DNA of 64,000 nucleotides, taken from the NCBI GenBank assembly GCA_964580075.1, contig CAZOJL010000001.1, positions 11,238 through 75,237 on the forward strand, written 5' to 3'. The position numbers and the translations under genes are program-made. Position 1 is the stretch's first letter, and every line of letters starts with the position of its first letter. This document shows positions 1 to 64,000 of the stretch, piece by piece. The notes beneath the pieces are model-generated. The model did no database searches, was not told the DNA's origin, and saw only the letters and a list, made by a program, of their open reading frames with translations. Source of the DNA: an uncultured Akkermansia sp. (GTDB taxonomy: Bacteria; Verrucomicrobiota; Kiritimatiellia; RFP12; JAAYNR01).

Positions 1-103
1 CCGGCTCGATTGTATTCGCTCGCCCATGTCCACGCCCTTATAAACCTGCCTATTCTGGATCTTGACGCCGTTGCGAGGAGCTAATGTATGGCGAAGCTGA
101 TGA

Positions 104-236
104 AAGCGGCGTCGCGCGGAATACCGCTTGCGGCGCGCACTCCAAAATGGCTGGCGCCGCATCCCTCCGCCATCGCCCCGGCGGCAGCGTCTGGAGTGCG
201 CGCGGCAAGCGGTATTCCGCGCGACGCCGCTCTTTT
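104..236. repeat. ~40-bp near-perfect inverted repeat (1 mismatch) with 48-nt spacer, followed by CTCTTTTG on + strand
   Basis: Left arm aaagcggcgtcgcgcggaataccgcttgcggcgcgcactcca (104-143) is the reverse complement of 192-236 except one base; T-run follows on + strand. Confidence 0.6.
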
Positions 237-387
237 GCACGTCCGAAACGCCTCACCCGACCGAGATGAACCACGAAGGGCACGAAAGACTCTTTTTCTG
301 TCTGGCTGTGTCTGGTTATGACTGACCCGTGTTATTCGACCCCGATACCGATACCGACCCCGACAACGCACATACCCACCCACTCAC

Positions 388-2349
388 TCACTCCATCATC
401 CCCAGTCGCAAAACCGGCAGCACCTCCTGCTGAAGGGTGGTGTCGAGATCGAACAGCGCAAATCCCGGGCATCCAGCCTGGCGCAAGGCGTTGATCTGGT
501 CGATCACCTGGATCGGATCGAGACGGCTCTCGGCGGCGGTCACGCCCAGACCGGGGAGGACCCGCCGCGCCTGAGCCTTATTGCGCGTCTGGTCGGTTAC
601 CAGCGCGGCGAAGGCGTCGAGGCTTTCGGTGTAGTTCATCGGCATCACATAGTCGACGAGCCTGTTGCGCAGCCAGGCCTCCCAATCCTGTCCCACCGCC
701 TCCACGCAGGAGGGGTATTTGCCGAAAACAGCGGCTGTCAACCATTTGCCGGGTGCGTGCGCGCGCATGGCCAGCCGGGCATCCCCCACGAACCGCCCGA
801 CCTGTTCCGTCCGCCAGCGCATGAACGCGATCCGCTCCGCGCCGCCCACCGTCACCGCCTGCGGCCACATCGTGAGGCGGTGTCCCAGCGCCTGCTCGAA
901 ACGTGGGCGAACCGACGGTCCGAGACTGCCGCTGAAATCGGGATAACGAACAAAGTCCAGGTGGACGCCATCGGGCGCGTAACGCACCGCCACCTCGCGC
1001 ACCGCCCGCGTCAGATAGTCACGCACGTCGGGCACAGCCGGATCAAGCCACGGCCGATCGCGGCCGTCCGGCTGCGTGAGCAACCAGCCGCGTTGGCTGA
1101 AGATGGCCATCCGCTCAGTTGTCGCCTGCTCGGTGCTGAAGCAAAGCAACCAGGCATGCACCCGGATCCCATAGGGGCGGGCCGCGTCGATGCACGCCCG
1201 GAGTTGGTCTCCCTGCTCTTCAAAAATACGCGAACGCGGCAGCACGTCGCTTGCATAATGGGCAAAACCCGCCCCGCCGACATTCACCAGAAGATCGGAC
1301 ACCCCCGCCGCATCGAGCATCATGCATGTCCGTTTCCAATTGCCGGGATAGAGCCCCATCCCGGAATGATCCCACACGGCGCGGATCTCCCCGCCACGCA
1401 CGGTCTGCAGCAGCCCGTAGACCTCGCGCATCCGCCCCTGCAGCGTCAGGGCGCCGTTCCACGCGTCGGCGCCCTTGCCGACACGCAGCAGCTCACGGGT
1501 TTTCCGCTCCCATCGTGCCGCCGCCTGCGCCGCCGCGACCGCCCGTTTCCGTCTGGCGGGATCGGCGACTTTCCGTGCCGCCACCTCGATCGCCGCAGGC
1601 GAGGCGTAGGCCCCCGCGCGTGACGCCTGTTCCACGAGCCGCACGGCGGCCTTCCCCCACAACTCCGGATCGGCCGAGCCTGCCAATGCCAGCAGTAAAC
1701 GCCCCTTGGCCTCCGCGTCGCCGTCGGCCAGCAACACATGCGTCATCCAATATCCCTGGGGCGACACCAGCCACGCCGGATCGGTCGCCCGGCCCGCACG
1801 ATCAACCCACCACGCCAGCACCGTTGAACGCCCGGTGATCGGTTCCGCCCCCATCAGGTTGGGAGACGTCTGCCGGATCTCCTCAGGCACGCCCATCGGA
1901 CGCGACTCCACAAAGCGCATTGCCGACCAACGGCCGTCCGCACCCGCCCGTTGGTACCCGGTCACGCGCACGCCCATCAGATCGGCGAGGGGCGCCGACG
2001 CCGAATAGCAGACAATCAGCCGTCCGCCCCGGTCGATGAAGGCGCGGCACGCGGCAACCTGCGTGGGTGTCGGCTGCGAAACATAGACGAGCGCCACCAC
2101 CCGCTGCCCTTGCAGCTTCTGGTCCAGAAGCGTGTCGTCCGTCACGTCGGCTTCAAGCCCCACCTCGCGGAACCAGCGCACCACGTGCCGCGCCAGCGCC
2201 GCGGCAAAGCGCCGCTCGCCCTCCGGAACCGACTCGTGCCCATGGACCACCCGCAGGTCCGACGCCGTTGCCCCCTGCGCGCACCCCAGCGCCACGAGGA
2301 CGACTATCACGCGCGCCAGCACCCCTCTGCACGTCCGTCTTGCACGCAT
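388..2349 (-). CDS. Glycoside-hydrolase-like (GHL10/YddW-type) lipoprotein with N-terminal amidotransferase-like region
   Basis: Long ORF. Internal Met followed by lipoprotein-like signal MRARRTCRGVLARVIVVLVALGCAQG. C-terminal half resembles GHL10-family TIM-barrel proteins (WDHSGMGLYPGNW..., VHAWLLCF). Family assignment from memory, not alignment. Confidence 0.5.
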   Translation of the reverse strand: MRARRTCRGVLARVIVVLVALGCAQGATASDLRVVHGHESVPEGERRFAAALARHVVRWFREVGLEADVTDDTLLDQKLQGQRVVALVYVSQPTPTQVAACRAFIDRGGRLIVCYSASAPLADLMGVRVTGYQRAGADGRWSAMRFVESRPMGVPEEIRQTSPNLMGAEPITGRSTVLAWWVDRAGRATDPAWLVSPQGYWMTHVLLADGDAEAKGRLLLALAGSADPELWGKAAVRLVEQASRAGAYASPAAIEVAARKVADPARRKRAVAAAQAAARWERKTRELLRVGKGADAWNGALTLQGRMREVYGLLQTVRGGEIRAVWDHSGMGLYPGNWKRTCMMLDAAGVSDLLVNVGGAGFAHYASDVLPRSRIFEEQGDQLRACIDAARPYGIRVHAWLLCFSTEQATTERMAIFSQRGWLLTQPDGRDRPWLDPAVPDVRDYLTRAVREVAVRYAPDGVHLDFVRYPDFSGSLGPSVRPRFEQALGHRLTMWPQAVTVGGAERIAFMRWRTEQVGRFVGDARLAMRAHAPGKWLTAAVFGKYPSCVEAVGQDWEAWLRNRLVDYVMPMNYTESLDAFAALVTDQTRNKAQARRVLPGLGVTAAESRLDPIQVIDQINALRQAGCPGFALFDLDTTLQQEVLPVLRLGMME

Positions 2350-2357
2350 CGAAAACC

Positions 2358-3731
2358 TCAATTCATCAACGCATGGATGGGCGCCGGGATATGTCCCCCG
2401 CGTCCGACGAAGGTCTCCGCGCCCTGCGGGCACGCGGGCGCAGTCACGACACCCGCACCAAAAAGACCGCCAAAATCAACCCGCTCGCCCATCGCCGCGT
2501 CCGGCACCGGAATCACCCGCACACCCGTGGTCTTGCGGGTTGAAATGCCGATCGCGGCCTCGTCCATGATGATCCCCGCCAGGCAGGCCTCGGTCGTGTC
2601 GCCGGGGAGCAGGATCATGTCCAGCCCGACCGAACAGACCGCCGTCATGGCCTCCAGCTTCTCCAACGTCAGATCCCCCCTCTCGACCGCAGCCGAGAGG
2701 GCGTGGTCTTCCATCACGGGGATAAACGCGCCAGAAAGCCCGCCCACCGCACTGGAGGCGAACGCGCCTCCCTTCTTGACCGCATCATTGAGCAGCATCA
2801 CGGCGGCGGTTGTCCCCGGCGCTCCGACGCGCGCCACCCCCATCGCCTGATAAATCTCTCCGACGCTGTCCCCCACCCGCGGAGTCGGCGCCAGCGAGAG
2901 ATCCACGACGCCGAAGGGAATGCCCAGGCGGTTGGCCACCTCGCGGCCGATCAACTCACCCGTGCGTGTGACGCGGAACGCGGTATGTTTGATCTCCTCG
3001 GCAATCCGGTCGAGCGTCGCGTCGGGATAGCGCGCCACCAGGCGGTCGATCGCCCGTTTCACCACGCCGGGTCCGCTCACGCCGACGTTGATCACGCACT
3101 CGGGCTCGCCGGCGCCGAGCAGCGCGCCCGCCATGAACGGGTTATCCTCGGGCATGTTGGCAAACACCACGATCTTCGCCGCGCCAAACCCGCGTTGCGC
3201 CCGGGTCGCCTGCGCGGTGGCGATGATCTGTCGCGCGACCAGGCGAATCGCATCCACATTCATCCCCGCGCGGGTTGTGCCCACATTGATCGAGGCGCAT
3301 ACCCGCCCGGTCTGCGCGAGGGCCTGCGGCAGCGCCTCCAGCAGCGTCCGCTCGCCCGGCGTCATCCCCTTGTGCACCAGCGCCGAGAACCCGCCGAGCA
3401 GATCAATCCGCACCGCGTCGGCCGCGCGGTCGAGCGCCTGCGCCACCTTCACCGCCGTTTCAACGGTGTGCCCCTCGAGAAGAATCGAGGCGGGCGAGAT
3501 CGCGATCCGCTTGTTGACGATCGGCAGGCCGTATTTTGCCGACACCTCGTCGCAATACGCCACATGATTCCCCGCGAGGGTGATGATCCGCTCGTACACC
3601 GCGCGCGCCAGCGCCTCGGGGTCTCGCCCCGCGCACACGTTGAGGTTGATGCCCAGGGTGACGGTGCGCACATCGAGGTTCTCCTGCTCGACCATGCGGA
3701 GGGTGTCTAGAATGTCTTGGCGTGCGATCAT
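2358..3731 (-). CDS. UPF0210 (DUF711) family protein
   Basis: 457 aa. N-terminus MIARQDILDTLRMVEQENLDVRTVTLGINL matches the conserved UPF0210 N-terminus. Its usual ACT-domain partner gene is adjacent. Confidence 0.6.
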   Translation of the reverse strand: MIARQDILDTLRMVEQENLDVRTVTLGINLNVCAGRDPEALARAVYERIITLAGNHVAYCDEVSAKYGLPIVNKRIAISPASILLEGHTVETAVKVAQALDRAADAVRIDLLGGFSALVHKGMTPGERTLLEALPQALAQTGRVCASINVGTTRAGMNVDAIRLVARQIIATAQATRAQRGFGAAKIVVFANMPEDNPFMAGALLGAGEPECVINVGVSGPGVVKRAIDRLVARYPDATLDRIAEEIKHTAFRVTRTGELIGREVANRLGIPFGVVDLSLAPTPRVGDSVGEIYQAMGVARVGAPGTTAAVMLLNDAVKKGGAFASSAVGGLSGAFIPVMEDHALSAAVERGDLTLEKLEAMTAVCSVGLDMILLPGDTTEACLAGIIMDEAAIGISTRKTTGVRVIPVPDAAMGERVDFGGLFGAGVVTAPACPQGAETFVGRGGHIPAPIHALMN

Positions 3732-3734
3732 GGA

Positions 3735-4301
3735 TCAGTTCCCCGCAAGCAGGTTGTGGATCGCGCCGATCTCGCTCGTGGCGCGAAAGATGTTCTGATG
3801 GCAAATCGAGGCGCGCAACCCGCGCTGGGCCATCGCGGCGCGGAAGTCGGCCTGCACCTGACGGAAGTCGGCCTCGGGCGGCAGGACAACCTCGGCGATG
3901 TAGACCACATCGTCCTGCTCCCCCTCAACCATCCAGTCAATGATGTTGATTCCCCGGTCGACAAAGAACTGGCTGATGCCATAGACCGTTCCCGGGCGAT
4001 CAGGGCCGCGTGTGGTGACAACATAGGGTGATCCGGCGGGGAGGGGTGTGGGCGGCCGCGTGACAAAGGACCGCACCGAGACGGCTGCCGCGGCCTCGAG
4101 CGCACCGGACAGCGACGCCGTGAGCACGCCAGCGTCAGTGGCAGGCGTAAAAGCGGCCGTGAATACGAGATTGAAGAATCCGTGCACGGTGGTCTGGCGA
4201 ATCGCCGCAATGTTGCCACCGTGCGCGTAGACCACCCGCGTCACATCCCGGAGGATGCCCACGCGGTCAGGCGTCAATACAGAAATAACGGCTTGTTCCA
4301 T
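3735..4301 (-). CDS. Tandem ACT-domain regulatory protein (UPF0237/GcvR-like)
   Basis: Two ACT-like units (VISVLTPDRVGILRDVTRVVYAHGGNI; VVTTRGPDRPGTVYGISQFFVDRGINI). Start moved to internal Met 4301 (MEQAVISV). Ends 4 bp upstream of the UPF0210 start. Confidence 0.5.
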   Translation of the reverse strand: MEQAVISVLTPDRVGILRDVTRVVYAHGGNIAAIRQTTVHGFFNLVFTAAFTPATDAGVLTASLSGALEAAAAVSVRSFVTRPPTPLPAGSPYVVTTRGPDRPGTVYGISQFFVDRGINIIDWMVEGEQDDVVYIAEVVLPPEADFRQVQADFRAAMAQRGLRASICHQNIFRATSEIGAIHNLLAGN

Positions 4302-4378
4302 AAGGATCGTGACCCCCTTCGGAAGCGGCTGTCCGAAGCCCCCGGCTCCAGACACTCCACGAGATGCCCCCGCTCGTT

Positions 4379-5458
4379 TTAAAGCAATGTCGGCGTGAGT
4401 TCGGCGTGCGACGGAAGCGTTTCAAGCGAAGCCTGGAGCAGCCGGATGCTGTTCTCCACATCGCTCAGACTCACGGTTTCAACCGCGCTATGCATGTACC
4501 GAAGCGGTACACTGATCAGCGCGACGGCGGCACCGACACCGGCCTGGCGCATCGCCCAGGCATTGGTCGAGCTGCCGCGGCTGCGGACCTGCCGCTGACA
4601 GGCGATGGCCTGCGCGGCAGCGGTCTTCTCAATGTGGCCGCGCAGCACCGGATGGTAGGTCGGGCCGTAGCAAATGATCGGCCCTTTGCCGAGGGCGACA
4701 TCACCGACCAACTTGTTGTCGTTTCCGGGGGTGTCCGACGCGAAGCCGACATCCACGCAGATGCCGGCGTGCGGACGGATCGCATACGCCGCAGTGGTCG
4801 CGCCGACAAGCCCCAACTCCTCCTGCACAGACGCAACCAGGTGGATTTCGACAGGCAGCGGTTTGCCTGCCACGCGACGGAACGCCTCGGTGACGACGAA
4901 CGCGCCCACGCGGTTGTCGAACCCCCGGCACGACACGCGGTCCCCCGCAAGCGGACGCCAGCCGGCGTCGATCACGGCCGGAGCCCCCAACTCGACCAGA
5001 GACTCGGCCTCCGCCCGACTGGCCGCGCCGATGTCAACCGTGATGTCGGTCAGCTCTTTCGGGGCGACCTTGTCCCGTTCATCCTGCTTCATCAGATGCA
5101 TCGGGCGAACGCCGAACACGCCGTTGACCGGGCCGGAACGCCCCTGGATAATGACCCGCTCGCCCGCAAGCAGCGGCACCATCACACCGCCAATGGCGGT
5201 CAGGGTGAGAAACCCCTTTTCGTCGATGTATTGCACCATGAACCCGATCTCGTCACAATGCCCCTCGATCATCACCCGCATCGGAGCGCCGGGGTTGAGG
5301 ATGGCGTGCAGGTTTCCGTGCAGGTCGAGCGCAACCGACGCCGCATGCGGTTTGAGGGCGGCGGCCAACAGACGCAGGCCATCCGACTCCCATCCGGAAG
5401 GCGTCGGTGTCGCCAACAGCCGTTTCAGCAATTCCAGCGCAGGTGCATCCATGGTCAT
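4379..5458 (-). CDS. M42 family metallopeptidase (FrvX/YsdC-like aminopeptidase/endoglucanase-like)
   Basis: 359 aa. MIEGHCDEIGFMV motif and overall M42 organisation. Confidence 0.65.
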   Translation of the reverse strand: MTMDAPALELLKRLLATPTPSGWESDGLRLLAAALKPHAASVALDLHGNLHAILNPGAPMRVMIEGHCDEIGFMVQYIDEKGFLTLTAIGGVMVPLLAGERVIIQGRSGPVNGVFGVRPMHLMKQDERDKVAPKELTDITVDIGAASRAEAESLVELGAPAVIDAGWRPLAGDRVSCRGFDNRVGAFVVTEAFRRVAGKPLPVEIHLVASVQEELGLVGATTAAYAIRPHAGICVDVGFASDTPGNDNKLVGDVALGKGPIICYGPTYHPVLRGHIEKTAAAQAIACQRQVRSRGSSTNAWAMRQAGVGAAVALISVPLRYMHSAVETVSLSDVENSIRLLQASLETLPSHAELTPTLL

Positions 5459-5589
5459 CCCCTTTTTTTCACGGCATCATACCACACTCCGCCGACCTGT
5501 CACAGAATTCCGTATCGTTCATTCTTGCAATACCCCGGCCGTTATGGCACCCTCTTTTCGTTGTAATGCGGTTGCGGCATGCGCAAACG

Positions 5590-5622
5590 CGACAGGAACG
5601 TGACAACGACAGGAACGTGACG
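5590..5622 (+). promoter_or_regulatory. Two tandem 16-17-bp direct repeats (cgacaggaacgtgacA / cgacaggaacgtgacG) abutting the secretin start codon
   Basis: Seen directly: acgcgacaggaacgtgacaacgacaggaacgtgacgATG. The second copy supplies the AGGAAC Shine-Dalgarno-like sequence. Confidence 0.4.
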
Positions 5623-7002
5623 ATGAAACAAGGTCTTCTCAACTCGCTTATCCTGGTGATGATGGCGGTACTGGCGGTCGATGAGGTGTTGGCCCAGCAG
5701 CCCCCCGGTCGCGCGCGCAGGCGGCCCGAAGCACCGGCGAGTGTGAACGGAACGGCTGGCGAAATCAAGGTGACGGCGGAACGCGCGGCGGAACCGGTTC
5801 CGGAAGCGGCTCCGGCACCGGAAGCGGCTCCCGAAGCCGCTCCGGGATCCGGCGGCGCGCTCGAAGATTACGCCCGCATTGCGGCGAGTTTCGCCGCCGA
5901 GGCCAACAGCGACCAGGTCGTCCGTTTTCATCGCTGCCTGCATATCCGCGGCGACACGCTGGCGCAAGCGCTGGAAAACTTCATGACACCGGCGGGAACG
6001 GTCGCGGCCAACGAAGAGTCTGATCTCGTGGTGATTTCGGACGTAGCCGACAATCTCGAGCTGTTGCTCGAGGTCGCCGCCCAACTGGATCAGCCGGTCG
6101 GCCAGGTGCTGATCGAGGCGCGGATCGTTGAATTCAGCGTCGACAGCGATTTCCAGAAAGAGGTCAATCTCGAATTCCAACGACTGAGCAACGTGACCGG
6201 GATTCCCAGTCTGCCGCCGAACTACATGGATTTCGTCGGACGCCTCACCGACGCGTTCATTGATCCGGGAAGCAACCCGCTGGCCACACGCGGCAGCCTC
6301 TCCTACATGCGCTGGGATGCGGGCAAGGAGAGCCTGCTCACCGTTTTCATCCGTTTTCTGGAGAACAACGGCAAAGCCAAAATCCTGTCGGCGCCGAACC
6401 TGATCCTGCGGCGCGGCAGCGAGGGGAGCATCATCACCGGGGAGGAAGTGCCGATCCAGACGCAAACGATCACCTCCGGCTCCGTCAGCACATCGACCAC
6501 CTTCAAAAGCGTCGGCATCAAATTGCGGGTCATCCCGATCACCGTCGACAACGGCCGCATCCGTCTGCAGGTCAATCCCGAAGTATCCAATGTCAACCGC
6601 TACGACGAGAAAACGGGCGCGCCGATCATCGCCGTCCGCAGCGCCAACACCGAGCTGGATGTAGGCGATGGTCAACTCGTATCGATCGGCGGCCTCCTCC
6701 GCAGCGAGGAAATCGAACGGCAGCGGCGGGTGCCGATCCTCTCCCGCATCCCCCTGCTCGGGCAACTCTTCCGGGGCACCACCCGGCGCAGCGTGCAGAC
6801 CCAGTTGGTCATTTTCCTGCGGGCCACCGTGCTGGATCAGGCGCTGGACACGTTGCCGCCGTTGCGCAACCTCGAACTGCCGCCGGAAATCCAAAGCCAG
6901 ATCGATCATGAGGAGGCGCGTCTGAGTCTGCCGCGCCCGAGCCTGCGCGACGACCTCAAGAAACTCGCTGACGGGAACCGGCAGGAGACGCAACCGGAAT
7001 GA
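5623..7002 (+). CDS. Secretin (GspD/PilQ family) with signal peptide, Ala/Pro-rich linker, single secretin_N domain and C-terminal secretin domain
   Basis: Signal peptide MKQGLLNSLILVMMAVLAVDEVLAQ. NolW-like N domain (LVVISDVADNLELLLEVAAQLDQPVGQVLIEARIVEF). Canonical secretin core (ILSAPNLILRRGSEGSIITGEEVPI...VPILSRIPLLGQLFRGT...QLVIFLRATV). The 5407 start of the ORF track gives a non-protein-like extension, so start placed at 5623. Confidence 0.7.
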   Translation: MKQGLLNSLILVMMAVLAVDEVLAQQPPGRARRRPEAPASVNGTAGEIKVTAERAAEPVPEAAPAPEAAPEAAPGSGGALEDYARIAASFAAEANSDQVVRFHRCLHIRGDTLAQALENFMTPAGTVAANEESDLVVISDVADNLELLLEVAAQLDQPVGQVLIEARIVEFSVDSDFQKEVNLEFQRLSNVTGIPSLPPNYMDFVGRLTDAFIDPGSNPLATRGSLSYMRWDAGKESLLTVFIRFLENNGKAKILSAPNLILRRGSEGSIITGEEVPIQTQTITSGSVSTSTTFKSVGIKLRVIPITVDNGRIRLQVNPEVSNVNRYDEKTGAPIIAVRSANTELDVGDGQLVSIGGLLRSEEIERQRRVPILSRIPLLGQLFRGTTRRSVQTQLVIFLRATVLDQALDTLPPLRNLELPPEIQSQIDHEEARLSLPRPSLRDDLKKLADGNRQETQPE

Positions 7003-8519
7003 AGCAAGAGGCGTCCAGAATGCGCGTGGGACGCGTGCTGCTGGTTGCCGTAGCCCTGGCGGCCGCCGGGGTCGGCGGTGTCACCGCGTGGCGCCGCGCA
7101 GGCGCCACGCAACGTGACGGGAAAGACAGCGAGACGCGGGATCGCTATGCAACGGTGCAGCGGGGAGACTTTAACATCGCCCTGGAGATCGATGGCAATC
7201 TGGACGCGATCAAGCACCACATGATCCGTCCCGAGAACCGCACGGGGCGCTACGGGCTGGAAATCGTCGAGTTGGTTGCCGACCGCAGCGCCGTGAAGGC
7301 CGGCGATGTGCTGTTCCGGTTTTCCGAAGAGAAACACGTCATTGAACAAGACCGGTTGCAGTTGGCGCTCGCCGACGAGCAGACCAGCCTCAACCTGGCC
7401 GAGCAGGACCTCGATATGACCCGCGCCGGCAACCTGAGCTCCATCCGGGCCGCCTATGACCAACTGCGGTCCGCCGCGGATGCGCTCTCCCGCTATGAAG
7501 AGGAGGACGCCCGGCGCACGCGCAGCGAACTTCAGACCGCCATTCAGTCGGCGCGGGCCAAGCTCAGCCAAACGCGCACTGAACTCTCCGCCGCGCGCGC
7601 CCAGTTGTCGGATGCCCAGATGCAGGATCCCGACCGCGTGGCGGAACTGGAAAAGCTGGTGCGGGACAAAATCCAGGCCGTCAAAACCGTCGGTGACGAG
7701 TTGGACAAGGCGAGCGGAAATCTCCGTATCTTCAAGCAATACGACCATCCGCAGAAGATGAGGACTTTGCAAGAGAGCCTCACCAAGGCGGAAATGGCCC
7801 TGCAGCGCGACCTGGTCAACGCGGCCGGCAATCTGGTCAAGGATCAGCGGGTGATCCAGAATCACCGGGAGCGTATCCGCCAAGTGGAGGAGGAATTGAC
7901 CCAGATGGCCACCATCCGCAAGGCGCTCGTCCTGCGGGCGCCGACCGATGGCATCGTCACCATGGGCGACCCGAATCGGCGGGCGTGGGGTCAGCCGGAA
8001 GAGATCAAGGTCGGCAGCACGTTTGGCGAGGGTCAGGTGATCGCCTCGATTCCCGATTTGTCACGTTTCCTGGTGCGGGTCGATCTACCCGAGGAGTTCC
8101 GTTCCCGCATCACCACGGGGCTGCGCGCCATCTTGAGGAGCAAGGCGGTACCCGACCTGGTGATGGAGGGGAGCATCTCGCAGATTGCCGCCATGGCCCA
8201 GAATGTGGTGCATTGGGATCGTTCAAGTCCCAAGATCTATCCCGTCGAAGTCGCCACAGAGACCATGGACCCCCGGCTGATGCCGGGAATGACGATGCGG
8301 GTCGAAATCATCGTTGAAACCGTGACAAACGTCCTGCATCTGCCGATCGAAGCGATCTTCCAGCGCGAAGGGAAGACGTTTGCGCGGGTCAAGGGGGTGA
8401 CGGGAGTCGAAGAGCGGCCCGTGACCACGGGCCGGACTTCCAACAGTTTCGTGGAAATACTCTCCGGTTTGGAGGCGGGCGAGCGCGTCACCCTCTATCA
8501 ACCCGGCGTGGCAAAGTGA
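6999..8519 (+). CDS. HlyD-family periplasmic adaptor (MacA/T1SS-MFP-like) with long coiled coil
   Basis: N-terminal TM helix, ~200-aa coiled coil, and C-terminal beta-barrel/MPD regions typical of HlyD adaptors. ATG overlaps the secretin stop (ATGA at 6999-7002). Confidence 0.7.
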   Translation: MKQEASRMRVGRVLLVAVALAAAGVGGVTAWRRAGATQRDGKDSETRDRYATVQRGDFNIALEIDGNLDAIKHHMIRPENRTGRYGLEIVELVADRSAVKAGDVLFRFSEEKHVIEQDRLQLALADEQTSLNLAEQDLDMTRAGNLSSIRAAYDQLRSAADALSRYEEEDARRTRSELQTAIQSARAKLSQTRTELSAARAQLSDAQMQDPDRVAELEKLVRDKIQAVKTVGDELDKASGNLRIFKQYDHPQKMRTLQESLTKAEMALQRDLVNAAGNLVKDQRVIQNHRERIRQVEEELTQMATIRKALVLRAPTDGIVTMGDPNRRAWGQPEEIKVGSTFGEGQVIASIPDLSRFLVRVDLPEEFRSRITTGLRAILRSKAVPDLVMEGSISQIAAMAQNVVHWDRSSPKIYPVEVATETMDPRLMPGMTMRVEIIVETVTNVLHLPIEAIFQREGKTFARVKGVTGVEERPVTTGRTSNSFVEILSGLEAGERVTLYQPGVAK

Positions 8520-8525
8520 CCGGCT

Positions 8526-9233
8526 ATGGCGCTGCTGACTTTTAACGGTGTGACCAAGACCTACTACGAAGGCGCGACGCCGGTGCATGCGGTGCGCGAG
8601 GTGAGTTTCACCATTCCGACCGGCCAGTTCATAGCGGTCATGGGCGCCTCGGGATCGGGCAAATCGACCATCCTCAATATCGTCGGTATGCTCGACCGCC
8701 CTACCGCCGGCACGTACATACTCGAAACAACCGACGTCTCGTCGTTGAGCGACAATGCGATGTCCGATATTCGCTGCCGGCGGATCGGCATCGTCTTCCA
8801 ATCGTTCAACCTGTTCACCCAGTTCAGCGTGTTCGAAAACGTGTGCACCCCGATGCGCTATGCCCGCATCCCGCCATCTGTCATGCGGGCCAGGGCCCAC
8901 GAACTGATCGAGTTGCTCGGGCTGGGGCACCGCTTGAGGCACCGGCCGTCGCAATTGTCGGGCGGCGAACGCCAACGGGTGGCTATCGCGCGCGCGCTGG
9001 CCAACGACCCGCCGTTGGTGCTGGCCGATGAGCCGACCGGCAATCTGGACGAGAAAACGGGCGATGACGTCATGCGCATTCTCACCGGGCTGGTTGATCA
9101 CGGCCGCACCGTTGTCATGGTCACCCACAACCCCGCCTACGAGCAAATCGTCGACCGGGTGATCCGCCTGCACGACGGCACCATTGTCGAAGACCGGCCG
9201 GGCGGACGCCGGGCAGCCAGGACGGGGAGGTAA
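8526..9233 (+). CDS. ABC transporter ATP-binding protein (MacB/LolD-type)
   Basis: Walker A GASGSGKST, signature LSGGERQRVAIARAL, Walker B LVLADEPTGNLD. Confidence 0.8.
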   Translation: MALLTFNGVTKTYYEGATPVHAVREVSFTIPTGQFIAVMGASGSGKSTILNIVGMLDRPTAGTYILETTDVSSLSDNAMSDIRCRRIGIVFQSFNLFTQFSVFENVCTPMRYARIPPSVMRARAHELIELLGLGHRLRHRPSQLSGGERQRVAIARALANDPPLVLADEPTGNLDEKTGDDVMRILTGLVDHGRTVVMVTHNPAYEQIVDRVIRLHDGTIVEDRPGGRRAARTGR

Positions 9234-9237
9234 GGCC

Positions 9238-10506
9238 ATGCTTACTATTCTGCGCATGCTGCACATGACCTTCCTCAATCTCTCCTGCCACGCCTTCCGC
9301 GCGTTTCTGGCCGCGCTCGGCGTGGTGCTCGGCGTGAGCGCCGTGGTCGCGATGATGGCGATCAGCGAGGGGGGCCGTCGCGAATCCATCGATCGGATCC
9401 GGGCCATGGGCATCGACAACATCGTCATCCGCTCGGTCAAGCCGACCCAGGAGAATGAACCGCAAACCACCAGCCGTTCCACCACCATAACCGACTACGG
9501 GCTGAAGGCCAAGGACGTCGCGCACATGCTGGCCACCTTCGAGAATATCCGGCAGATCGTCCCGATTCGCGACATGCAACAGCGTATTTTCGTCGGCGGC
9601 CTGCGGTCAAACGTGCGCATGATGGCCACCTCGCCAGAATTTCTTGCCATGACCTTCAGTGAATTGGACGACAGTCGCGGGCGCTGGATCGCCGATTTCG
9701 ACGAATCCCGCCGCAACCCCGTCTGCGTGGTCGGCGTTGACGCGGCTCGCACGCTGTTCGGAATCGGCGATCCGTTGAATCAGACGGTCAGCGCCGGCGG
9801 TGGCACGTTCCAGGTGGTCGGGGTGTTGCGCAATTCGCGCGGGGCCAAACTGGCCGGACAATACGATCTCAATAATCTGGTCTTCATTCCCTTCGCCACG
9901 GGTAACGCCGTCTACGGAAGCATGATCCCGGTGGAAGGCTCACGCCGTGAACGGGTGAGCGTGGACTATGACTTCCTCTACATCAAGGTGATCGCGGTGG
10001 AATCGATCACCGACACTGTCAAACGGTTGCGGGCCTACCTGGACAAGACGCGCGAGACGCGCGATTTCGAGGTTCAGGTGCCTTACGAACTGATGTTGCA
10101 GGAAGAGGCGACACAGCGTATCTTCCGCATCGTGATGGGATCGATCGCCGCCATCTCGTTACTGGTCGGCGGGATCGGCATCATGAACATCATGCTGGCC
10201 AACATCTTCGAGCGGACGCGTGAGATCGGAACCCGGCGCGCGCTGGGCGCCAAGAAGCGCGACATCCTCCTGCAGTTCCTGCTCGAATCGACCATTCTAA
10301 CCGCGCTGGGCGGCGGCATCGGCCTCAGCCTGGGGATTGCGATCGCGCGCCTGGTCGAGCATTTTGCCCAGATGCGTACTGCGGTCACCCTGCCCAGCGT
10401 CATCATTTCACTCGCCGTCTCGATCATCACCGGCATGGTCTTCGGCACCTACCCCGCCTCCAAAGCCGCCAATCTCGACCCGATCGAAGCGCTGCGGCAC
10501 GAATAG
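9238..10506 (+). CDS. ABC transporter permease, FtsX/MacB-type (4 TM with large periplasmic domain)
   Basis: FtsX-like C-terminal TM bundle (IVMGSIAAISLLVGGIGIMNIMLANIFERTREIGTRRALGAKKRDIL). Start at MLTILRML, 4 bp after the ATPase stop. Confidence 0.75.
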   Translation: MLTILRMLHMTFLNLSCHAFRAFLAALGVVLGVSAVVAMMAISEGGRRESIDRIRAMGIDNIVIRSVKPTQENEPQTTSRSTTITDYGLKAKDVAHMLATFENIRQIVPIRDMQQRIFVGGLRSNVRMMATSPEFLAMTFSELDDSRGRWIADFDESRRNPVCVVGVDAARTLFGIGDPLNQTVSAGGGTFQVVGVLRNSRGAKLAGQYDLNNLVFIPFATGNAVYGSMIPVEGSRRERVSVDYDFLYIKVIAVESITDTVKRLRAYLDKTRETRDFEVQVPYELMLQEEATQRIFRIVMGSIAAISLLVGGIGIMNIMLANIFERTREIGTRRALGAKKRDILLQFLLESTILTALGGGIGLSLGIAIARLVEHFAQMRTAVTLPSVIISLAVSIITGMVFGTYPASKAANLDPIEALRHE

Positions 10507-10516
10507 GCCGGTGCGC

Positions 10517-13500
10517 CTACTCCAGCATCCAGGTTCCCCAGGCGTTGGGGTGGATCCGGATTTCGGAAGGGATGTCGTTGTTGATCGAGACCTCGGGACT
10601 TTTGTCGCTCCACAGGTAGCGAATCGCGTTGCGCGTGCCGCCTTCGTTGCCATAGATCACGCCGATGTCCCCCAGGAGCGATAGCCCGCTCGCAGGCGTC
10701 ACGCCGAGTTCCGCCCACGGAATCGCGGCTTCGACGACATAGCCGTCCTTCTCCACGGTGACGTGCACGGGCAGGTCGTTCCACGACGCGACGTCATCGA
10801 GTGTGTCTTTGCCCGAACTCGGGGTTTCAACACTGAAGGCGTTGGGCTTCTCCGAATCCGCCGTCACGTAGCGATAGCGCGTCGCCATCAGCTTGCCGGC
10901 GGCCGTCCGGGCGATGAGGATGCGGGTGTCGCCGACCTCCATCCGCTGCCGATTCTGCGCGTGCGTGGCACGCGCGCCCAGATGGGTGGCAATGCCGATT
11001 TCAACCGCATCGCCGGACTTGAACAGGAGCCGCGGGTCCGTGGGGGTGTTGATGAACGGGGATTCGTCGCTCACCTGAAAGCGGACGTACAGATTCGCCG
11101 CGTCATACCCGATCTGCGCGTACGCCGTGCGGGCGCCTTCCAACGCGATGGCCAGCGGTTGCGTCGCGCCCCATTCATCAAACGTGCCGTCGGCGGCCGC
11201 ATTCGCGAGACGCGGCAATTTCGCCGTTTTCTTGCCCGCAGCCGATTGCTGCGCCAGTAAGTTGTGCCTGGCCGACGCCCCGGCCTGTGTGGCCTGCTCG
11301 GGAGAAACCGTGAGTTTCACGGTCTTCCGCTTGATCGTATCCAGGCCGCCGAGTTCCCAAACCCGCTGGTCGCAGTCGCCTCCCAGGTAGTAGTACTTGC
11401 CGCTCTTGGGATGACGGAAGAGCGTGCCATTGAAGTTTTCGGTCAGCACCATGCCCGCGTTCATCGTATAGATCGAACGCTGGTCCTGGCCGAGCGCGTC
11501 CACAAACAGACCCTCCTGCGCATCGAGGAGAAAATACTGGCCGTAATAGCCGTTGAACGCCACCAGCTCGCGCAACCCGCCCGGCGTGCCGCACAAACCA
11601 ACCAGATATCCCGGCGTGTAGACGTCGCTTGTCCAGGCGAAGGCGCAGTGGGCGTTGTGGTACGCCCAGAGTTTCTCACCCGTGGCCGAAAACTTGACCA
11701 CCCGGTGCCCCGACCCCTGATGCCGCTGTCCGCGCGCAAGCGAACCGCCCGAGACCACCGCGTAATACCCCCCGTCTTCAGACGGGGCCACCCCCGAAAC
11801 GGCGCCGCCTTCGGGATCGGTCGCCAGAACGGTCAGGGTGGTCGGATCGGCGTAGGTCAATCCGCCCTGCTCGTTGAAACCGAGAAAATCCCATCGCGTA
11901 ATCGAATACGGCTGCGTGGTCTTCGCACCACCCTGGTTAGCCCATCCCACACCCCGATGGGCGTAGAAGTTGAGGTTCGTGTCCATCGGCAAGCCAAAGT
12001 AGTACCCGGGCAATGCGGCATAGTGGATCTCCCAAGCCTGCACCGCGCCATCGTTGTTTCCATCGAGCCACCACTTGCGGCCTTCAATGGACAGGCGGGG
12101 GACAAACCGGTCGTCGACCTGTTCGTAGAGCGTCGAAGGCCCGAATCCCGGCGTCGAATTCTGCGTCCAGAAGAACACGCGTCCCTGGACACGCGCAAAG
12201 ACGCCCCCCGCATGGTTGGGCTGGCCGCCAAATTTGATGCCGCCGTCTTCACGCGCACGCAACACCGTCGCATCCACCTTCCATGTCCCCGTGTCGTAGT
12301 CCACGAGGTAACGCACGGATTGCATGTAGACGTGCTCGGGGCGGTCGGGGTCCACAATCGCGCGGGTCGAGTAGTCAACCGAGCCGAAGAACTCCCGCCA
12401 CAGCGTGCCATCCGGGTTCCAGACCGAATAGCGCTTGGGATAGGGGTCGGCCTCAGCCACCCACAGGCGGTCGTTCCGGTCCACGGCGATCCCGTAGGGA
12501 TTGAGCATCCCATCCGGGTCGAAGGCGCCCAGCGCAGGCCGTCCGCCGGGCGTGCCGTATTTCAAAAGCACCTTTCCATCCGGCGCGAGCTTCCATACCT
12601 GCATCGTCTGGCCCTGCAGACCAACATAGAGATTGCCGGCCGCGTCGCAAGCCAGGTGGCGCGGCTCGTCGAGGTCGCCCAGAAGAGGCGTGAACGCCTC
12701 CGCCTTGAGATCGTATCGGCCGACGGTATTGCTGCTCACGGCGTAGAGCGTGCCGTCGGGCGCAACCGCCAGGCCAAAGGGTCTGGCCAACGGCACGTCG
12801 CCACACGGTTCGCCCGAGGCGAGATCGAGCAGGTGCAGCCGGTTGTCGGTGAGACTGCTGACAATGAGACGATCCCCCAGCACAGTCAACCCGTAGAGCT
12901 GCCAAGAGCGGGAGCCCCAATTCTCGCCCGATTCGTCCGCCCGTTGGGTGGTGACCGTGGCGTCCGGACGTCCGCCCGAAAAGGGCGTCAACAGGCCGTT
13001 TTCGAGGTTACACTTCGTAATTTTGGCGCCGCCCCGGCTGAGGAAGTAGGCGAACCCCTTGTGCACCGCCACAGCCTTGCCATTCGCCATGGTGCCATAG
13101 CGCTTGCGCCCGTCGAGATCGGTGCGGATGGACGCCATCATTGCCTCAGCGCTGGCCGTGCCGAGAATGACGGCATCATCGGCAATGGCCATCGTCTGAG
13201 GCATGTTATAGTCGCCCGCCCAGCCCCCAGAGCCGTCCTCGGTTTGATAGGGCGGCGTGCCGCTCACGCCGATATCGCAGACATAGTTCTGAACCACGCC
13301 CTCGTGCGTGAGCATTTTGACCTCATAGGCGCCGGCTGCGACGGCGTGACCGTAATCATCCAGGCCATCCCACAGGTAGACCTGATCGCCGGCCGGATAC
13401 GGTTGCGCGCCCAGGCAGGTGCGAATGATCTGGCCTTCGGCCGTGCACACCGCCAGGCTCACCTTGCCTGCCTTCTCGAGCGTGAACGCAATGGGTATGT

Positions 13501-14326
13501 GGCCTTCGGCGCGCCCCAGGACATTCCGCTCCGGCAGCTTAAGCTGTCCGGTCTTCTCAAAAACGGCCGTACCCCATGAAACCGGACCCATGTAGCCGAG
13601 ATCGCCGCCCGCCGGGTTGCGCACATCGGTGAAGCCGCATCGGACCGCCATCCCCTGGGCGTTTCCCCAGTGCATTTGCCACATGATCTGAATGCGGTCG
13701 CCGGCGGTCAGCGGCCGCGGCGCGCGAAGCACCGACCACGGAACGCGGTACTCCAGCGTGTACCCCTGACCATCGGCGTCCTTCGCGTAAGCCCCCACCA
13801 CACCGGGCGGATTCAGCGTCGGATTCTGAAAGCCCAACGTGTAAAAAGAGAAGTAGCCAGCCGCCTGGTCCTGCGTCGAATACCACATCCAGAACATGTT
13901 GACGAATTTCTGATCCTCGGCAGACATCTTCGCCCCCCCCTGGGTCGTAACCGTTGAGTGGATATCCGGATTGGAGAGGAGAAAGATCTGAATCGCGTCG
14001 GCGTTCCAGGCCATGTTGACCTCGCCGCCGAACGTGTAATTATTGACCATCGGGGTGGGGTCTTGGACATGGGCGCTGATGTACAGGAAGTCGGCGTCAT
14101 ACATCATCGCGCCGTGCACCGTATAGGCCTTCGGGTTCGACTCGTCCAGACACATCAGGTTTGCGCCCGACAGGTCCCAGTCGTCACGCGCGCCGTCAAT
14201 GACGACCGCACCCGGTGTCGGCACCACGTGGATCTCCGTATGATCCGCCTTGTTCACGATCGCCACATAGGCACACGCCGCCCGCGCCGTAAACAGAACC
14301 CCCAGATAGATTGCCAATCGTTTCAC
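10517..14326 (-). CDS. Large secreted protein (1269 aa) with N- and C-terminal CBM9-like sugar-binding modules flanking NHL/beta-propeller repeats
   Basis: Signal peptide MKRLAIYLGVLFTARAACA. DG..DDW / DGTFDEWG motifs at both ends. NHL-like repeats (PFGLAVAPDGTLYAV...). Function unknown. Confidence 0.5.
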   Translation of the reverse strand: MKRLAIYLGVLFTARAACAYVAIVNKADHTEIHVVPTPGAVVIDGARDDWDLSGANLMCLDESNPKAYTVHGAMMYDADFLYISAHVQDPTPMVNNYTFGGEVNMAWNADAIQIFLLSNPDIHSTVTTQGGAKMSAEDQKFVNMFWMWYSTQDQAAGYFSFYTLGFQNPTLNPPGVVGAYAKDADGQGYTLEYRVPWSVLRAPRPLTAGDRIQIMWQMHWGNAQGMAVRCGFTDVRNPAGGDLGYMGPVSWGTAVFEKTGQLKLPERNVLGRAEGHIPIAFTLEKAGKVSLAVCTAEGQIIRTCLGAQPYPAGDQVYLWDGLDDYGHAVAAGAYEVKMLTHEGVVQNYVCDIGVSGTPPYQTEDGSGGWAGDYNMPQTMAIADDAVILGTASAEAMMASIRTDLDGRKRYGTMANGKAVAVHKGFAYFLSRGGAKITKCNLENGLLTPFSGGRPDATVTTQRADESGENWGSRSWQLYGLTVLGDRLIVSSLTDNRLHLLDLASGEPCGDVPLARPFGLAVAPDGTLYAVSSNTVGRYDLKAEAFTPLLGDLDEPRHLACDAAGNLYVGLQGQTMQVWKLAPDGKVLLKYGTPGGRPALGAFDPDGMLNPYGIAVDRNDRLWVAEADPYPKRYSVWNPDGTLWREFFGSVDYSTRAIVDPDRPEHVYMQSVRYLVDYDTGTWKVDATVLRAREDGGIKFGGQPNHAGGVFARVQGRVFFWTQNSTPGFGPSTLYEQVDDRFVPRLSIEGRKWWLDGNNDGAVQAWEIHYAALPGYYFGLPMDTNLNFYAHRGVGWANQGGAKTTQPYSITRWDFLGFNEQGGLTYADPTTLTVLATDPEGGAVSGVAPSEDGGYYAVVSGGSLARGQRHQGSGHRVVKFSATGEKLWAYHNAHCAFAWTSDVYTPGYLVGLCGTPGGLRELVAFNGYYGQYFLLDAQEGLFVDALGQDQRSIYTMNAGMVLTENFNGTLFRHPKSGKYYYLGGDCDQRVWELGGLDTIKRKTVKLTVSPEQATQAGASARHNLLAQQSAAGKKTAKLPRLANAAADGTFDEWGATQPLAIALEGARTAYAQIGYDAANLYVRFQVSDESPFINTPTDPRLLFKSGDAVEIGIATHLGARATHAQNRQRMEVGDTRILIARTAAGKLMATRYRYVTADSEKPNAFSVETPSSGKDTLDDVASWNDLPVHVTVEKDGYVVEAAIPWAELGVTPASGLSLLGDIGVIYGNEGGTRNAIRYLWSDKSPEVSINNDIPSEIRIHPNAWGTWMLE

Positions 14327-14417
14327 GATGACTTCCTTTCCTTGTTTTTACGCCATGCGCACCGTCGCGTGCGCGATTATAGCACAGAGTCACCCGCATG
14401 TGGCTGGATTTTTCCGG

Positions 14418-14530
14418 CACGGACGAACACGGACAGACACGGACGGACACGGACAGTCAAGGACATCGCGCGCTATTCCGCTGTCCGTGTGTCCGTGTCT
14501 GTCCGTGTCTGTCATTATCTGTCCGTGTGC
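14418..14530. repeat. Long hairpin repeat, copy A (~27-bp stem, 24-nt loop, followed by 10-mer GTCCGTGTCT tandem)
   Basis: cacggacagacacggacggacacggacag-tcaaggacatcgcgcgctattccg-ctgtccgtgtgtccgtgtctgtccgtg. Near-identical copy at 15136-15262. Confidence 0.7.
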
Positions 14531-15108
14531 GTCTGCTTCTCCCGTGCCTCTTTCCGCAGCCTGTACATCCGCTCCGTGATGCCACCCTCTTCGAGGAAGT
14601 TCTTTTCCAGCGCCGCCAACTGCTTGCGCGTCAGATAGAGCGCGAGGTTCAGCAGCGTCAGCGCTCCGTTGGCCACAATCTGGTCCGGCGGCAGCTTCTT
14701 GTTCGATGCCGTCCAGACCTCCAGGACCCACGCGCGGAATGCCTCCAGCGACTTCACCTGCCGCCCCTTCAGATCCATCAGTGCGGGATGATGCGGCGGC
14801 CACTCCTCCCGCTTCTTCCGCTTGAGGTACTTCACGTAGTCCTTGGCCAGTTCGTCCATGCAGCCGATGGCGATGCCGGTGAGCTTGATCTCGCTTTTCT
14901 TGGAGATTCCGGAGTCGACCGAGCCCTCTGCGATGTTTTGGAAGCCGGAGCGGCCGGACTGGATCATCGGGTCGTTCGTGCGGTCCGAGACCGGGACATA
15001 TTTCTCACAGAAGAGCACCGTGATGTCGAAGACCAGCTCCGCCACCTGATAGGAGAGCAGATGCTTATACCCGCAGTGTTTTGGCAGGAGGCTGTCAGGA
15101 TCGCTCAT
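14515..15108 (-). CDS. Four-helix-bundle protein (rRNA-intervening-sequence-type family) with C-terminal suffix domain
   Basis: SGFQNIAEGSV...KKSEIKLTGIAIGCMDELAKDY resembles the four-helix-bundle family. Start moved to MSDPDS (15108), preceded by AGGAGAAG. Upstream part of the track ORF translates the repeat. Confidence 0.55.
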   Translation of the reverse strand: MSDPDSLLPKHCGYKHLLSYQVAELVFDITVLFCEKYVPVSDRTNDPMIQSGRSGFQNIAEGSVDSGISKKSEIKLTGIAIGCMDELAKDYVKYLKRKKREEWPPHHPALMDLKGRQVKSLEAFRAWVLEVWTASNKKLPPDQIVANGALTLLNLALYLTRKQLAALEKNFLEEGGITERMYRLRKEAREKQTHTDR

Positions 15109-15135
15109 GCTGTCTTCTCCTTTCTTTATTTCCGC

Positions 15136-15262
15136 CACGGACAGACACGGACGGACACGGACAGTCAAGGACATCGCGCGCTATTCCGCTGCCCGTGTGT
15201 GTCCGTGTCTGTCCGTGTCTGTCCGTGTCTGTCATTGTCTGTCCGTGTGTCCGTGTGTGTCC
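15136..15262. repeat. Long hairpin repeat, copy B (direct copy of 14418-14530; 3 x GTCCGTGTCT)
   Basis: ~85-bp core identical to copy A with one C/T difference. Overlaps the 3' end of the RND gene. Confidence 0.7.
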
Positions 15263-18200
15263 AGGACCTTGTCCTCCCGGGACCGGCGCGTGGTGAGGGT
15301 GTAGATCAGCGGCAGGATGGTCAGGGTCAGCACACCGGCGACGAGAATGCCACCGACCGAGGCGATGCCAATGCCCACCCGGTTTTCCGAGCCGATACCC
15401 GTGCTGACGGCGATCGGCAGCATGCCCAGACCCGAAGCGAGCACCACCATGAGTACCGGACGGAATTGGTCCGTAATCGCATCCAGCATGGCTTCGCGTC
15501 GGCACATGCCACCCTGAAGATTCTGGGCGGTTTTATCCACAATCAAGATGGCCGCGTTTACGACGACGCCGATCAGCATCAACATGCCGAGCAACACGAG
15601 GATGGTGATCGAAGAGCCGGTGAAGACCAGCGCCCAAATGACGCCGACCAGCGCCATGGGCAGCGTGAGCAGCACGAGGACGGGGCGGCTCCACGATTCG
15701 AGGATCGCGGCCAGTGTCAGCAACGTCAGAAACGCCGCCAGCAAAATGGCCTCGCCGAAATCAGCGATGGTCTCCCCCATCATCTCGCTCACACCCGACG
15801 TGTCGAGCGTGCAACCGGGTGGCACCAGATTCTGCTCGTCCACAAGCCGCGCAATCTCGCCGCCCACACCGCTCATGGTGGCGCCCGGCGCAATATCGCC
15901 GAGAATCTTGACGGTGCGCCGCTTGTCCACACGGTAAATCTGAATCGTGGAGCGGGTGTCCTCCACGTCCGCGACGCTCTCGAGCACGATCGGCCGTCCC
16001 GTACGGCCGGGAAGCAGGAATTGCCGGATCTGGTCCTTGCCTTCCCGCCCGGCAAGTTTCACGCGGATGTCGTACGTGCGGTCGCCGCGCTTGTAGTTGG
16101 CCGCTACGATACCGTCCACATTGGCCCTGACGATCATCCCAAGCCGTGTGGCCGGGAGGCCGAGATCGGCGAGCACCGGACGCTTGGGGGTGATTCGGAT
16201 TTCGGGCTTTGAATCGCGCACCGTCGTGTCGATCTGCGCGACATCGGTCAGACGGCGGCTCGCATCGCGAATGGCCGTGGCGGTGGCTTCCAGCGTCTGC
16301 AGCTCGTCACCCGTAAGGTTGTAGTCAATCTGGAAGCTCTGCCCGCCCATCTTTCCCAGAACCGAGGCGGAGACCCTGCAATCGGTCTCATCGGCGAGCA
16401 ACGCGCGAATCTCGGACAGGCGGTCCTGAAGGGTCCAGGCGCGTTCCGTCTTCGGCGCGAAGAACATCTCGACCTGGCCCATGTAGACCCCTTCATTGGC
16501 CAGTCCGCTCATCGATTCGGCCCGGCCCGCCGTGGTCAGGACATGCCGGACGTCGGAAAGACCGCGCAGCCGTTCCTGGACCCCCGCGAGCCGGTTGACG
16601 GTCTTGTCCAGATCGTAGTACGCGGGCATCTCGACGCGGATGAACACGCGCCCGTTGTCATCCGTGGCAAAGAAATTGAATCCGAGGCGCGATCCGCCCG
16701 ATTTCAGCGTGAAGATCACGAGAAGCACAAAACCGACCCCAATCGGCACGTTGGTGTACTTGTGCCAGGCCAGCCACCGCAGGACGGCCGTGAAACCCGT
16801 CGCTGTCCGATGAAAGCCCCTGTCCCATATCCGGCCCAGCCGAGCAAACAGGGAGTTCTTCCGTGTGCCGGATGGCTCCAGCAGCATCGCGCAGAGCATG
16901 GGCGTGAGCGTGAAGCTGATCAGAATCGAGGTTGCGTTAACGATGAGAGTGGTGATCGCGAACGCGCTGAGCATGCGTCCCACCAGGCTGGTCATCATCG
17001 CGATCGGAAACATCACGACCACATTCGTGCCGGCCGAGGCGAGCACGGCGACCGTCACCTCCGACGCGCCGATGCGCGCCGCTTCCCACGGGTCATTCCT
17101 GACCGCGAACGTGGACACGATGTTCTCCAGCACCACGATGGAGTTGGCGACCAACACCCCGGTGGAGAGCCCGATCGCGAGCAGCGTCACCGTGTTGAGC
17201 GACTGTCCGGCAAGGTGCATGAAGAACAGGCTGATGCAGATGGTCACAGGCATCGTGATCACGACAATGAGGGTTGTACGAATGTTGATGAGGAACACGA
17301 AGAGAATCGCGGCGCACAGGAGAATGGCTCCCAGCACACTCGATACCGCCGAGTCGACCGAGGCCTGCACACTCGCGGCCTCGTCCGAAACCCACGTCAG
17401 CACCATCCCCCCCGGCAATTCCCGGCGAATTTGCTCGAAGCGTTTGCGCACCTCGCTGGCCACCGCCACCGTGTTGCCTTCGGCCTTCTTGATGATCTTG
17501 AGCACCACACCCGGCTGGCCGTCGAGCACGGCGCGCTGGCGCACCTCCTCGGTCGCGAGTCGAACCGTGCCGAGATCGTCCAGCCGAAGGCGGGAGCCGT
17601 CGTGGTTTGCAACCTCGAGATCGGCAATGTCAGCGATCTCACGGTATTCGGCGTCGAAACGGACGGTGTATTCGTCGCCCGCTTCGCGGACACGCCCCCC
17701 CGGCAGACTGAGGATGTTTCCTTGGAGTGAGGCCACCACGTCGAAGCTGGTCAGCCCGGCGGCGGCGAGGGTGTCACGATTCAGTTCCACCCACACCTCA
17801 CGCGCGTTGCCGCCGATCACCTGCACATCGGCCACGCCGGGAACGGTCGCAAAACGGTCGGCGATCGTGTTGTCGGCATAATCGTACAGGTCGTCAAGCG
17901 GCACCTCTCCCGCGAGGAAGACGTTGGCCACAGGCGACGCGTTGATGTTGATCTTCTGCACGACCGGACGATCCGCGTTCTCGGGCAGTTTGGCCAACAC
18001 CACGTCGAGTTTTTCGCGCACGTCCTGTGCCGCAATGTCGACATCCACCGACAGGTTGAACTCCAGCACGACCTGGCTCACATTCTCCAGGCTGGAGGAT
18101 TCGATATGCTTCAGCCCGTCGATCCCCGAAACGGCGTCTTCGATGTGCTTGCTGACGTCTTTTTCGACATCCTCCGGTGACGCGCCCATCCAGGTGGTGA

Positions 18201-18342
18201 TGATCGTCACGTATGGAATGTCGACCGAGGGCATATCCTCCAGCGACAGTTTGCGGTAGGCATTGAGACCCAGCACGATCAACGCGATGAGCAGGCAACT
18301 CATCGCAATCGGACGTTTGGTTGAGGCTGTGGCGAGAAACAT
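15232..18342 (-). CDS. Efflux RND transporter permease subunit (AcrB/CzcA family)
   Basis: 1036 aa, 12-TM AcrB-like organisation with two large periplasmic loops. Family-wide conserved blocks. Confidence 0.85.
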   Translation of the reverse strand: MFLATASTKRPIAMSCLLIALIVLGLNAYRKLSLEDMPSVDIPYVTIITTWMGASPEDVEKDVSKHIEDAVSGIDGLKHIESSSLENVSQVVLEFNLSVDVDIAAQDVREKLDVVLAKLPENADRPVVQKININASPVANVFLAGEVPLDDLYDYADNTIADRFATVPGVADVQVIGGNAREVWVELNRDTLAAAGLTSFDVVASLQGNILSLPGGRVREAGDEYTVRFDAEYREIADIADLEVANHDGSRLRLDDLGTVRLATEEVRQRAVLDGQPGVVLKIIKKAEGNTVAVASEVRKRFEQIRRELPGGMVLTWVSDEAASVQASVDSAVSSVLGAILLCAAILFVFLINIRTTLIVVITMPVTICISLFFMHLAGQSLNTVTLLAIGLSTGVLVANSIVVLENIVSTFAVRNDPWEAARIGASEVTVAVLASAGTNVVVMFPIAMMTSLVGRMLSAFAITTLIVNATSILISFTLTPMLCAMLLEPSGTRKNSLFARLGRIWDRGFHRTATGFTAVLRWLAWHKYTNVPIGVGFVLLVIFTLKSGGSRLGFNFFATDDNGRVFIRVEMPAYYDLDKTVNRLAGVQERLRGLSDVRHVLTTAGRAESMSGLANEGVYMGQVEMFFAPKTERAWTLQDRLSEIRALLADETDCRVSASVLGKMGGQSFQIDYNLTGDELQTLEATATAIRDASRRLTDVAQIDTTVRDSKPEIRITPKRPVLADLGLPATRLGMIVRANVDGIVAANYKRGDRTYDIRVKLAGREGKDQIRQFLLPGRTGRPIVLESVADVEDTRSTIQIYRVDKRRTVKILGDIAPGATMSGVGGEIARLVDEQNLVPPGCTLDTSGVSEMMGETIADFGEAILLAAFLTLLTLAAILESWSRPVLVLLTLPMALVGVIWALVFTGSSITILVLLGMLMLIGVVVNAAILIVDKTAQNLQGGMCRREAMLDAITDQFRPVLMVVLASGLGMLPIAVSTGIGSENRVGIGIASVGGILVAGVLTLTILPLIYTLTTRRSREDKVLDTHGHTDRQ

Positions 18343-18415
18343 GGCGGATCCTTTTATTCCGGCAACGGCCGTTTCTTCAAAGCGGAAGCGCCCCCGAAAG
18401 GCGTGGCGCGCACCA

Positions 18416-19711
18416 TCAGATCACCTCGATGGCGCCTCCGTCGGTGAGTTGCGTCTGTCCCTCGGTGATGACGGCCTCCCCGGCTTCAAGCCCGGTGAGA
18501 ATCTCCACCCAGCCGTCATTCTGCCATCCGGTCTCGACGGCGCGGAGGACGGCCCGTCCATCCGCCGCCACGAACACGACCGGCCTGCCGTTTCGCAGGA
18601 GGACGGCGGCGGCGGGAACGCCGAGGCTCTGGCGTGTCTCAAAAACGAGGGTCAGCTCGGCCATGGCGCCGGGAACAACGCCTGTCGGCGCGTGCGACAC
18701 CTCGCCTTTGATCTCAAACGTCCGCAGGACCGGATTGATCGTCGGAGAGCAGGTCGTGACCACAGCGACGCCTGCATCGCGCCCCCCCACGCCCAATCGA
18801 AACGCGGTCTCGCCCACGCGGATCTCGGTATAATACTGGGCGGGAAGATAGGCCGCCGCCTCGATCACCGAGAGGTCGTCAATGCGCAGCAGCACCCGGC
18901 CAATGGCCATCTGCTCGCCCGGTTCCGCGTGGCGCTCGCTCACCACGCCCGAAAGCGGCGCGAGCACGCGGGTATCCTCCAGGTTCTTGCGGGCAATCGC
19001 AAGCGATGCTTCCGCCTGCCGCACCTGCCGCTCGGCCAGCTCCGCCTGTGCGACCGCGACGGCAACACCCGCCCGCGCCTGCGCATCCCGCACGACCGAT
19101 CCCTCGTACTCGTGCTCGCTGACCTGCTTCTGGCTGCGCAGGCGTTCAAACCGCTCGAAGTCGAGTTTCGCCTTGTGGGCTTCGGCTTCCGCCTTCCCCT
19201 GCAAGGCCCGAGCGACCGTGAAGGCGGCCTGGGAAACCGCCAGATTCTGCACGGCGATGGTCACGGCGTTTTCCCGGCTGACCGGGTCAATCTGAAAGAG
19301 CGGCGTCTCTTCGGCTACCACGGCGTCGCCGACATCCACCCAGATCGCGTCCAGGTTGCCGTCGGCGCGGGCGGCGACATGGGCGAAACGCCTGGCCTCC
19401 AGCGTGCCCTGCACCGTGAGGCGCCGTTCGAAGGCGCGGACGGCGCACGGGTGACTCCGCACCGCGAGACGGCGGATCGGCGCGGCCGCTGCAGCACCAG
19501 CGGGCGCTTCCTGACGCCCACAGCCGGAAACCAGCACGCAGAACAGGCAGACGACACCCGCGACGGAGCGGCCGCCCGCGTTGCCGAATCCGCTGCGGAC
19601 GCCCCAGCGCGGCGTCTCGCCCACCGCGGATGACGGCCCTCGGGGGGCGGCAACCCGTTCACGGCTGAACCCATCCGGGACGGCGGGTGCGTGCTGACAT
19701 GTTTTTTTCAT
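18416..19711 (-). CDS. Efflux RND periplasmic adaptor subunit (lipoprotein)
   Basis: Start moved to MKKTCQ (19711) to avoid a 110-bp overlap with the TolC gene. Lipobox VLVSGCG. Coiled-coil hairpin plus beta-barrel regions. Confidence 0.75.
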   Translation of the reverse strand: MKKTCQHAPAVPDGFSRERVAAPRGPSSAVGETPRWGVRSGFGNAGGRSVAGVVCLFCVLVSGCGRQEAPAGAAAAAPIRRLAVRSHPCAVRAFERRLTVQGTLEARRFAHVAARADGNLDAIWVDVGDAVVAEETPLFQIDPVSRENAVTIAVQNLAVSQAAFTVARALQGKAEAEAHKAKLDFERFERLRSQKQVSEHEYEGSVVRDAQARAGVAVAVAQAELAERQVRQAEASLAIARKNLEDTRVLAPLSGVVSERHAEPGEQMAIGRVLLRIDDLSVIEAAAYLPAQYYTEIRVGETAFRLGVGGRDAGVAVVTTCSPTINPVLRTFEIKGEVSHAPTGVVPGAMAELTLVFETRQSLGVPAAAVLLRNGRPVVFVAADGRAVLRAVETGWQNDGWVEILTGLEAGEAVITEGQTQLTDGGAIEVI

Positions 19712-19739
19712 AAGCCTCTCGCGTGTGCGTAGGGTGGGA

Positions 19740-21086
19740 TCATTCCGGCAGGGGGGTGAGCCCGATGGCCAGTTCGAGGTTGGCGGTGGCGATGCGTTCC
19801 CGATAGCGCGTGCGCACGAGTTCGACGTGCGCACGGTCCATCTCCGCACGGGCGTCGAGCGCGTCGATCACCGGCAGCAGCCCTTCGAGTGCTTTGGCCT
19901 CGTAATCGGCGGTCTTGACAACAGCAATCTCGTAAGCGCGCTGCCGCAGCCGCGCGGCCTCGGCCGCGTCCCGCCGGAACGACTCGGCGGCAATCACCCG
20001 GATCATCACCGAGAGAAAAGCGGCTTCGCGGGCCCATTCGGCCTGGCGCCGCTCAATCTTGGACGCCCGATACCGCGCCACATTCGCCAGACCGTCAAAC
20101 AGCGTCCAGACACCCGCAAGGCCCGACGCCCAGTTGGACGCCTGCAGGGCGAACTCATCAGCCGTCCACGTGCCGTTGGCAAACAGGGACATGGTCGGCA
20201 GAAACGCGCAAAACGCCTGCCTTACCCGATTTTCCTGAATGACAATCGCGCGATCCGCAAGCGCCAGTTCGGGGTGGATTTCCAGCGCGCGCAGCACGAG
20301 CGTCTCAACCGATCCCCCCGGCGCGTCGGGAGCGGCGGCCACCCCCGAAAGGCGGATCTCGGCCAGGGGGGAGAGCCCCATACAGATAAGCAATTCGCTG
20401 CGGGCGAGCATCAGGGCGCGCCGCGTCTGATCCAACTCGGCGTCGCGGGCTTCGGCCAGATAATTCGCCTGGTCGCGCTCCCATGGTTTGACAAAACCTT
20501 CAGCCGCAAAGGCGTTGACGCGATCCGCCGTCTCATGCGCGGCGGCGGCCTGCGATTCAAGAGCGGCAACGGTATCCTGCTGGACGAGCACCTCGAAATA
20601 GGCGGTCGTCGTCTGCACCACAATCCCCTGCCGCACGTAGGCCGCCGCAATCTCCGTCGAGGCGTAACCGTGACGGGCTGCGGCATAGAGGAACCAGGAG
20701 GACGGCATGAAGATCGGCATGCTTACATCCAGCGCGGCGCGTTCAAAACGGCGCTCGCTCTGCGGCGGCTTCTTGGCGTGGGAGGTGTAGCCCGCCGAAG
20801 CGGCAACCGTGGGAAGAAATGCGGTGAACGCGACATTCTTGCCAATGCGACTCAGGGCGAGGTCAAGATCGGCCTTGCGGATGGCGTAATTGTTGGTCAT
20901 CGCGATCCGCACGCAGCCGGCAAGGGAGAGCGGGTGCGCCAGCTCGGTTGCGGCCAACTGTGTCAACGTCTGGTTAAAGGCTTCGGTGTGCGCGCGGCGC
21001 ACCTGCGCCGCATCGTAGGAAGCGCAGCCCCCGGCCAGCAGAAACGCCGCAAGAAGGCCGACGCGCCGCACGGCAGCAATCCTCAT
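19740..21086 (-). CDS. TolC-family outer membrane efflux protein
   Basis: Two-repeat TolC architecture. Start placed at MRIAAVRRVGLLAAFLLAGGCAS (lipoprotein-like signal). Confidence 0.7.
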   Translation of the reverse strand: MRIAAVRRVGLLAAFLLAGGCASYDAAQVRRAHTEAFNQTLTQLAATELAHPLSLAGCVRIAMTNNYAIRKADLDLALSRIGKNVAFTAFLPTVAASAGYTSHAKKPPQSERRFERAALDVSMPIFMPSSWFLYAAARHGYASTEIAAAYVRQGIVVQTTTAYFEVLVQQDTVAALESQAAAAHETADRVNAFAAEGFVKPWERDQANYLAEARDAELDQTRRALMLARSELLICMGLSPLAEIRLSGVAAAPDAPGGSVETLVLRALEIHPELALADRAIVIQENRVRQAFCAFLPTMSLFANGTWTADEFALQASNWASGLAGVWTLFDGLANVARYRASKIERRQAEWAREAAFLSVMIRVIAAESFRRDAAEAARLRQRAYEIAVVKTADYEAKALEGLLPVIDALDARAEMDRAHVELVRTRYRERIATANLELAIGLTPLPE

Positions 21087-21154
21087 GACGGACGGACGCA
21101 TCGGCACCCCGTGATGGCGTAGGGTGGCGGGCGTCGTATCATGTGCGGATACGC

Positions 21155-21670
21155 TCACGGCTGCCCCCCGGGGTCAGGGGACTGGAGCGGCCCTGCCTCG
21201 GCATTCTGACGCGCCAGAGTGTCGGCATAGCATTGCACCGCGTGTTTGAACCGGCCGAACTCGCCGACCGGAATCGCCGCCAGGGCAACCGTCTCGAACG
21301 CCAGCAGGTCGGCCAGCATGCGGGCGCCAAGCGCCGTTCCTTTCGACGTCAGCTCGATCCGTTTGCGCCGCCGGTCGCTCGGGTGGGGCGCGCGCAAGAC
21401 CAACCCGCGGGATTCAAGCGTGTCGAGAACGAAGGTCATGGTCTGACGCGGAAAATGGGTGACCTCGGCCAACACGGCCGGTTCGGCATCCTCGGGGTGA
21501 ACATGGAGGTGAACCAACACCATGCCCGCGTTTGACGGCAACTCCCACCGCTGCCCCCGTGCCATGAATTGCTGATAGATACAGCGCCAGAGCGGCAACA
21601 TACTGGTCTCGGGAAGACCGTCCGGTCGGCGCTTCGCGGCCGGAAGTGACTGTACGGGTGATTGTGGCAT
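21155..21670 (-). CDS. MarR family transcriptional regulator
   Basis: 171 aa. Winged-helix region ARGQRWELPSNAGMVLVHLHVHPEDAEPAVLAEVTHFPRQTMTFVLDTLESRGLVLRAPHPSDRRRKRIELT. Heads the efflux operon. Confidence 0.75.
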   Translation of the reverse strand: MPQSPVQSLPAAKRRPDGLPETSMLPLWRCIYQQFMARGQRWELPSNAGMVLVHLHVHPEDAEPAVLAEVTHFPRQTMTFVLDTLESRGLVLRAPHPSDRRRKRIELTSKGTALGARMLADLLAFETVALAAIPVGEFGRFKHAVQCYADTLARQNAEAGPLQSPDPGGQP

Positions 21671-21841
21671 AACAGACCTGCCGCTCCTTTAGTTCAGTTT
21701 CAGATAATACAATGTTGGATCATTTGTGTCAACCGCCCTGCTTGCCACTTTCCCCTGTCACTTTCCCCTTGCCTTTCAGATAGCCAAGTGCCACAATCCG
21801 AGGGTCGTTTGTCTTCAAGTCGCTTTTGGCCAGGGACTTTC

Positions 21842-22939
21842 ATGCGCATTCTTCACCGCTACGTGCTCACCTCGTTTCTTGTGCCGCTGGCGTATTGTCT
21901 GGCGACGTTTATCTCGCTCTACGTCCTCATTGATCTGATTGACTCCTTCGCCACAATAGCTGCGGCCAAGCCGTCGTTCAGCGTGGTTGCCGCTTACTTT
22001 GCCGGCGTTGTGGCGCCGTATCTCGAATGGCTGTTCGCGGCCGCTCTGCTGCTCGCTTCCCTGTATACCATGTGGCAGCTTTGCCGCCACAGCGAAGTCA
22101 CGGCGATGCGCGCCAGCGGGTTGGGGTTCGGCACCATCATTGCGCCGATGATCAGCGTAGCGGTCGTCCTCTCGATGCTGAGCGCGCTGAATCTCGAATG
22201 GTTCGCTCCCTACGCGGCCGAGAACGTCAAGCGCCTCGATCGAAACCAGTTCCGCCTGGAGCCCTCCGACATTCGTACGGATATCCACTACTACAACACA
22301 TCCGAGCGGCGCAACTGGCGCATCAACCGCATGGACATTCTCTCCCCCGGAATACTCGAGGGGGTGCGCATCACCTTCGAGCGTCCGAACGGCACCCGGG
22401 AGTTGGACATAGCCTGCAAGCGAGCCGAGTACCGGGACGGCGTGTGGTGGCTGTTCACCCCCCAACACACCTGGTTTGACGATCTCGACATGCAGATCGA
22501 AACACCCATGCCGCAGCTTGACACCCTCTCGCTCCGTCCCATGCCGTTGTTGTACGAGCGACCGGAAGACTTTGTCAATGAAACCCGGGAGTGGGCGCAT
22601 CTCCCCATCCGTGCGCGTCTCCGCTACATCCGAGTCCATCCCGACCTGAGCAACGACGAACGCAACTCGAAGTGGTACGACATCCATTATCGTTTCGCCG
22701 CCCCCTGGGCGGGTACGATCATCACCCTCTTCGCCATCCCCATGGGTGTCGCGACCGGCCGCCAGGGGGTGTTCAAGGGGATTCTAACGGCCATCGCCCT
22801 CTTCTTCGGCTTCTTCGCGGCGGTCAACGGCTGCATGATTCTCGCGAAGAAAGAGCTGATCCACCCGCTGCTCGGTGCGTGGCTGCCCAACGCATCCTTC
22901 TTCATCGCCGGCATCTACCTCCTCTGGCGCCAGCGTTGA
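21842..22939 (+). CDS. LptF/LptG (YjgP/YjgQ) family permease
   Basis: N-terminus MRILHRYVLTSFLVPLAYCLATFISLYVLIDLIDSF typical of LptF/G. Six predicted TM segments with a periplasmic insert. Confidence 0.65.
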   Translation: MRILHRYVLTSFLVPLAYCLATFISLYVLIDLIDSFATIAAAKPSFSVVAAYFAGVVAPYLEWLFAAALLLASLYTMWQLCRHSEVTAMRASGLGFGTIIAPMISVAVVLSMLSALNLEWFAPYAAENVKRLDRNQFRLEPSDIRTDIHYYNTSERRNWRINRMDILSPGILEGVRITFERPNGTRELDIACKRAEYRDGVWWLFTPQHTWFDDLDMQIETPMPQLDTLSLRPMPLLYERPEDFVNETREWAHLPIRARLRYIRVHPDLSNDERNSKWYDIHYRFAAPWAGTIITLFAIPMGVATGRQGVFKGILTAIALFFGFFAAVNGCMILAKKELIHPLLGAWLPNASFFIAGIYLLWRQR

Positions 22940-23049
22940 CTCTGCGACATGCCCGCGTTTCGTGATGCGTTTTGTTGTTGAGTTTTAAGCATAGATCCTC
23001 TATAACTACCGCCGACTCAGGCATGTATAGAGGCGTCAATTGCCGTTGT

Positions 23050-23139
23050 GGAGAGGTGACCGAGTGGTCGAAGGTGCAGCACTGGAAATGCTGTGTGCTC
23101 TTACGGGCACCGGGGGTTCGAATCCCTCCCTCTCCGCCA
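23050..23139 (+). tRNA. tRNA-Ser (anticodon GGA), long variable arm, CCA encoded
   Basis: GGAGAGGTGACCGAGTGGTCGAAGGTGCAGCACTGGAAATGCTGTGTGCTCTTACGGGCACCGGGGGTTCGAATCCCTCCCTCTCCGCCA. Cloverleaf with anticodon loop cuGGAaa, GTTCGAATCC T-loop, long extra arm. Confidence 0.85.
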
Positions 23140-23160
23140 AATGCCTTGTCTCCCCCTTTT

Positions 23161-23874
23161 CTAGAAATAGAGTTCTACGAGGGAGTTGTAGACTCCCGGC
23201 GCGCCAAACATCGGACATTTCCGTTGTTTCATCACGTTATCAAGCCCTTGGATGGCTTCGCGCGAAAGTTCTTTCAACGCGCGACCGGCTGCGAGCGCCT
23301 GAAGGATGGAATAGGCCGACATTTCGAGCAATTCGACGTTCATCATCGTATACTCAATCCCTTCGGGACTCATGGTGACCAGCCCATGGTTTTCCATGAT
23401 AAAACTGTTGTACTTCCGGATGAAAGGCTCGAAGTGATCCGCCAGTTGCTGCGTCAGCGGCTCGCCGTATGGAACAATCGGAACCGGACCGACTTCATGC
23501 GCTGTCTCGGGGAAAAAGGGACGCATGAGCAGGTTGGGGCCATCCATGATGGCGAAAGCGCCGACATGAGGCGCGTGGCAGTGGATCACGGACTTGATAT
23601 CCGGCCGATCCTGAAAGAATTTCAGATACATCGGGCGTTCACCGGTCGGACGGCGGGTACCTGCGACCGTGTCGCCGGCCATGTTGATGAACACCACATC
23701 GTCTTGGGTGATGTCGCCTTTGTTCATCAGGGTCGGCGTGATCAGGATCAGATCATCCTCCAGCCTCCAGGCGGCGTTGCCGCCGTACCCGGTGACGTAC
23801 ATGTTGGATGCCAACCGACCGGTGACTTTTGTAAAGGCGATGATTTCTTCGGCATAGTGATCAGCTAAAAACAT
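23161..23874 (-). CDS. Class II aldolase/adducin family protein (fuculose-phosphate aldolase/ribulose-5-P epimerase-like)
   Basis: 237 aa. Conserved core ...SVIHCHAPHVGAF. Strong RBS AAGGAGAA before the ATG. Confidence 0.65.
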   Translation of the reverse strand: MFLADHYAEEIIAFTKVTGRLASNMYVTGYGGNAAWRLEDDLILITPTLMNKGDITQDDVVFINMAGDTVAGTRRPTGERPMYLKFFQDRPDIKSVIHCHAPHVGAFAIMDGPNLLMRPFFPETAHEVGPVPIVPYGEPLTQQLADHFEPFIRKYNSFIMENHGLVTMSPEGIEYTMMNVELLEMSAYSILQALAAGRALKELSREAIQGLDNVMKQRKCPMFGAPGVYNSLVELYF

Positions 23875-24207
23875 GGGGTTCTCCTTACGGTTTCATGATG
23901 CGTGATACGAAATCGCTATCGCCTGGCACCGGTCCGCACACCGAGAGCGTGCCGGAACCGGTCTGGCGCAGCGATGTCGCGGTGAGCAGGATGGCAAAAG
24001 CGGGGATAACTGTCAAGGGTGCCGGTTGGGCGTTCAGCAATTATTAGACGTGTTGTGCCGCGAGCCAAAAATCTTGCCTTTTTCAGAATAACACTGTAGG
24101 ATTCACGTTCATCCATATGGCAGGTTTGCGGATCGGCCTTATTACATCACGGAATCCTATTCGTCCTTGAATTTGATTTGCTTTTTTTCTGACACGAGGA
24201 GACGGCT

Positions 24208-24648
24208 ATGCATGAAACAAAAATCTTTGATTCGAAGCGGACGCCTTCACCGGCGGAGAAGAACGACATCATCGATTTCCTTTTTGAACACTTGGATGCC
24301 TTTGGCGACCCCAAGGCCGCAATCGAAAAAGCGTATGACTTTGCGCTTCGGGAGTCAGACTCTTTGGGTGGGCTTGTTCTTGTCCACTATCGAGATGCGA
24401 AAATTGCCGGTGCGGTTGTGCTGAATCGCACGGGTATGAAAGATTATATTCCCGAGAATATTCTCGTCTATATTGCCACACGTCGAGAATGGAGGGGTCA
24501 AGGGATAGGCAAGCAGCTCATGACTCAAACAGTTGCGATGGCTGATGGGAATGTGGCCTTGCATGTGGAACCGGATAATCCTGCCAGATTTCTGTATGAA
24601 AAAGTGGGGTTCACTACGAAATACATCGAGATGCGATTGATCAAATAG
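24208..24648 (+). CDS. GNAT family N-acetyltransferase
   Basis: Acetyl-CoA binding motif RREWRGQGIGKQLM. Low-GC gene, RBS AGGAGA. Confidence 0.65.
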   Translation: MHETKIFDSKRTPSPAEKNDIIDFLFEHLDAFGDPKAAIEKAYDFALRESDSLGGLVLVHYRDAKIAGAVVLNRTGMKDYIPENILVYIATRREWRGQGIGKQLMTQTVAMADGNVALHVEPDNPARFLYEKVGFTTKYIEMRLIK

Positions 24649-24722
24649 GGATGCGCGCATCGCGCTGTCAGTGCGCATCGTTTCCAGAGCCGTCTCTCGC
24701 TCAACAATAAAGGTAACATTGT

Positions 24723-25796
24723 ATGGCGTTTGTAACATTGAATAAGCAGAAATTGAAGGACAATTTTGATTTCCTCGATGCGCTGTTCCGGCAACACGGC
24801 ATTCAATGGTCCGTTGTCTCAAAAGTATTGAGCGGAAATATCGACTATTTGACCGAATTATTGACTCTGGGAATCAAACAAATCTGCGATTCGCGGATTA
24901 CAAATCTCAAACGGATCAAGGCGATCAATCCCGCGATCGAAACGATATACATCAAGCCTCCGGCCAAGCGTGCGGTGAGCAGCGTGGTCAAGTATGCCGA
25001 CATTAGTATGAACACGGAGATTGACACGATCCGGCATTTATCGGAGGAAGCGCAGAGGCAAAACAAGATTCATAAGATCATTATCATGGTCGAGCTGGGT
25101 GAACTCCGCGAGGGGGTCATGCGGGATGACCTGGTTCAGTTCTATGAAGATGTGTTTACCCTGAAAAATGTCGAAGTCATCGGCATTGGCACGAATTTGT
25201 CCTGCCTGTACGGCGTGCTGCCGAATCACGACAAACTGATCCAATTGAGCTTGTATAAACAATTGATCGAAGCCAAGTTGAACAAACGATTGTGCTATGT
25301 TTCGGGAGGGTCATCGGTGACAATCCCGCTCATCAGGCAACACTTACTCCCGAAAGGCGTGAATCATTTTCGAGTGGGGGAAACCCTGTTTCTGGGCACA
25401 GACGTCTATCATAATACGCCCTTTCAGAAGATGCATGATGATGTGTTCAGACTATACGCCGAGATCATTGAGTTGATCGAGAAGCCGGTTGTGCCCATGG
25501 GGGAGTGTGGGACGAATGTTGAAGGTCACACGTTTGAATTTGATCGTCAGCAGGTGGGCAAGACGTCGCATCGCGCCATCGTCGATTTGGGCCTGCTGGA
25601 TGTTGATGAAAACCACCTGAAACCTGCCAATGCGGCAACAGCCATAGTGGGTGCCAGTTCGGATATGCTGGTTATTGATCTGGGCGAGAACGTCGATCAG
25701 AAATATAAAGTCGGTGACTTGCTCGAGTTTAAGATGGACTACATGGGTGTGCTGAGAATCATGAATTCTAAATACATCGAGAAAAAGCTGGTGTGA
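24723..25796 (+). CDS. Alanine racemase-fold (type III PLP) domain protein, YhfX/ornithine-racemase-like
   Basis: 357 aa. N-terminal TIM-barrel-like segment with WSVVSKVLSGN (putative PLP-Lys region), C-terminal beta domain. Low GC. Confidence 0.5.
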   Translation: MAFVTLNKQKLKDNFDFLDALFRQHGIQWSVVSKVLSGNIDYLTELLTLGIKQICDSRITNLKRIKAINPAIETIYIKPPAKRAVSSVVKYADISMNTEIDTIRHLSEEAQRQNKIHKIIIMVELGELREGVMRDDLVQFYEDVFTLKNVEVIGIGTNLSCLYGVLPNHDKLIQLSLYKQLIEAKLNKRLCYVSGGSSVTIPLIRQHLLPKGVNHFRVGETLFLGTDVYHNTPFQKMHDDVFRLYAEIIELIEKPVVPMGECGTNVEGHTFEFDRQQVGKTSHRAIVDLGLLDVDENHLKPANAATAIVGASSDMLVIDLGENVDQKYKVGDLLEFKMDYMGVLRIMNSKYIEKKLV

Positions 25797-25995
25797 TTTC
25801 TAGGCTGGGACAGGTGGCCTGTCAGCGACCACATAGCCGGCACATCTGACCGGCCGACTGACAGCCCCAAAGAAAAACTTGTTTTCGGCTTGAAACGGGT
25901 CGGCACGCGAATTGCTAATATGTACTCGATGACTTGATGGAGGCGAATGCGATGCCAGCGTACCCCATTTAAGCCATTAGGCGAGGCAAGGCAAC

Positions 25996-26244
25996 ATGAA
26001 CTCGATTATCATAGGACTTCATTGGATCGGTTTGATCGTCTTTCTTATGGGTGCGATTCAATTTCTCATTGCTGAATGTTCCATCAACTTCTGGTGGCTC
26101 TTGGGGGGCATCTTCTTCCCCATTGTCGACCTTGTCTTTCTCTGTGTCCACTTTGATGAAGCATGGCCGTCCACCAAGAAATGCTTGATCGGGGTACTCT
26201 TGGTAGCCACAGGGGCCTACTTGCATTCAGGAGGAATAGCCTAG
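25996..26244 (+). CDS. Small hydrophobic membrane protein (82 aa)
   Basis: Two to three predicted TM helices. Low-GC context. Confidence 0.3.
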   Translation: MNSIIIGLHWIGLIVFLMGAIQFLIAECSINFWWLLGGIFFPIVDLVFLCVHFDEAWPSTKKCLIGVLLVATGAYLHSGGIA

Positions 26245-27023
26245 AAACGCGGCCAGGAACGGCAGATGTTTGAGGTGAAGACCCAGGCTCGGAGGACGTT
26301 ATGTCATACCCTTCACGTCATAAGCATAAGGATTCGGCCCTCTGCCGGCAGGATAGACGGCTGATGCCGCGCCCGTCCGGCACGATATGCGCGCAGGAGC
26401 TGAACAAGCGACACAAACTTCTCGTGATCGCGGCCTGCGCCGGACTGCTTACGGCGGGGTGGTGGATTCCGCACACCTCCGAGCTGTGTCTCTCGTGGTA
26501 TCATCAGCTCGATACAGCGGCTTCATACATGATCCATCAGGGGAACATCCCCTTGATCACCGCGTTACACCAATCGGGCTACAAGATCATTCCGAGAAGA
26601 TCTACCTATCTTCTGGTCACCCAACTTCCCCCATTCTGGGATGCTCTCAAGCGGTTCATGCTGGCTTCTCCTCAGACCGTGGGCGGCGCCGAAGCGGGGA
26701 ACGACGAGACAACGCTGGGGTGGCGCCGCGTCACCCCGGAAGGTTCTGAACGACTCCCTGAGCCGATCGCGTCACGCCCCTTCTTCGGTCTTGTTGTTCC
26801 TTCACACTTTCGTCATGCGAGACAGCCTGACAATACCCCTGCCGGCCCGTAAGCCGGGCGGCCCGAAGGCCCAAAGAAGCGGTATTGCAAGAACCTCCTG
26901 TTCATTTTCAACCAGATTACCTTATTTTTGGGAATATTTTCTTATTTGTGCCATTCCTTTTCTCATCGCTGCATGAATCGCGCATTCACAAGGCTTCGCA
27001 TCGGTTGCCGTCGGTTGCGAAAT

Positions 27024-27776
27024 TCAGCGTCCGACACCCATGCCCGTTTTTTTTAGGTAGTCGAAACTGTCGCGCACAGCCTGCGTCATGTCTGAGGCGC
27101 ATTCGTCAAGTTCCACAACGAGCCAAGCCGTGTTTATTCCAGCCGCCTTGACGATGTCCGGAATGTTCATTTTTCCCTGGCCCACGGCGGTGTGGGGCTG
27201 ACCGTGCACCAACGGCCCATCCTTGATGTGGAGCAGTTTGATCTGCTTCTGGTGAGCCTTGACGATCAAGGGCACGTCGACCCGGTTGAAGTTGGACGCC
27301 CAGTAAACATCAAGCTCGCTGAAGACGTCGGGACAGCCTTCCAGGAAACGGCTGTACCCGTAGCGCCCTTCGACAAGGTCGAACTCCCACCAGTGGTTGT
27401 GGTAACCCATCTGCAGGCCGTGCGGCTTCAGCAGTTCGGCGGCGGCTTGGAACTTCTCGGCACTCGCCTTGATCGCATCCATCGTCCTGAACGCGTCACC
27501 GCCGAGCCCGGAAATGATATAGTCGTAGCCTAGGGTCTTGGCGGTGTCCACGATTTCGCTGACATTGTCCTGCGTGGGCAGGCTGCTGTGGGCGGACGAT
27601 ACGACCAGGCCCAGATCGTCGGCCATCTTGCGCACCTCCCGGGCTGTCTTTCCCGCCAGACCTGCGGGTTCAACACCCTTGTATCCCATTGCTGAAAGAT
27701 CCTTGAGAACACCGGCGAGATCCGCGGCGGTGCGCTCGCGGAGCGAATAGAGCTGAACACTGATCGGTCGCTTCAT
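27024..27776 (-). CDS. Sugar phosphate isomerase/epimerase (xylose isomerase-like TIM barrel)
   Basis: MKRPISVQLYSLRERTAADLAGVLKDLSAMGYKGVEPAG... typical of AP-endonuclease-2/xylose-isomerase-like TIM barrels. Start moved to the internal Met. Confidence 0.6.
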   Translation of the reverse strand: MKRPISVQLYSLRERTAADLAGVLKDLSAMGYKGVEPAGLAGKTAREVRKMADDLGLVVSSAHSSLPTQDNVSEIVDTAKTLGYDYIISGLGGDAFRTMDAIKASAEKFQAAAELLKPHGLQMGYHNHWWEFDLVEGRYGYSRFLEGCPDVFSELDVYWASNFNRVDVPLIVKAHQKQIKLLHIKDGPLVHGQPHTAVGQGKMNIPDIVKAAGINTAWLVVELDECASDMTQAVRDSFDYLKKTGMGVGR

Positions 27777-28044
27777 GGTATTGCGGTTCCCCCTGATGGC
27801 TGCGAATGAAATGGGTACTCCATCCCTCGAGCGGCATTGAGCGGCTGTTTTCGAACGGCGGTAATCGCCGCTTTTTTTCAAGACGATAGTGCATTCTTTC
27901 CGGGTCGTCAAGGCCGGATCGGAAGCGTACGTAATGCGCCATAACATCTGGCCATCAAATACCCTTGCGGTGATTCGCGAACCGGCGTATGATTAAAAAG
28001 GTTTTATGAGAAAAAGCAAGGGTTTGTTGAAAGGACAGGACACC

Positions 28045-29130
28045 ATGCACGTCAGCGCGAGCGCATCCGGAGAATCCCGCTTTGAGCCCCTCGCAGATGA
28101 TGTCGAAGCGGTCGAAAAGCTTGGCGAAGCTCGCACGCGGGTTCAGACCGAGTTGAAGAAAGTAATCATCGGCATGGATCAAGTGATTGACGAGGTCATG
28201 ATCGCCATCTTCAGCGTGGGCCATGGGCTTCTTGAAGGGGTGCCGGGACTGGCCAAGACGCTGTTGATCAGTTCCCTCGCCAAGACCCTTTCCATGTCCT
28301 TCCGGCGCATTCAGTTCACGCCGGACCTGATGCCTTCCGACATTACCGGAACCGAAATTCTGCAGGACGATCCTCAAACGGGCCAGCGGCGGTTTGTCTT
28401 CAGCAAGGGACCCGTTTTTGCCAACATCATCCTGGCAGACGAAATCAACCGAACCCCGCCCAAGACTCAGGCGGCTCTGCTGGAAGCCATGCAGGAGAAG
28501 AAGATTTCGGTCGGAGGCGAGGACTTTCCTCTGGACCGGCCGTTCTTCATACTGGCCACGCAGAACCCGCTGGAACAGGAAGGCACTTACCCGCTTCCGG
28601 AAGCCCAGCTTGATCGGTTCATGCTCAAGATCCTGGTAGGCTATCCGAGCGCGGAGGAGGAACTCCAGATCATGAAGACAATCACCACCCGGATCGAGCC
28701 GGAGCTGGATCTGAAGGCGGTGTTGGGCAAACAGGAGACAATAACCCTGCAGAACCTGGTGCGCCGGGTGCCGGTGGCGGATCACATCTACGAGTATGTG
28801 GCGACATTGGTGCGCGCGACGCGGCCGGGCGAAGCCGGCACGCCCGATTTTGTCAACGAGTGGGTGACCTGGGGCGCAAGTCCGCGCGCGTGCCTCCACC
28901 TGATTGTCGGCGGAAAGGCGCGGGCTGTTCTGCGCGGAAGATTTCACGTAGCCATCGAAGATATCCGGGCGCTCGCCCTGCCGATCCTGCGCCATCGGAT
29001 GGGTCTAAACTTCGCGGCACACGCCGAAGGCGTGAGCACCGACGACGTTGTGAAACGGCTTCTTGAGAGTATTCCGTCTGAAGAGAGACTCTACGATGCC
29101 AGAACGAAACATCGGACTGCGACGGTCTAA
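28045..29130 (+). CDS. MoxR-family AAA+ ATPase
   Basis: Walker A GVPGLAKT, Walker B ILADEINR, overall MoxR organisation. Start at Met after AGGACAGGA. Confidence 0.85.
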
Positions 29131-30025
29131 GTATCTCGATCCCGAAATCCTGTCGACGCTGGGACCCCTCGACGTTGTCGTGAGGCAGGTCGTCGAAGGG
29201 GTGCGGGTCGGCATGCATCGGAGCCGTCTCCGCGGTTTTAGCACGGATTTCACCGCGCACCGTCCGTATGTTCCGGGCGACGAGACCCGCCGCATTGACT
29301 GGAAGCTCTACGCCCGCGCCAGACGCTACTACATCAAGTTGTATCAAGCAGAAACAAACTTCACGGCAAATCTGCTGCTGGACGCCAGCGCGTCCATGTG
29401 TTTCGCGTCCGGCAAGATCAGCAAGCTGGAATACGCCAAATACCTGGCCGCCAGCTTGGCGTACCTCATTGTGGAGCAGCACGACTCGGTGGGGGTCGGT
29501 ATCTTTGACGGCGAACTGCAGCAGTACATTGAGCCGACGAGTTCGCTGGCCGTTCTGAGCCGCATGTCACATGAAATGGAGAAGACGCACCCGAGACCCC
29601 GCACCGATATCTCCGCGATCCTGCACGAATTCGCCAGGCGGATGTCCCGGCGCGGAGTGGTGATCCTCTTTTCCGATCTGTTCGATCACACTGAGGAATT
29701 CATCCAGGGGCTTAGCCACCTGCGCTTTCGAGGCCACAACGTGATCGTTTTTCACATCATGGATCCCCACGAACTGGAGTTCCCGCTTCAGGGAATGCGC
29801 CGTTTCCTGGGAATGGAGAACGAAGGGGAAATGATCACGCACTCCGCCCGCATCCGGGCGAGTTATCTGGCGGAAGTGGAAATGTTCATCAATCGGATCA
29901 AACGCGCGTGCGCCCGGATGCTGGTGGACTACGTCCTTGTGAACACCAGCCAGCCGGTCGAGAGCGTTATCGCCGCCCATCTGATTCAGTGCGCTACGGC
30001 GGGAAAGATGGAGCGAGCGACATGA
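29096..30025 (+). CDS. DUF58 domain protein (MoxR-associated)
   Basis: [40 protein letters not shown] is the DUF58 hallmark. Overlaps the MoxR 3' end. Confidence 0.7.
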
Positions 30026-31173
30026 GGCCACGATTCACCTTCCTCGCCTGCCTCGCCTGGGCGTCATGTGCGCAGATCGCCGCGCGGGCGGACACGGTGC
30101 AAACGGTCGAGGCCCGCCTCAGCGGGAAGATGGCCCTGCGGGGCAACGCGATCCTGATGGACGGCGTTGCCGTCCCTCTGGACACGGTCGTCAGCGCGGT
30201 TCGCGACTCGGGGGCGAACACGTTCGGCGCCCCTCACGCGGTCCGGCTGAGAAACGGCGAAATCTGGCGCGGCGGAATTCTCGGCCTGGAGTCGAACCGG
30301 CTGACCGTGGTCAGCGATCTCTTCGGCCGGCGCACGATCGGCACGGAATCCGTCGCGTCGCTGGATTTCGAATGCTCGACCGGCCCCGGCTCTTTACGCA
30401 GGGCCGGCACGCTCTATCGCGAGAAGGGGGAACCGATTCCGGGGACTATTCTGTGGATCGGGGAGGATATGCTGACGATGGATTGCCCGCTGGGCATATT
30501 AACTGTTCCGAGGAAAGGCACCCTCTGCTACCTGTTCGATCACGCCGCAAGCCCTTCCACGGCGGAATCGGCCGAAGAGATCGGCCTGATTGACGGTAGC
30601 ATCATCCGCGGCCGCCTAAGTCTTTCCTCGAACGGCCTGGAGGTGACGCATGCCCTGCTGGGTGTGCTGTCGGTTCCCGGGCCGGCTGTGCGGTACGTCG
30701 TGCGATCGCCGCCTGGATGGATGCGCCTCGGTCCGCCGGCTGCCGGCGACGTTGAGCTTCGCGGGCCCGCCGGTCCGCCCGCCGCTCCGCGGCTCGTCGA
30801 TTACCGCCGTGACGTTGAATCGCGTCCGCGGGCGACGTGCTGCCTGACGGCCGTGCGGATGCAGGCGGTCACCGTCGCGCAATATCGTCTGCCGGAACGA
30901 AAGGGCCGAGACGCGACGTTCCACGCCATGGCGGCCCCCGCCCCAGGGTGTCGCGGCGATGTGCGGATCGTCCTGCGGGTCTCCGGCGTGAGGGTGTATG
31001 AGCGATTGCTCGTTTCCACGAATGAACCGGTGGCGGTCTCAATCGCGTTGCCGCCGGGCGACACACTCACGCTCGAAGTCGAATTTGGCGAACGGCTCCT
31101 TTATCCGTGCGGGGTGGACTGGCAGGACCCGTGCATTGTGTTTCAAAATGCCGCCCTGGACCCTGAACCCTGA
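30022..31173 (+). CDS. Secreted hypothetical protein
   Basis: Signal peptide [27 protein letters not shown] overlap with DUF58 stop. Confidence 0.4.
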   Translation: MRPRFTFLACLAWASCAQIAARADTVQTVEARLSGKMALRGNAILMDGVAVPLDTVVSAVRDSGANTFGAPHAVRLRNGEIWRGGILGLESNRLTVVSDLFGRRTIGTESVASLDFECSTGPGSLRRAGTLYREKGEPIPGTILWIGEDMLTMDCPLGILTVPRKGTLCYLFDHAASPSTAESAEEIGLIDGSIIRGRLSLSSNGLEVTHALLGVLSVPGPAVRYVVRSPPGWMRLGPPAAGDVELRGPAGPPAAPRLVDYRRDVESRPRATCCLTAVRMQAVTVAQYRLPERKGRDATFHAMAAPAPGCRGDVRIVLRVSGVRVYERLLVSTNEPVAVSIALPPGDTLTLEVEFGERLLYPCGVDWQDPCIVFQNAALDPEP

Positions 31174-31222
31174 CACCTGAACCCTGAACCCTGGACCCTG
31201 AACCCTGAACCCTGACACCTGA
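31157..31222. repeat. Heptamer tandem repeat array (CCCTGAA/CACCTGA orientation), begins inside the 3' end of the preceding CDS
   Basis: ccctggaccctgaaccctgacacctgaaccctgaaccctggaccctgaaccctgaaccctgacacctgaaaac. Confidence 0.6.
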
Positions 31223-31227
31223 AAACA

Positions 31228-33441
31228 ATGGCCTTTCTTAATTCAATCTGGCTTTGGATGGGGCTCGGGCTCTTCGGCATTGCCGTTCCCATTGTCATTC
31301 ACCTGCTGAACCGCTTCTACGGGCGAAGGACGGACTGGGCGGCGATGGAATTACTGCGCCGGGCGCTGGTGACCCGCGCGAACCAGGTCAGAATCGAGGA
31401 TCGGCTGATGCTTCTGTTGCGGTGCCTGGCCATCGCTCTGCTGGCCTTGGCGTTTGCGCGGCCCACGATCAGGACCGAAGCCGGCAAATGGGTGGGCGGA
31501 CAGCGCCGCGTTGGCGTGGTCATCGCGCTTGACGGCTCGTACAGCATGGCGCACGGCGAGTTCACCACACGGTTTGCCCGGGCCGTAGCGCGGGCTAAGG
31601 AGATTCTCGAAACCGTGGAGATCGGCGACCCGGTGACGCTTGTGCTGTTGGGCAGCCGTCCGCGGATCCTCCAGCGCTCCGTCGGCTATGTGCCGGAGCA
31701 GGTTTCCAAACTGTTCGACGAGAAACTGGCGGTATTGCCGGAACGGCTGAACCTGGAGCCATGCTTGGACCAGATTGAAGAGCTGGTGCGCGAGCTCAAA
31801 ACCCCCGTAAGGGAGTGCTATCTGATCACGGACGCTCAGGCTTTGACCTGGGAGTCGCTATCCGACAGGGCCAAAAGTTCGCTCCTGCAGATCAGTTCGC
31901 TGGCGAATATCTTCATTACGCAAGTTCAACCCGACGGCGAGGAGAACCTTGCCGTGGTAGGACTGGAGTTCGTTTCCGGCACGTTGCGAAAATCGGGAAC
32001 GGCGCGTTTCGCGGCCGAAATCCGCAATCAGGGAACCAAGCCCCGAAAGGGCGCGACCGTAACCTTCCGTGTCAACGGCGAACCGGTCGGGCAGCAACCG
32101 CTGGAGACTGTGGATCCGGGGCAGACCAAGGCGGTGTCGTTCGTGAGCAGTTTCGATTCTCCGGGATACGCCAGGCTCAGCGTGGAACTGAGCCCCGACG
32201 AGCTCTCCATCGACAATATCAGGCGAGCGGTGGTTCGGATTCCGGCGACCGTTCACGTTCTCTGCGTGGATGGCGGTCGCAAACCCGCGCCTTTCGAGAG
32301 CGAAACGGACTATGTCGTCGCCGCCCTGCGTCTGAAGCAAATGGAACAGAACGGGCCGGTTGCGGTCACTACCGTCGTGCCCCAGGAACTGGCGTCGGAG
32401 ATCTTCCGGGATTACGACGTGATTCTGATGGCCAACGTAGCCCACGTGACGCCCGAGCAGGTCGCCAGGCTGTTCGCGTTTGTGCGGGACGGTGGCGGAC
32501 TCGTCTTCTCGCTGGGCGACAACGTCGACTCGGAACAATACAACTCGGTATTCCGGGAGGACGGCGAAACGCTGTTGCCGGGAGAACTCGTTGGGCTTTC
32601 GGAAAGTCCTTCGGAGGGGACGGGCGGGTGGTCGATTGCCCCATCCCAATCCCGGCATCCGCTGTCGGCCCTTTTGGGAGTCCTTCCGCGGGATCTGCTG
32701 GACGCGGGGAGATTTCACAAGGCATTCAGGGTGAAGGCGGACCGTGACGCGCAGGAGATACTCACGTTCGCCGGCAACGATCTGCCCCTTCTTCTGGAAA
32801 AGCGACTGGGTCGCGGATCGGTGCTGCTGTTCACGACCACGCTGGATCGAGAGTGGACCGATTTCCCGGTCCAGCCCCTGTATCCGATCCTGATTCAGCA
32901 GATGATCACCTGCCTGATTCGCGCCGGGGCGATGGAACATTTCAGGGTCGGAGAGTCGATGTTCCTGCCCGCCGGCGACCGGGAGGCGGGCAGCACGGTC
33001 ATTTTGCGCGGTCCGACCGCGACAGATGCCCTGATCAAGGTTGTGGAACGGGACGGGCAGAGGGTCGCGGCAGTCAACTTCTCGGGCGCCGCCGGTTTCT
33101 ACGAACTCCGCGCGGAGGACGGCACGGAGCTTTCGCCGCCCGTGGCGGTCAACGTAGATCGGGTCGAAGCGGACGTGAAGATCGCCGGGCGGCAGGCGCT
33201 GGAGACGCACCTGTCGGATATCCCGTTACGACTCGTACCGCCTGATGCCCATATGCCTTTAATCATCGAGGAAAGCCGCGTCGGACGTGAGCTGAGCGGC
33301 GCACTTTTGTTGCTGGCGCTGGCGGCGCTCGTCGTGCAGAGCCTGCTGGCAAAGAAGTTTACCAAGCGAATTGAAGGCGGACGAAGCGACATGAGCCGCT
33401 CGGTTCAGCAGCGAGACGTAATTGCAGCACGAAGGGCGTGA
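31228..33441 (+). CDS. BatA-like protein (aerotolerance-regulator N-terminal double-TM domain)
   Basis: N-terminus MAFLNSIWLWMGLGLFGIAVPIVIHLLNRFYGRRTDWAAMELLRRAL matches the BatA_N double-TM pattern. C-terminal TM anchor. Confidence 0.6.
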   Translation: MAFLNSIWLWMGLGLFGIAVPIVIHLLNRFYGRRTDWAAMELLRRALVTRANQVRIEDRLMLLLRCLAIALLALAFARPTIRTEAGKWVGGQRRVGVVIALDGSYSMAHGEFTTRFARAVARAKEILETVEIGDPVTLVLLGSRPRILQRSVGYVPEQVSKLFDEKLAVLPERLNLEPCLDQIEELVRELKTPVRECYLITDAQALTWESLSDRAKSSLLQISSLANIFITQVQPDGEENLAVVGLEFVSGTLRKSGTARFAAEIRNQGTKPRKGATVTFRVNGEPVGQQPLETVDPGQTKAVSFVSSFDSPGYARLSVELSPDELSIDNIRRAVVRIPATVHVLCVDGGRKPAPFESETDYVVAALRLKQMEQNGPVAVTTVVPQELASEIFRDYDVILMANVAHVTPEQVARLFAFVRDGGGLVFSLGDNVDSEQYNSVFREDGETLLPGELVGLSESPSEGTGGWSIAPSQSRHPLSALLGVLPRDLLDAGRFHKAFRVKADRDAQEILTFAGNDLPLLLEKRLGRGSVLLFTTTLDREWTDFPVQPLYPILIQQMITCLIRAGAMEHFRVGESMFLPAGDREAGSTVILRGPTATDALIKVVERDGQRVAAVNFSGAAGFYELRAEDGTELSPPVAVNVDRVEADVKIAGRQALETHLSDIPLRLVPPDAHMPLIIEESRVGRELSGALLLLALAALVVQSLLAKKFTKRIEGGRSDMSRSVQQRDVIAARRA

Positions 33442-33444
33442 AGA

Positions 33445-33550
33445 GGTTTCAGGTGTCAGGTTTCAGGTTTCAGGGAGACAGAGATGTGCAAGGCGTGCGC
33501 TTACCTCCTTCCTGGCTCACTGAAACCCGAAACCTGACACCTGAAACCTG
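33445..33550. repeat. Inverted pair of heptamer repeat arrays (GGTTTCAGGTGTCAGG ... CTGAAACCCGAAACCTGACACCTGAAACCTG)
   Basis: The two arms are reverse complements separated by ~40 bp. Lies in the intergenic spacer immediately downstream of the BatA-like stop. Confidence 0.6.
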
Positions 33551-33559
33551 TACGATCAG

Positions 33560-35944
33560 GTGATGCGGATGCAAAGCATACTCAACAAATTACTGGGACT
33601 GCAGGCGGGCGAAGTTCTGTCCGAACTGGAAGTGTTCTTCCGGCGGGGCTGGGGCTGGGCGTTGCTGCTAACCTTTTGCGCCGTGGCATTCGCGGTGTTG
33701 CTGTATCGCGCCGAAAAGGTTCCGTCGCGCATGCGACGCGTACTGATGGCAACGTGTCAGGCCGCCGCACTCGCGCTGGTCTGCATCCTGCTGATGAGAC
33801 CGGCCATCGCTTTCAAGCTGGTCAAGCCGATTCGCCAGACCGTCCTGATTCTGCTGGACACGTCCGAAAGCATGGCTCTCGGGGACAAGCGCGAGGACCC
33901 GCGCGACGTGGAGGAAGCCGCCGTGGCGCTGGGCAGGCTGGCCCCGGCGGAAGCGATCGTTCCGGGGCAGATTCAGGCGTTGCGGAAGGACGTCTCATCC
34001 GTCTCGCGGTTGAAGCTGGCTCAAGCGGCGATCGAAAACCCGGCCATCGCTCTGTCGTCCAGACTGGGCGCCAACCACGACGTGCGGTTCTTCTGCTTCG
34101 ACGACCGTCTCAGACCCGGCACCGGAGAAGGCAAGGGCGTGGAATGGCTGCGCGGACAGGAGGCGACCGGCAACGTCTCGCGCGTCGGTTCAGCCGTCGA
34201 AGAAGCCGTTGCGCGCTACGCGGGACAGCCGATCGCCGGGGTCGTGGTCCTGAGCGATTTCGCCTGGAACGGAGGGGAAGACCCTCTGGTTGTGGCCCGG
34301 CGCTTCCGTGAGAGAGGCATTCCAATCTACACGGTCGGCATCGGCCTTCCCGCTCCCCCGGACATTCATGTGCGGCGGATTGTGGCGCCGGACGTCGTGT
34401 TCTCCGGAGACAAAGTCCCCCTGCGCATCCAGGTCGAGTCCGTCGGTTACGATCGGATGACCTGCGAAATGGCGCTTCTGGCGAACGGAAAGCCGGTGCA
34501 GAGCCGGACCGTGACGCTTGCGGGCGGCACTCAGTTCGAGGAGATGATCTTCATCCCCGGGGAAGCGGGCTCGGCGACGCTGGAGGTGGAGGTGTCCCCC
34601 CTGCCCGAGGAAGCGAGCACGGACAACAACCTGGTGGTGCACAAGGTGCGGATTATCGACGATAAGATCAAGGTGCTGTACGTGGAGGGCATGCCGCGCT
34701 GGGAATACCGCTACCTGCGCTGGGTCCTGCTGCGGGATCCTCGCCTCGAAGTGAAGTTCCTGATGACGCAGGGGGACCCCGCGCTTGCGGCCATCTCGCC
34801 CTACCACGTGGCGATGTACCCCGAAGACGCCGCGGCCGCGATGAAGAACGACCTGGTGATCATCGGCGACGTTCCCGCCACCTACTTCACGCCCGCGCAG
34901 CTCGACCGCATCGAAGAGCTTGTAAAAACCAGGGGGGGGTCGATGTTGATGATCGCCGGCCCCATGGGCGCGCCTTCGAGCTACATCAGCACGCCCATCA
35001 ACCGGATGCTGCCGGTCACCATCGGTTCCGGCCAGTGGATGCCGGTGTCCGACACCGTGCACCCGGTCGTCACGCCGGAGGGTGAGCAGAGCCGGATCGT
35101 CTCCCTCGTGCTGCCCAGGGAGCGAAACGAGCGGCTGTGGGAGACGATCAAACCGCTGGGCGGTCTGCCCGAGTTGTCGGGGGCCAAGCCCGGCGCTACC
35201 GTCCTGCTGTCGCTTTCGTACGCGACCGACCGTTCGAAACCGTATCCGCTCGTGGCCTGGCAGCGCTACGGCAACGGCAAGACCATGTTTGTCGGGACCG
35301 AGGATCTCTGGCGACTTCGCCGGGAGGTGGGCGACACGCACCATGCGCGGTTCTGGGGCCAGGCCATCCAGTTCCTCACCCTCTCGCGGCTGCTCGGCGA
35401 GAACAAGCGAATCACGATCGAGACCGACCGCGCCTCGTACGCGGCCGGCGAACACGTGCAAATCTTCGCCAACGTGTTGAGCGACGCCTACGAACCGGTC
35501 CTGCTGCCGTCGTACCCCGTGCGCGTCCAGAACAAGGCGTCCCGCGTCGATCCGGTCGAGCTGGAACTGACGCCCGTCCCGAATGTCGCCGGGCTTTACA
35601 CGGGGCTCTGGGTGGCGGGTAAGGCCGGAAGCTATGTCGTGCGAACGGGCCAGGACGATCCGGCGGCCGCCAACTCTGCGGAGTTCGATGTGCTCTCGAC
35701 CCCGTTGGAGCGGCGCGAGCCGGCCATGCAACGGCAGGTCTTCGAGAAGATGGCCGAACTATCGGGCGGAAAGGCCTTCGCGATCAGCGAGCTTTCGTCG
35801 CTGCCGGACCGCATCGTCAAGAAGAACCCGGTCAAGGTCATCCGTGTGGAACGCGATCTGTGGGATTTGCCGGCGGTGTTTGTGCTGCTGGTGCTCCTCT
35901 GCGGTGCCGAGTGGTTCATGCGACGGAGGGATAACCTGGTGTGA
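33560..35944 (+). CDS. vWA domain protein (BatB-like) with N- and C-terminal TM segments
   Basis: MIDAS motif VLILLDTSESMALGD. N-terminal double TM, C-terminal TM LWDLPAVFVLLVLLCGAEWF. Confidence 0.6.
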   Translation: MMRMQSILNKLLGLQAGEVLSELEVFFRRGWGWALLLTFCAVAFAVLLYRAEKVPSRMRRVLMATCQAAALALVCILLMRPAIAFKLVKPIRQTVLILLDTSESMALGDKREDPRDVEEAAVALGRLAPAEAIVPGQIQALRKDVSSVSRLKLAQAAIENPAIALSSRLGANHDVRFFCFDDRLRPGTGEGKGVEWLRGQEATGNVSRVGSAVEEAVARYAGQPIAGVVVLSDFAWNGGEDPLVVARRFRERGIPIYTVGIGLPAPPDIHVRRIVAPDVVFSGDKVPLRIQVESVGYDRMTCEMALLANGKPVQSRTVTLAGGTQFEEMIFIPGEAGSATLEVEVSPLPEEASTDNNLVVHKVRIIDDKIKVLYVEGMPRWEYRYLRWVLLRDPRLEVKFLMTQGDPALAAISPYHVAMYPEDAAAAMKNDLVIIGDVPATYFTPAQLDRIEELVKTRGGSMLMIAGPMGAPSSYISTPINRMLPVTIGSGQWMPVSDTVHPVVTPEGEQSRIVSLVLPRERNERLWETIKPLGGLPELSGAKPGATVLLSLSYATDRSKPYPLVAWQRYGNGKTMFVGTEDLWRLRREVGDTHHARFWGQAIQFLTLSRLLGENKRITIETDRASYAAGEHVQIFANVLSDAYEPVLLPSYPVRVQNKASRVDPVELELTPVPNVAGLYTGLWVAGKAGSYVVRTGQDDPAAANSAEFDVLSTPLERREPAMQRQVFEKMAELSGGKAFAISELSSLPDRIVKKNPVKVIRVERDLWDLPAVFVLLVLLCGAEWFMRRRDNLV

Positions 35945-37578
35945 CAACCGACGAACAAACGGTAGCGCGAAAGCTGCGTCAGGCCTGGCGACGGCAGCGC
36001 CGCTATGTCCACGTGCGCGGCTTGTCGCGCACGTTGATCTGGGCCGTCACCCTGGTGGCGCTGGATTTCCTGGCGGATTGGCTTTTCATCTTCCGGCTGA
36101 GATGGCCTGCTGCCTGGCGGCTGCCGCTGCTTGTCACGAACGCGTGTGTCCTGCTGTGGGCCCTTTATTACGAATGGCTGCGCCATCTGCGACGTTTTGA
36201 CGATGTGCGGATTGCCCTGCAGATCGAAGGCAGGCACCCGGAGCTTGCGAGTCTGCTGATCTCCTACGTTCAATTGAAGAATGCGGAACAACCGGCCATT
36301 TCGCCGGCGCTGCTTGCCGCTATGCGGCACAACGCGCTCGCCGCGATCAAGCCGCTCGACTTCCGTGAGATTGTCGACCTGCGGCAGATCAGGCGTCCCG
36401 TGGCCTTCGCGCTCTGCGCGCTTCTTTTCTTCGCCGCCATCAGCGTCAACTGGCCCACGCACGTCGGCGCGCTGTTCCTGAGGCTGGGCGGCCGGGAGAT
36501 TCGCTACCCGACCCAGACCCGGATCGTGTCCGTCACCGGGAACCGGACGATTAAACAGGGCGACCCTGTCACGCTGACCGCTTCCGTGGCTGGCCGGGCG
36601 CCGCCATCGGGCGATTTGTACGTCCGGCCGGCGGGCGATTCGGCATGGCACAGCCTCCTCCTTTCGGCAGGCCGCGGCTCCGAGTTCTCGCGCCGCGTCG
36701 AGGAACTGTTCCGGGACACGGACTACTATTTCAGGATCGGTGACGATCGCTCCGCCGTGTTCCGCATCACCATCGTTCCGCCTCCGCAGTTCGTTCAACG
36801 CCGCGTCCGCATCGTCCACCCGCCCTATACCGGCCTGAAGGACGATATTGCCGACGATCTGAACGTGGAAGCGCTCGATGGCAGTACCCTGTCGTGGGAA
36901 TTGCGGTGTGAACCGGCCGTTCGTTCCGCGTGGATGACGGTGGAGGGCAATGATCCCATTGAGATGGAACTCGATTCCAGCGGATGCGGCCTGCGGTATT
37001 CCGTGACCGCCCGGAACAGTTTTAAGTATTCCTTCCGGCTGACCGACAAGACGCACGGATTCGAATATGACGACGTCTGGTACGCGGTGCGCGTCACCCC
37101 GGACAACGTCCCGGACGTCAAGCTCCTGGAGCCAACCGGCGACGGCCCGGCAACCGTTCGCAAGAAGGTGCGGCTGCTCGTGCGCGCCACCGACGATTAT
37201 GGGCTGTCGAGAATCCGGCTGGCCTACTCCGTAAATGGAGCGGAAGAAGTGAAAAGTCCCCTCGGGTCGCTGGCCGGACGGCAGGCCGAGGCGGCTTTCG
37301 ACTGGACGCTGAACACGGCGATGCCGGATCTGAAGGACGGCGACGTGGTAACGATGGCGGTCGAGGCCTGCGATGCGCACGACACGCCCGATTCGCGCTG
37401 GGGCCGATCGGACGCGCGCCGGCTCTCGATTGTGGGCGACGCGGGCTATTTGCGCTGGCTGGCGGATGAACTCGACGAACAGCGAGCGGACGTTCAGCGG
37501 GCGTGGGCGGAAGAGCAGACCTCGCTTTCGGAGATCCAGCAGATCAAAGGGCAGGAGACGCCGGCAATAACAGAGTGA
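35941..37578 (+). CDS. Membrane protein of Bat/MoxR cluster (hypothetical)
   Basis: GTG start overlapping the previous stop (GTGA). Four N-terminal TM helices, then a ~350-aa soluble domain. Confidence 0.4.
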   Translation: MTTDEQTVARKLRQAWRRQRRYVHVRGLSRTLIWAVTLVALDFLADWLFIFRLRWPAAWRLPLLVTNACVLLWALYYEWLRHLRRFDDVRIALQIEGRHPELASLLISYVQLKNAEQPAISPALLAAMRHNALAAIKPLDFREIVDLRQIRRPVAFALCALLFFAAISVNWPTHVGALFLRLGGREIRYPTQTRIVSVTGNRTIKQGDPVTLTASVAGRAPPSGDLYVRPAGDSAWHSLLLSAGRGSEFSRRVEELFRDTDYYFRIGDDRSAVFRITIVPPPQFVQRRVRIVHPPYTGLKDDIADDLNVEALDGSTLSWELRCEPAVRSAWMTVEGNDPIEMELDSSGCGLRYSVTARNSFKYSFRLTDKTHGFEYDDVWYAVRVTPDNVPDVKLLEPTGDGPATVRKKVRLLVRATDDYGLSRIRLAYSVNGAEEVKSPLGSLAGRQAEAAFDWTLNTAMPDLKDGDVVTMAVEACDAHDTPDSRWGRSDARRLSIVGDAGYLRWLADELDEQRADVQRAWAEEQTSLSEIQQIKGQETPAITE

Positions 37579-37638
37579 AAGAATGTGTGGGAGTGTGGGA
37601 GTGTGTGGGTGTGGGAGTGGGCTATCAAGGGAAATACG

Positions 37639-39222
37639 ATGAGACGATCAGGAATAATCCGACTGTTGACGCCGCTGTGCGGCGCGGCGGCAATGCTCGT
37701 GCCGGCGTTCCAGACAGCGATTGCCGGACAGGAGGCCGATCTTCTGCAAACGCGCGGCCGCCTGCTCACCGAAGAGCGGCGCCAGGGGAACGTGCGTCGG
37801 GAATTGTCCGGCGTTGTCCGCAGGATAGACCTGCTGATGATGGATCTGACCTCCAACGACCTCTTCCCGGAGGGCGGAGGGGAACGCGTAACCCAGTTGA
37901 ACAGGTCGCTGACGGCCGTCAACACCAATCACGTTCCGAGGGCCGAGGAGCATCTCAAGCTGGCGCGACAAGACCCCACCAATGCCATGCCGCACATCGA
38001 AAATGCCGACCTTGAAGTCGGGATTGTCGTCCAGGAGTTGGAAGGCCTGCTGAAAGACATGGGCCTGATTCTGACCGACGAGGTCCTTCTGGCTCAGATC
38101 CGCTCCATCATCAGGACCGAGGAGCTGCTTCGCCGCGAAACGGGTGAGTGGGGCAAGCAGCTCTACGTCGCTCCGGAACGCACCGGACAGACGCAGACCA
38201 AGCTCGTGCAGGCGCAGAACGCCGTGCTAAAACAGGTGGAGATCTTCCTGCAGAGGCTGCTTGAGGCCGTGGAAAAGGAGACCGATGCGGCGGGGCGGAG
38301 ACGGTTCGAGTTCGCGGTTGCCGCATTTCGGAGCGGACGTCCGGAGGCGGCGCTGCAGGAGGCGGCGCGGGAGATAGAAACCGGCAAGCCGATCGGCGGC
38401 GTGGAACAGCAGGACTTGGCGCTCAAGGCCCTGCGCACGGTGGCGGAAGCCCTGGCGGGGCAGATCACCGACGACATGGCAACGGTCAGGGATGTCATGG
38501 AGCATCTGCGGCAGATACTCAAGGATCAGCAGCACCTGCAGCGGGACGTGAGGCAGACGAACGCGCAACAGTTTCAAGAACGGCATTTCCAGATGCAGGC
38601 GCGGCAGATCGAGATCGGCAAGGATCTCCTGCAATGCAGCGCGCAGGCGGCCAAAACCGTGGCTGCCTTCGCCGTGCGGAAGGCGCAGAAAGCGATGAAA
38701 GAGGCCCAGACCGCCCTCGGCAAGATCCAGCAGGAGCCCGCGATTGTCCAGCAGGAAGAAGCGATCGTGGATCTCCAGGCCGCCATCGAGGCGCTGAGCG
38801 CCATAAGCGCGCTTCCCGCAGTCGCGCTTCCCGACATGCCCGAATACCCCTGGAAGGTCCAGGTGCTGACCACGAACGTTGTAGCGGGCGACCTCGAGGA
38901 ACTGATCGATTTGAACACGCTCCCATCCAAGAAGATCGTGGACATCGGTGATATCGTCGAGGGTACACCCGGCAAGGACCCATCGCATCCGGTGCCGAGC
39001 GCGCCCTCGCCTTCTTCGTCGCCCCCCCCAACGTCGAGTCCGCCGCCGATGGCGGACGGCAGCTCGTCGGATCTCCGCGGGAAAGCCGTGGCGCTCAGTC
39101 CGGAGCAGATCAATGCGCTGGAACGGCGGAATCGCGCCGCCGTCTTTCAGAACTATGTGAACAGGCTGCCCAAGGAGTTCAGGCAGCAGGTGTCGGACTA
39201 TTACGAGGTGCTGGCGGAGTGA
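37639..39222 (+). CDS. Secreted coiled-coil protein with Pro/Ser-rich tract (hypothetical)
   Basis: Signal peptide MRRSGIIRLLTPLCGAAAMLVPAFQTAIA. Long alpha-helical Q/E/R-rich body. PSHPVPSAPSPSSSPPPTSSPPP tract. Confidence 0.4.
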   Translation: MRRSGIIRLLTPLCGAAAMLVPAFQTAIAGQEADLLQTRGRLLTEERRQGNVRRELSGVVRRIDLLMMDLTSNDLFPEGGGERVTQLNRSLTAVNTNHVPRAEEHLKLARQDPTNAMPHIENADLEVGIVVQELEGLLKDMGLILTDEVLLAQIRSIIRTEELLRRETGEWGKQLYVAPERTGQTQTKLVQAQNAVLKQVEIFLQRLLEAVEKETDAAGRRRFEFAVAAFRSGRPEAALQEAAREIETGKPIGGVEQQDLALKALRTVAEALAGQITDDMATVRDVMEHLRQILKDQQHLQRDVRQTNAQQFQERHFQMQARQIEIGKDLLQCSAQAAKTVAAFAVRKAQKAMKEAQTALGKIQQEPAIVQQEEAIVDLQAAIEALSAISALPAVALPDMPEYPWKVQVLTTNVVAGDLEELIDLNTLPSKKIVDIGDIVEGTPGKDPSHPVPSAPSPSSSPPPTSSPPPMADGSSSDLRGKAVALSPEQINALERRNRAAVFQNYVNRLPKEFRQQVSDYYEVLAE

Positions 39223-39223
39223 A

Positions 39224-39300
39224 CAGGGTTCAGGTGTCAGGGTTCAGAATGGAAGTTGCTCCGCAGCAACATCCTATCCCCACCTGAAATCTGAAACCTG
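39224..39300. repeat. Inverted pair of heptamer repeats
   Basis: acagggttcaggtgtcagggttcag ... cacctgaaatctgaaacctg. Confidence 0.55.
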
Positions 39301-39324
39301 TGCTCCCAAAGGAGACCAACCATT

Positions 39325-40341
39325 TTGAAAACGCTGACGATCATAACGACGGCGCTGCTGCTGGCCGCCCTGCCTGCGGCAGCCGCCGAAGATCAGGTGG
39401 AGACGGCGAAGCTCTCGCCCGAGGTCCGCGCGGCCATTGACAGGGGGCTGGCCTTCCTCGCCAGTCGCCAGTTGGACAACGGCAGCCTAAAAATCCAGAG
39501 TCCCGGCAGCCCACAGCATCCGGTGTGCGACACCGCGTTGACGCTCATGGCCTTCATGGTCCAGGGACACGTGCCCGGGAGGGGCGAGTATGGCAAGACG
39601 ATGGACGCGGCCATCGCCTACCTCATCAGCGTCGGGGAGAAACAGGCGGGCTACATGGGCGGGAGCATGTACGAGCACGGTTTGGCGACACTCGCGCTCT
39701 CCGAGGCGTGGGGACAAAGCAAGAACAGCAAGATTCGCGACGCGCTCCGTGCCGCGGTTGACGTGACATTGCGGGCGCAGAACGGCGCCGGCGGATGGAG
39801 GTACCAGCCGCAACCGGTGGATGCCGATCTTTCCATAACCGTCATGCAACTGGTGGCCTTGAACTCCGCCAGGGAAGCCGGCATTGCCGTGCCGGATCAG
39901 ACCATTCGGAAAGCCGTGGGCTATGTGCTGAAATGCTGGAACCCGGTCGGCGGCGGGTTCTGCTATCAGCCCAGCGGCGGCGAGGAGAGCCCTCGTTTCG
40001 TCACGACGGCGGCGGGGGTGATGTCCCTGATCATGTCCGGGCAGCGGGATCATCCCAAGACCCGCCGCGGGCTGGCGATTCTCGCCGCGTTCCCTGATAT
40101 CAAATTTAAGGTGGGCTACGGCGGGTACTGGCTCTATGCACACTACTATGCCATTCAAGACATGTACCAGGCCGGCGACACGTTATTCCAGCCGTGGTAT
40201 CCAAAGATCGCCGCGCCGCTGATCAATGAGCAGTGGAAGGACGGGAGTTGGAACATCCAGGAGGGACCGATCTTCAGCACGGGGATGGCGGTCATGATTC
40301 TCGGAGTGCCCTACCGTTTCGTCCCGATATACCAGAGGTGA
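39325..40341 (+). CDS. Prenyltransferase/squalene-oxidase-repeat (terpene-cyclase-like alpha/alpha toroid) secreted protein
   Basis: TTG start 11 nt after AAAGGAGA. Signal peptide. Repeated QxxxGxW-like units (RAQNGAGGWRYQ, QWKDGSWNIQ). Confidence 0.55.
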   Translation: MKTLTIITTALLLAALPAAAAEDQVETAKLSPEVRAAIDRGLAFLASRQLDNGSLKIQSPGSPQHPVCDTALTLMAFMVQGHVPGRGEYGKTMDAAIAYLISVGEKQAGYMGGSMYEHGLATLALSEAWGQSKNSKIRDALRAAVDVTLRAQNGAGGWRYQPQPVDADLSITVMQLVALNSAREAGIAVPDQTIRKAVGYVLKCWNPVGGGFCYQPSGGEESPRFVTTAAGVMSLIMSGQRDHPKTRRGLAILAAFPDIKFKVGYGGYWLYAHYYAIQDMYQAGDTLFQPWYPKIAAPLINEQWKDGSWNIQEGPIFSTGMAVMILGVPYRFVPIYQR

Positions 40342-40394
40342 TGGAAGGTTGAAAGATGCAGATTGCAGTAATCGATGATCGAAGGAAGGGAAAC

Positions 40395-42410
40395 ATGCAA
40401 CATTCAACACGCAACAGTCAACATGCACGTGCGGCTCTGGCTTTGACCGTTGCGTGTTGCATGTTGCATGTTGTGTGTTTATCAGCCTTCCTGTGCGCGG
40501 CACTGGTTTTGCCCCTGTGCGGCGCGTCGGCCGCCGAGCCGCCGGCCGGGGAGACGTCGGGCGCGCCGCGCCAGCCTGACCAACTGGCCATTGAGAAGAC
40601 CCTCGCGCAGCTTGAGTCCGCCGACTGGATGCTCAAATCCGAAGCCATCGCGCTCCTGGCGAAGTGGAAGACGCCGGAGGCCATTCCTCCGCTGAAGGAA
40701 ATTCTGGAGCGGGAGAAGGAGCCGTGGCTGGCCGGAGCGGCGCTGGTCGCCCTGGCACGAATATCCGGCAGCAACGTATTGGCAAAGGCGGCAGGGCTGT
40801 CCGATGACCCCGCGCCGGAAATCCGCGGGTCCGCCACGGAAGCGTTGGGGATCATCGGTGGCGCGGAAGCCCTCGGTGCGGTCCGGCGCCGGCTTGCGGA
40901 TGCCGATGCGCGCGTGCGTTACCGGGCAGCGGCGGTGGTTGCCATGCTGCTGGGGAAGGATGCCTGGAAGGATGTTGCCGGGCTTGTCGAGCAACCGCCG
41001 GCCGAAGCGCTCGACCAGGCGGCGCGCACGCTCGGGTATGTCGGAACGGCCGAATCGCGGGCTCGGATTCAAACCCTTCTCGCCGCCACGAACACCGTGG
41101 CTGGGCCGTCCGCCGTTCTGTGGGGGCTGAAGGACACCCGCGATCCGGAAGTCGTGGCGATCCTTCTTCGGTTTCTGGCCGGCCTCCCGGCCAGGAGCGA
41201 ACTGGCCGGCCCCTGCATGGATCTCCTGCAGTCCTACGGGGACGAATTCCTTTCCGGATCCCTTGTCGCGGCATTCGAGTCCGGCAGCACGAACGTGTTG
41301 GTCGCGGCATGCCGACTGCTCTATGCGCATCCGGCGACGGAACCGGCCCTGGCTCTGGCTGCGGCGCTGGACAAGCTGAAGGATCCGTCGGACGAGTTGG
41401 TGCTGGCGGCGCTGAACGCGCTGTCAACGGGAAAGGCCTGCCCCGCGCGCCATGTCGATCTGTTCGCGCGCTATCTGGCACACCGCAACCCGCAGTGCCG
41501 TGCCAGGGCCGCGACCTGCCTGGGCTTGTGCGGCAATGCCGATCTCTACACGCTTCTCCGTACATCGCTCGCCGACACCGACAGGGATGTCGTGCGCAGC
41601 GTCTTGCTGGCCTTGGGCAGAATGCCGCCGGATTCCGCGCCCAGAGAGGGAATTGTCAGTTACCTGGGCGAGGTTCTCGAAAAGAAGAATGCCGATTTCG
41701 AAATCTTCCGCAATGCCCTCAATCTCGTGACCATTCACGGCAAACCTGAGGAATTCCCGCTGGCCCTGGCCGCGTTGAATCCGATCCTCAACGGAAAAGA
41801 CGGTCGGCTACGCTATCAGGCCGCCGTTACGCTCAGGCAGTTGGGTGGTCAGGCCATGGCGCGCCAGATCGCGGAGGCGCAGGGCTTTCTCCTGGACTGG
41901 ATGCTCGTCGGCACGTTTCTCAACGACGAAAGCAATTCGGGATTGACCAACGCCTATCCGCCGGAAGCCGGAATCGATTTCCAGACGAATTATGTCACGC
42001 AATACGTTTGGACCGGGATTGATTCAAAAAGAGAAGAGGATCGGCGCGCGATCGGTGAGCGAAAGGTGGAATGGCGGGAATGGAAGACCGATCAGGTTGA
42101 CGGCAGAGTGCTTCTGAATGAGGCCATGCCGCCTCCCGCCTACCTGTCTGTCGCATACGGTGTCGGCGACGTCGTCGCCCCCGCATCAAAAACGGTGTCC
42201 GTTACCGTGGCCGCCGGCGATTCCTTTCTTCTCTGGCTGAATGGAAGCAGAGTGGCCGAGGCGACGAATCGAGGTTCCGCAGTGTTGCAGTTTCCCGCAG
42301 CGCTGAAGCAGGGGGATAACCGATTCATGATCAAATCGTGCAACATCAGGGGTGAATGGTGGTACAGCGTCCAGCTCAAGGAGGAGAAGGCGGACGGCGA
42401 CCCCCAGTGA
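40395..42410 (+). CDS. HEAT-repeat protein with C-terminal beta-sandwich domain shared with the downstream giants
   Basis: Multiple PEIRGSATEALG / ARVRYRAAAVVA HEAT units. C-terminus DWMLVGTFLND...WLNGSRV...WWYSVQLKEE resembles the C-termini of 42622-47430 and 47493-52889. Confidence 0.5.
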   Translation: MQHSTRNSQHARAALALTVACCMLHVVCLSAFLCAALVLPLCGASAAEPPAGETSGAPRQPDQLAIEKTLAQLESADWMLKSEAIALLAKWKTPEAIPPLKEILEREKEPWLAGAALVALARISGSNVLAKAAGLSDDPAPEIRGSATEALGIIGGAEALGAVRRRLADADARVRYRAAAVVAMLLGKDAWKDVAGLVEQPPAEALDQAARTLGYVGTAESRARIQTLLAATNTVAGPSAVLWGLKDTRDPEVVAILLRFLAGLPARSELAGPCMDLLQSYGDEFLSGSLVAAFESGSTNVLVAACRLLYAHPATEPALALAAALDKLKDPSDELVLAALNALSTGKACPARHVDLFARYLAHRNPQCRARAATCLGLCGNADLYTLLRTSLADTDRDVVRSVLLALGRMPPDSAPREGIVSYLGEVLEKKNADFEIFRNALNLVTIHGKPEEFPLALAALNPILNGKDGRLRYQAAVTLRQLGGQAMARQIAEAQGFLLDWMLVGTFLNDESNSGLTNAYPPEAGIDFQTNYVTQYVWTGIDSKREEDRRAIGERKVEWREWKTDQVDGRVLLNEAMPPPAYLSVAYGVGDVVAPASKTVSVTVAAGDSFLLWLNGSRVAEATNRGSAVLQFPAALKQGDNRFMIKSCNIRGEWWYSVQLKEEKADGDPQ

Positions 42411-42420
42411 GCAGGGATGC

Positions 42421-42592
42421 GTGTTCAGGTGTCAGGTTTCAGGTGTCAGGTTTCAGGTTTCAGGTTTCAGGTGTCAGGTTTCAGGTTTCAGGTTTCAGGT
42501 TTCAGGTGTCAGGTTTCAGGTGTCAGGTGTCAGGGTTCAGGTGTCAGGTGTCAGGGTTCAGATCCTCCTCCTGAAACCCGAAACCTGACACC
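42421..42592. repeat. Longest heptamer array (~20 x GGTKTCA/CAGGTKT) plus short inverted arm
   Basis: gtgttcaggtgtcaggtttcaggtgtcaggtttcaggtttcagg... ending cctgaaacccgaaacctgacacct. Confidence 0.7.
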
Positions 42593-42621
42593 TCTTGTAC
42601 GTTACAGAGATTAGTTTGCGA

Positions 42622-45600
42622 ATGAGAATCAGTATCAAAGACCTGTTGCCCTTCGCGCTGGCAGCGGTGTGCTGCATTCCGGCGGCGCTGTTCGCGCAGG
42701 CGGATATCCAGCCGGAAAAATGGGATGCGCCGCGCATCGCGGCTTGCCGCACGTTGGCCGATGACGCCTATGCCGCGAAGGCCATCGAAACGGGGAACCT
42801 TCATCTCAAGGACATGATCGAGAACTGTCCCGGACGCTGGGATATTGCCTGCCCGGCGCTCAAAACCATTCTTCTGGCGTCGAAAGACGGTCCGGAAGAC
42901 TGGAAGGAGTACGCCGCCCTCCGGCTGATCGCGGCCTATCGGGCTGACCGGCTACTGCCGACAGACCCGGTCCTGCGGGACGCGTGGGGCACGCTCATCG
43001 CCATTCGGGGATACCAGGAACGGTTTCTCGAAGCTAAAGCGATGATCGAGACCCTTGCTGAAGCAACCGGAAGGGACGTCTGGGTGCTGTTCCTGGAGGC
43101 CACACTGTGCTACCAGGCGGACTCGTATGAGACAGAGTCCCGCTTCGCGGAGATTCTTTCCAAGATCAGCGCCAACGACAGCGATCCGTACGTGCAAGCC
43201 GTCTGGTCCGCCATGAACGGTCACGAGGGCCGCAACCCGTATATTGAGAGCGCCTTGGCTTACCGGCCGGGCCGCCTGTCGCCCTCCACCGCGCCGAGGA
43301 ATATGCTCCTCAAGGATTTCTCCTCGAACTGGCAGGCGGTTCGCGACCTCCCGCCCGAGACAGTGCCGTCACAGATACATACCCTGATTGGCGAATCCTT
43401 GGATCAGGGGCGATTCTTAGCCGACGAGACCACCGCCACGATCACTTGGCTGTGGACATTGATTGACCGGTATCTGCTGTCGCGAAAGCCGGAAGCCCTG
43501 CTTGCGCTACGCCGATTTCAGGAAAGCGAGCTTCGAGAGTGGCGCCGCGGCAGCCGCGGCCAGTCGGTAGACTCAGGCGGCGCGATCACGCTCTTCCGCC
43601 GGTACCCATGGACCGATGAGGGGCAGCGTGAGTTGATGGAATACGGCAGGCAGGAGTTGCCGCAGGGCCACACGGGAGTGGCGCTGCGATCTTTCCGGGA
43701 CGTGCTGTCGCACGCCTCGGACCCGGCACTGCGCGCCGAGGCGCAGGTGGGCCTGTGGCTGGCGCTCGCCCAGCATGACGACCACGGCGAACTCGATGCG
43801 GCTTTCCAGGACGTGGATTTGCAGGAGCGCTATCCATGGATGGGCGGGACGGAAACCGCCGGCGCCATCCGCTCCCGGCTTGAGGAGGGGCTTCCCGCGG
43901 TTGCCCCGCAATCGTCGGAGCCGCAGTTGCCCGACCTGACCCGGCGCGTGGTCAGGCTTCCCGCAGTGGCCCCCTGGCCCGCGTCGTGGCAGCAGTCGCC
44001 GGAACAGGGACAGTACTGGGTGTCCGACGATGTCGTCACGGGCTCCGGTCCGTTCTCCCGGGTCGGGATTCAGTTCCACGGTGACGGCTTTCTGATCAGT
44101 TCTCCGAGCATCCTGGCGTGGTATCGCGCGGACAACCCCGAAGTCCCTGTCTGGCAGCGCACGGTGCGCTTCAACTTCTCGAAGTTCAGGCGGATTCCCG
44201 GAATCTACTGCCCCGCCTTGGCGGAGGACCGCATCTTCGCCCGGTGGGGCTATGACCGGTGCCCCACCGATGTTGCGGCGTTCGACATGAGCACCGGCAA
44301 GCCGACATGGTCGTCCGCGCTGGACGGGTCGTGGAGGCAGCAGGCGGCTCCCTTCAGAGGGGAAAGGACCATGCCGGTGAACGATCCGGTGGCCGCCGAC
44401 GGACGTCTCTACCTCCTGGCCTTCAGGCCTGATGATGCGGAAGCCAATCCGAGTGACCCGTCTTCTCTCCCGCTCTTTCTCCTGTGCCTGGAACCGAACA
44501 CGGGCTCGCGTATTTGGAGAACGCTCATTGCCAACGAAGCGCTCAGGGGGCGCGCGAACTGGCGACCGGAGGACGAAGTGCATGATCCGGCCGTCTATGG
44601 AAACGCGGTGACCGCCCACGAGGGCGCCATCTACTGCGCCGGGAACCAGGGGATCGTTGCCCGATGCGACGCGCGCGACGGCAATCTCGAATGGGCGCAC
44701 CGGTATCCTCGCAGCAGGCTCCTGAGGAAAGCGGCGCTGGTCTCGGACTCCGGGGAAGGCGGCCATGCCATCGCGTGGGGGGCACCGCCGCTGGTGGCAG
44801 ACAAGCGGGTGATCTTCATGCCCCGCGATTACAGAGGGGTGTTCGCCCTGGACGCCGACACGGGGCGTCTGCTATGGCAGAACGCATTCGTGCATCCGGC
44901 GGGAGCGATCGGGATCGTCGAGGGGGCGCTGCTGGTGTACGATCATCGGACCGTCGTATCGCTGGACTTGGCCACCGGCGCCGTGCGCTGGTTCCGGCAT
45001 TTCGAGGAGGGTATCCGCGGACGCGGCCAGTTGATCGGTTCGTCGCTGTACGTCGGCACGTCCAACGAACTGTGCCGCATCGACGCGAACTCGGGAATTG
45101 TCGTCGAACGGATGCCCTGGGGTGTGGAAGGACGGACGATTCACGACTTCGTGATTCACGGACGAGGCTTGTACATCGTCTCGGATGAGGCCACCCCTGC
45201 AGACGACTGTAAACCCGGACAGCTTGCCGGGCCGCTCGCGGCGGCCGGCGCGGGTGGATTGCCGTTTCCGCTGAGGCATGCCTGGCAGCTTTCGCGCGCC
45301 AATGCCCAGCTCCATGTGCCGCCGCCGGAGGCCGGGCTCAAAGGCAGGGCGTATCTGTACTCAGACGGCGTTCTGGAGTGTCTCCGGACCGACGCCCCGA
45401 TCGGCGTCGTATGGCAGCGGCTGGTGCAGCCGGACCTCGGTGGCGTGGATTTCCGTCAGGGGCTGATGGGGCTGAAGTACCCGCGCCGCGTGGTTGTGCT
45501 GGACGGCGCGACCGGCGCCGTGCGGGACCGCGCGCTGGCGCTCGAACGCGGCGGCCCCGGGGGTCCGGCGCCGAGTGAGGCGCGTGCGAGGGCCGGCCTC

Positions 45601-47430
45601 ATCCGTGGCGATCGATACTACGACGCGCTGACCAATCAGGGGATCGCCAGGGCTATCGACCTGAAGAGCGAAAAGACGCTTACAAACTATTCCATTCCTT
45701 CCTGGCCGGGCAACCGCGACGCCAGGATCGTCGGGTTGTGCTTGGGTGACGACTCGCTGTTCGTTCTGTCGAGTGTTCCCGAACTGCGCGCCGATGCGTT
45801 CGATCTCAAGTCCGGCGCTCACACGGGCGGGCAGCGCCTGGCGAACGTCCGGTACACGAAATGGTCTGCTCCCGATAACGTCGGCGGCGGGAGAATGGCG
45901 GGTCGCGGCTCGTGGGAAAACGAGATGGTTTGTGGATCCGGGATGCTGTTTGTGACCGACGAATCAGGCCTTCACGCCTGGACATCGAATCCCGCGGGCG
46001 AAGTCCCTCCGGTCGAGTGGCCCTCTCCGAAGCTGTATCGCCGCCGCGAATCCATTGCGGTGGACGGATCGACCCGGGAATGGAGTCAGGGCGAGCACGT
46101 CGAACTGCCCCTCGACGACAAGGACAAGGATCGGGGAAGCCTTATGCTGGCGCACGACGGAAGCTATCTGTACCTGGCGATCTCCTACCGGGACGCGCGC
46201 ATCGACCCCTTGCGGGGGAGCGGGAGATACAGCGTCGGAGATTGGGTATCCATCGCCTTCCGGGACGGCCGGGTGCGGCGCAACTGGAAGATCGGACTCG
46301 TTGACCGTGGACGCCCCGTTTGCCTGGGCCTGGGCTGGCCGGACGAGAATCCGGCGGTGGGGATTGGGTACAACATCAAGACATCGCAGCACGTGTACGA
46401 GATCGCTGTGCCCCTGACGAGGGGGCGAAGAGGGGTCAAGGCCGACCTGTCGGCGGAGGTGTGGGATGATCAGGGCCCGGAGGGTCCCGTGAAAATCCTG
46501 GAGTGCGCCGGGATGACGATAGGCCTTCATCCCATGACGCGCGTGGAGGAAGAGACGGGCTTTGCCATCATGCGCGACCTGCCGGACCTGCCGGCATCGA
46601 GGGCATTGTACGACAGGATACGCGGTTTCTACGAAGCGTGGACCGGCGAAGTACCGCCGTATCCCGCCTCGAAAGGGCCGGCGGATCCGGCACGGGCCGT
46701 GGAAGACCTGAACAGGTTCGTTTCCGAGGTCGGGGGCGGCCAGTTCCCCTACGCGTTGTACAGGGTTCTGGCGCGTCTTGGCGGCCCCAATGCCTTGCCG
46801 CCCGATGTCGGGAAGTGGTTTCAGCGAAAGCGCGAACTCGAAGCCGGGATACAAGGCCCGTACGGGTTGAACGATTCCCTGGCTGTAACCAACTGGCTGC
46901 TGCTGGGGTATTTTCCAGCCGCGCCGCACGATGACGGCTTCGATGCGGACTATCTCCAGTGCGTCGGCGGGGAACCGATGCACGTTCCGGATCGCAAACT
47001 GGAAGTGGAAACGGGCAGGGGCGACAAGGCCATGTGGATACCCTACAATGCTCCGGACAACAAGGTCAACTTCTACGACATGGAGCGCCTGGGCCTCGTG
47101 AACCGGGAGGTGGACGCCGTGATCTACGCGGCATGCTGGCTGAAAGCGGATGCGGACACCGATTGCGAACTGCAAGTGGATACGGGAGACGATTGGGGCA
47201 GGGTGTACCTGGATCACGAACCGCTGGAGGAACACGAGCCGAGCACGTGGGAGCCGATTGAAAAGAGCAGATACAAGGTCACACTCGAGGAGGGGCTGCA
47301 TCTGCTCCTGATCAAGATGGCCGGCTCTCTGAGGCCCTCGGGTGCGGGCCACGCGCCACGGTTCTACTTTGACGTGCGCATCATCGACCCCGGTGGCGCC
47401 AGGCCTCCGGGCATTACGGTGTGGAACTAG
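42622..47430 (+). CDS. Giant secreted protein (~1600 aa): N-terminal helical domain, PQQ-like beta-propeller repeats, CBM9-like module, C-terminal beta-sandwich
   Basis: Signal peptide MRISIKDLLPFALAAVCCIPAALFAQ. PQQ-like units (VFALDADTGRLLWQNAFVHPAG..., ARCDARDGNLEWAHRYPR). DGSTREW CBM9-like motif. Paralog of the next gene. Confidence 0.6.
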   Translation: MRISIKDLLPFALAAVCCIPAALFAQADIQPEKWDAPRIAACRTLADDAYAAKAIETGNLHLKDMIENCPGRWDIACPALKTILLASKDGPEDWKEYAALRLIAAYRADRLLPTDPVLRDAWGTLIAIRGYQERFLEAKAMIETLAEATGRDVWVLFLEATLCYQADSYETESRFAEILSKISANDSDPYVQAVWSAMNGHEGRNPYIESALAYRPGRLSPSTAPRNMLLKDFSSNWQAVRDLPPETVPSQIHTLIGESLDQGRFLADETTATITWLWTLIDRYLLSRKPEALLALRRFQESELREWRRGSRGQSVDSGGAITLFRRYPWTDEGQRELMEYGRQELPQGHTGVALRSFRDVLSHASDPALRAEAQVGLWLALAQHDDHGELDAAFQDVDLQERYPWMGGTETAGAIRSRLEEGLPAVAPQSSEPQLPDLTRRVVRLPAVAPWPASWQQSPEQGQYWVSDDVVTGSGPFSRVGIQFHGDGFLISSPSILAWYRADNPEVPVWQRTVRFNFSKFRRIPGIYCPALAEDRIFARWGYDRCPTDVAAFDMSTGKPTWSSALDGSWRQQAAPFRGERTMPVNDPVAADGRLYLLAFRPDDAEANPSDPSSLPLFLLCLEPNTGSRIWRTLIANEALRGRANWRPEDEVHDPAVYGNAVTAHEGAIYCAGNQGIVARCDARDGNLEWAHRYPRSRLLRKAALVSDSGEGGHAIAWGAPPLVADKRVIFMPRDYRGVFALDADTGRLLWQNAFVHPAGAIGIVEGALLVYDHRTVVSLDLATGAVRWFRHFEEGIRGRGQLIGSSLYVGTSNELCRIDANSGIVVERMPWGVEGRTIHDFVIHGRGLYIVSDEATPADDCKPGQLAGPLAAAGAGGLPFPLRHAWQLSRANAQLHVPPPEAGLKGRAYLYSDGVLECLRTDAPIGVVWQRLVQPDLGGVDFRQGLMGLKYPRRVVVLDGATGAVRDRALALERGGPGGPAPSEARARAGLIRGDRYYDALTNQGIARAIDLKSEKTLTNYSIPSWPGNRDARIVGLCLGDDSLFVLSSVPELRADAFDLKSGAHTGGQRLANVRYTKWSAPDNVGGGRMAGRGSWENEMVCGSGMLFVTDESGLHAWTSNPAGEVPPVEWPSPKLYRRRESIAVDGSTREWSQGEHVELPLDDKDKDRGSLMLAHDGSYLYLAISYRDARIDPLRGSGRYSVGDWVSIAFRDGRVRRNWKIGLVDRGRPVCLGLGWPDENPAVGIGYNIKTSQHVYEIAVPLTRGRRGVKADLSAEVWDDQGPEGPVKILECAGMTIGLHPMTRVEEETGFAIMRDLPDLPASRALYDRIRGFYEAWTGEVPPYPASKGPADPARAVEDLNRFVSEVGGGQFPYALYRVLARLGGPNALPPDVGKWFQRKRELEAGIQGPYGLNDSLAVTNWLLLGYFPAAPHDDGFDADYLQCVGGEPMHVPDRKLEVETGRGDKAMWIPYNAPDNKVNFYDMERLGLVNREVDAVIYAACWLKADADTDCELQVDTGDDWGRVYLDHEPLEEHEPSTWEPIEKSRYKVTLEEGLHLLLIKMAGSLRPSGAGHAPRFYFDVRIIDPGGARPPGITVWN

Positions 47431-47431
47431 A

Positions 47432-47488
47432 GAGCGTGTTCAGTGTTCAGTATTCAGTGTTCAGTGTTCAGTGTTCGGTGTTCGGTTT
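47432..47488. repeat. Heptamer array (GTGTTCA variant) immediately upstream of paralog 2 start
   Basis: agcgtgttcagtgttcagtattcagtgttcagtgttcagtgttcggtgttcgg. Confidence 0.6.
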
Positions 47489-47492
47489 ACTG

Positions 47493-50400
47493 ATGAGAAC
47501 AAACATCAACAGCCTGGTGGCTGGCGCGCTGGCGGCGGTGTGCTGCATTCCGGTGGTGCTGTTCGCGCAGCCGGATATCCCGCCGGAGAAATGGGATGCG
47601 CCGCGCATCGCGGCTTGCCGTAAGTTGGCCGATGACGCCTATGCCGCAAGGGATGTCGAAGCGGGGAACCTTCATCTCAAGGACCTGATCGAGAACTGTC
47701 CCGGACGCTGGGATATTGCCTGCCCGGTGCTCAAAACCATTCTTCTGGCGTCGAAAGACGGTCCGGAACACTGGCAGGAGTACGCGGCCCTCCGGCTGAT
47801 CGCGGCCTATCGGGCTGACCAGATCCTGCCGACGGATCCGGTCCTGCGGGCCGCATGGGGCGCGCTCATCGCCATTAGGGGATACCAAGACCGGTTTCTC
47901 GAAGCCAAAGTGGAGATCGAGGCGATGGAAAAGGCCACCGGAAGGGACGTGTGGGCGCAGTTCCTGGAAGCCGCGCTGTGCTACCAGTCGGACTCGTATG
48001 AGACAGAGCCCCGCTTCGCGGAGATTCTTTCCAAGATCAGCGCCGACGACAGTGATCCGTACGTGCAAGCCGTCTGGTCCGCCATGAACGGGCACGATGG
48101 CCGCAACCCGTATATGGAAAGCGCCTTGGCTTACCGGCCGGGCCGCCTGTCGCCTTCCACCGCGCCGAGGAATCTGTGCCTCAAGGATTTCTCCCCGAAC
48201 TGGGAGGCGCTTCGCGACCTCCCGCCCGAGATAGCGCCGTCACAGATACATGCCCTGATTGGCGAATCTCTGGAGCCGGGGCGATTCATAGCCGACGACA
48301 ACACGGCCACGGCCGTCTGGCTGGGGACATTGATTGACCGGAACCTGCTGTCGCGAAAGCCCGAAGCGCTGCTTCCGCTGCGCCGGTTGCAGCAAGCTGA
48401 GCTTCCGAACGCGGGCACCGGCGGCTCGGCTGGGTCCCGCGACGCAGGCGGCCCGATCGCGCTCTTTCGCCGGTATCCGTGGACCGACGCCGGGCAGCGG
48501 CAGTTGCTGGAATACGGCAGGCAGGAATTGTCGAACGGCCACGCCGGACCGGCGCTGAGATCCTTCCTGGACGTCTTGTCGCACGCCTCGGACCCGGCCC
48601 TCCGCTCCCAGGCGCGGGTGTGTCTCTGGCTGGCGCTTGCCCAGCAGGACAACCGCGACGAATTTGACGATGCCTTCCGGGACGTGAATCCGGAAGAGCG
48701 CTATCCGTGGATGGGCGGAACGGAACCTTCCCGGGTCATCCGCGACCGGTTGGAGAAGAGCATTCCCACCGCCGCCGCACCGGAACGGCCAACGCCGCGC
48801 CTGGGCGATCTGGACCGGCGCCTAGTCAAGATTCCCGCCCTCGCGCCCTGGCCGTGTTCCTGGACGCAGGCCGGCGGTTTGCACTGGTATTACGACACCG
48901 CGCTGATGAAGACCCTTCCCTTCATCCGGGTCGGGATGCAGCTCCAGGATGGCGGCCTGCTGGTCAGTGCCCCCAACATGATGGCCTGGTATCGCGCGGA
49001 TCATACCGAAGCGCCCGTGTGGCAGCGAACGGCACGGTTCACATTCTCGCAGCACAGACGGCACCCCGGGATCTACTGTCCCCCCGTGAACGACGGCCGC
49101 ATCTACACCCGATGGGGCTACAGCGATGGTTGCCCCGCCGACGTTGCCGCGATCGACATCCGGACGGGCAGGCAACTATGGTCAACGGCGCAGGACAACT
49201 CGTGGCGCAGCCAACCCGGATCCTTCCGGGGCGTCCGGCATTGGCCTCTGAACGATCCCGTCTACGCCGACGGCCGACTCTACCTGCTGGCGGCCAAGGT
49301 CGTGGACTCCAATACGGACGGGATCTATCTTGTCTGCATGGACCCCGATACCGGGGCGAGGATCTGGGCATGCCCGGTCTCCCGCGATAAGATGAAAGGA
49401 GCCGAGGGCTGGTTACCGGAATACAACACCGATCTGGCCCTCTATGGCAATGCGGTGACCTGTCACCAGGGCGCCGTGTACTGCGCCACCGGCGCGGGTG
49501 TCGTTTCCCGCGTCGACGCGCGCGACGGCAGGCTGGAATGGGCGCACCGTTATCCGCGTACCAAGTACCCGCAGAAAGAGAGACCTGGCGCGCACCCCTG
49601 GGAAGGGGACTATTCCATCTCGTGGGGAACGCGGCCGCTGGTGGCGGGAAACCGGGTAATCTGCATGCCCCGCGACCACAACGGGGTCTTTGCCTTGGAC
49701 GCGGATACGGGAAGACTCGTCTGGCAAAACGCATTCGTGCATCCGGCGGGAGCGGTCGGGATCTTCGAGGGGGCACTTCTGGTGTACGATCATCAGACCA
49801 TCGTCTCGCTGGACCCGGCGACCGGCGCAACGCGGTGGTTTCGGCCTTTGGAGGAAGGCGTTCTCAAAGACGCGCAACGGATCGGATCGTCGATCTATGT
49901 CGGAACATCCCGCGGACTTTGCCGCATCGACGCGCGGTCGGGTGTCGCCGTCGAGCGGATGGCATGGGGCGAAAAGGATCGGAAGATCCTCGATTTCACG
50001 ATTCTCGACAAAGCCCTCTACGTTGTTTCGGATGAGGCCGTCCCGGCGGATGGTTTTGAAGAGGTTGCGTCCGTCAAGCCGCCTGCGGCGGGCGAGGATG
50101 GAAAGATGCAGTTCCCGCTGCGGCAGACCTGGCGGCTGGCGCGCGCCAATCCGCAACTTTACGTCCCGCCGCCGGAGGCCGGGCTGGACGGCGGCGTATT
50201 CCTGTTTTCAGACGGAGTCCTCGAACGCATTCGGCTCAGCCCTGCCCCGTCCGTCGTCTGGCAGCGGCTGGTGCAGCCGGACCTGACCGGAGTGCGCTTT
50301 GCCCGCGGCATGGTGGTCCTCGACTACCCGGCGCGTCCGGTGCTGCTGGACGGGGAAACAGGCGCCGTGCGGGAGTCGCAGCTTTCGCCGGATGCCGGCG

Positions 50401-52889
50401 GCCTGAACGATCTGCCCCCGCTGCATCGTACGTCGGGGAGCGGCAACCAGATTGAAATCGTCAACAACGCGACCGGCGAGCGAATGTGGAAGAGGGGCAT
50501 CCCCGAGATCGAGTGGGGCGCGGCGCGGCAGATGGGAACGAATATTCACGTGATCGGACCGCGAAGGAGGGGGGATCCCCGCGATACCGTGGACGTCGTG
50601 TGCAATCTCGCCGACGGCAGAAAGCTTGCGATTTACCCCGTCATCGGCGCATCCGAGGGCGAGCTCGTCAACGTGGCGTTCACCCGCAAGTCGTGCTTCT
50701 GCCTTGTGACCCGCGGACCGGAACGGAAGGAGCACTTTCTTTACCGGTACGGCCTTGACGGCAAACCGGCGAAGCCCGTGGAGGGATTCCGGCAGCAGAA
50801 GTTCGGATCCATCTCGTCGTTGAGCGTGGAGGAAGAGAACGGGTCCTACACGCGACTGCAGTTTGCCGGTTCCGCGCCGTGGAGTCGCGACCCCGTGATG
50901 GCCGCGCTGATCGTCAGGGAAGACGATCCCACGTACGTCTTCATGGCCGGCTGTTCGGACAGGGATGACGAAACCCTCGTAATGCCCGGCTTCATTCGCG
51001 GAGATCGGTATTACGATGCCCTGAGCAAATCCGGCACCGTGAGAGTCTTCGATCTGAAGAGCGGGCGGATGCTCGCGAGCGGCGCGATCCCCTCCTGGCC
51101 GGCGCCGGAGCCACGAAGCGTCGCCAGGATCACCGACTTCCGCCTGGCCGGCGATTCGCTGGTTGTGCTCTCCGCCGTCTGGGACGTACGCGCCGATGTG
51201 TTCGACGCCGCGACTTTCGTTCACAAGGGCGGTCAGGTGCTGGACAAGGTTGAATGCACGCGCTGGTCGCCGGATAAGCACAGCGGGGGTGATGTGGCGG
51301 GCCGTGACTCGTGGGAGAACGAGATCGCCCCGGGACCGGGCCTGCTCGCGGTGACCGACAAGTCGGGGCTGCACGTCCTGGTTCCGGCGGATCACGTGGA
51401 TGAACCGTCGGCCGGGGCGCCGTTCCCGAAACTGTATCGCCGCCGCGAGCCGATCATCGCCGACGGATCGATTGACGAATGGGCCCGGGGCGAGCATGTG
51501 GAACTGCTCCTCCGCGACGCGGACGGCAAGCCCGCCAGCCTTCTATTGGCGCAGGACGGCCGGAATCTCTTCGCGGCCCTCTCCTACGAGGACGCGCGGA
51601 TTGACCCGTTGCGCGGGGAAGGCGTGTACAACGACGGGGACTGGGTGACGGTTGAGCAGGGAGACGGCCCGTTCGTGTGCAACGCGCGGATCGGCCTCGA
51701 CGGAAGCGGCGGTACCATCGTGACGTCCGAGCCGGGCGGAAAGGGGCTAACCATCAAGGCGACGGCTGGCATCGGGCATGACCTCAAGACCTTCCGGCAC
51801 ATCTACGAACTCGTCCTTCCGCTGACAAGGTCCCGGACGTGGGCTCAGGGCGTGCTCTCCTTGAAAGCCTTCGATGAACGGGGCCTCGGCGGCCCGGCCA
51901 GGATCATCGCGTGCAATGACATCCAAATCGGCTATCACGCCCTCACGCGCGATGAGGAAAACGCCGCCTTCGCTCTTATCCGTGAAATGCCCGACCTTCC
52001 GGAGTCGCGAGGCCTGTACGCCAAGATGCGAAAGATCTACGACGCGTGGTCCGTCGACATGCCGCCGTATCCAGCCACGAACGCGCCGGTGAATCCGGCC
52101 AAGGCCGTGGAGAGTATTAGAAAGTACATTTCCGCCATCGGGCAGACCCAGTTCCCCTACTCATTCTACAGACTCATGAATCGCTTCGGGGGCGCGGACG
52201 CCCTCCCGCCGGAGGTGCGCGCATGGTCTCAGCGAAAGGCGGAGATCGAGGCCAAGCGACAGGGGCCGTACGAGTTGAGCAATTCCCTGTTCGTCACCAA
52301 CTGGCTGGTGCTGGGGTATTTCCCCTACCCGCCCGACAAGGCCGGCCTAGGCACGGACTTTCTTCAGGGCGTCGACGGCGAGCCGAGGCACGTTCCGCAC
52401 GACGCCGTGGCAATCGCCACCGGCACGGGCGGCACAGCCCGATGGCGCCCTTACGCTCCGTCGGGCAACGTGGTGAATGTCTTCGAGGCATCGCGCCCCT
52501 ACTCCCCGTCGAGCGGCGATGTTGATGTCTTCGATGTGAAGCACCTGAATCTCAGTTTTGACGCCGCAGAGTCGTATTTCGTCGTCTATGCCGCATGTTG
52601 GCTGAAGGCGGACACGGACACCGAGTGCGAATTGCGGATGAGCACGGTGGACGACAGTTGGAAGATCTACCTGGATCATGAACCGCTCGGTGATTACTCC
52701 CCCATTCGGGGAGCGCCTGACGCGAACGGTCCCAGGGTCCGACTCGAAAAGGGGATGCACCTGGTCCTGGTCAAGGTCGCCGGCAGCAAGCTGCCACCCG
52801 GCGCGGGTCACGTGGGGGTGTTCGTCTTCAGCCTGCGCGTGACCGATCCCTCCGGCGGCCGCCCACCGGGCGTCACGGTGTGGAATTAG
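47493..52889 (+). CDS. Giant secreted protein paralog (~1800 aa), same architecture with extra internal segment
   Basis: N-terminal ~240 aa nearly identical to the upstream gene (…PEKWDAPRIAACR.LADDAYAA…NLHLKD.IENCPGRWDIACP…). Start at MRTNINSLV. The track ORF start translates the heptamer repeat. Confidence 0.6.
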   Translation: MRTNINSLVAGALAAVCCIPVVLFAQPDIPPEKWDAPRIAACRKLADDAYAARDVEAGNLHLKDLIENCPGRWDIACPVLKTILLASKDGPEHWQEYAALRLIAAYRADQILPTDPVLRAAWGALIAIRGYQDRFLEAKVEIEAMEKATGRDVWAQFLEAALCYQSDSYETEPRFAEILSKISADDSDPYVQAVWSAMNGHDGRNPYMESALAYRPGRLSPSTAPRNLCLKDFSPNWEALRDLPPEIAPSQIHALIGESLEPGRFIADDNTATAVWLGTLIDRNLLSRKPEALLPLRRLQQAELPNAGTGGSAGSRDAGGPIALFRRYPWTDAGQRQLLEYGRQELSNGHAGPALRSFLDVLSHASDPALRSQARVCLWLALAQQDNRDEFDDAFRDVNPEERYPWMGGTEPSRVIRDRLEKSIPTAAAPERPTPRLGDLDRRLVKIPALAPWPCSWTQAGGLHWYYDTALMKTLPFIRVGMQLQDGGLLVSAPNMMAWYRADHTEAPVWQRTARFTFSQHRRHPGIYCPPVNDGRIYTRWGYSDGCPADVAAIDIRTGRQLWSTAQDNSWRSQPGSFRGVRHWPLNDPVYADGRLYLLAAKVVDSNTDGIYLVCMDPDTGARIWACPVSRDKMKGAEGWLPEYNTDLALYGNAVTCHQGAVYCATGAGVVSRVDARDGRLEWAHRYPRTKYPQKERPGAHPWEGDYSISWGTRPLVAGNRVICMPRDHNGVFALDADTGRLVWQNAFVHPAGAVGIFEGALLVYDHQTIVSLDPATGATRWFRPLEEGVLKDAQRIGSSIYVGTSRGLCRIDARSGVAVERMAWGEKDRKILDFTILDKALYVVSDEAVPADGFEEVASVKPPAAGEDGKMQFPLRQTWRLARANPQLYVPPPEAGLDGGVFLFSDGVLERIRLSPAPSVVWQRLVQPDLTGVRFARGMVVLDYPARPVLLDGETGAVRESQLSPDAGGLNDLPPLHRTSGSGNQIEIVNNATGERMWKRGIPEIEWGAARQMGTNIHVIGPRRRGDPRDTVDVVCNLADGRKLAIYPVIGASEGELVNVAFTRKSCFCLVTRGPERKEHFLYRYGLDGKPAKPVEGFRQQKFGSISSLSVEEENGSYTRLQFAGSAPWSRDPVMAALIVREDDPTYVFMAGCSDRDDETLVMPGFIRGDRYYDALSKSGTVRVFDLKSGRMLASGAIPSWPAPEPRSVARITDFRLAGDSLVVLSAVWDVRADVFDAATFVHKGGQVLDKVECTRWSPDKHSGGDVAGRDSWENEIAPGPGLLAVTDKSGLHVLVPADHVDEPSAGAPFPKLYRRREPIIADGSIDEWARGEHVELLLRDADGKPASLLLAQDGRNLFAALSYEDARIDPLRGEGVYNDGDWVTVEQGDGPFVCNARIGLDGSGGTIVTSEPGGKGLTIKATAGIGHDLKTFRHIYELVLPLTRSRTWAQGVLSLKAFDERGLGGPARIIACNDIQIGYHALTRDEENAAFALIREMPDLPESRGLYAKMRKIYDAWSVDMPPYPATNAPVNPAKAVESIRKYISAIGQTQFPYSFYRLMNRFGGADALPPEVRAWSQRKAEIEAKRQGPYELSNSLFVTNWLVLGYFPYPPDKAGLGTDFLQGVDGEPRHVPHDAVAIATGTGGTARWRPYAPSGNVVNVFEASRPYSPSSGDVDVFDVKHLNLSFDAAESYFVVYAACWLKADTDTECELRMSTVDDSWKIYLDHEPLGDYSPIRGAPDANGPRVRLEKGMHLVLVKVAGSKLPPGAGHVGVFVFSLRVTDPSGGRPPGVTVWN

Positions 52890-52928
52890 TTTCGGAGTGA
52901 GGAAGTGTTCAGTGTTCAATGGAGGTGT

Positions 52929-54872
52929 ATGATGAGAACAAATGTGGTTCTTGATGACCTGCTTATGTCCCGGGGCGCTGCGCTCCAGCGGGTCCTCCTT
53001 GCCCTTGTGTCCTCCGCGCTGGTATTCACGGGTTGCGCGGGGGGCGGCATCGAGCCCGCGCCGGTCACGGGAAGGGATAAAATGCAAACTGACGAACGAA
53101 TGGGAACCCGCGAGGCCGGTGCGAAACCGGCGGCTGTCGTCGAACTCGCTCCAGGCGACGATATCCAGAAGGCCCTGGACCGGGCCGAACCGGGCGACAC
53201 GATCATGCTGAAGGATGGCGTGTACTACCAAAGCGTGCTGATCGCCCGCGGAGGAAAGCCGGGAAAGCCGGTCACGCTGAGAGCCGCCCATGGCGGCGCC
53301 GCCACCATCAGCGGGGCGGTTCCGCCCGATCAGGCGAAGCTGACGTTCGAGCCGGTCGAGGGAGATCTGTACAAGACCGCTGTAACACAACGCGTGTGGT
53401 GGGTGATGGTCGACGCGCGGAACCTGGTAAACTACGGGCAACTGGACCTTCTCAAGAAGTTCCGCTTTCCTGACCAGTCCAATGGCGATCTGCACCCGTG
53501 TGCATCCGAGGGGTTTGTGTGGCAGGACGGTGTTCTCTATATCCGCTTGGAAAAGGGAGCCGATCCAAACAAAGCGCCGATCGAGATCAGCCGTCTCACC
53601 GGCGGCGAAGTAGATCCCGAGCGAGGAAAGATCGGCCACAAAGGGGGACATTGGGCGCCGGATACGGGCTTTGACGTGCCCGGCCTCGGCCATCTTTTCT
53701 CCCGGACCGTCGGCCTCATCACCGTGAAGGCCGACAACGTCGTGATCGAAGGCTTCCGCCTGCACATGGGGGTTGGGGCCGCGGTGATCGTCCACGGCAA
53801 CGATGTGACGGTCCGCGACTGCTATATCACCGGTTCGCATCTGGGCATCTGCCAGCCCGACAGCGTCGAACTTCCGCCACACACGACGCCCGGCGAGCGG
53901 CCGATCAACCGCGCCAACCGCACCGGCCGCGGTCTGACCGTCGAGTATTGCGAGTACAGCGCCCATCCCGGTTACCTGTGGTGCCGGCGCGGGTTTTGGG
54001 CCGGACTCTACGGCGCCAACGTGGCGGGAGTGTTCATGAACTATGGCGGGACGCGGTCGGTCGTACGCCACAATTGGGTCTATGACTCGGCGCAGGACCA
54101 CCTCCAGCCGCGCGGCAACGGCACCACCGCACCGGAGGACGCCGGCGAAATCGCCTACAACTTCCTCCAGAACTGCGGCGATGACTCCATCGAGTTCGAC
54201 AGCGCCACGCCGCTGAATCTCCGCGTGCATCACAACGTTATTCTGGACGGTATGTGCCTGCTGGCTCTGTCGCCGGTCATGGGCGGAGGACTGACCATAG
54301 ACCACAACATCCTTTACGTTTCGCGCGAGCGCGGTCCCGAGTGGTGTGTGTTCTTCAAGATGGGCAGTCCCTGGGGCAACGGCCTTCCGACCCGGGGCGT
54401 GCGGGTTCTGCACAACACGATGGTCAACATGTGGCGGTGGATGTACTGGTGCGGCGAGGATCACCGTTATGAAGACGTGCTGATGGAGAACAACATATTC
54501 TACTGCGGCGAGTCGCGCGGGAGCGGCCTGAAGGGCGTGACCTTCAGCCCCCACAATCTCTACTGCGGTCCGAAAATCGAAACCAACGACATACCCGAGA
54601 TGATGCACGACCGCCGTTCGCCGTTCGTGTCCATGAGCCCGATGGATTTTAGCCTTCGGCCGGACAGCGCAGCCGTGGACGCCGGCGCTTCCGGCAAGGA
54701 TCGGGAGTACTTCCACAAGCCCGCAGGCAAGGCCCCGGACCTGGGCGCCATCGAACTGGGCGAGGAGTGGCATTTTCCCCGCCCGGGGCCGCGCTGGGCC
54801 ACCGGCGGCGAGATCGCCGGCCGGCCGGCGCTACCGGCGTCGGTGAAGGCGAAATGGGTTGGACTGGAGTAG
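52929..54872 (+). CDS. Right-handed parallel beta-helix lipoprotein (pectate-lyase-fold, polysaccharide lyase/hydrolase-like)
   Basis: Lipobox LVFTGCAGG. Repeated beta-helix coils (HNWVYDSAQDH, IEFDSATPLNLRVHHNVIL, LTIDHNILYV, VLHNTMVN). Confidence 0.5.
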   Translation: MMRTNVVLDDLLMSRGAALQRVLLALVSSALVFTGCAGGGIEPAPVTGRDKMQTDERMGTREAGAKPAAVVELAPGDDIQKALDRAEPGDTIMLKDGVYYQSVLIARGGKPGKPVTLRAAHGGAATISGAVPPDQAKLTFEPVEGDLYKTAVTQRVWWVMVDARNLVNYGQLDLLKKFRFPDQSNGDLHPCASEGFVWQDGVLYIRLEKGADPNKAPIEISRLTGGEVDPERGKIGHKGGHWAPDTGFDVPGLGHLFSRTVGLITVKADNVVIEGFRLHMGVGAAVIVHGNDVTVRDCYITGSHLGICQPDSVELPPHTTPGERPINRANRTGRGLTVEYCEYSAHPGYLWCRRGFWAGLYGANVAGVFMNYGGTRSVVRHNWVYDSAQDHLQPRGNGTTAPEDAGEIAYNFLQNCGDDSIEFDSATPLNLRVHHNVILDGMCLLALSPVMGGGLTIDHNILYVSRERGPEWCVFFKMGSPWGNGLPTRGVRVLHNTMVNMWRWMYWCGEDHRYEDVLMENNIFYCGESRGSGLKGVTFSPHNLYCGPKIETNDIPEMMHDRRSPFVSMSPMDFSLRPDSAAVDAGASGKDREYFHKPAGKAPDLGAIELGEEWHFPRPGPRWATGGEIAGRPALPASVKAKWVGLE

Positions 54873-54942
54873 AGAACGTTCGCACGGAAAGACGGAATCG
54901 AGTAAGCGGGGCGCTTACGTGTAACCGAGTAACTGATCACTG

Positions 54943-55071
54943 AACCTAAAAAGAGCAGTTATCAGTGATCGGTGATCAGGTGTCAGTTGGATGCCAATGA
55001 CATGTGCATCACCATTTGGTGCGAAGCCCACTGATCACTGATGACTGATCACTGGTCACTTAGAGCGAATG
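54943..55071. repeat. ~130-bp repeat element, copy 1 (contains internal TGATCAC-rich inverted arms)
   Basis: aacctaaaaagagcagttatcagtgatcggtgatcagg...ggatgccaatgacatgtgcatcaccatttggtgcgaagcccactgatcactgatgactgatcactggtcacttagagcgaatgg. Second copy at 60346-60479, ~85% identical, same orientation. Confidence 0.7.
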
Positions 55072-55675
55072 GCGCTTACTTAAGCGATGCTTCCGATCAT
55101 AATCCTAATCTTAATCTTCATCGTCGCCGATAGAAGACCTGTCCCTTGGCGGCCTTTACGTGAATCTGCAACACTTGACTGTGTTATTCACGGCGAAAGT
55201 CAGCGGGGATTGGTGCGAGCGCGAAACACCCGGTAGCGGCAGCGGCGTCCCCGCCGCGCCGCAGGTGAATGGATCAAAGCCTCTTCGGAGCTTCAGGTTC
55301 ATCTCCATCATCAGCGGCGCGGCGGGGACGCCGCAGCCCTACCCGCTTGCGCGCTTTCTCTGCAGCTTGCGGCGCCGCGGGGACGCCGCCGATTGCTGCG
55401 CGCCCGCACCGATTACCGATAACTTCCGACACGCCGTCAGCCAATGGAAAGGCGCCGCTCACGCGGTAGGGCGACGGCGTCCCCTGTCTGCGTGCGTACA
55501 CGCACAGGCAGGCCGCCGCGCCGCAGGATTTTGGAAAGGAATCTGATTACTGATCCCTGTTCCTTTTGGGACAAAGGGCGAATGAACGGGTCTCCCCGCC
55601 ATCCGCCCTTCCCGCTCAGTTTCTCATCCGTGCTTCTGAACACTGAAGACTGAACACTGAACACTTCCCAACGGG

Positions 55676-57974
<2,299 letters not shown>

Positions 57975-58069
57975 TTTCGACCTCCTGTTTGTGACTCCCC
58001 TCTGAATACTGAACACTGAACACTGACTTCTGACTCCTGACTGCTTTCTCATGGTTGTGTTCCTTTTCT

Positions 58070-58175
58070 CTTACACTTAGTCGCCACTCTTAATCGTTTA
58101 CCCTTAGTCGTGCGTTTTAGTCGACTCAGCGGGTCGACTAAGCGTAACCGATTAAGAGTGGCGACTAAGTGTAAG
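58070..58175. repeat. Perfect 27-bp inverted repeat (cttacacttagtcgccactcttaatcg / cgattaagagtggcgactaagtgtaag) with 52-bp spacer containing nested TTAGTCGAC palindromes
   Basis: Seen directly. Located 96-201 bp upstream of the Gly-rich gene start (minus strand). Confidence 0.7.
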
Positions 58176-58316
58176 TTGAGAAGACAAAGAGGGGTGTCCG
58201 TGCCGACGCCGTGCGGCGCTGCGGAAAGGGAGACGCGAAGCGGAGTAGGGGACGGCGCGAGGGAAGGGCCGTGGACGGCCCAGGACGGCCCAGGAAGCGA
58301 TCGCGGGCTTAAAGCC

Positions 58317-58341
58317 GGGGGGGGGGGGGGGGGGGGGGGGG
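58317..58341. repeat. Homopolymeric G tract, 25 nt
   Basis: aaagcc-G25-cagcgcgg. Lies between the Gly-rich gene promoter region and the 3' end of the AAA/PD-(D/E)XK gene. Confidence 0.8.
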
Positions 58342-58597
58342 CAGCGCGGAAGAGGCGCAGCAAAGGCGCGCAGGGCGCACCGCTAATGGCGCGCGGGGCT
58401 GTCGGACGATCTGGGTATATGCTTACCAATCGCATGTGATGCTTGCACCTCAACCGGCGGATAACAAACCTTACCCACGTTGATACCGTGTTACCCACGT
58501 TGATACCGTGTAAGATACACCCGACGTCCAGTCGGCATCAACAATTATTTGTATTTTTATGAGCGCATCCGTACGGTCGAAATCGAAATCTCCTCCA

Positions 58598-60172
58598 TCA
58601 CGCCTCCCACGCCTCGATCAGCCACTTCCCGAGGTTGCGCGTCTTGCGGCTGAAGGCGACGCCGGCGAGGGTGACACGGCGGCCGCCCTGCCCTGAGCCT
58701 GCCGAAGGGTCGGCGCGGTAGCGCTCGGCGTAGCGCATCTCGCGCATCTGTCGCATCGCCGCCCGGGCCGAGCCGCCCAGTTTGAACTCAAAGAGGAAAA
58801 TGTCCGTCTTCGTCTTCACCACCGCGTCAATCCGGCCGCGGCTGGTGCGTGCTTCGGCCTCGATCCGCGCGCCAATGAGGGTGAAGACCGTGAAGAAGAT
58901 TGTCTGGTAGTATTTCTCGTTCGCGATCGCGATGTCGCAGGGGATCTTCTCGAAGAACACTTTCAGCGTTTCGAGCATCTCGTCCACGCGCCCCTCGTTC
59001 AACGCGGCGACCATCCGCTGCAAGGCGCCGGTGAGGTCTTCGCCGGGCAGGCGGCTGAACCCCTGCGCCAGCCAACGGCTGAACGATTCCTCGATCTCGT
59101 AGTTCGGATACCCGAGCCGGAAGACCCGGCTCCGACCGGTCGTCTCCGCAGACTTGATCGTCAGATAGCCCGTCTGCACCAGAAGGGGAAGCGGGGCGAG
59201 ATCGACCGGGTCGTAGGTCGAGAAGTCCGTCTCGGCCGCGGTCAGATCGTCGAACTTCACCGGCGAGCGCCGTAGCAGGTCCACCAGGAACGTCGGCGTG
59301 CCGGTCTCGAACCAGTAGTTCTTGAACTCGCGCTCGTGGAAGCACTTCATGACCGATACCGGATTGTAGACCGTCTCCGCTTCGGGGTGGAACCGATAGC
59401 CGTTATACCAGTCGCGCAGTTCGGCGAGGGTCTCCTCGCGGGACTTGCCCAGCGCTGCGGCCAGCGCGGTGATATGCTCCGGGAAGTTCGCTTCCAGTTC
59501 GCCCTGCGTGTAACCCAGCAGCGTGGCCGCCGAGCGGTTCATGGTCAGGTCGGTCAGGTTGTTCAGGTCGGAGAAGATCGAGACCTTGGAGAACTTGCTC
59601 ACGCCGGTGATGAGCACAAAGCGCTGTGCCGATTCGGTGGCCTTGATGACCCCGTAAAAGGCTTTGAGCGCGCTTTGTATCTCGCACACGCCGGGCTGGC
59701 CGAGTTGCCCGAGCAGCGGCTTGTCGTACTCGTCCACGAGGATCACGACCTTGCCGTCGCGTTCCGCCAGTTTCAGGATAAGTTCACGAAAACGCGCCGC
59801 CGCCGTCCCCTTGACAAGATCCGTCTTGAACACATGCGCCTGTTCGTCCACGCAGTCGCGAAGCGACGTCTCCAGCAAAGCCGCAGTTCCCGCCTGCCGG
59901 TCGCCCATGTCCAGATGGATCACCGGGTACGGCTTCCAGTCGTAGTCGGTTTTGGCGATGGTCAGTCCAGCGAACAGCTCGCGCCGGCCCTGGAAGATAA
60001 CCTTGAGGGTGCTGACCAGCAGCGACTTGCCGAAGCGGCGCGGGCGGGCCAGAAAATACTGCGCGAACGCGGGCCGGAGCAGATCGAGAATGTCGGCTGT
60101 TTTGTCCACATACAGAAAGCCGCCCTCGATGAGGTTGCTGAACGTGTACACGCTGGTGGTCAATGGCTTCAT
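58598..60172 (-). CDS. AAA-ATPase-like (PF09820-type) N-terminal domain fused to PD-(D/E)XK nuclease family (PDDEXK_9-type) C-terminal domain
   Basis: N-terminus MKPLTTSVYTFSNLIEGGFLYVDKTADILDLLRPAFAQYFLARPRRFGKSLLVSTLKVIF is the hallmark of this predicted-ATPase family. C-terminal …YQTIFFTVFTLIGARIEAEARTSRGRIDAVVKTKTDIFLFEFKLGGSA resembles the PD-(D/E)XK-like domain. Confidence 0.65.
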   Translation of the reverse strand: MKPLTTSVYTFSNLIEGGFLYVDKTADILDLLRPAFAQYFLARPRRFGKSLLVSTLKVIFQGRRELFAGLTIAKTDYDWKPYPVIHLDMGDRQAGTAALLETSLRDCVDEQAHVFKTDLVKGTAAARFRELILKLAERDGKVVILVDEYDKPLLGQLGQPGVCEIQSALKAFYGVIKATESAQRFVLITGVSKFSKVSIFSDLNNLTDLTMNRSAATLLGYTQGELEANFPEHITALAAALGKSREETLAELRDWYNGYRFHPEAETVYNPVSVMKCFHEREFKNYWFETGTPTFLVDLLRRSPVKFDDLTAAETDFSTYDPVDLAPLPLLVQTGYLTIKSAETTGRSRVFRLGYPNYEIEESFSRWLAQGFSRLPGEDLTGALQRMVAALNEGRVDEMLETLKVFFEKIPCDIAIANEKYYQTIFFTVFTLIGARIEAEARTSRGRIDAVVKTKTDIFLFEFKLGGSARAAMRQMREMRYAERYRADPSAGSGQGGRRVTLAGVAFSRKTRNLGKWLIEAWEA

Positions 60173-60229
60173 GGCAGGTATTATACGGCGGAGGGCGACG
60201 GGAAAGCAAGACCGTGCGTAATGGGTTAT

Positions 60230-60297
60230 TGGGGGGGGGGTGCGAAATAATGAGATAGGGTGTGTGTGTGTGTGGGTGGGTGTGGGTGGGTGGGTGC
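60230..60297. repeat. G11 homopolymer followed by (GT)7 and (GGGT/GTGG)n microsatellite
   Basis: ttattg-G11-tgcgaaataatgagatagggtgtgtgtgtgtgtgggtgggtgtgggtgggtgggtg. Lies 58-125 bp upstream of the AAA/PD-(D/E)XK gene start. Confidence 0.75.
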
Positions 60298-60345
60298 GCA
60301 GCAGGTGGGGCAGCGGCGTCCTCGCCGCGCCGCTGGCAAATGATA

Positions 60346-60479
60346 AACCTAAAAAGAGCCGTTATCTGTGATCTGTGATCAGTAATCACTTGGATGCCAA
60401 TGACATGTGCATAACCACGGGCATCACCATTTGGTGCGAAGCCCACTGATCACTGATCACTGGTCACTTAGAGCGAATG
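60346..60479. repeat. ~130-bp repeat element, copy 2
   Basis: Direct copy of 54943-55071. Confidence 0.7.
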
Positions 60480-60517
60480 GTAAAGCTGAACTGCCGGATT
60501 TAGGCTCATCCCTTGCT

Positions 60518-60714
60518 CTTAGTCGCCACTCTTAATCGTTTTTGTCGTCGTCCTCGTCGTCGTCCTCGATTTCACGATTCGAGGACTCGGTGACGCGGTG
60601 ACCCGGTGACGCCGGGGGCGGAGAAGCTAATGGGAGGCCCGTCCCGAATCCGCCGGAAATGCTGAAATGCTGAAAACTGAAATGCTGAAAGTTAAGAATG
60701 GCGACTAAGAGTGG
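60518..60714. repeat. Second element bounded by the same terminal inverted repeat (cttagtcgccactcttaa / ttaagaatggcgactaag), 155-bp spacer with (GTCGTCGTCCTC)2 and (AATGCTGAAA)3 sub-repeats
   Basis: The 18-bp arms match the 58070-58175 element termini with 1 mismatch. Confidence 0.6.
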
Positions 60715-60804
60715 AAGAACTGTCTTCCCCCTTGTTCCATCTGGCGGTTTTGCGCCAGTGGCCGAACTGACACCTGAAACCTGACACCTTCTTTCCCCCC
60801 TCCT

Positions 60805-62463
60805 TCACGGCTTGGGCATGGCCTTCGCCGTCAGGTCATAGCAGGCCAAGGCATCCCGTGTTCTGACCACAATCTTACCGTCGAAAAACGCCGGCGTTGT
60901 GCAATTCAAATACTGGTTGTTGAAGGTGAACCCTGCCACCATGGTAACCCCCGTCGGCGCCGGTTTGAACAGGCCGATGCCATAGCCATCCCCGTTGGGT
61001 ATGGTGGCCAGGATCTTGCCATCCACCGCGGTCGGTGATGTAGTTTCCGTCACCTTTAGTTGCCACCAGAGTTCCTTGCCGGTCTTCACGTCGATGCATC
61101 CGAGGCCGGCGTCTTTGCGAAAGTAGGGCATATAGACAAGCCCCTCGTGGATCAGCGCGCTGCTCCCCCGAAAGCCGCCATCGACGCTCCAGAGCTGTTC
61201 GGCCTTCTCGGAGGAAAGTCGGAAGGCGGTGGGGTGCGAACCGGTTATCAGGAGGTCGCCCTGCACGACCGGACTGCCGTGGTTGGCATCTCTGCCCGTT
61301 CCGCCGGGTGCCTCCCATACCACTGCGCCGGTGTCCGCCGCCACGCAGAAAAGCAGTTTATCCGTGCAGCAGAGGACGTACTTCTTGCCGTCTTTCTCCC
61401 AGGCCAGCGGCGACGAGTGCCAGGCGGCCACCTTGTCCTGCGTCCATTTCACCGTGCCGGTGGCGGCGTCGAAGGCGGTCAGCGGGCCGCCCTGCACGAT
61501 CGCCAGTCCGTCCATGACCAGCGGCGAGGAACTGCAACTGCTGTCGATATACAATTCGCGCTTTTCGGTATTGTTGCCGACTTCGCCCTTCCAGATCTCC
61601 GTGCCGGTCACCGCGTCAAGACAGTAGACCGCGCCGACGGTGCCCAACACGTACACGCGCCCACCCGCCACGCACGGCGTGGCGCTGGCACCGGCACCGA
61701 ACCTGTACTCATACTTGTGCGGAAACTCCGTCTTCCACACCGTCTTGCCGTCCGCGGCGTTGACGCACAGGACGATATCCACCAGGCGCTGCTCGGTCTT
61801 CGGCACGCGGTTGACGGCATCCTCCCGGAGTTTCCCAGTAATGCCGTTGTCCGTCAGCCACTTGTCGAGCACCTCCTGCGTCTCGAACTTCCGGTCCTTG
61901 ATCCCGGCGAGCTTGTCCAGCATGGCCAGGTCGAACGCCTCCTTCTTCCGTCGCAGGCGATCACGGGCGATGTCCCCGAACTCCTTGCGCTGTTCCTCGG
62001 TCAGGTTCTTTTCGAGCCAGGTCGCGATCCATTTGTTGAGAGCCTCACCGCCCAACGCCGCCAGTTCCTCGCTAACCCGCGCTTGCTCCATTTTGGCAGT
62101 CAACTCTTGCGGCGGCTTCTTCGGGAACCCGCCCAACTGGCGCAAGAGCCACTCGCCGACCGTCCGCGTCGTGAGCGGCGCGCGGGGATCGCCCGACGCA
62201 AAGGCATAGACCTTGCCGCCGGCCACCACGGGACTCCCGAGCCCGGCAATCTTGTCGCCCGGCAGCCGCTCGCTCTGCCAGAGCTTCGGCGGACCGTTCT
62301 TGGGCCACGCCTCCGCCAGCGGCGGACTCTGCGGCACGATGCCGTCCCGGTTCAGCCCGCGCCACTGCGGCCAATCCGCCGCCCACGCGCCGCCGTTCGC
62401 CGCCAGGATGCCGCATGTCAGAACAGCGGCCGTGAATTGTACCCTTGTGTGCTTCCTCTTCAT
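60805..62463 (-). CDS. PQQ-like beta-propeller repeat protein (BamB-like fold) with coiled-coil insert, secreted
   Basis: Signal peptide, then WPQWRGLNRDG as propeller entry motif. Multiple VYALD/TGK..W units. Confidence 0.6.
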   Translation of the reverse strand: MKRKHTRVQFTAAVLTCGILAANGGAWAADWPQWRGLNRDGIVPQSPPLAEAWPKNGPPKLWQSERLPGDKIAGLGSPVVAGGKVYAFASGDPRAPLTTRTVGEWLLRQLGGFPKKPPQELTAKMEQARVSEELAALGGEALNKWIATWLEKNLTEEQRKEFGDIARDRLRRKKEAFDLAMLDKLAGIKDRKFETQEVLDKWLTDNGITGKLREDAVNRVPKTEQRLVDIVLCVNAADGKTVWKTEFPHKYEYRFGAGASATPCVAGGRVYVLGTVGAVYCLDAVTGTEIWKGEVGNNTEKRELYIDSSCSSSPLVMDGLAIVQGGPLTAFDAATGTVKWTQDKVAAWHSSPLAWEKDGKKYVLCCTDKLLFCVAADTGAVVWEAPGGTGRDANHGSPVVQGDLLITGSHPTAFRLSSEKAEQLWSVDGGFRGSSALIHEGLVYMPYFRKDAGLGCIDVKTGKELWWQLKVTETTSPTAVDGKILATIPNGDGYGIGLFKPAPTGVTMVAGFTFNNQYLNCTTPAFFDGKIVVRTRDALACYDLTAKAMPKP

Positions 62464-62513
62464 CGCATCGTTCCTTTCAGGTTTCAGGTCTCAGGTGTCC
62501 TCATTCCGTCCTG

Positions 62514-63932
62514 CTACTTCGCTTTCTCCGCCGCCGGCTCCTCCTGCACCACTCGGAAGCCCGTCGCAGGATTCCGAAAGACGTGAATCCACCATAGCCG
62601 GTCGCGCGCCGGCGGCCTGCAGTGCCTGACACAGTCGTCCCAGGCGCCGCCCCGGTACATCATATCACCACCACCGTCCGTACGTGCACGCGGTTTGTCC
62701 GGGCCGGGATCGGTCACGCTGCTGGAGGGGTATGGCCCGAACTCGTCCCGGCACCACTCGCTGACGTTCCCCAGCATGTCGTAGAGACCCCAGGCGTTGG
62801 GCTTCTTCTGCCCCACCGGATGCGTGCCGGCCACGCGGTGGTCGTACTGCTTGTCCGGCCAGATCGCCGAACTCAGGCCGCCCTCATACTCGACCCCGCT
62901 GTTCCCGGCATACCAGGCGATGGCGTCCAGTTCCGGGCTGTTGTTCGCCCCCTTGACCGTCAGATCGCCGGTGTACAGTGGGGTATCCGTGCCCGCCAGG
63001 CAGGCCCACTCCCATTGCGCCTCCGTCGGCACCTGGAATTTGCCCCCCGCGCCGTCCTTCGTCCCGGCGCTCATCTCGTTCAATTTCCGGATGAACTCGT
63101 GGATATCGTACCAGCGCACGCACTCCACCGGGGCTTTCGGCCCGGCGTTCGTGAAATAACTCGGGTTGTTCCCCATCACCCGCTGCCACTGTTCCTGAGT
63201 GACCTCGTACTTGCCCATCCAGAACCCCTTCGTCAATTTCACCCGATGCCGATTCTCGTTCCCGCGGCGGCATTTCTCGCCCCAGGTGCTACCCATCATA
63301 AACTCGCCGGCCGGAATCCAGACCAGGTCCAGTTTCACTCCGTCGCCCTGCCCTGAGCCTGCCGAAGGGCCCAGATCGACCGTCCTGGCCGTCCCCGGCT
63401 TCGTAGCGCCCTCTTCGATTCGCGGCAGTCCCGCAGTGATCGGAGTCTTCGCACCTGCCCGCCCGTCCTGTTCCGGCGACAGATACGTCCACTCAGGGCC
63501 AGCTATACCCAAGACCCTGTAGGAGATGAAGCGCTCCTGGCCCGCCGCTTTGTTGAGGTTGCCCACATTCCAGCCTCCGCCCTGCTCCCCTACTGAGCAA
63601 CCCGCCACTTGGCGGAGGAACTGCATCTCAGGCGAAATGTGAACGGCATCGCTCAGCCGACGGGCCGCCGGTTCGGCTTCCTGGTATTCCTTCACCGCGG
63701 CCTCGTTGGCGATCTTATCCAACATCGACAGTTCGCCGGGCGCCTCCCCGGGCGATTTTGGGGGACCGCCCTTCCGCTCGCCCTTCTCATTGACCCCCAG
63801 CGCCTCCAGTTTCACCTTGGCCTCCTTCAGCCGGCGTTCCGCCGCCGCCTTTTCCGCGGCCCGCGCCGCCGTCACGCCGAGCAGCAATCCCGCGCCCAGC
63901 AGATTGATCGTTATCCGTTTCATCGTCTTCAT
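62514..63932 (-). CDS. Formylglycine-generating-enzyme (SUMF1/FGE-sulfatase) domain protein with N-terminal signal peptide and coiled-coil linker
   Basis: WIPAGEFMMGS…HRVKLTKGFWMGKYEVTQEQW…RGGAWDDCVRHCRPPARDRLWWIHVFRNPATGFRVV are canonical FGE-domain blocks. Confidence 0.7.
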   Translation of the reverse strand: MKTMKRITINLLGAGLLLGVTAARAAEKAAAERRLKEAKVKLEALGVNEKGERKGGPPKSPGEAPGELSMLDKIANEAAVKEYQEAEPAARRLSDAVHISPEMQFLRQVAGCSVGEQGGGWNVGNLNKAAGQERFISYRVLGIAGPEWTYLSPEQDGRAGAKTPITAGLPRIEEGATKPGTARTVDLGPSAGSGQGDGVKLDLVWIPAGEFMMGSTWGEKCRRGNENRHRVKLTKGFWMGKYEVTQEQWQRVMGNNPSYFTNAGPKAPVECVRWYDIHEFIRKLNEMSAGTKDGAGGKFQVPTEAQWEWACLAGTDTPLYTGDLTVKGANNSPELDAIAWYAGNSGVEYEGGLSSAIWPDKQYDHRVAGTHPVGQKKPNAWGLYDMLGNVSEWCRDEFGPYPSSSVTDPGPDKPRARTDGGGDMMYRGGAWDDCVRHCRPPARDRLWWIHVFRNPATGFRVVQEEPAAEKAK

Positions 63933-64000
63933 CGTACTGTTCCTTTCTGCTTCAGGTGTCAGGGTTCAGGTGTCAGGTGGGCATACGATGTTGCCATGAC

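Follow-up and report, generated by a model that had tools for sequence, protein, structure and literature searches.

A short secretin encoded ahead of a MacAB-like ABC pump: a candidate exporter with a secretin exit

To our knowledge, tripartite pumps of the ABC, RND and MFS kinds and type I secretion systems have been described only with TolC-family trimers as their exit, and secretins only in the service of T2SS, T3SS, T4P/Tad/competence machines or filamentous phage. Which outer-membrane duct is then used by a MacAB-like pump whose operon starts with a secretin gene? Such an operon lies at 5623-10506 on the + strand of the window, the whole 64-kb stretch of DNA analysed here. The first-pass annotation had proposed that it encodes an envelope-spanning exporter gated by a secretin.

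Four tightly packed genes encode, in this order, a secretin, an adaptor, an ABC ATPase and a permease (Table 1). All four were found on one strand at the coordinates first assigned to them, and the near-zero spacing described for them was read directly from the sequence. The secretin and adaptor frames overlap by 4 nt in the ATGA at 6999-7002, a 6-nt spacer (8519 to 8526) separates the adaptor from the ATPase, and a 4-nt spacer (9233 to 9238), preceded by a GGGGAGG ribosome-binding site, separates the ATPase from the permease. On a public contig with an identical protein, genes called independently had the same lengths of 459, 506, 235 and 422 residues. Terminator-like sites above chance level were not found within the operon. 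The close junction is kept in the relatives, where an in-frame start lies between -20 and +30 nt from the upstream stop in 40 of the 42 secretin-adaptor junctions. A direct repeat of 15 nt that precedes the start codon was not conserved among them.

Table 1. Coordinates of the genes and protein features in the window
Feature	Residues	Position	Strand	Basis
Short secretin	459 aa	5623..7002	+	Pfam, GspD profile match, AF2 model, Foldseek
Secretin, predicted Sec signal peptide MKQGLLNSLILVMMAVLAVDEVLAQ	~aa 1-25	5623..5697	+	read from translation
Secretin, single N (N3-like) domain	aa 98-155	5914..6087	+	AF2 secondary structure, Secretin_N
Secretin, C-domain, includes motif VPILSRIPLLGQLF	aa 246-404	6358..6834	+	Pfam PF00263
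MacA-like periplasmic adaptor, N-terminal membrane anchor	506 aa	6999..8519	+	Pfam, NCBIfam, AF2, Foldseek
Adaptor, alpha-helical hairpin	aa 111-308	7329..7922	+	AF2 helices H111-209, H211-308
ABC ATPase, MacB/LolD/FtsE type	235 aa	8526..9233	+	ABC_tran 4e-33, motifs
MacB-type (type VII ABC) permease	422 aa	9238..10506	+	MacB_PCD 1e-29, FtsX 1.9e-23

The product of the first gene is a genuine secretin, both by sequence and by fold. The Pfam Secretin family (PF00263) matched the C-domain at 2.9e-42 with 144.6 bits (cut-off 27.5), and Secretin_N matched residues 108-161 at 2.6e-7 with 31.2 bits (gathering cut-off 28.2). GspD structures were matched at 3e-41 by profile comparison. When the AF2 model of the monomer was searched with Foldseek, GspD and PilQ were the best matches and 40 secretin chains were found with a probability of 1.0. 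This answers the doubt, raised beforehand, whether the protein is a secretin at all.

The predicted signal peptide is followed by a Pro/Ala/Glu-rich disordered linker, a helix at 77-95, one N domain, the core and two C-terminal helices. In the AF2 model, the N-terminus forms a helix at 2-19 that leads into a disordered stretch. No lipobox cysteine was seen in the translated signal peptide; the secretin is not a lipoprotein and hence not a Lol-type client. The N domain has a beta-alpha-beta-beta-alpha order (E98-104/H110-120/E126-129/E135-141/H142-155) and contains Cys105 (nt 5935-5937), which is near-invariant in the family (68 of 70 secretins). In the C-domain, P371, P377, G380 and F383 are invariant (alignment A1), and its motif listed in Table 1 is presumably similar to the amphipathic helical loop known from secretins. 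Pfam and AF2 agree with the single N domain noticed at first pass, and the domains N0, N1 and N2 are absent.

The secretin stayed under the cut-off of every NCBIfam secretin equivalog model. The T2SS GspD model TIGR02517 gave 179.7 bits (cut-off 351.35) with an alignment that covers the N3-plus-core region only, and the T4P PilQ model TIGR02515 gave 150.1 bits (cut-off 284.35). With GspD/PulD of the T2SS, its best match in sequence and fold, the protein shares the secretin core, the N3-like ring domain and the C-terminal S-domain-like helices. It differs from them in lacking N0, N1 and N2, in its length of 459 residues against 524-657 in the matched GspD chains, and in being coupled to an ABC pump, with no GspC/E/F/G or pseudopilin genes nearby. 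In filamentous-phage export, the short secretin pIV works with the inner-membrane ATPase pI/pXI, which is not a T2SS component. That machine is likewise a minimal exporter with a short secretin and an inner-membrane ATPase outside the T2SS, and the pIV structure 7ofh was among the profile and fold matches. However, the phage ATPase is no ABC transporter, there is no MFP adaptor, and the cargo is the phage filament, whereas the family described here is chromosomal and found in varied, often housekeeping contexts.

The second gene encodes the HlyD-family adaptor that had been predicted. HlyD_D23 and HlyD_3 were both over the Pfam cut-off; the RND_mfp model TIGR01730 gave 78 bits, under its cut-off of 94.9 bits. 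MacA structures were matched at 2e-20 by profile, and the AF2 model (pLDDT 85.7) had its best Foldseek matches in MacA of MacAB-TolC (9qgy_G and 5nik_D). The anchor and the hairpin are accompanied by beta-rich domains, an architecture of MacA-like pump adaptors. The two hairpin helices comprise about 98 residues each, which at 1.5 Å per residue predicts a length of ~147 Å. Their pLDDT is 84-97 with the minimum at the tip (around residues 201-220).

The third protein has intact Walker A, signature, Walker B and H-loop motifs, as read from the translation. Its best NCBIfam similarity was to the MacB NBD and LolD, under the cut-offs of the LolD model (214 bits, cut-off 307.75) and the DevA model (172.1 bits, cut-off 295.8). 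The permease consists of TM1, a periplasmic core domain and the FtsX C-terminal TM bundle, and is similar to residues 257-648 of MacB at 1.6e-42. It was far under the cut-offs of the lolCE model (27.5 bits, cut-off 362) and the DevC model (20.8 bits, cut-off 290.35). The cut-off of the E. coli MacB equivalog, 966 bits, was not reached, so we regard the pump as a family relative and not as an orthologue. Pfam thus matched all families proposed for the four genes, Secretin/Secretin_N, HlyD_D23, ABC_tran and MacB_PCD/FtsX, and NCBIfam agrees on a MacB/LolD-type ATPase with a separate FtsX-type permease.

The closest known system is therefore MacAB-TolC of E. coli (type VII ABC, PDB 5NIK/9QGY), which gave the best sequence and fold matches for the adaptor. 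It likewise has a MacB_PCD and FtsX permease, an NBD of the MacB/LolD type and a membrane-anchored adaptor of the MacA fold with an alpha-hairpin. In contrast to MacAB-TolC, NBD and permease are separate genes here, the adaptor is longer (506 residues with a hairpin of ~198, compared with 371 residues for MacA) and lacks the RLS tip motif, and the outer-membrane gene of the operon is a secretin and not a TolC-family OEP.

The conservation of the gene order was analysed from both sides. Starting from the secretin, the adaptor gene lies directly downstream in 39 of 42 species-level (GTDB) genomes, nearly always together with the ATPase and the permease; the order occurs in Lentisphaerota, Kiritimatiellota, Verrucomicrobiota, Planctomycetota and Sumerlaeota. 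Loci inspected one by one were in agreement with this. Starting from the adaptor, a secretin was present in all 27 metagenome loci of family adaptors that had readable upstream DNA. It was present in none of the 24 loci with non-family adaptors, six of which had an OEP gene upstream. The pairing of secretin and adaptor is thus not due to chance. Loci with the secretin missing or in unrelated contexts had been named in the first-pass annotation as evidence against a joint machine; overall the relatives show the opposite, and the exceptions are three Planctomycetota genomes in which the secretin gene stands alone, with dnaA adjoining in two of them. One Sumerlaeota locus has secretin and adaptor with no ABC genes nearby. 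That the first gene is no real secretin, or its place a product of chance or mis-annotation, has next to no probability in our estimate. Nothing speaks for it except the NCBIfam equivalog scores, and it is refuted by the Pfam, GspD and Foldseek results together with these synteny counts.

A fifth conserved gene was not found. When all flanking ORFs were clustered, any other family was confined to at most 9 of 48 loci; beyond the four genes, only their antisense shadow ORFs were recovered. The clustering showed no pilotin, other secretin accessory or cargo gene conserved beside the operon. The flanks differ between loci and are often housekeeping genes. A word-indexed adaptor search had a score gap, from 208 to 127 bits, that appeared to bound the adaptor family. 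This boundary was rejected, as the exhaustive profile search returned a continuum of long adaptors; the outer limit of the secretin linkage is therefore known from the sampled loci only. Among the nine long matches of the exhaustive search (740-1047 residues) that were scanned, none was a secretin-adaptor fusion, and most held two HlyD-type matches, as duplicated or extended adaptors.

The closest outgroup operons are L052 and L096, two uncharacterised loci with the gene order OEP-adaptor-ABC-MacB permease. They have the same three inner components in the same order, but their first gene is a TolC-family gene (PF02321) in the slot occupied here by the secretin. Among the loci analysed, outgroup operons alone had an OEP gene in this slot. 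In a further outgroup operon, L053, the OEP gene lies downstream of the permease. The L052 adaptor, P0209, aligns colinearly with the window adaptor over the full length with 25% identity. In the loci of the adaptor scan, the secretin-linked adaptors, ATPases and permeases all outscored the non-family ones against the window proteins, which fits a single origin. We read these data as the displacement of TolC by a secretin in a tripartite pump of type VII ABC, with the secretin becoming the exit duct. In an operon of the order OEP-adaptor-ABC-permease, a secretin gene may have taken the place of the 5'-terminal OEP gene, and the module bearing it would have been retained in the PVC group and Sumerlaeota.

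The pump could also use a TolC-family protein from elsewhere, with the secretin merely co-transcribed and serving another T2SS- or T4P-like pathway. In E. coli, the macAB operon has no tolC and the pump works with the unlinked tolC gene, so a missing OEP gene in the operon is no proof against the use of TolC. The window itself holds a candidate: the separate TolC/RND operon seen at first pass was found as OEP-adaptor-AcrB at 15232-21158 on the - strand, with the OEP gene at 19740-21158, and the genome therefore has at least one OEP gene. The solo secretins of the three Planctomycetota genomes also fit a separate role. Yet without a shared function it would be difficult to account for a linkage that holds in both directions across five phyla and for frames that overlap or nearly abut, and the closest outgroup operons carry their own OEP in the secretin's slot. 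Moreover, the secretin is without N0-N2, which other secretins use to contact the inner-membrane platforms of T2SS and T4P. In agreement with the first description of the locus, no T2SS or T4P components were found among the ORFs scanned across the window; GspC/E/F/G and pseudopilin genes were absent from these ORFs and not conserved beside the homologues, and no prepilin or pseudopilin-like motifs or ORFs were detected among them. We give the use of a TolC from elsewhere a small chance only.

We then looked at the adaptor for features specific to a secretin partner and identified none. The RLS motif has the spacing R-x3-L-x6-S. It is named as the hairpin-tip motif for TolC docking in PMC8277102. 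The motif was absent from the tip in all 31 family adaptors and present in the RND adaptor of the window. It was also missing from the OEP-linked adaptors P0209 and P0213, and for this reason its loss is not diagnostic of TolC independence. A conserved patch in the middle of the hairpin (ALSRYEEED at 162-170 and LRIFKQYDHPQKMRTL at 242-257) was considered as a secretin-docking site and rejected, since P0209 has the same motifs. Likewise, the long hairpin as compensation for a missing TolC tunnel was rejected as a specific argument, the hairpin of P0209 being just 8 residues shorter. A long hairpin, the patch and the absence of the RLS motif are thus found in P0209 as well.

The two-way linkage and the TolC gene in the outgroup slot support the exporter proposed at first pass, and we think that the four genes probably encode a single envelope-spanning, ATP-driven machine with a secretin exit. 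We infer its docking, stoichiometry, transport direction and cargo as follows. A dimer of the MacB-type permease would sit in the inner membrane, driven by the separate ABC ATPase, and mechanotransmission is expected as in MacAB-TolC. The substrate would come from the periplasm or from the outer leaflet of this membrane, not from the cytoplasm, and would be pushed into the tube of the MacA-like adaptor, which is anchored in the membrane, presumably forms a hexamer and would span the periplasm with its ~147 Å hairpin. A multimer of the short one-N-domain secretin would dock to the adaptor and form the outer-membrane exit, replacing the TolC-family trimer. The presumed adaptor hexamer and a secretin of 12-15 subunits have mismatched symmetries. 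Symmetry mismatches are common in secretin systems.

Alternatively, the ABC-adaptor part might be a mechanical accessory that assembles or anchors the secretin or opens its gate, and not a conduit for the substrate. The secretin alone would then let periplasmic cargo out or macromolecules in, with FtsEX-EnvC or LolCDE as models of mechanotransmission. Type VII ABC mechanotransducers that do not transport exist in FtsEX-EnvC and YbbAP-TesA (PMC12646458), the operon has no conserved neighbour that encodes a pilotin or another secretin accessory, and the strict two-way linkage fits this arrangement equally well. It is at odds with the MacA-like pump architecture of the adaptor by profile and fold, with nearest relatives that are OEP-linked pumps of identical gene order, and with a secretin that is no lipoprotein and hence no Lol-type client. 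The operon itself does not encode a LolCDE lipoprotein extractor: the lolCE and LolD models stayed under cut-off, and an MFP adaptor is present here. We regard the accessory role as unlikely, with a modest chance of being correct.

For the exporter with a secretin exit, a general cargo whose genes lie elsewhere in the genome is suggested by the single-locus pattern and by flanks that vary and are often housekeeping genes. Such cargo might be proteins that are secreted or exposed on the surface, lipoproteins or a glycolipid. DevBCA-HgdD (glycolipid) and AatPABCD (the lipoprotein dispersin) are adaptor-bearing MacB-family pumps that export non-drug envelope cargo (PMC12646458; see also PMC7943197) and so illustrate what pumps of this family can carry. 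Both have TolC-like outer-membrane proteins, unlike the present operon, and DevBCA is further set apart by the low DevA and DevC scores. More tentatively, we consider it possible that a distinct 'secretin-ABC' secretion system exists, in which the MacB-type pump and the long adaptor tube feed large or folded envelope cargo into the secretin pore. If so, it would be a four-gene route of the PVC group to the cell surface or the outside, independent of TolC and of the pseudopilus piston of the T2SS, with exoenzymes, surface lipoproteins or glycolipids as candidate cargo.

A secretin-capped MacAB-like exporter is apparently undescribed, as was first supposed: in a full-text literature search of incomplete coverage, no secretin was found described together with a MacAB/HlyD/FtsX pump. 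If our reading is correct, a conserved module with a secretin in place of TolC would break two rules, that pumps exit through TolC only and that secretins keep to their known roles, and outer-membrane exit ducts would be exchangeable between non-homologous families. With four genes, it would be the smallest known secretin-based cellular exporter. As far as we know, the movement of material across the outer membrane is poorly understood in Verrucomicrobiota, Kiritimatiellota, Lentisphaerota and Planctomycetota, and the module would offer a handle on this transport in their polysaccharide-degrading members. Database names would also be corrected for genes now called 'GspD', 'RND adaptor' or 'MacA'. 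The idea is directly testable in cultured carriers, which include Coraliomargarita akajimensis DSM 45221 (secretin WP_013044673.1, UniProt D5ERB3), Lentimonas strains and Pontiellaceae B1224.

The four plus-strand genes were analysed by Pfam, which confirmed the reading of the first-pass annotation: a secretin is followed by an HlyD-type adaptor, an ATPase and an FtsX permease. The first junction is an ATGA overlap and the next two are spacers of 6 and 4 nt; no terminator-like sites above chance were found inside the operon. Public gene calls on the identical contig hold the identical four products; public annotations of these genes read 'GspD', 'RND adaptor' or 'MacA'. The features are collected in the table.

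Coordinates of the features discussed (window positions unless a protein or another locus is named)
Feature	Position	Strand	Remark
Direct repeat CGACAGGAACGTGAC	5590-5621		perfect, 15 nt, period 17
Four-gene operon	5623-10506	+	
Secretin, signal-peptide helix	N-terminal start, ahead of aa 20		AF2
Secretin, disordered linker	aa 20-76		Pro/Ala/Glu-rich; AF2
Secretin, helix	aa 77-95		AF2
Secretin, single N domain	aa 98-155		beta-alpha-beta-beta-alpha; AF2
Secretin, Cys105	5935-5937		first strand of N domain (FHRCLHIRG)
Secretin, beta-core	between N domain and C-terminal helices		AF2
Secretin, two C-terminal helices	aa 421-450		AF2
Adaptor hairpin	aa 111-209 and 211-308		two ~98-residue helices, about 147 Å; AF2
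CBM9 + FlgD_ig protein	10517-14326	-	1269 aa; convergent
Conventional OEP-adaptor-AcrB RND operon	15232-21158	-	
tRNA gene	23050-23136		
GC drop, at 24-25 kb	23050-25000		about 0.62 to 0.47
Bat/aerotolerance-like gene run	29063-39222		DUF58, BatA + VWA, DUF4350, two DUF4175 proteins
Adjacent giant genes	42595-52889		1611 and 1822 aa; PQQ/BamB-like beta-propeller repeats
Further PQQ_2 protein	60805-62463	-	
Solo short secretin	L017 6962-8335		divergent; beside dnaA-dnaN-gyrB; Planctomycetota
Solo short secretin	L047 6863-8131		divergent; beside dnaA-dnaN-gyrB; Planctomycetota
CBM9 protein	L047 9453-11876	-	downstream of the solo secretin
Variant module	L035/L004 171-4561		Candidatus Sumerlaeota

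The first product, of 459 aa, exceeded the gathering scores of two Pfam models, Secretin (aa 246-404, 2.9e-42) and Secretin_N (2.6e-7). With the secretin-family profile, the match to solved GspD secretins reached 3e-41, and PilQ, RcpA and phage pIV came next. Since the significant Foldseek matches of the AF2 model (mean pLDDT 64.5) were secretins only, and the curated NCBIfam models GspD, PilQ, MshL, HofQ and SctC all stayed far below cut-off, the protein is a secretin outside every named functional class. Its homologues are uniformly short (about 400-510 aa) and occur in Lentisphaerota, Kiritimatiellota, Verrucomicrobiota (Opitutales), Planctomycetota and Sumerlaeota. Cys105 was found in 68 of 70 family secretins and is the sole cysteine in half of those; the window's adaptor has none. 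An inter-protomer disulphide, a ligand or a covalent tether are possible roles.

The adaptor (506 aa) is MacA-like. It scored above cut-off for HlyD_D23 and HlyD_3 and reached 78 bits against TIGR01730 (RND_mfp), below the cut-off of 94.9 bits, and MacA structures were matched by the family profile at 2e-20. In the AF2 model (pLDDT 85.7) an N-terminal membrane helix, the long hairpin and beta-rich domains follow one another; the top fold matches were MacA in MacAB-TolC (9qgy_G and 5nik_D). The third product is a complete ABC ATPase of the MacB/LolD/FtsE type and the fourth a MacB_PCD+FtsX permease.

The linkage of secretin and pump genes was tested in both directions. When one genome per GTDB species was scanned, 44 secretin loci were obtained, 42 of them with at least 1.5 kb of downstream DNA. 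An adaptor gene lay immediately 3' of the secretin in 39 of these 42, nearly all of the 39 continuing with ATPase and permease in unchanged order, and an in-frame start was present -20 to +30 nt from the secretin stop in 40/42. Single look-ups in Coraliomargarita akajimensis, a Planctomycetota MAG, a 110-kb ENA contig and a planctomycete-like contig agreed. For the reverse test, an adaptor-seeded metagenome scan gave 61 HMM-annotated loci, 37 with adaptors like the window's (family adaptors, at least 346 bits) and 24 with other adaptors (at most 173 bits). A secretin was found directly 5' of the family adaptor at all 27 loci with readable upstream DNA and at none of the 24 non-family loci, six of which had a TolC-family outer-membrane gene (OEP, PF02321) upstream of the adaptor. 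The linkage is conserved both ways; that it reflects chance or artefact we regard as having almost no probability.

Clustering of all flanking ORFs revealed no fifth conserved gene. The flanks vary by locus and several are housekeeping genes (LptE, FabH, ProRS, EPSP synthase). In the window, a divergent M42 peptidase lies upstream and the CBM9 + FlgD_ig protein downstream, both unrelated to the module. No T2SS/T4P genes or prepilin motif were seen among the ORFs scanned across the 64 kb, and no secretin-adaptor fusion among the long hits checked.

Exceptions were solo secretins in three Planctomycetota genomes. Two adjoin dnaA-dnaN-gyrB, and neither an adaptor gene nor ABC genes lie within 7 kb of them; the third (L025) is set among glycosidase genes. 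The CBM9 proteins near the L047 secretin and near the window's module may be a coincidence or a hint to the cargo. A further exception is one Sumerlaeota locus, the variant L035/L004: here secretin and adaptor are followed by a protein of 424 aa that has no significant match in Pfam, and no ABC ATPase or MacB permease was found in the ~4 kb downstream. The MAG labels of L012 and L031 look wrong: 'Akkermansia sp.' stands on a locus 74-89% protein-identical to the window's Lentisphaerota-like module, and 'Yoonia sp.', the name of an alphaproteobacterium, on an Opitutales-type locus. Mis-binning is the likely cause.

The closest non-family adaptor, P0209 of locus L052, is 25% identical and colinear along its entire length. 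Its operon has the order OEP-adaptor-ABC-MacB permease, as has L096, and in L053 the OEP is 3' of the permease. In the adaptor-seeded scan the secretin-linked loci outscored the non-family loci for adaptor (≥346 against ≤173 bits), ATPase (221-448 against ≤234) and permease (339-804 against ≤265). In the simplest reading, the OEP gene of an ancestral pump operon would have been replaced in place, once, by a secretin gene. Secretin-docking features were also sought in the adaptor, and none set it apart from the OEP-linked relative, which likewise has the long hairpin and the conserved mid-hairpin motifs and lacks an RLS tip motif.

Taken together, comparative genomics and fold prediction, as far as they reach, support the proposal that the secretin is the outer-membrane pore, and we consider it probably the exit duct of a MacAB-like pump. 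By analogy with MacAB-TolC (PMC8277102, PMC12646458), the ATPase would drive a conformational change in the MacB-type dimer, whose periplasmic domains would take substrate either from the periplasm or from the inner membrane's outer leaflet and push it into the adaptor tube. This tube would terminate at the secretin's periplasmic N-domain ring and vestibule, and the secretin would supply a wide, gated outer-membrane exit. That the complex forms but its ABC-adaptor part serves to gate or assemble the secretin rather than to carry cargo appears unlikely.

The separate TolC-bearing RND operon was found as annotated, and therefore the genome has an ordinary TolC-type duct beside the secretin-linked pump. 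At aa 233, the adaptor of this operon shows a canonical R-x3-L-x6-S pattern. The pump could use TolC in trans while the secretin works elsewhere; in E. coli, too, macAB and tolC are unlinked. Yet the linkage in both directions, the overlapping reading frames, the outgroup operons with TolC in the slot taken here by the secretin, and a secretin without N0-N2 domains make this quite improbable.

In a full-text literature search, whose coverage was incomplete so that novelty is not proven, no account was found that couples a secretin to a pump of the MacAB, HlyD or FtsX kind, and we know of none. In our assessment the combination is new and every part is of a known kind; we see a real, though less than even, chance that the module should count as a secretion system in its own right.

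The 15-nt direct repeat ends 1 nt short of the secretin ATG. It was seen only in the window and the identical metagenome contig L054, and was absent from relatives with 70-79% protein identity; it could have arisen by recent duplication or could serve as a strain-specific operator. Just past the tRNA gene, the GC drop could mark the edge of an island. Beyond it lie the Bat-like gene run and the genes for the giant and PQQ_2 proteins.
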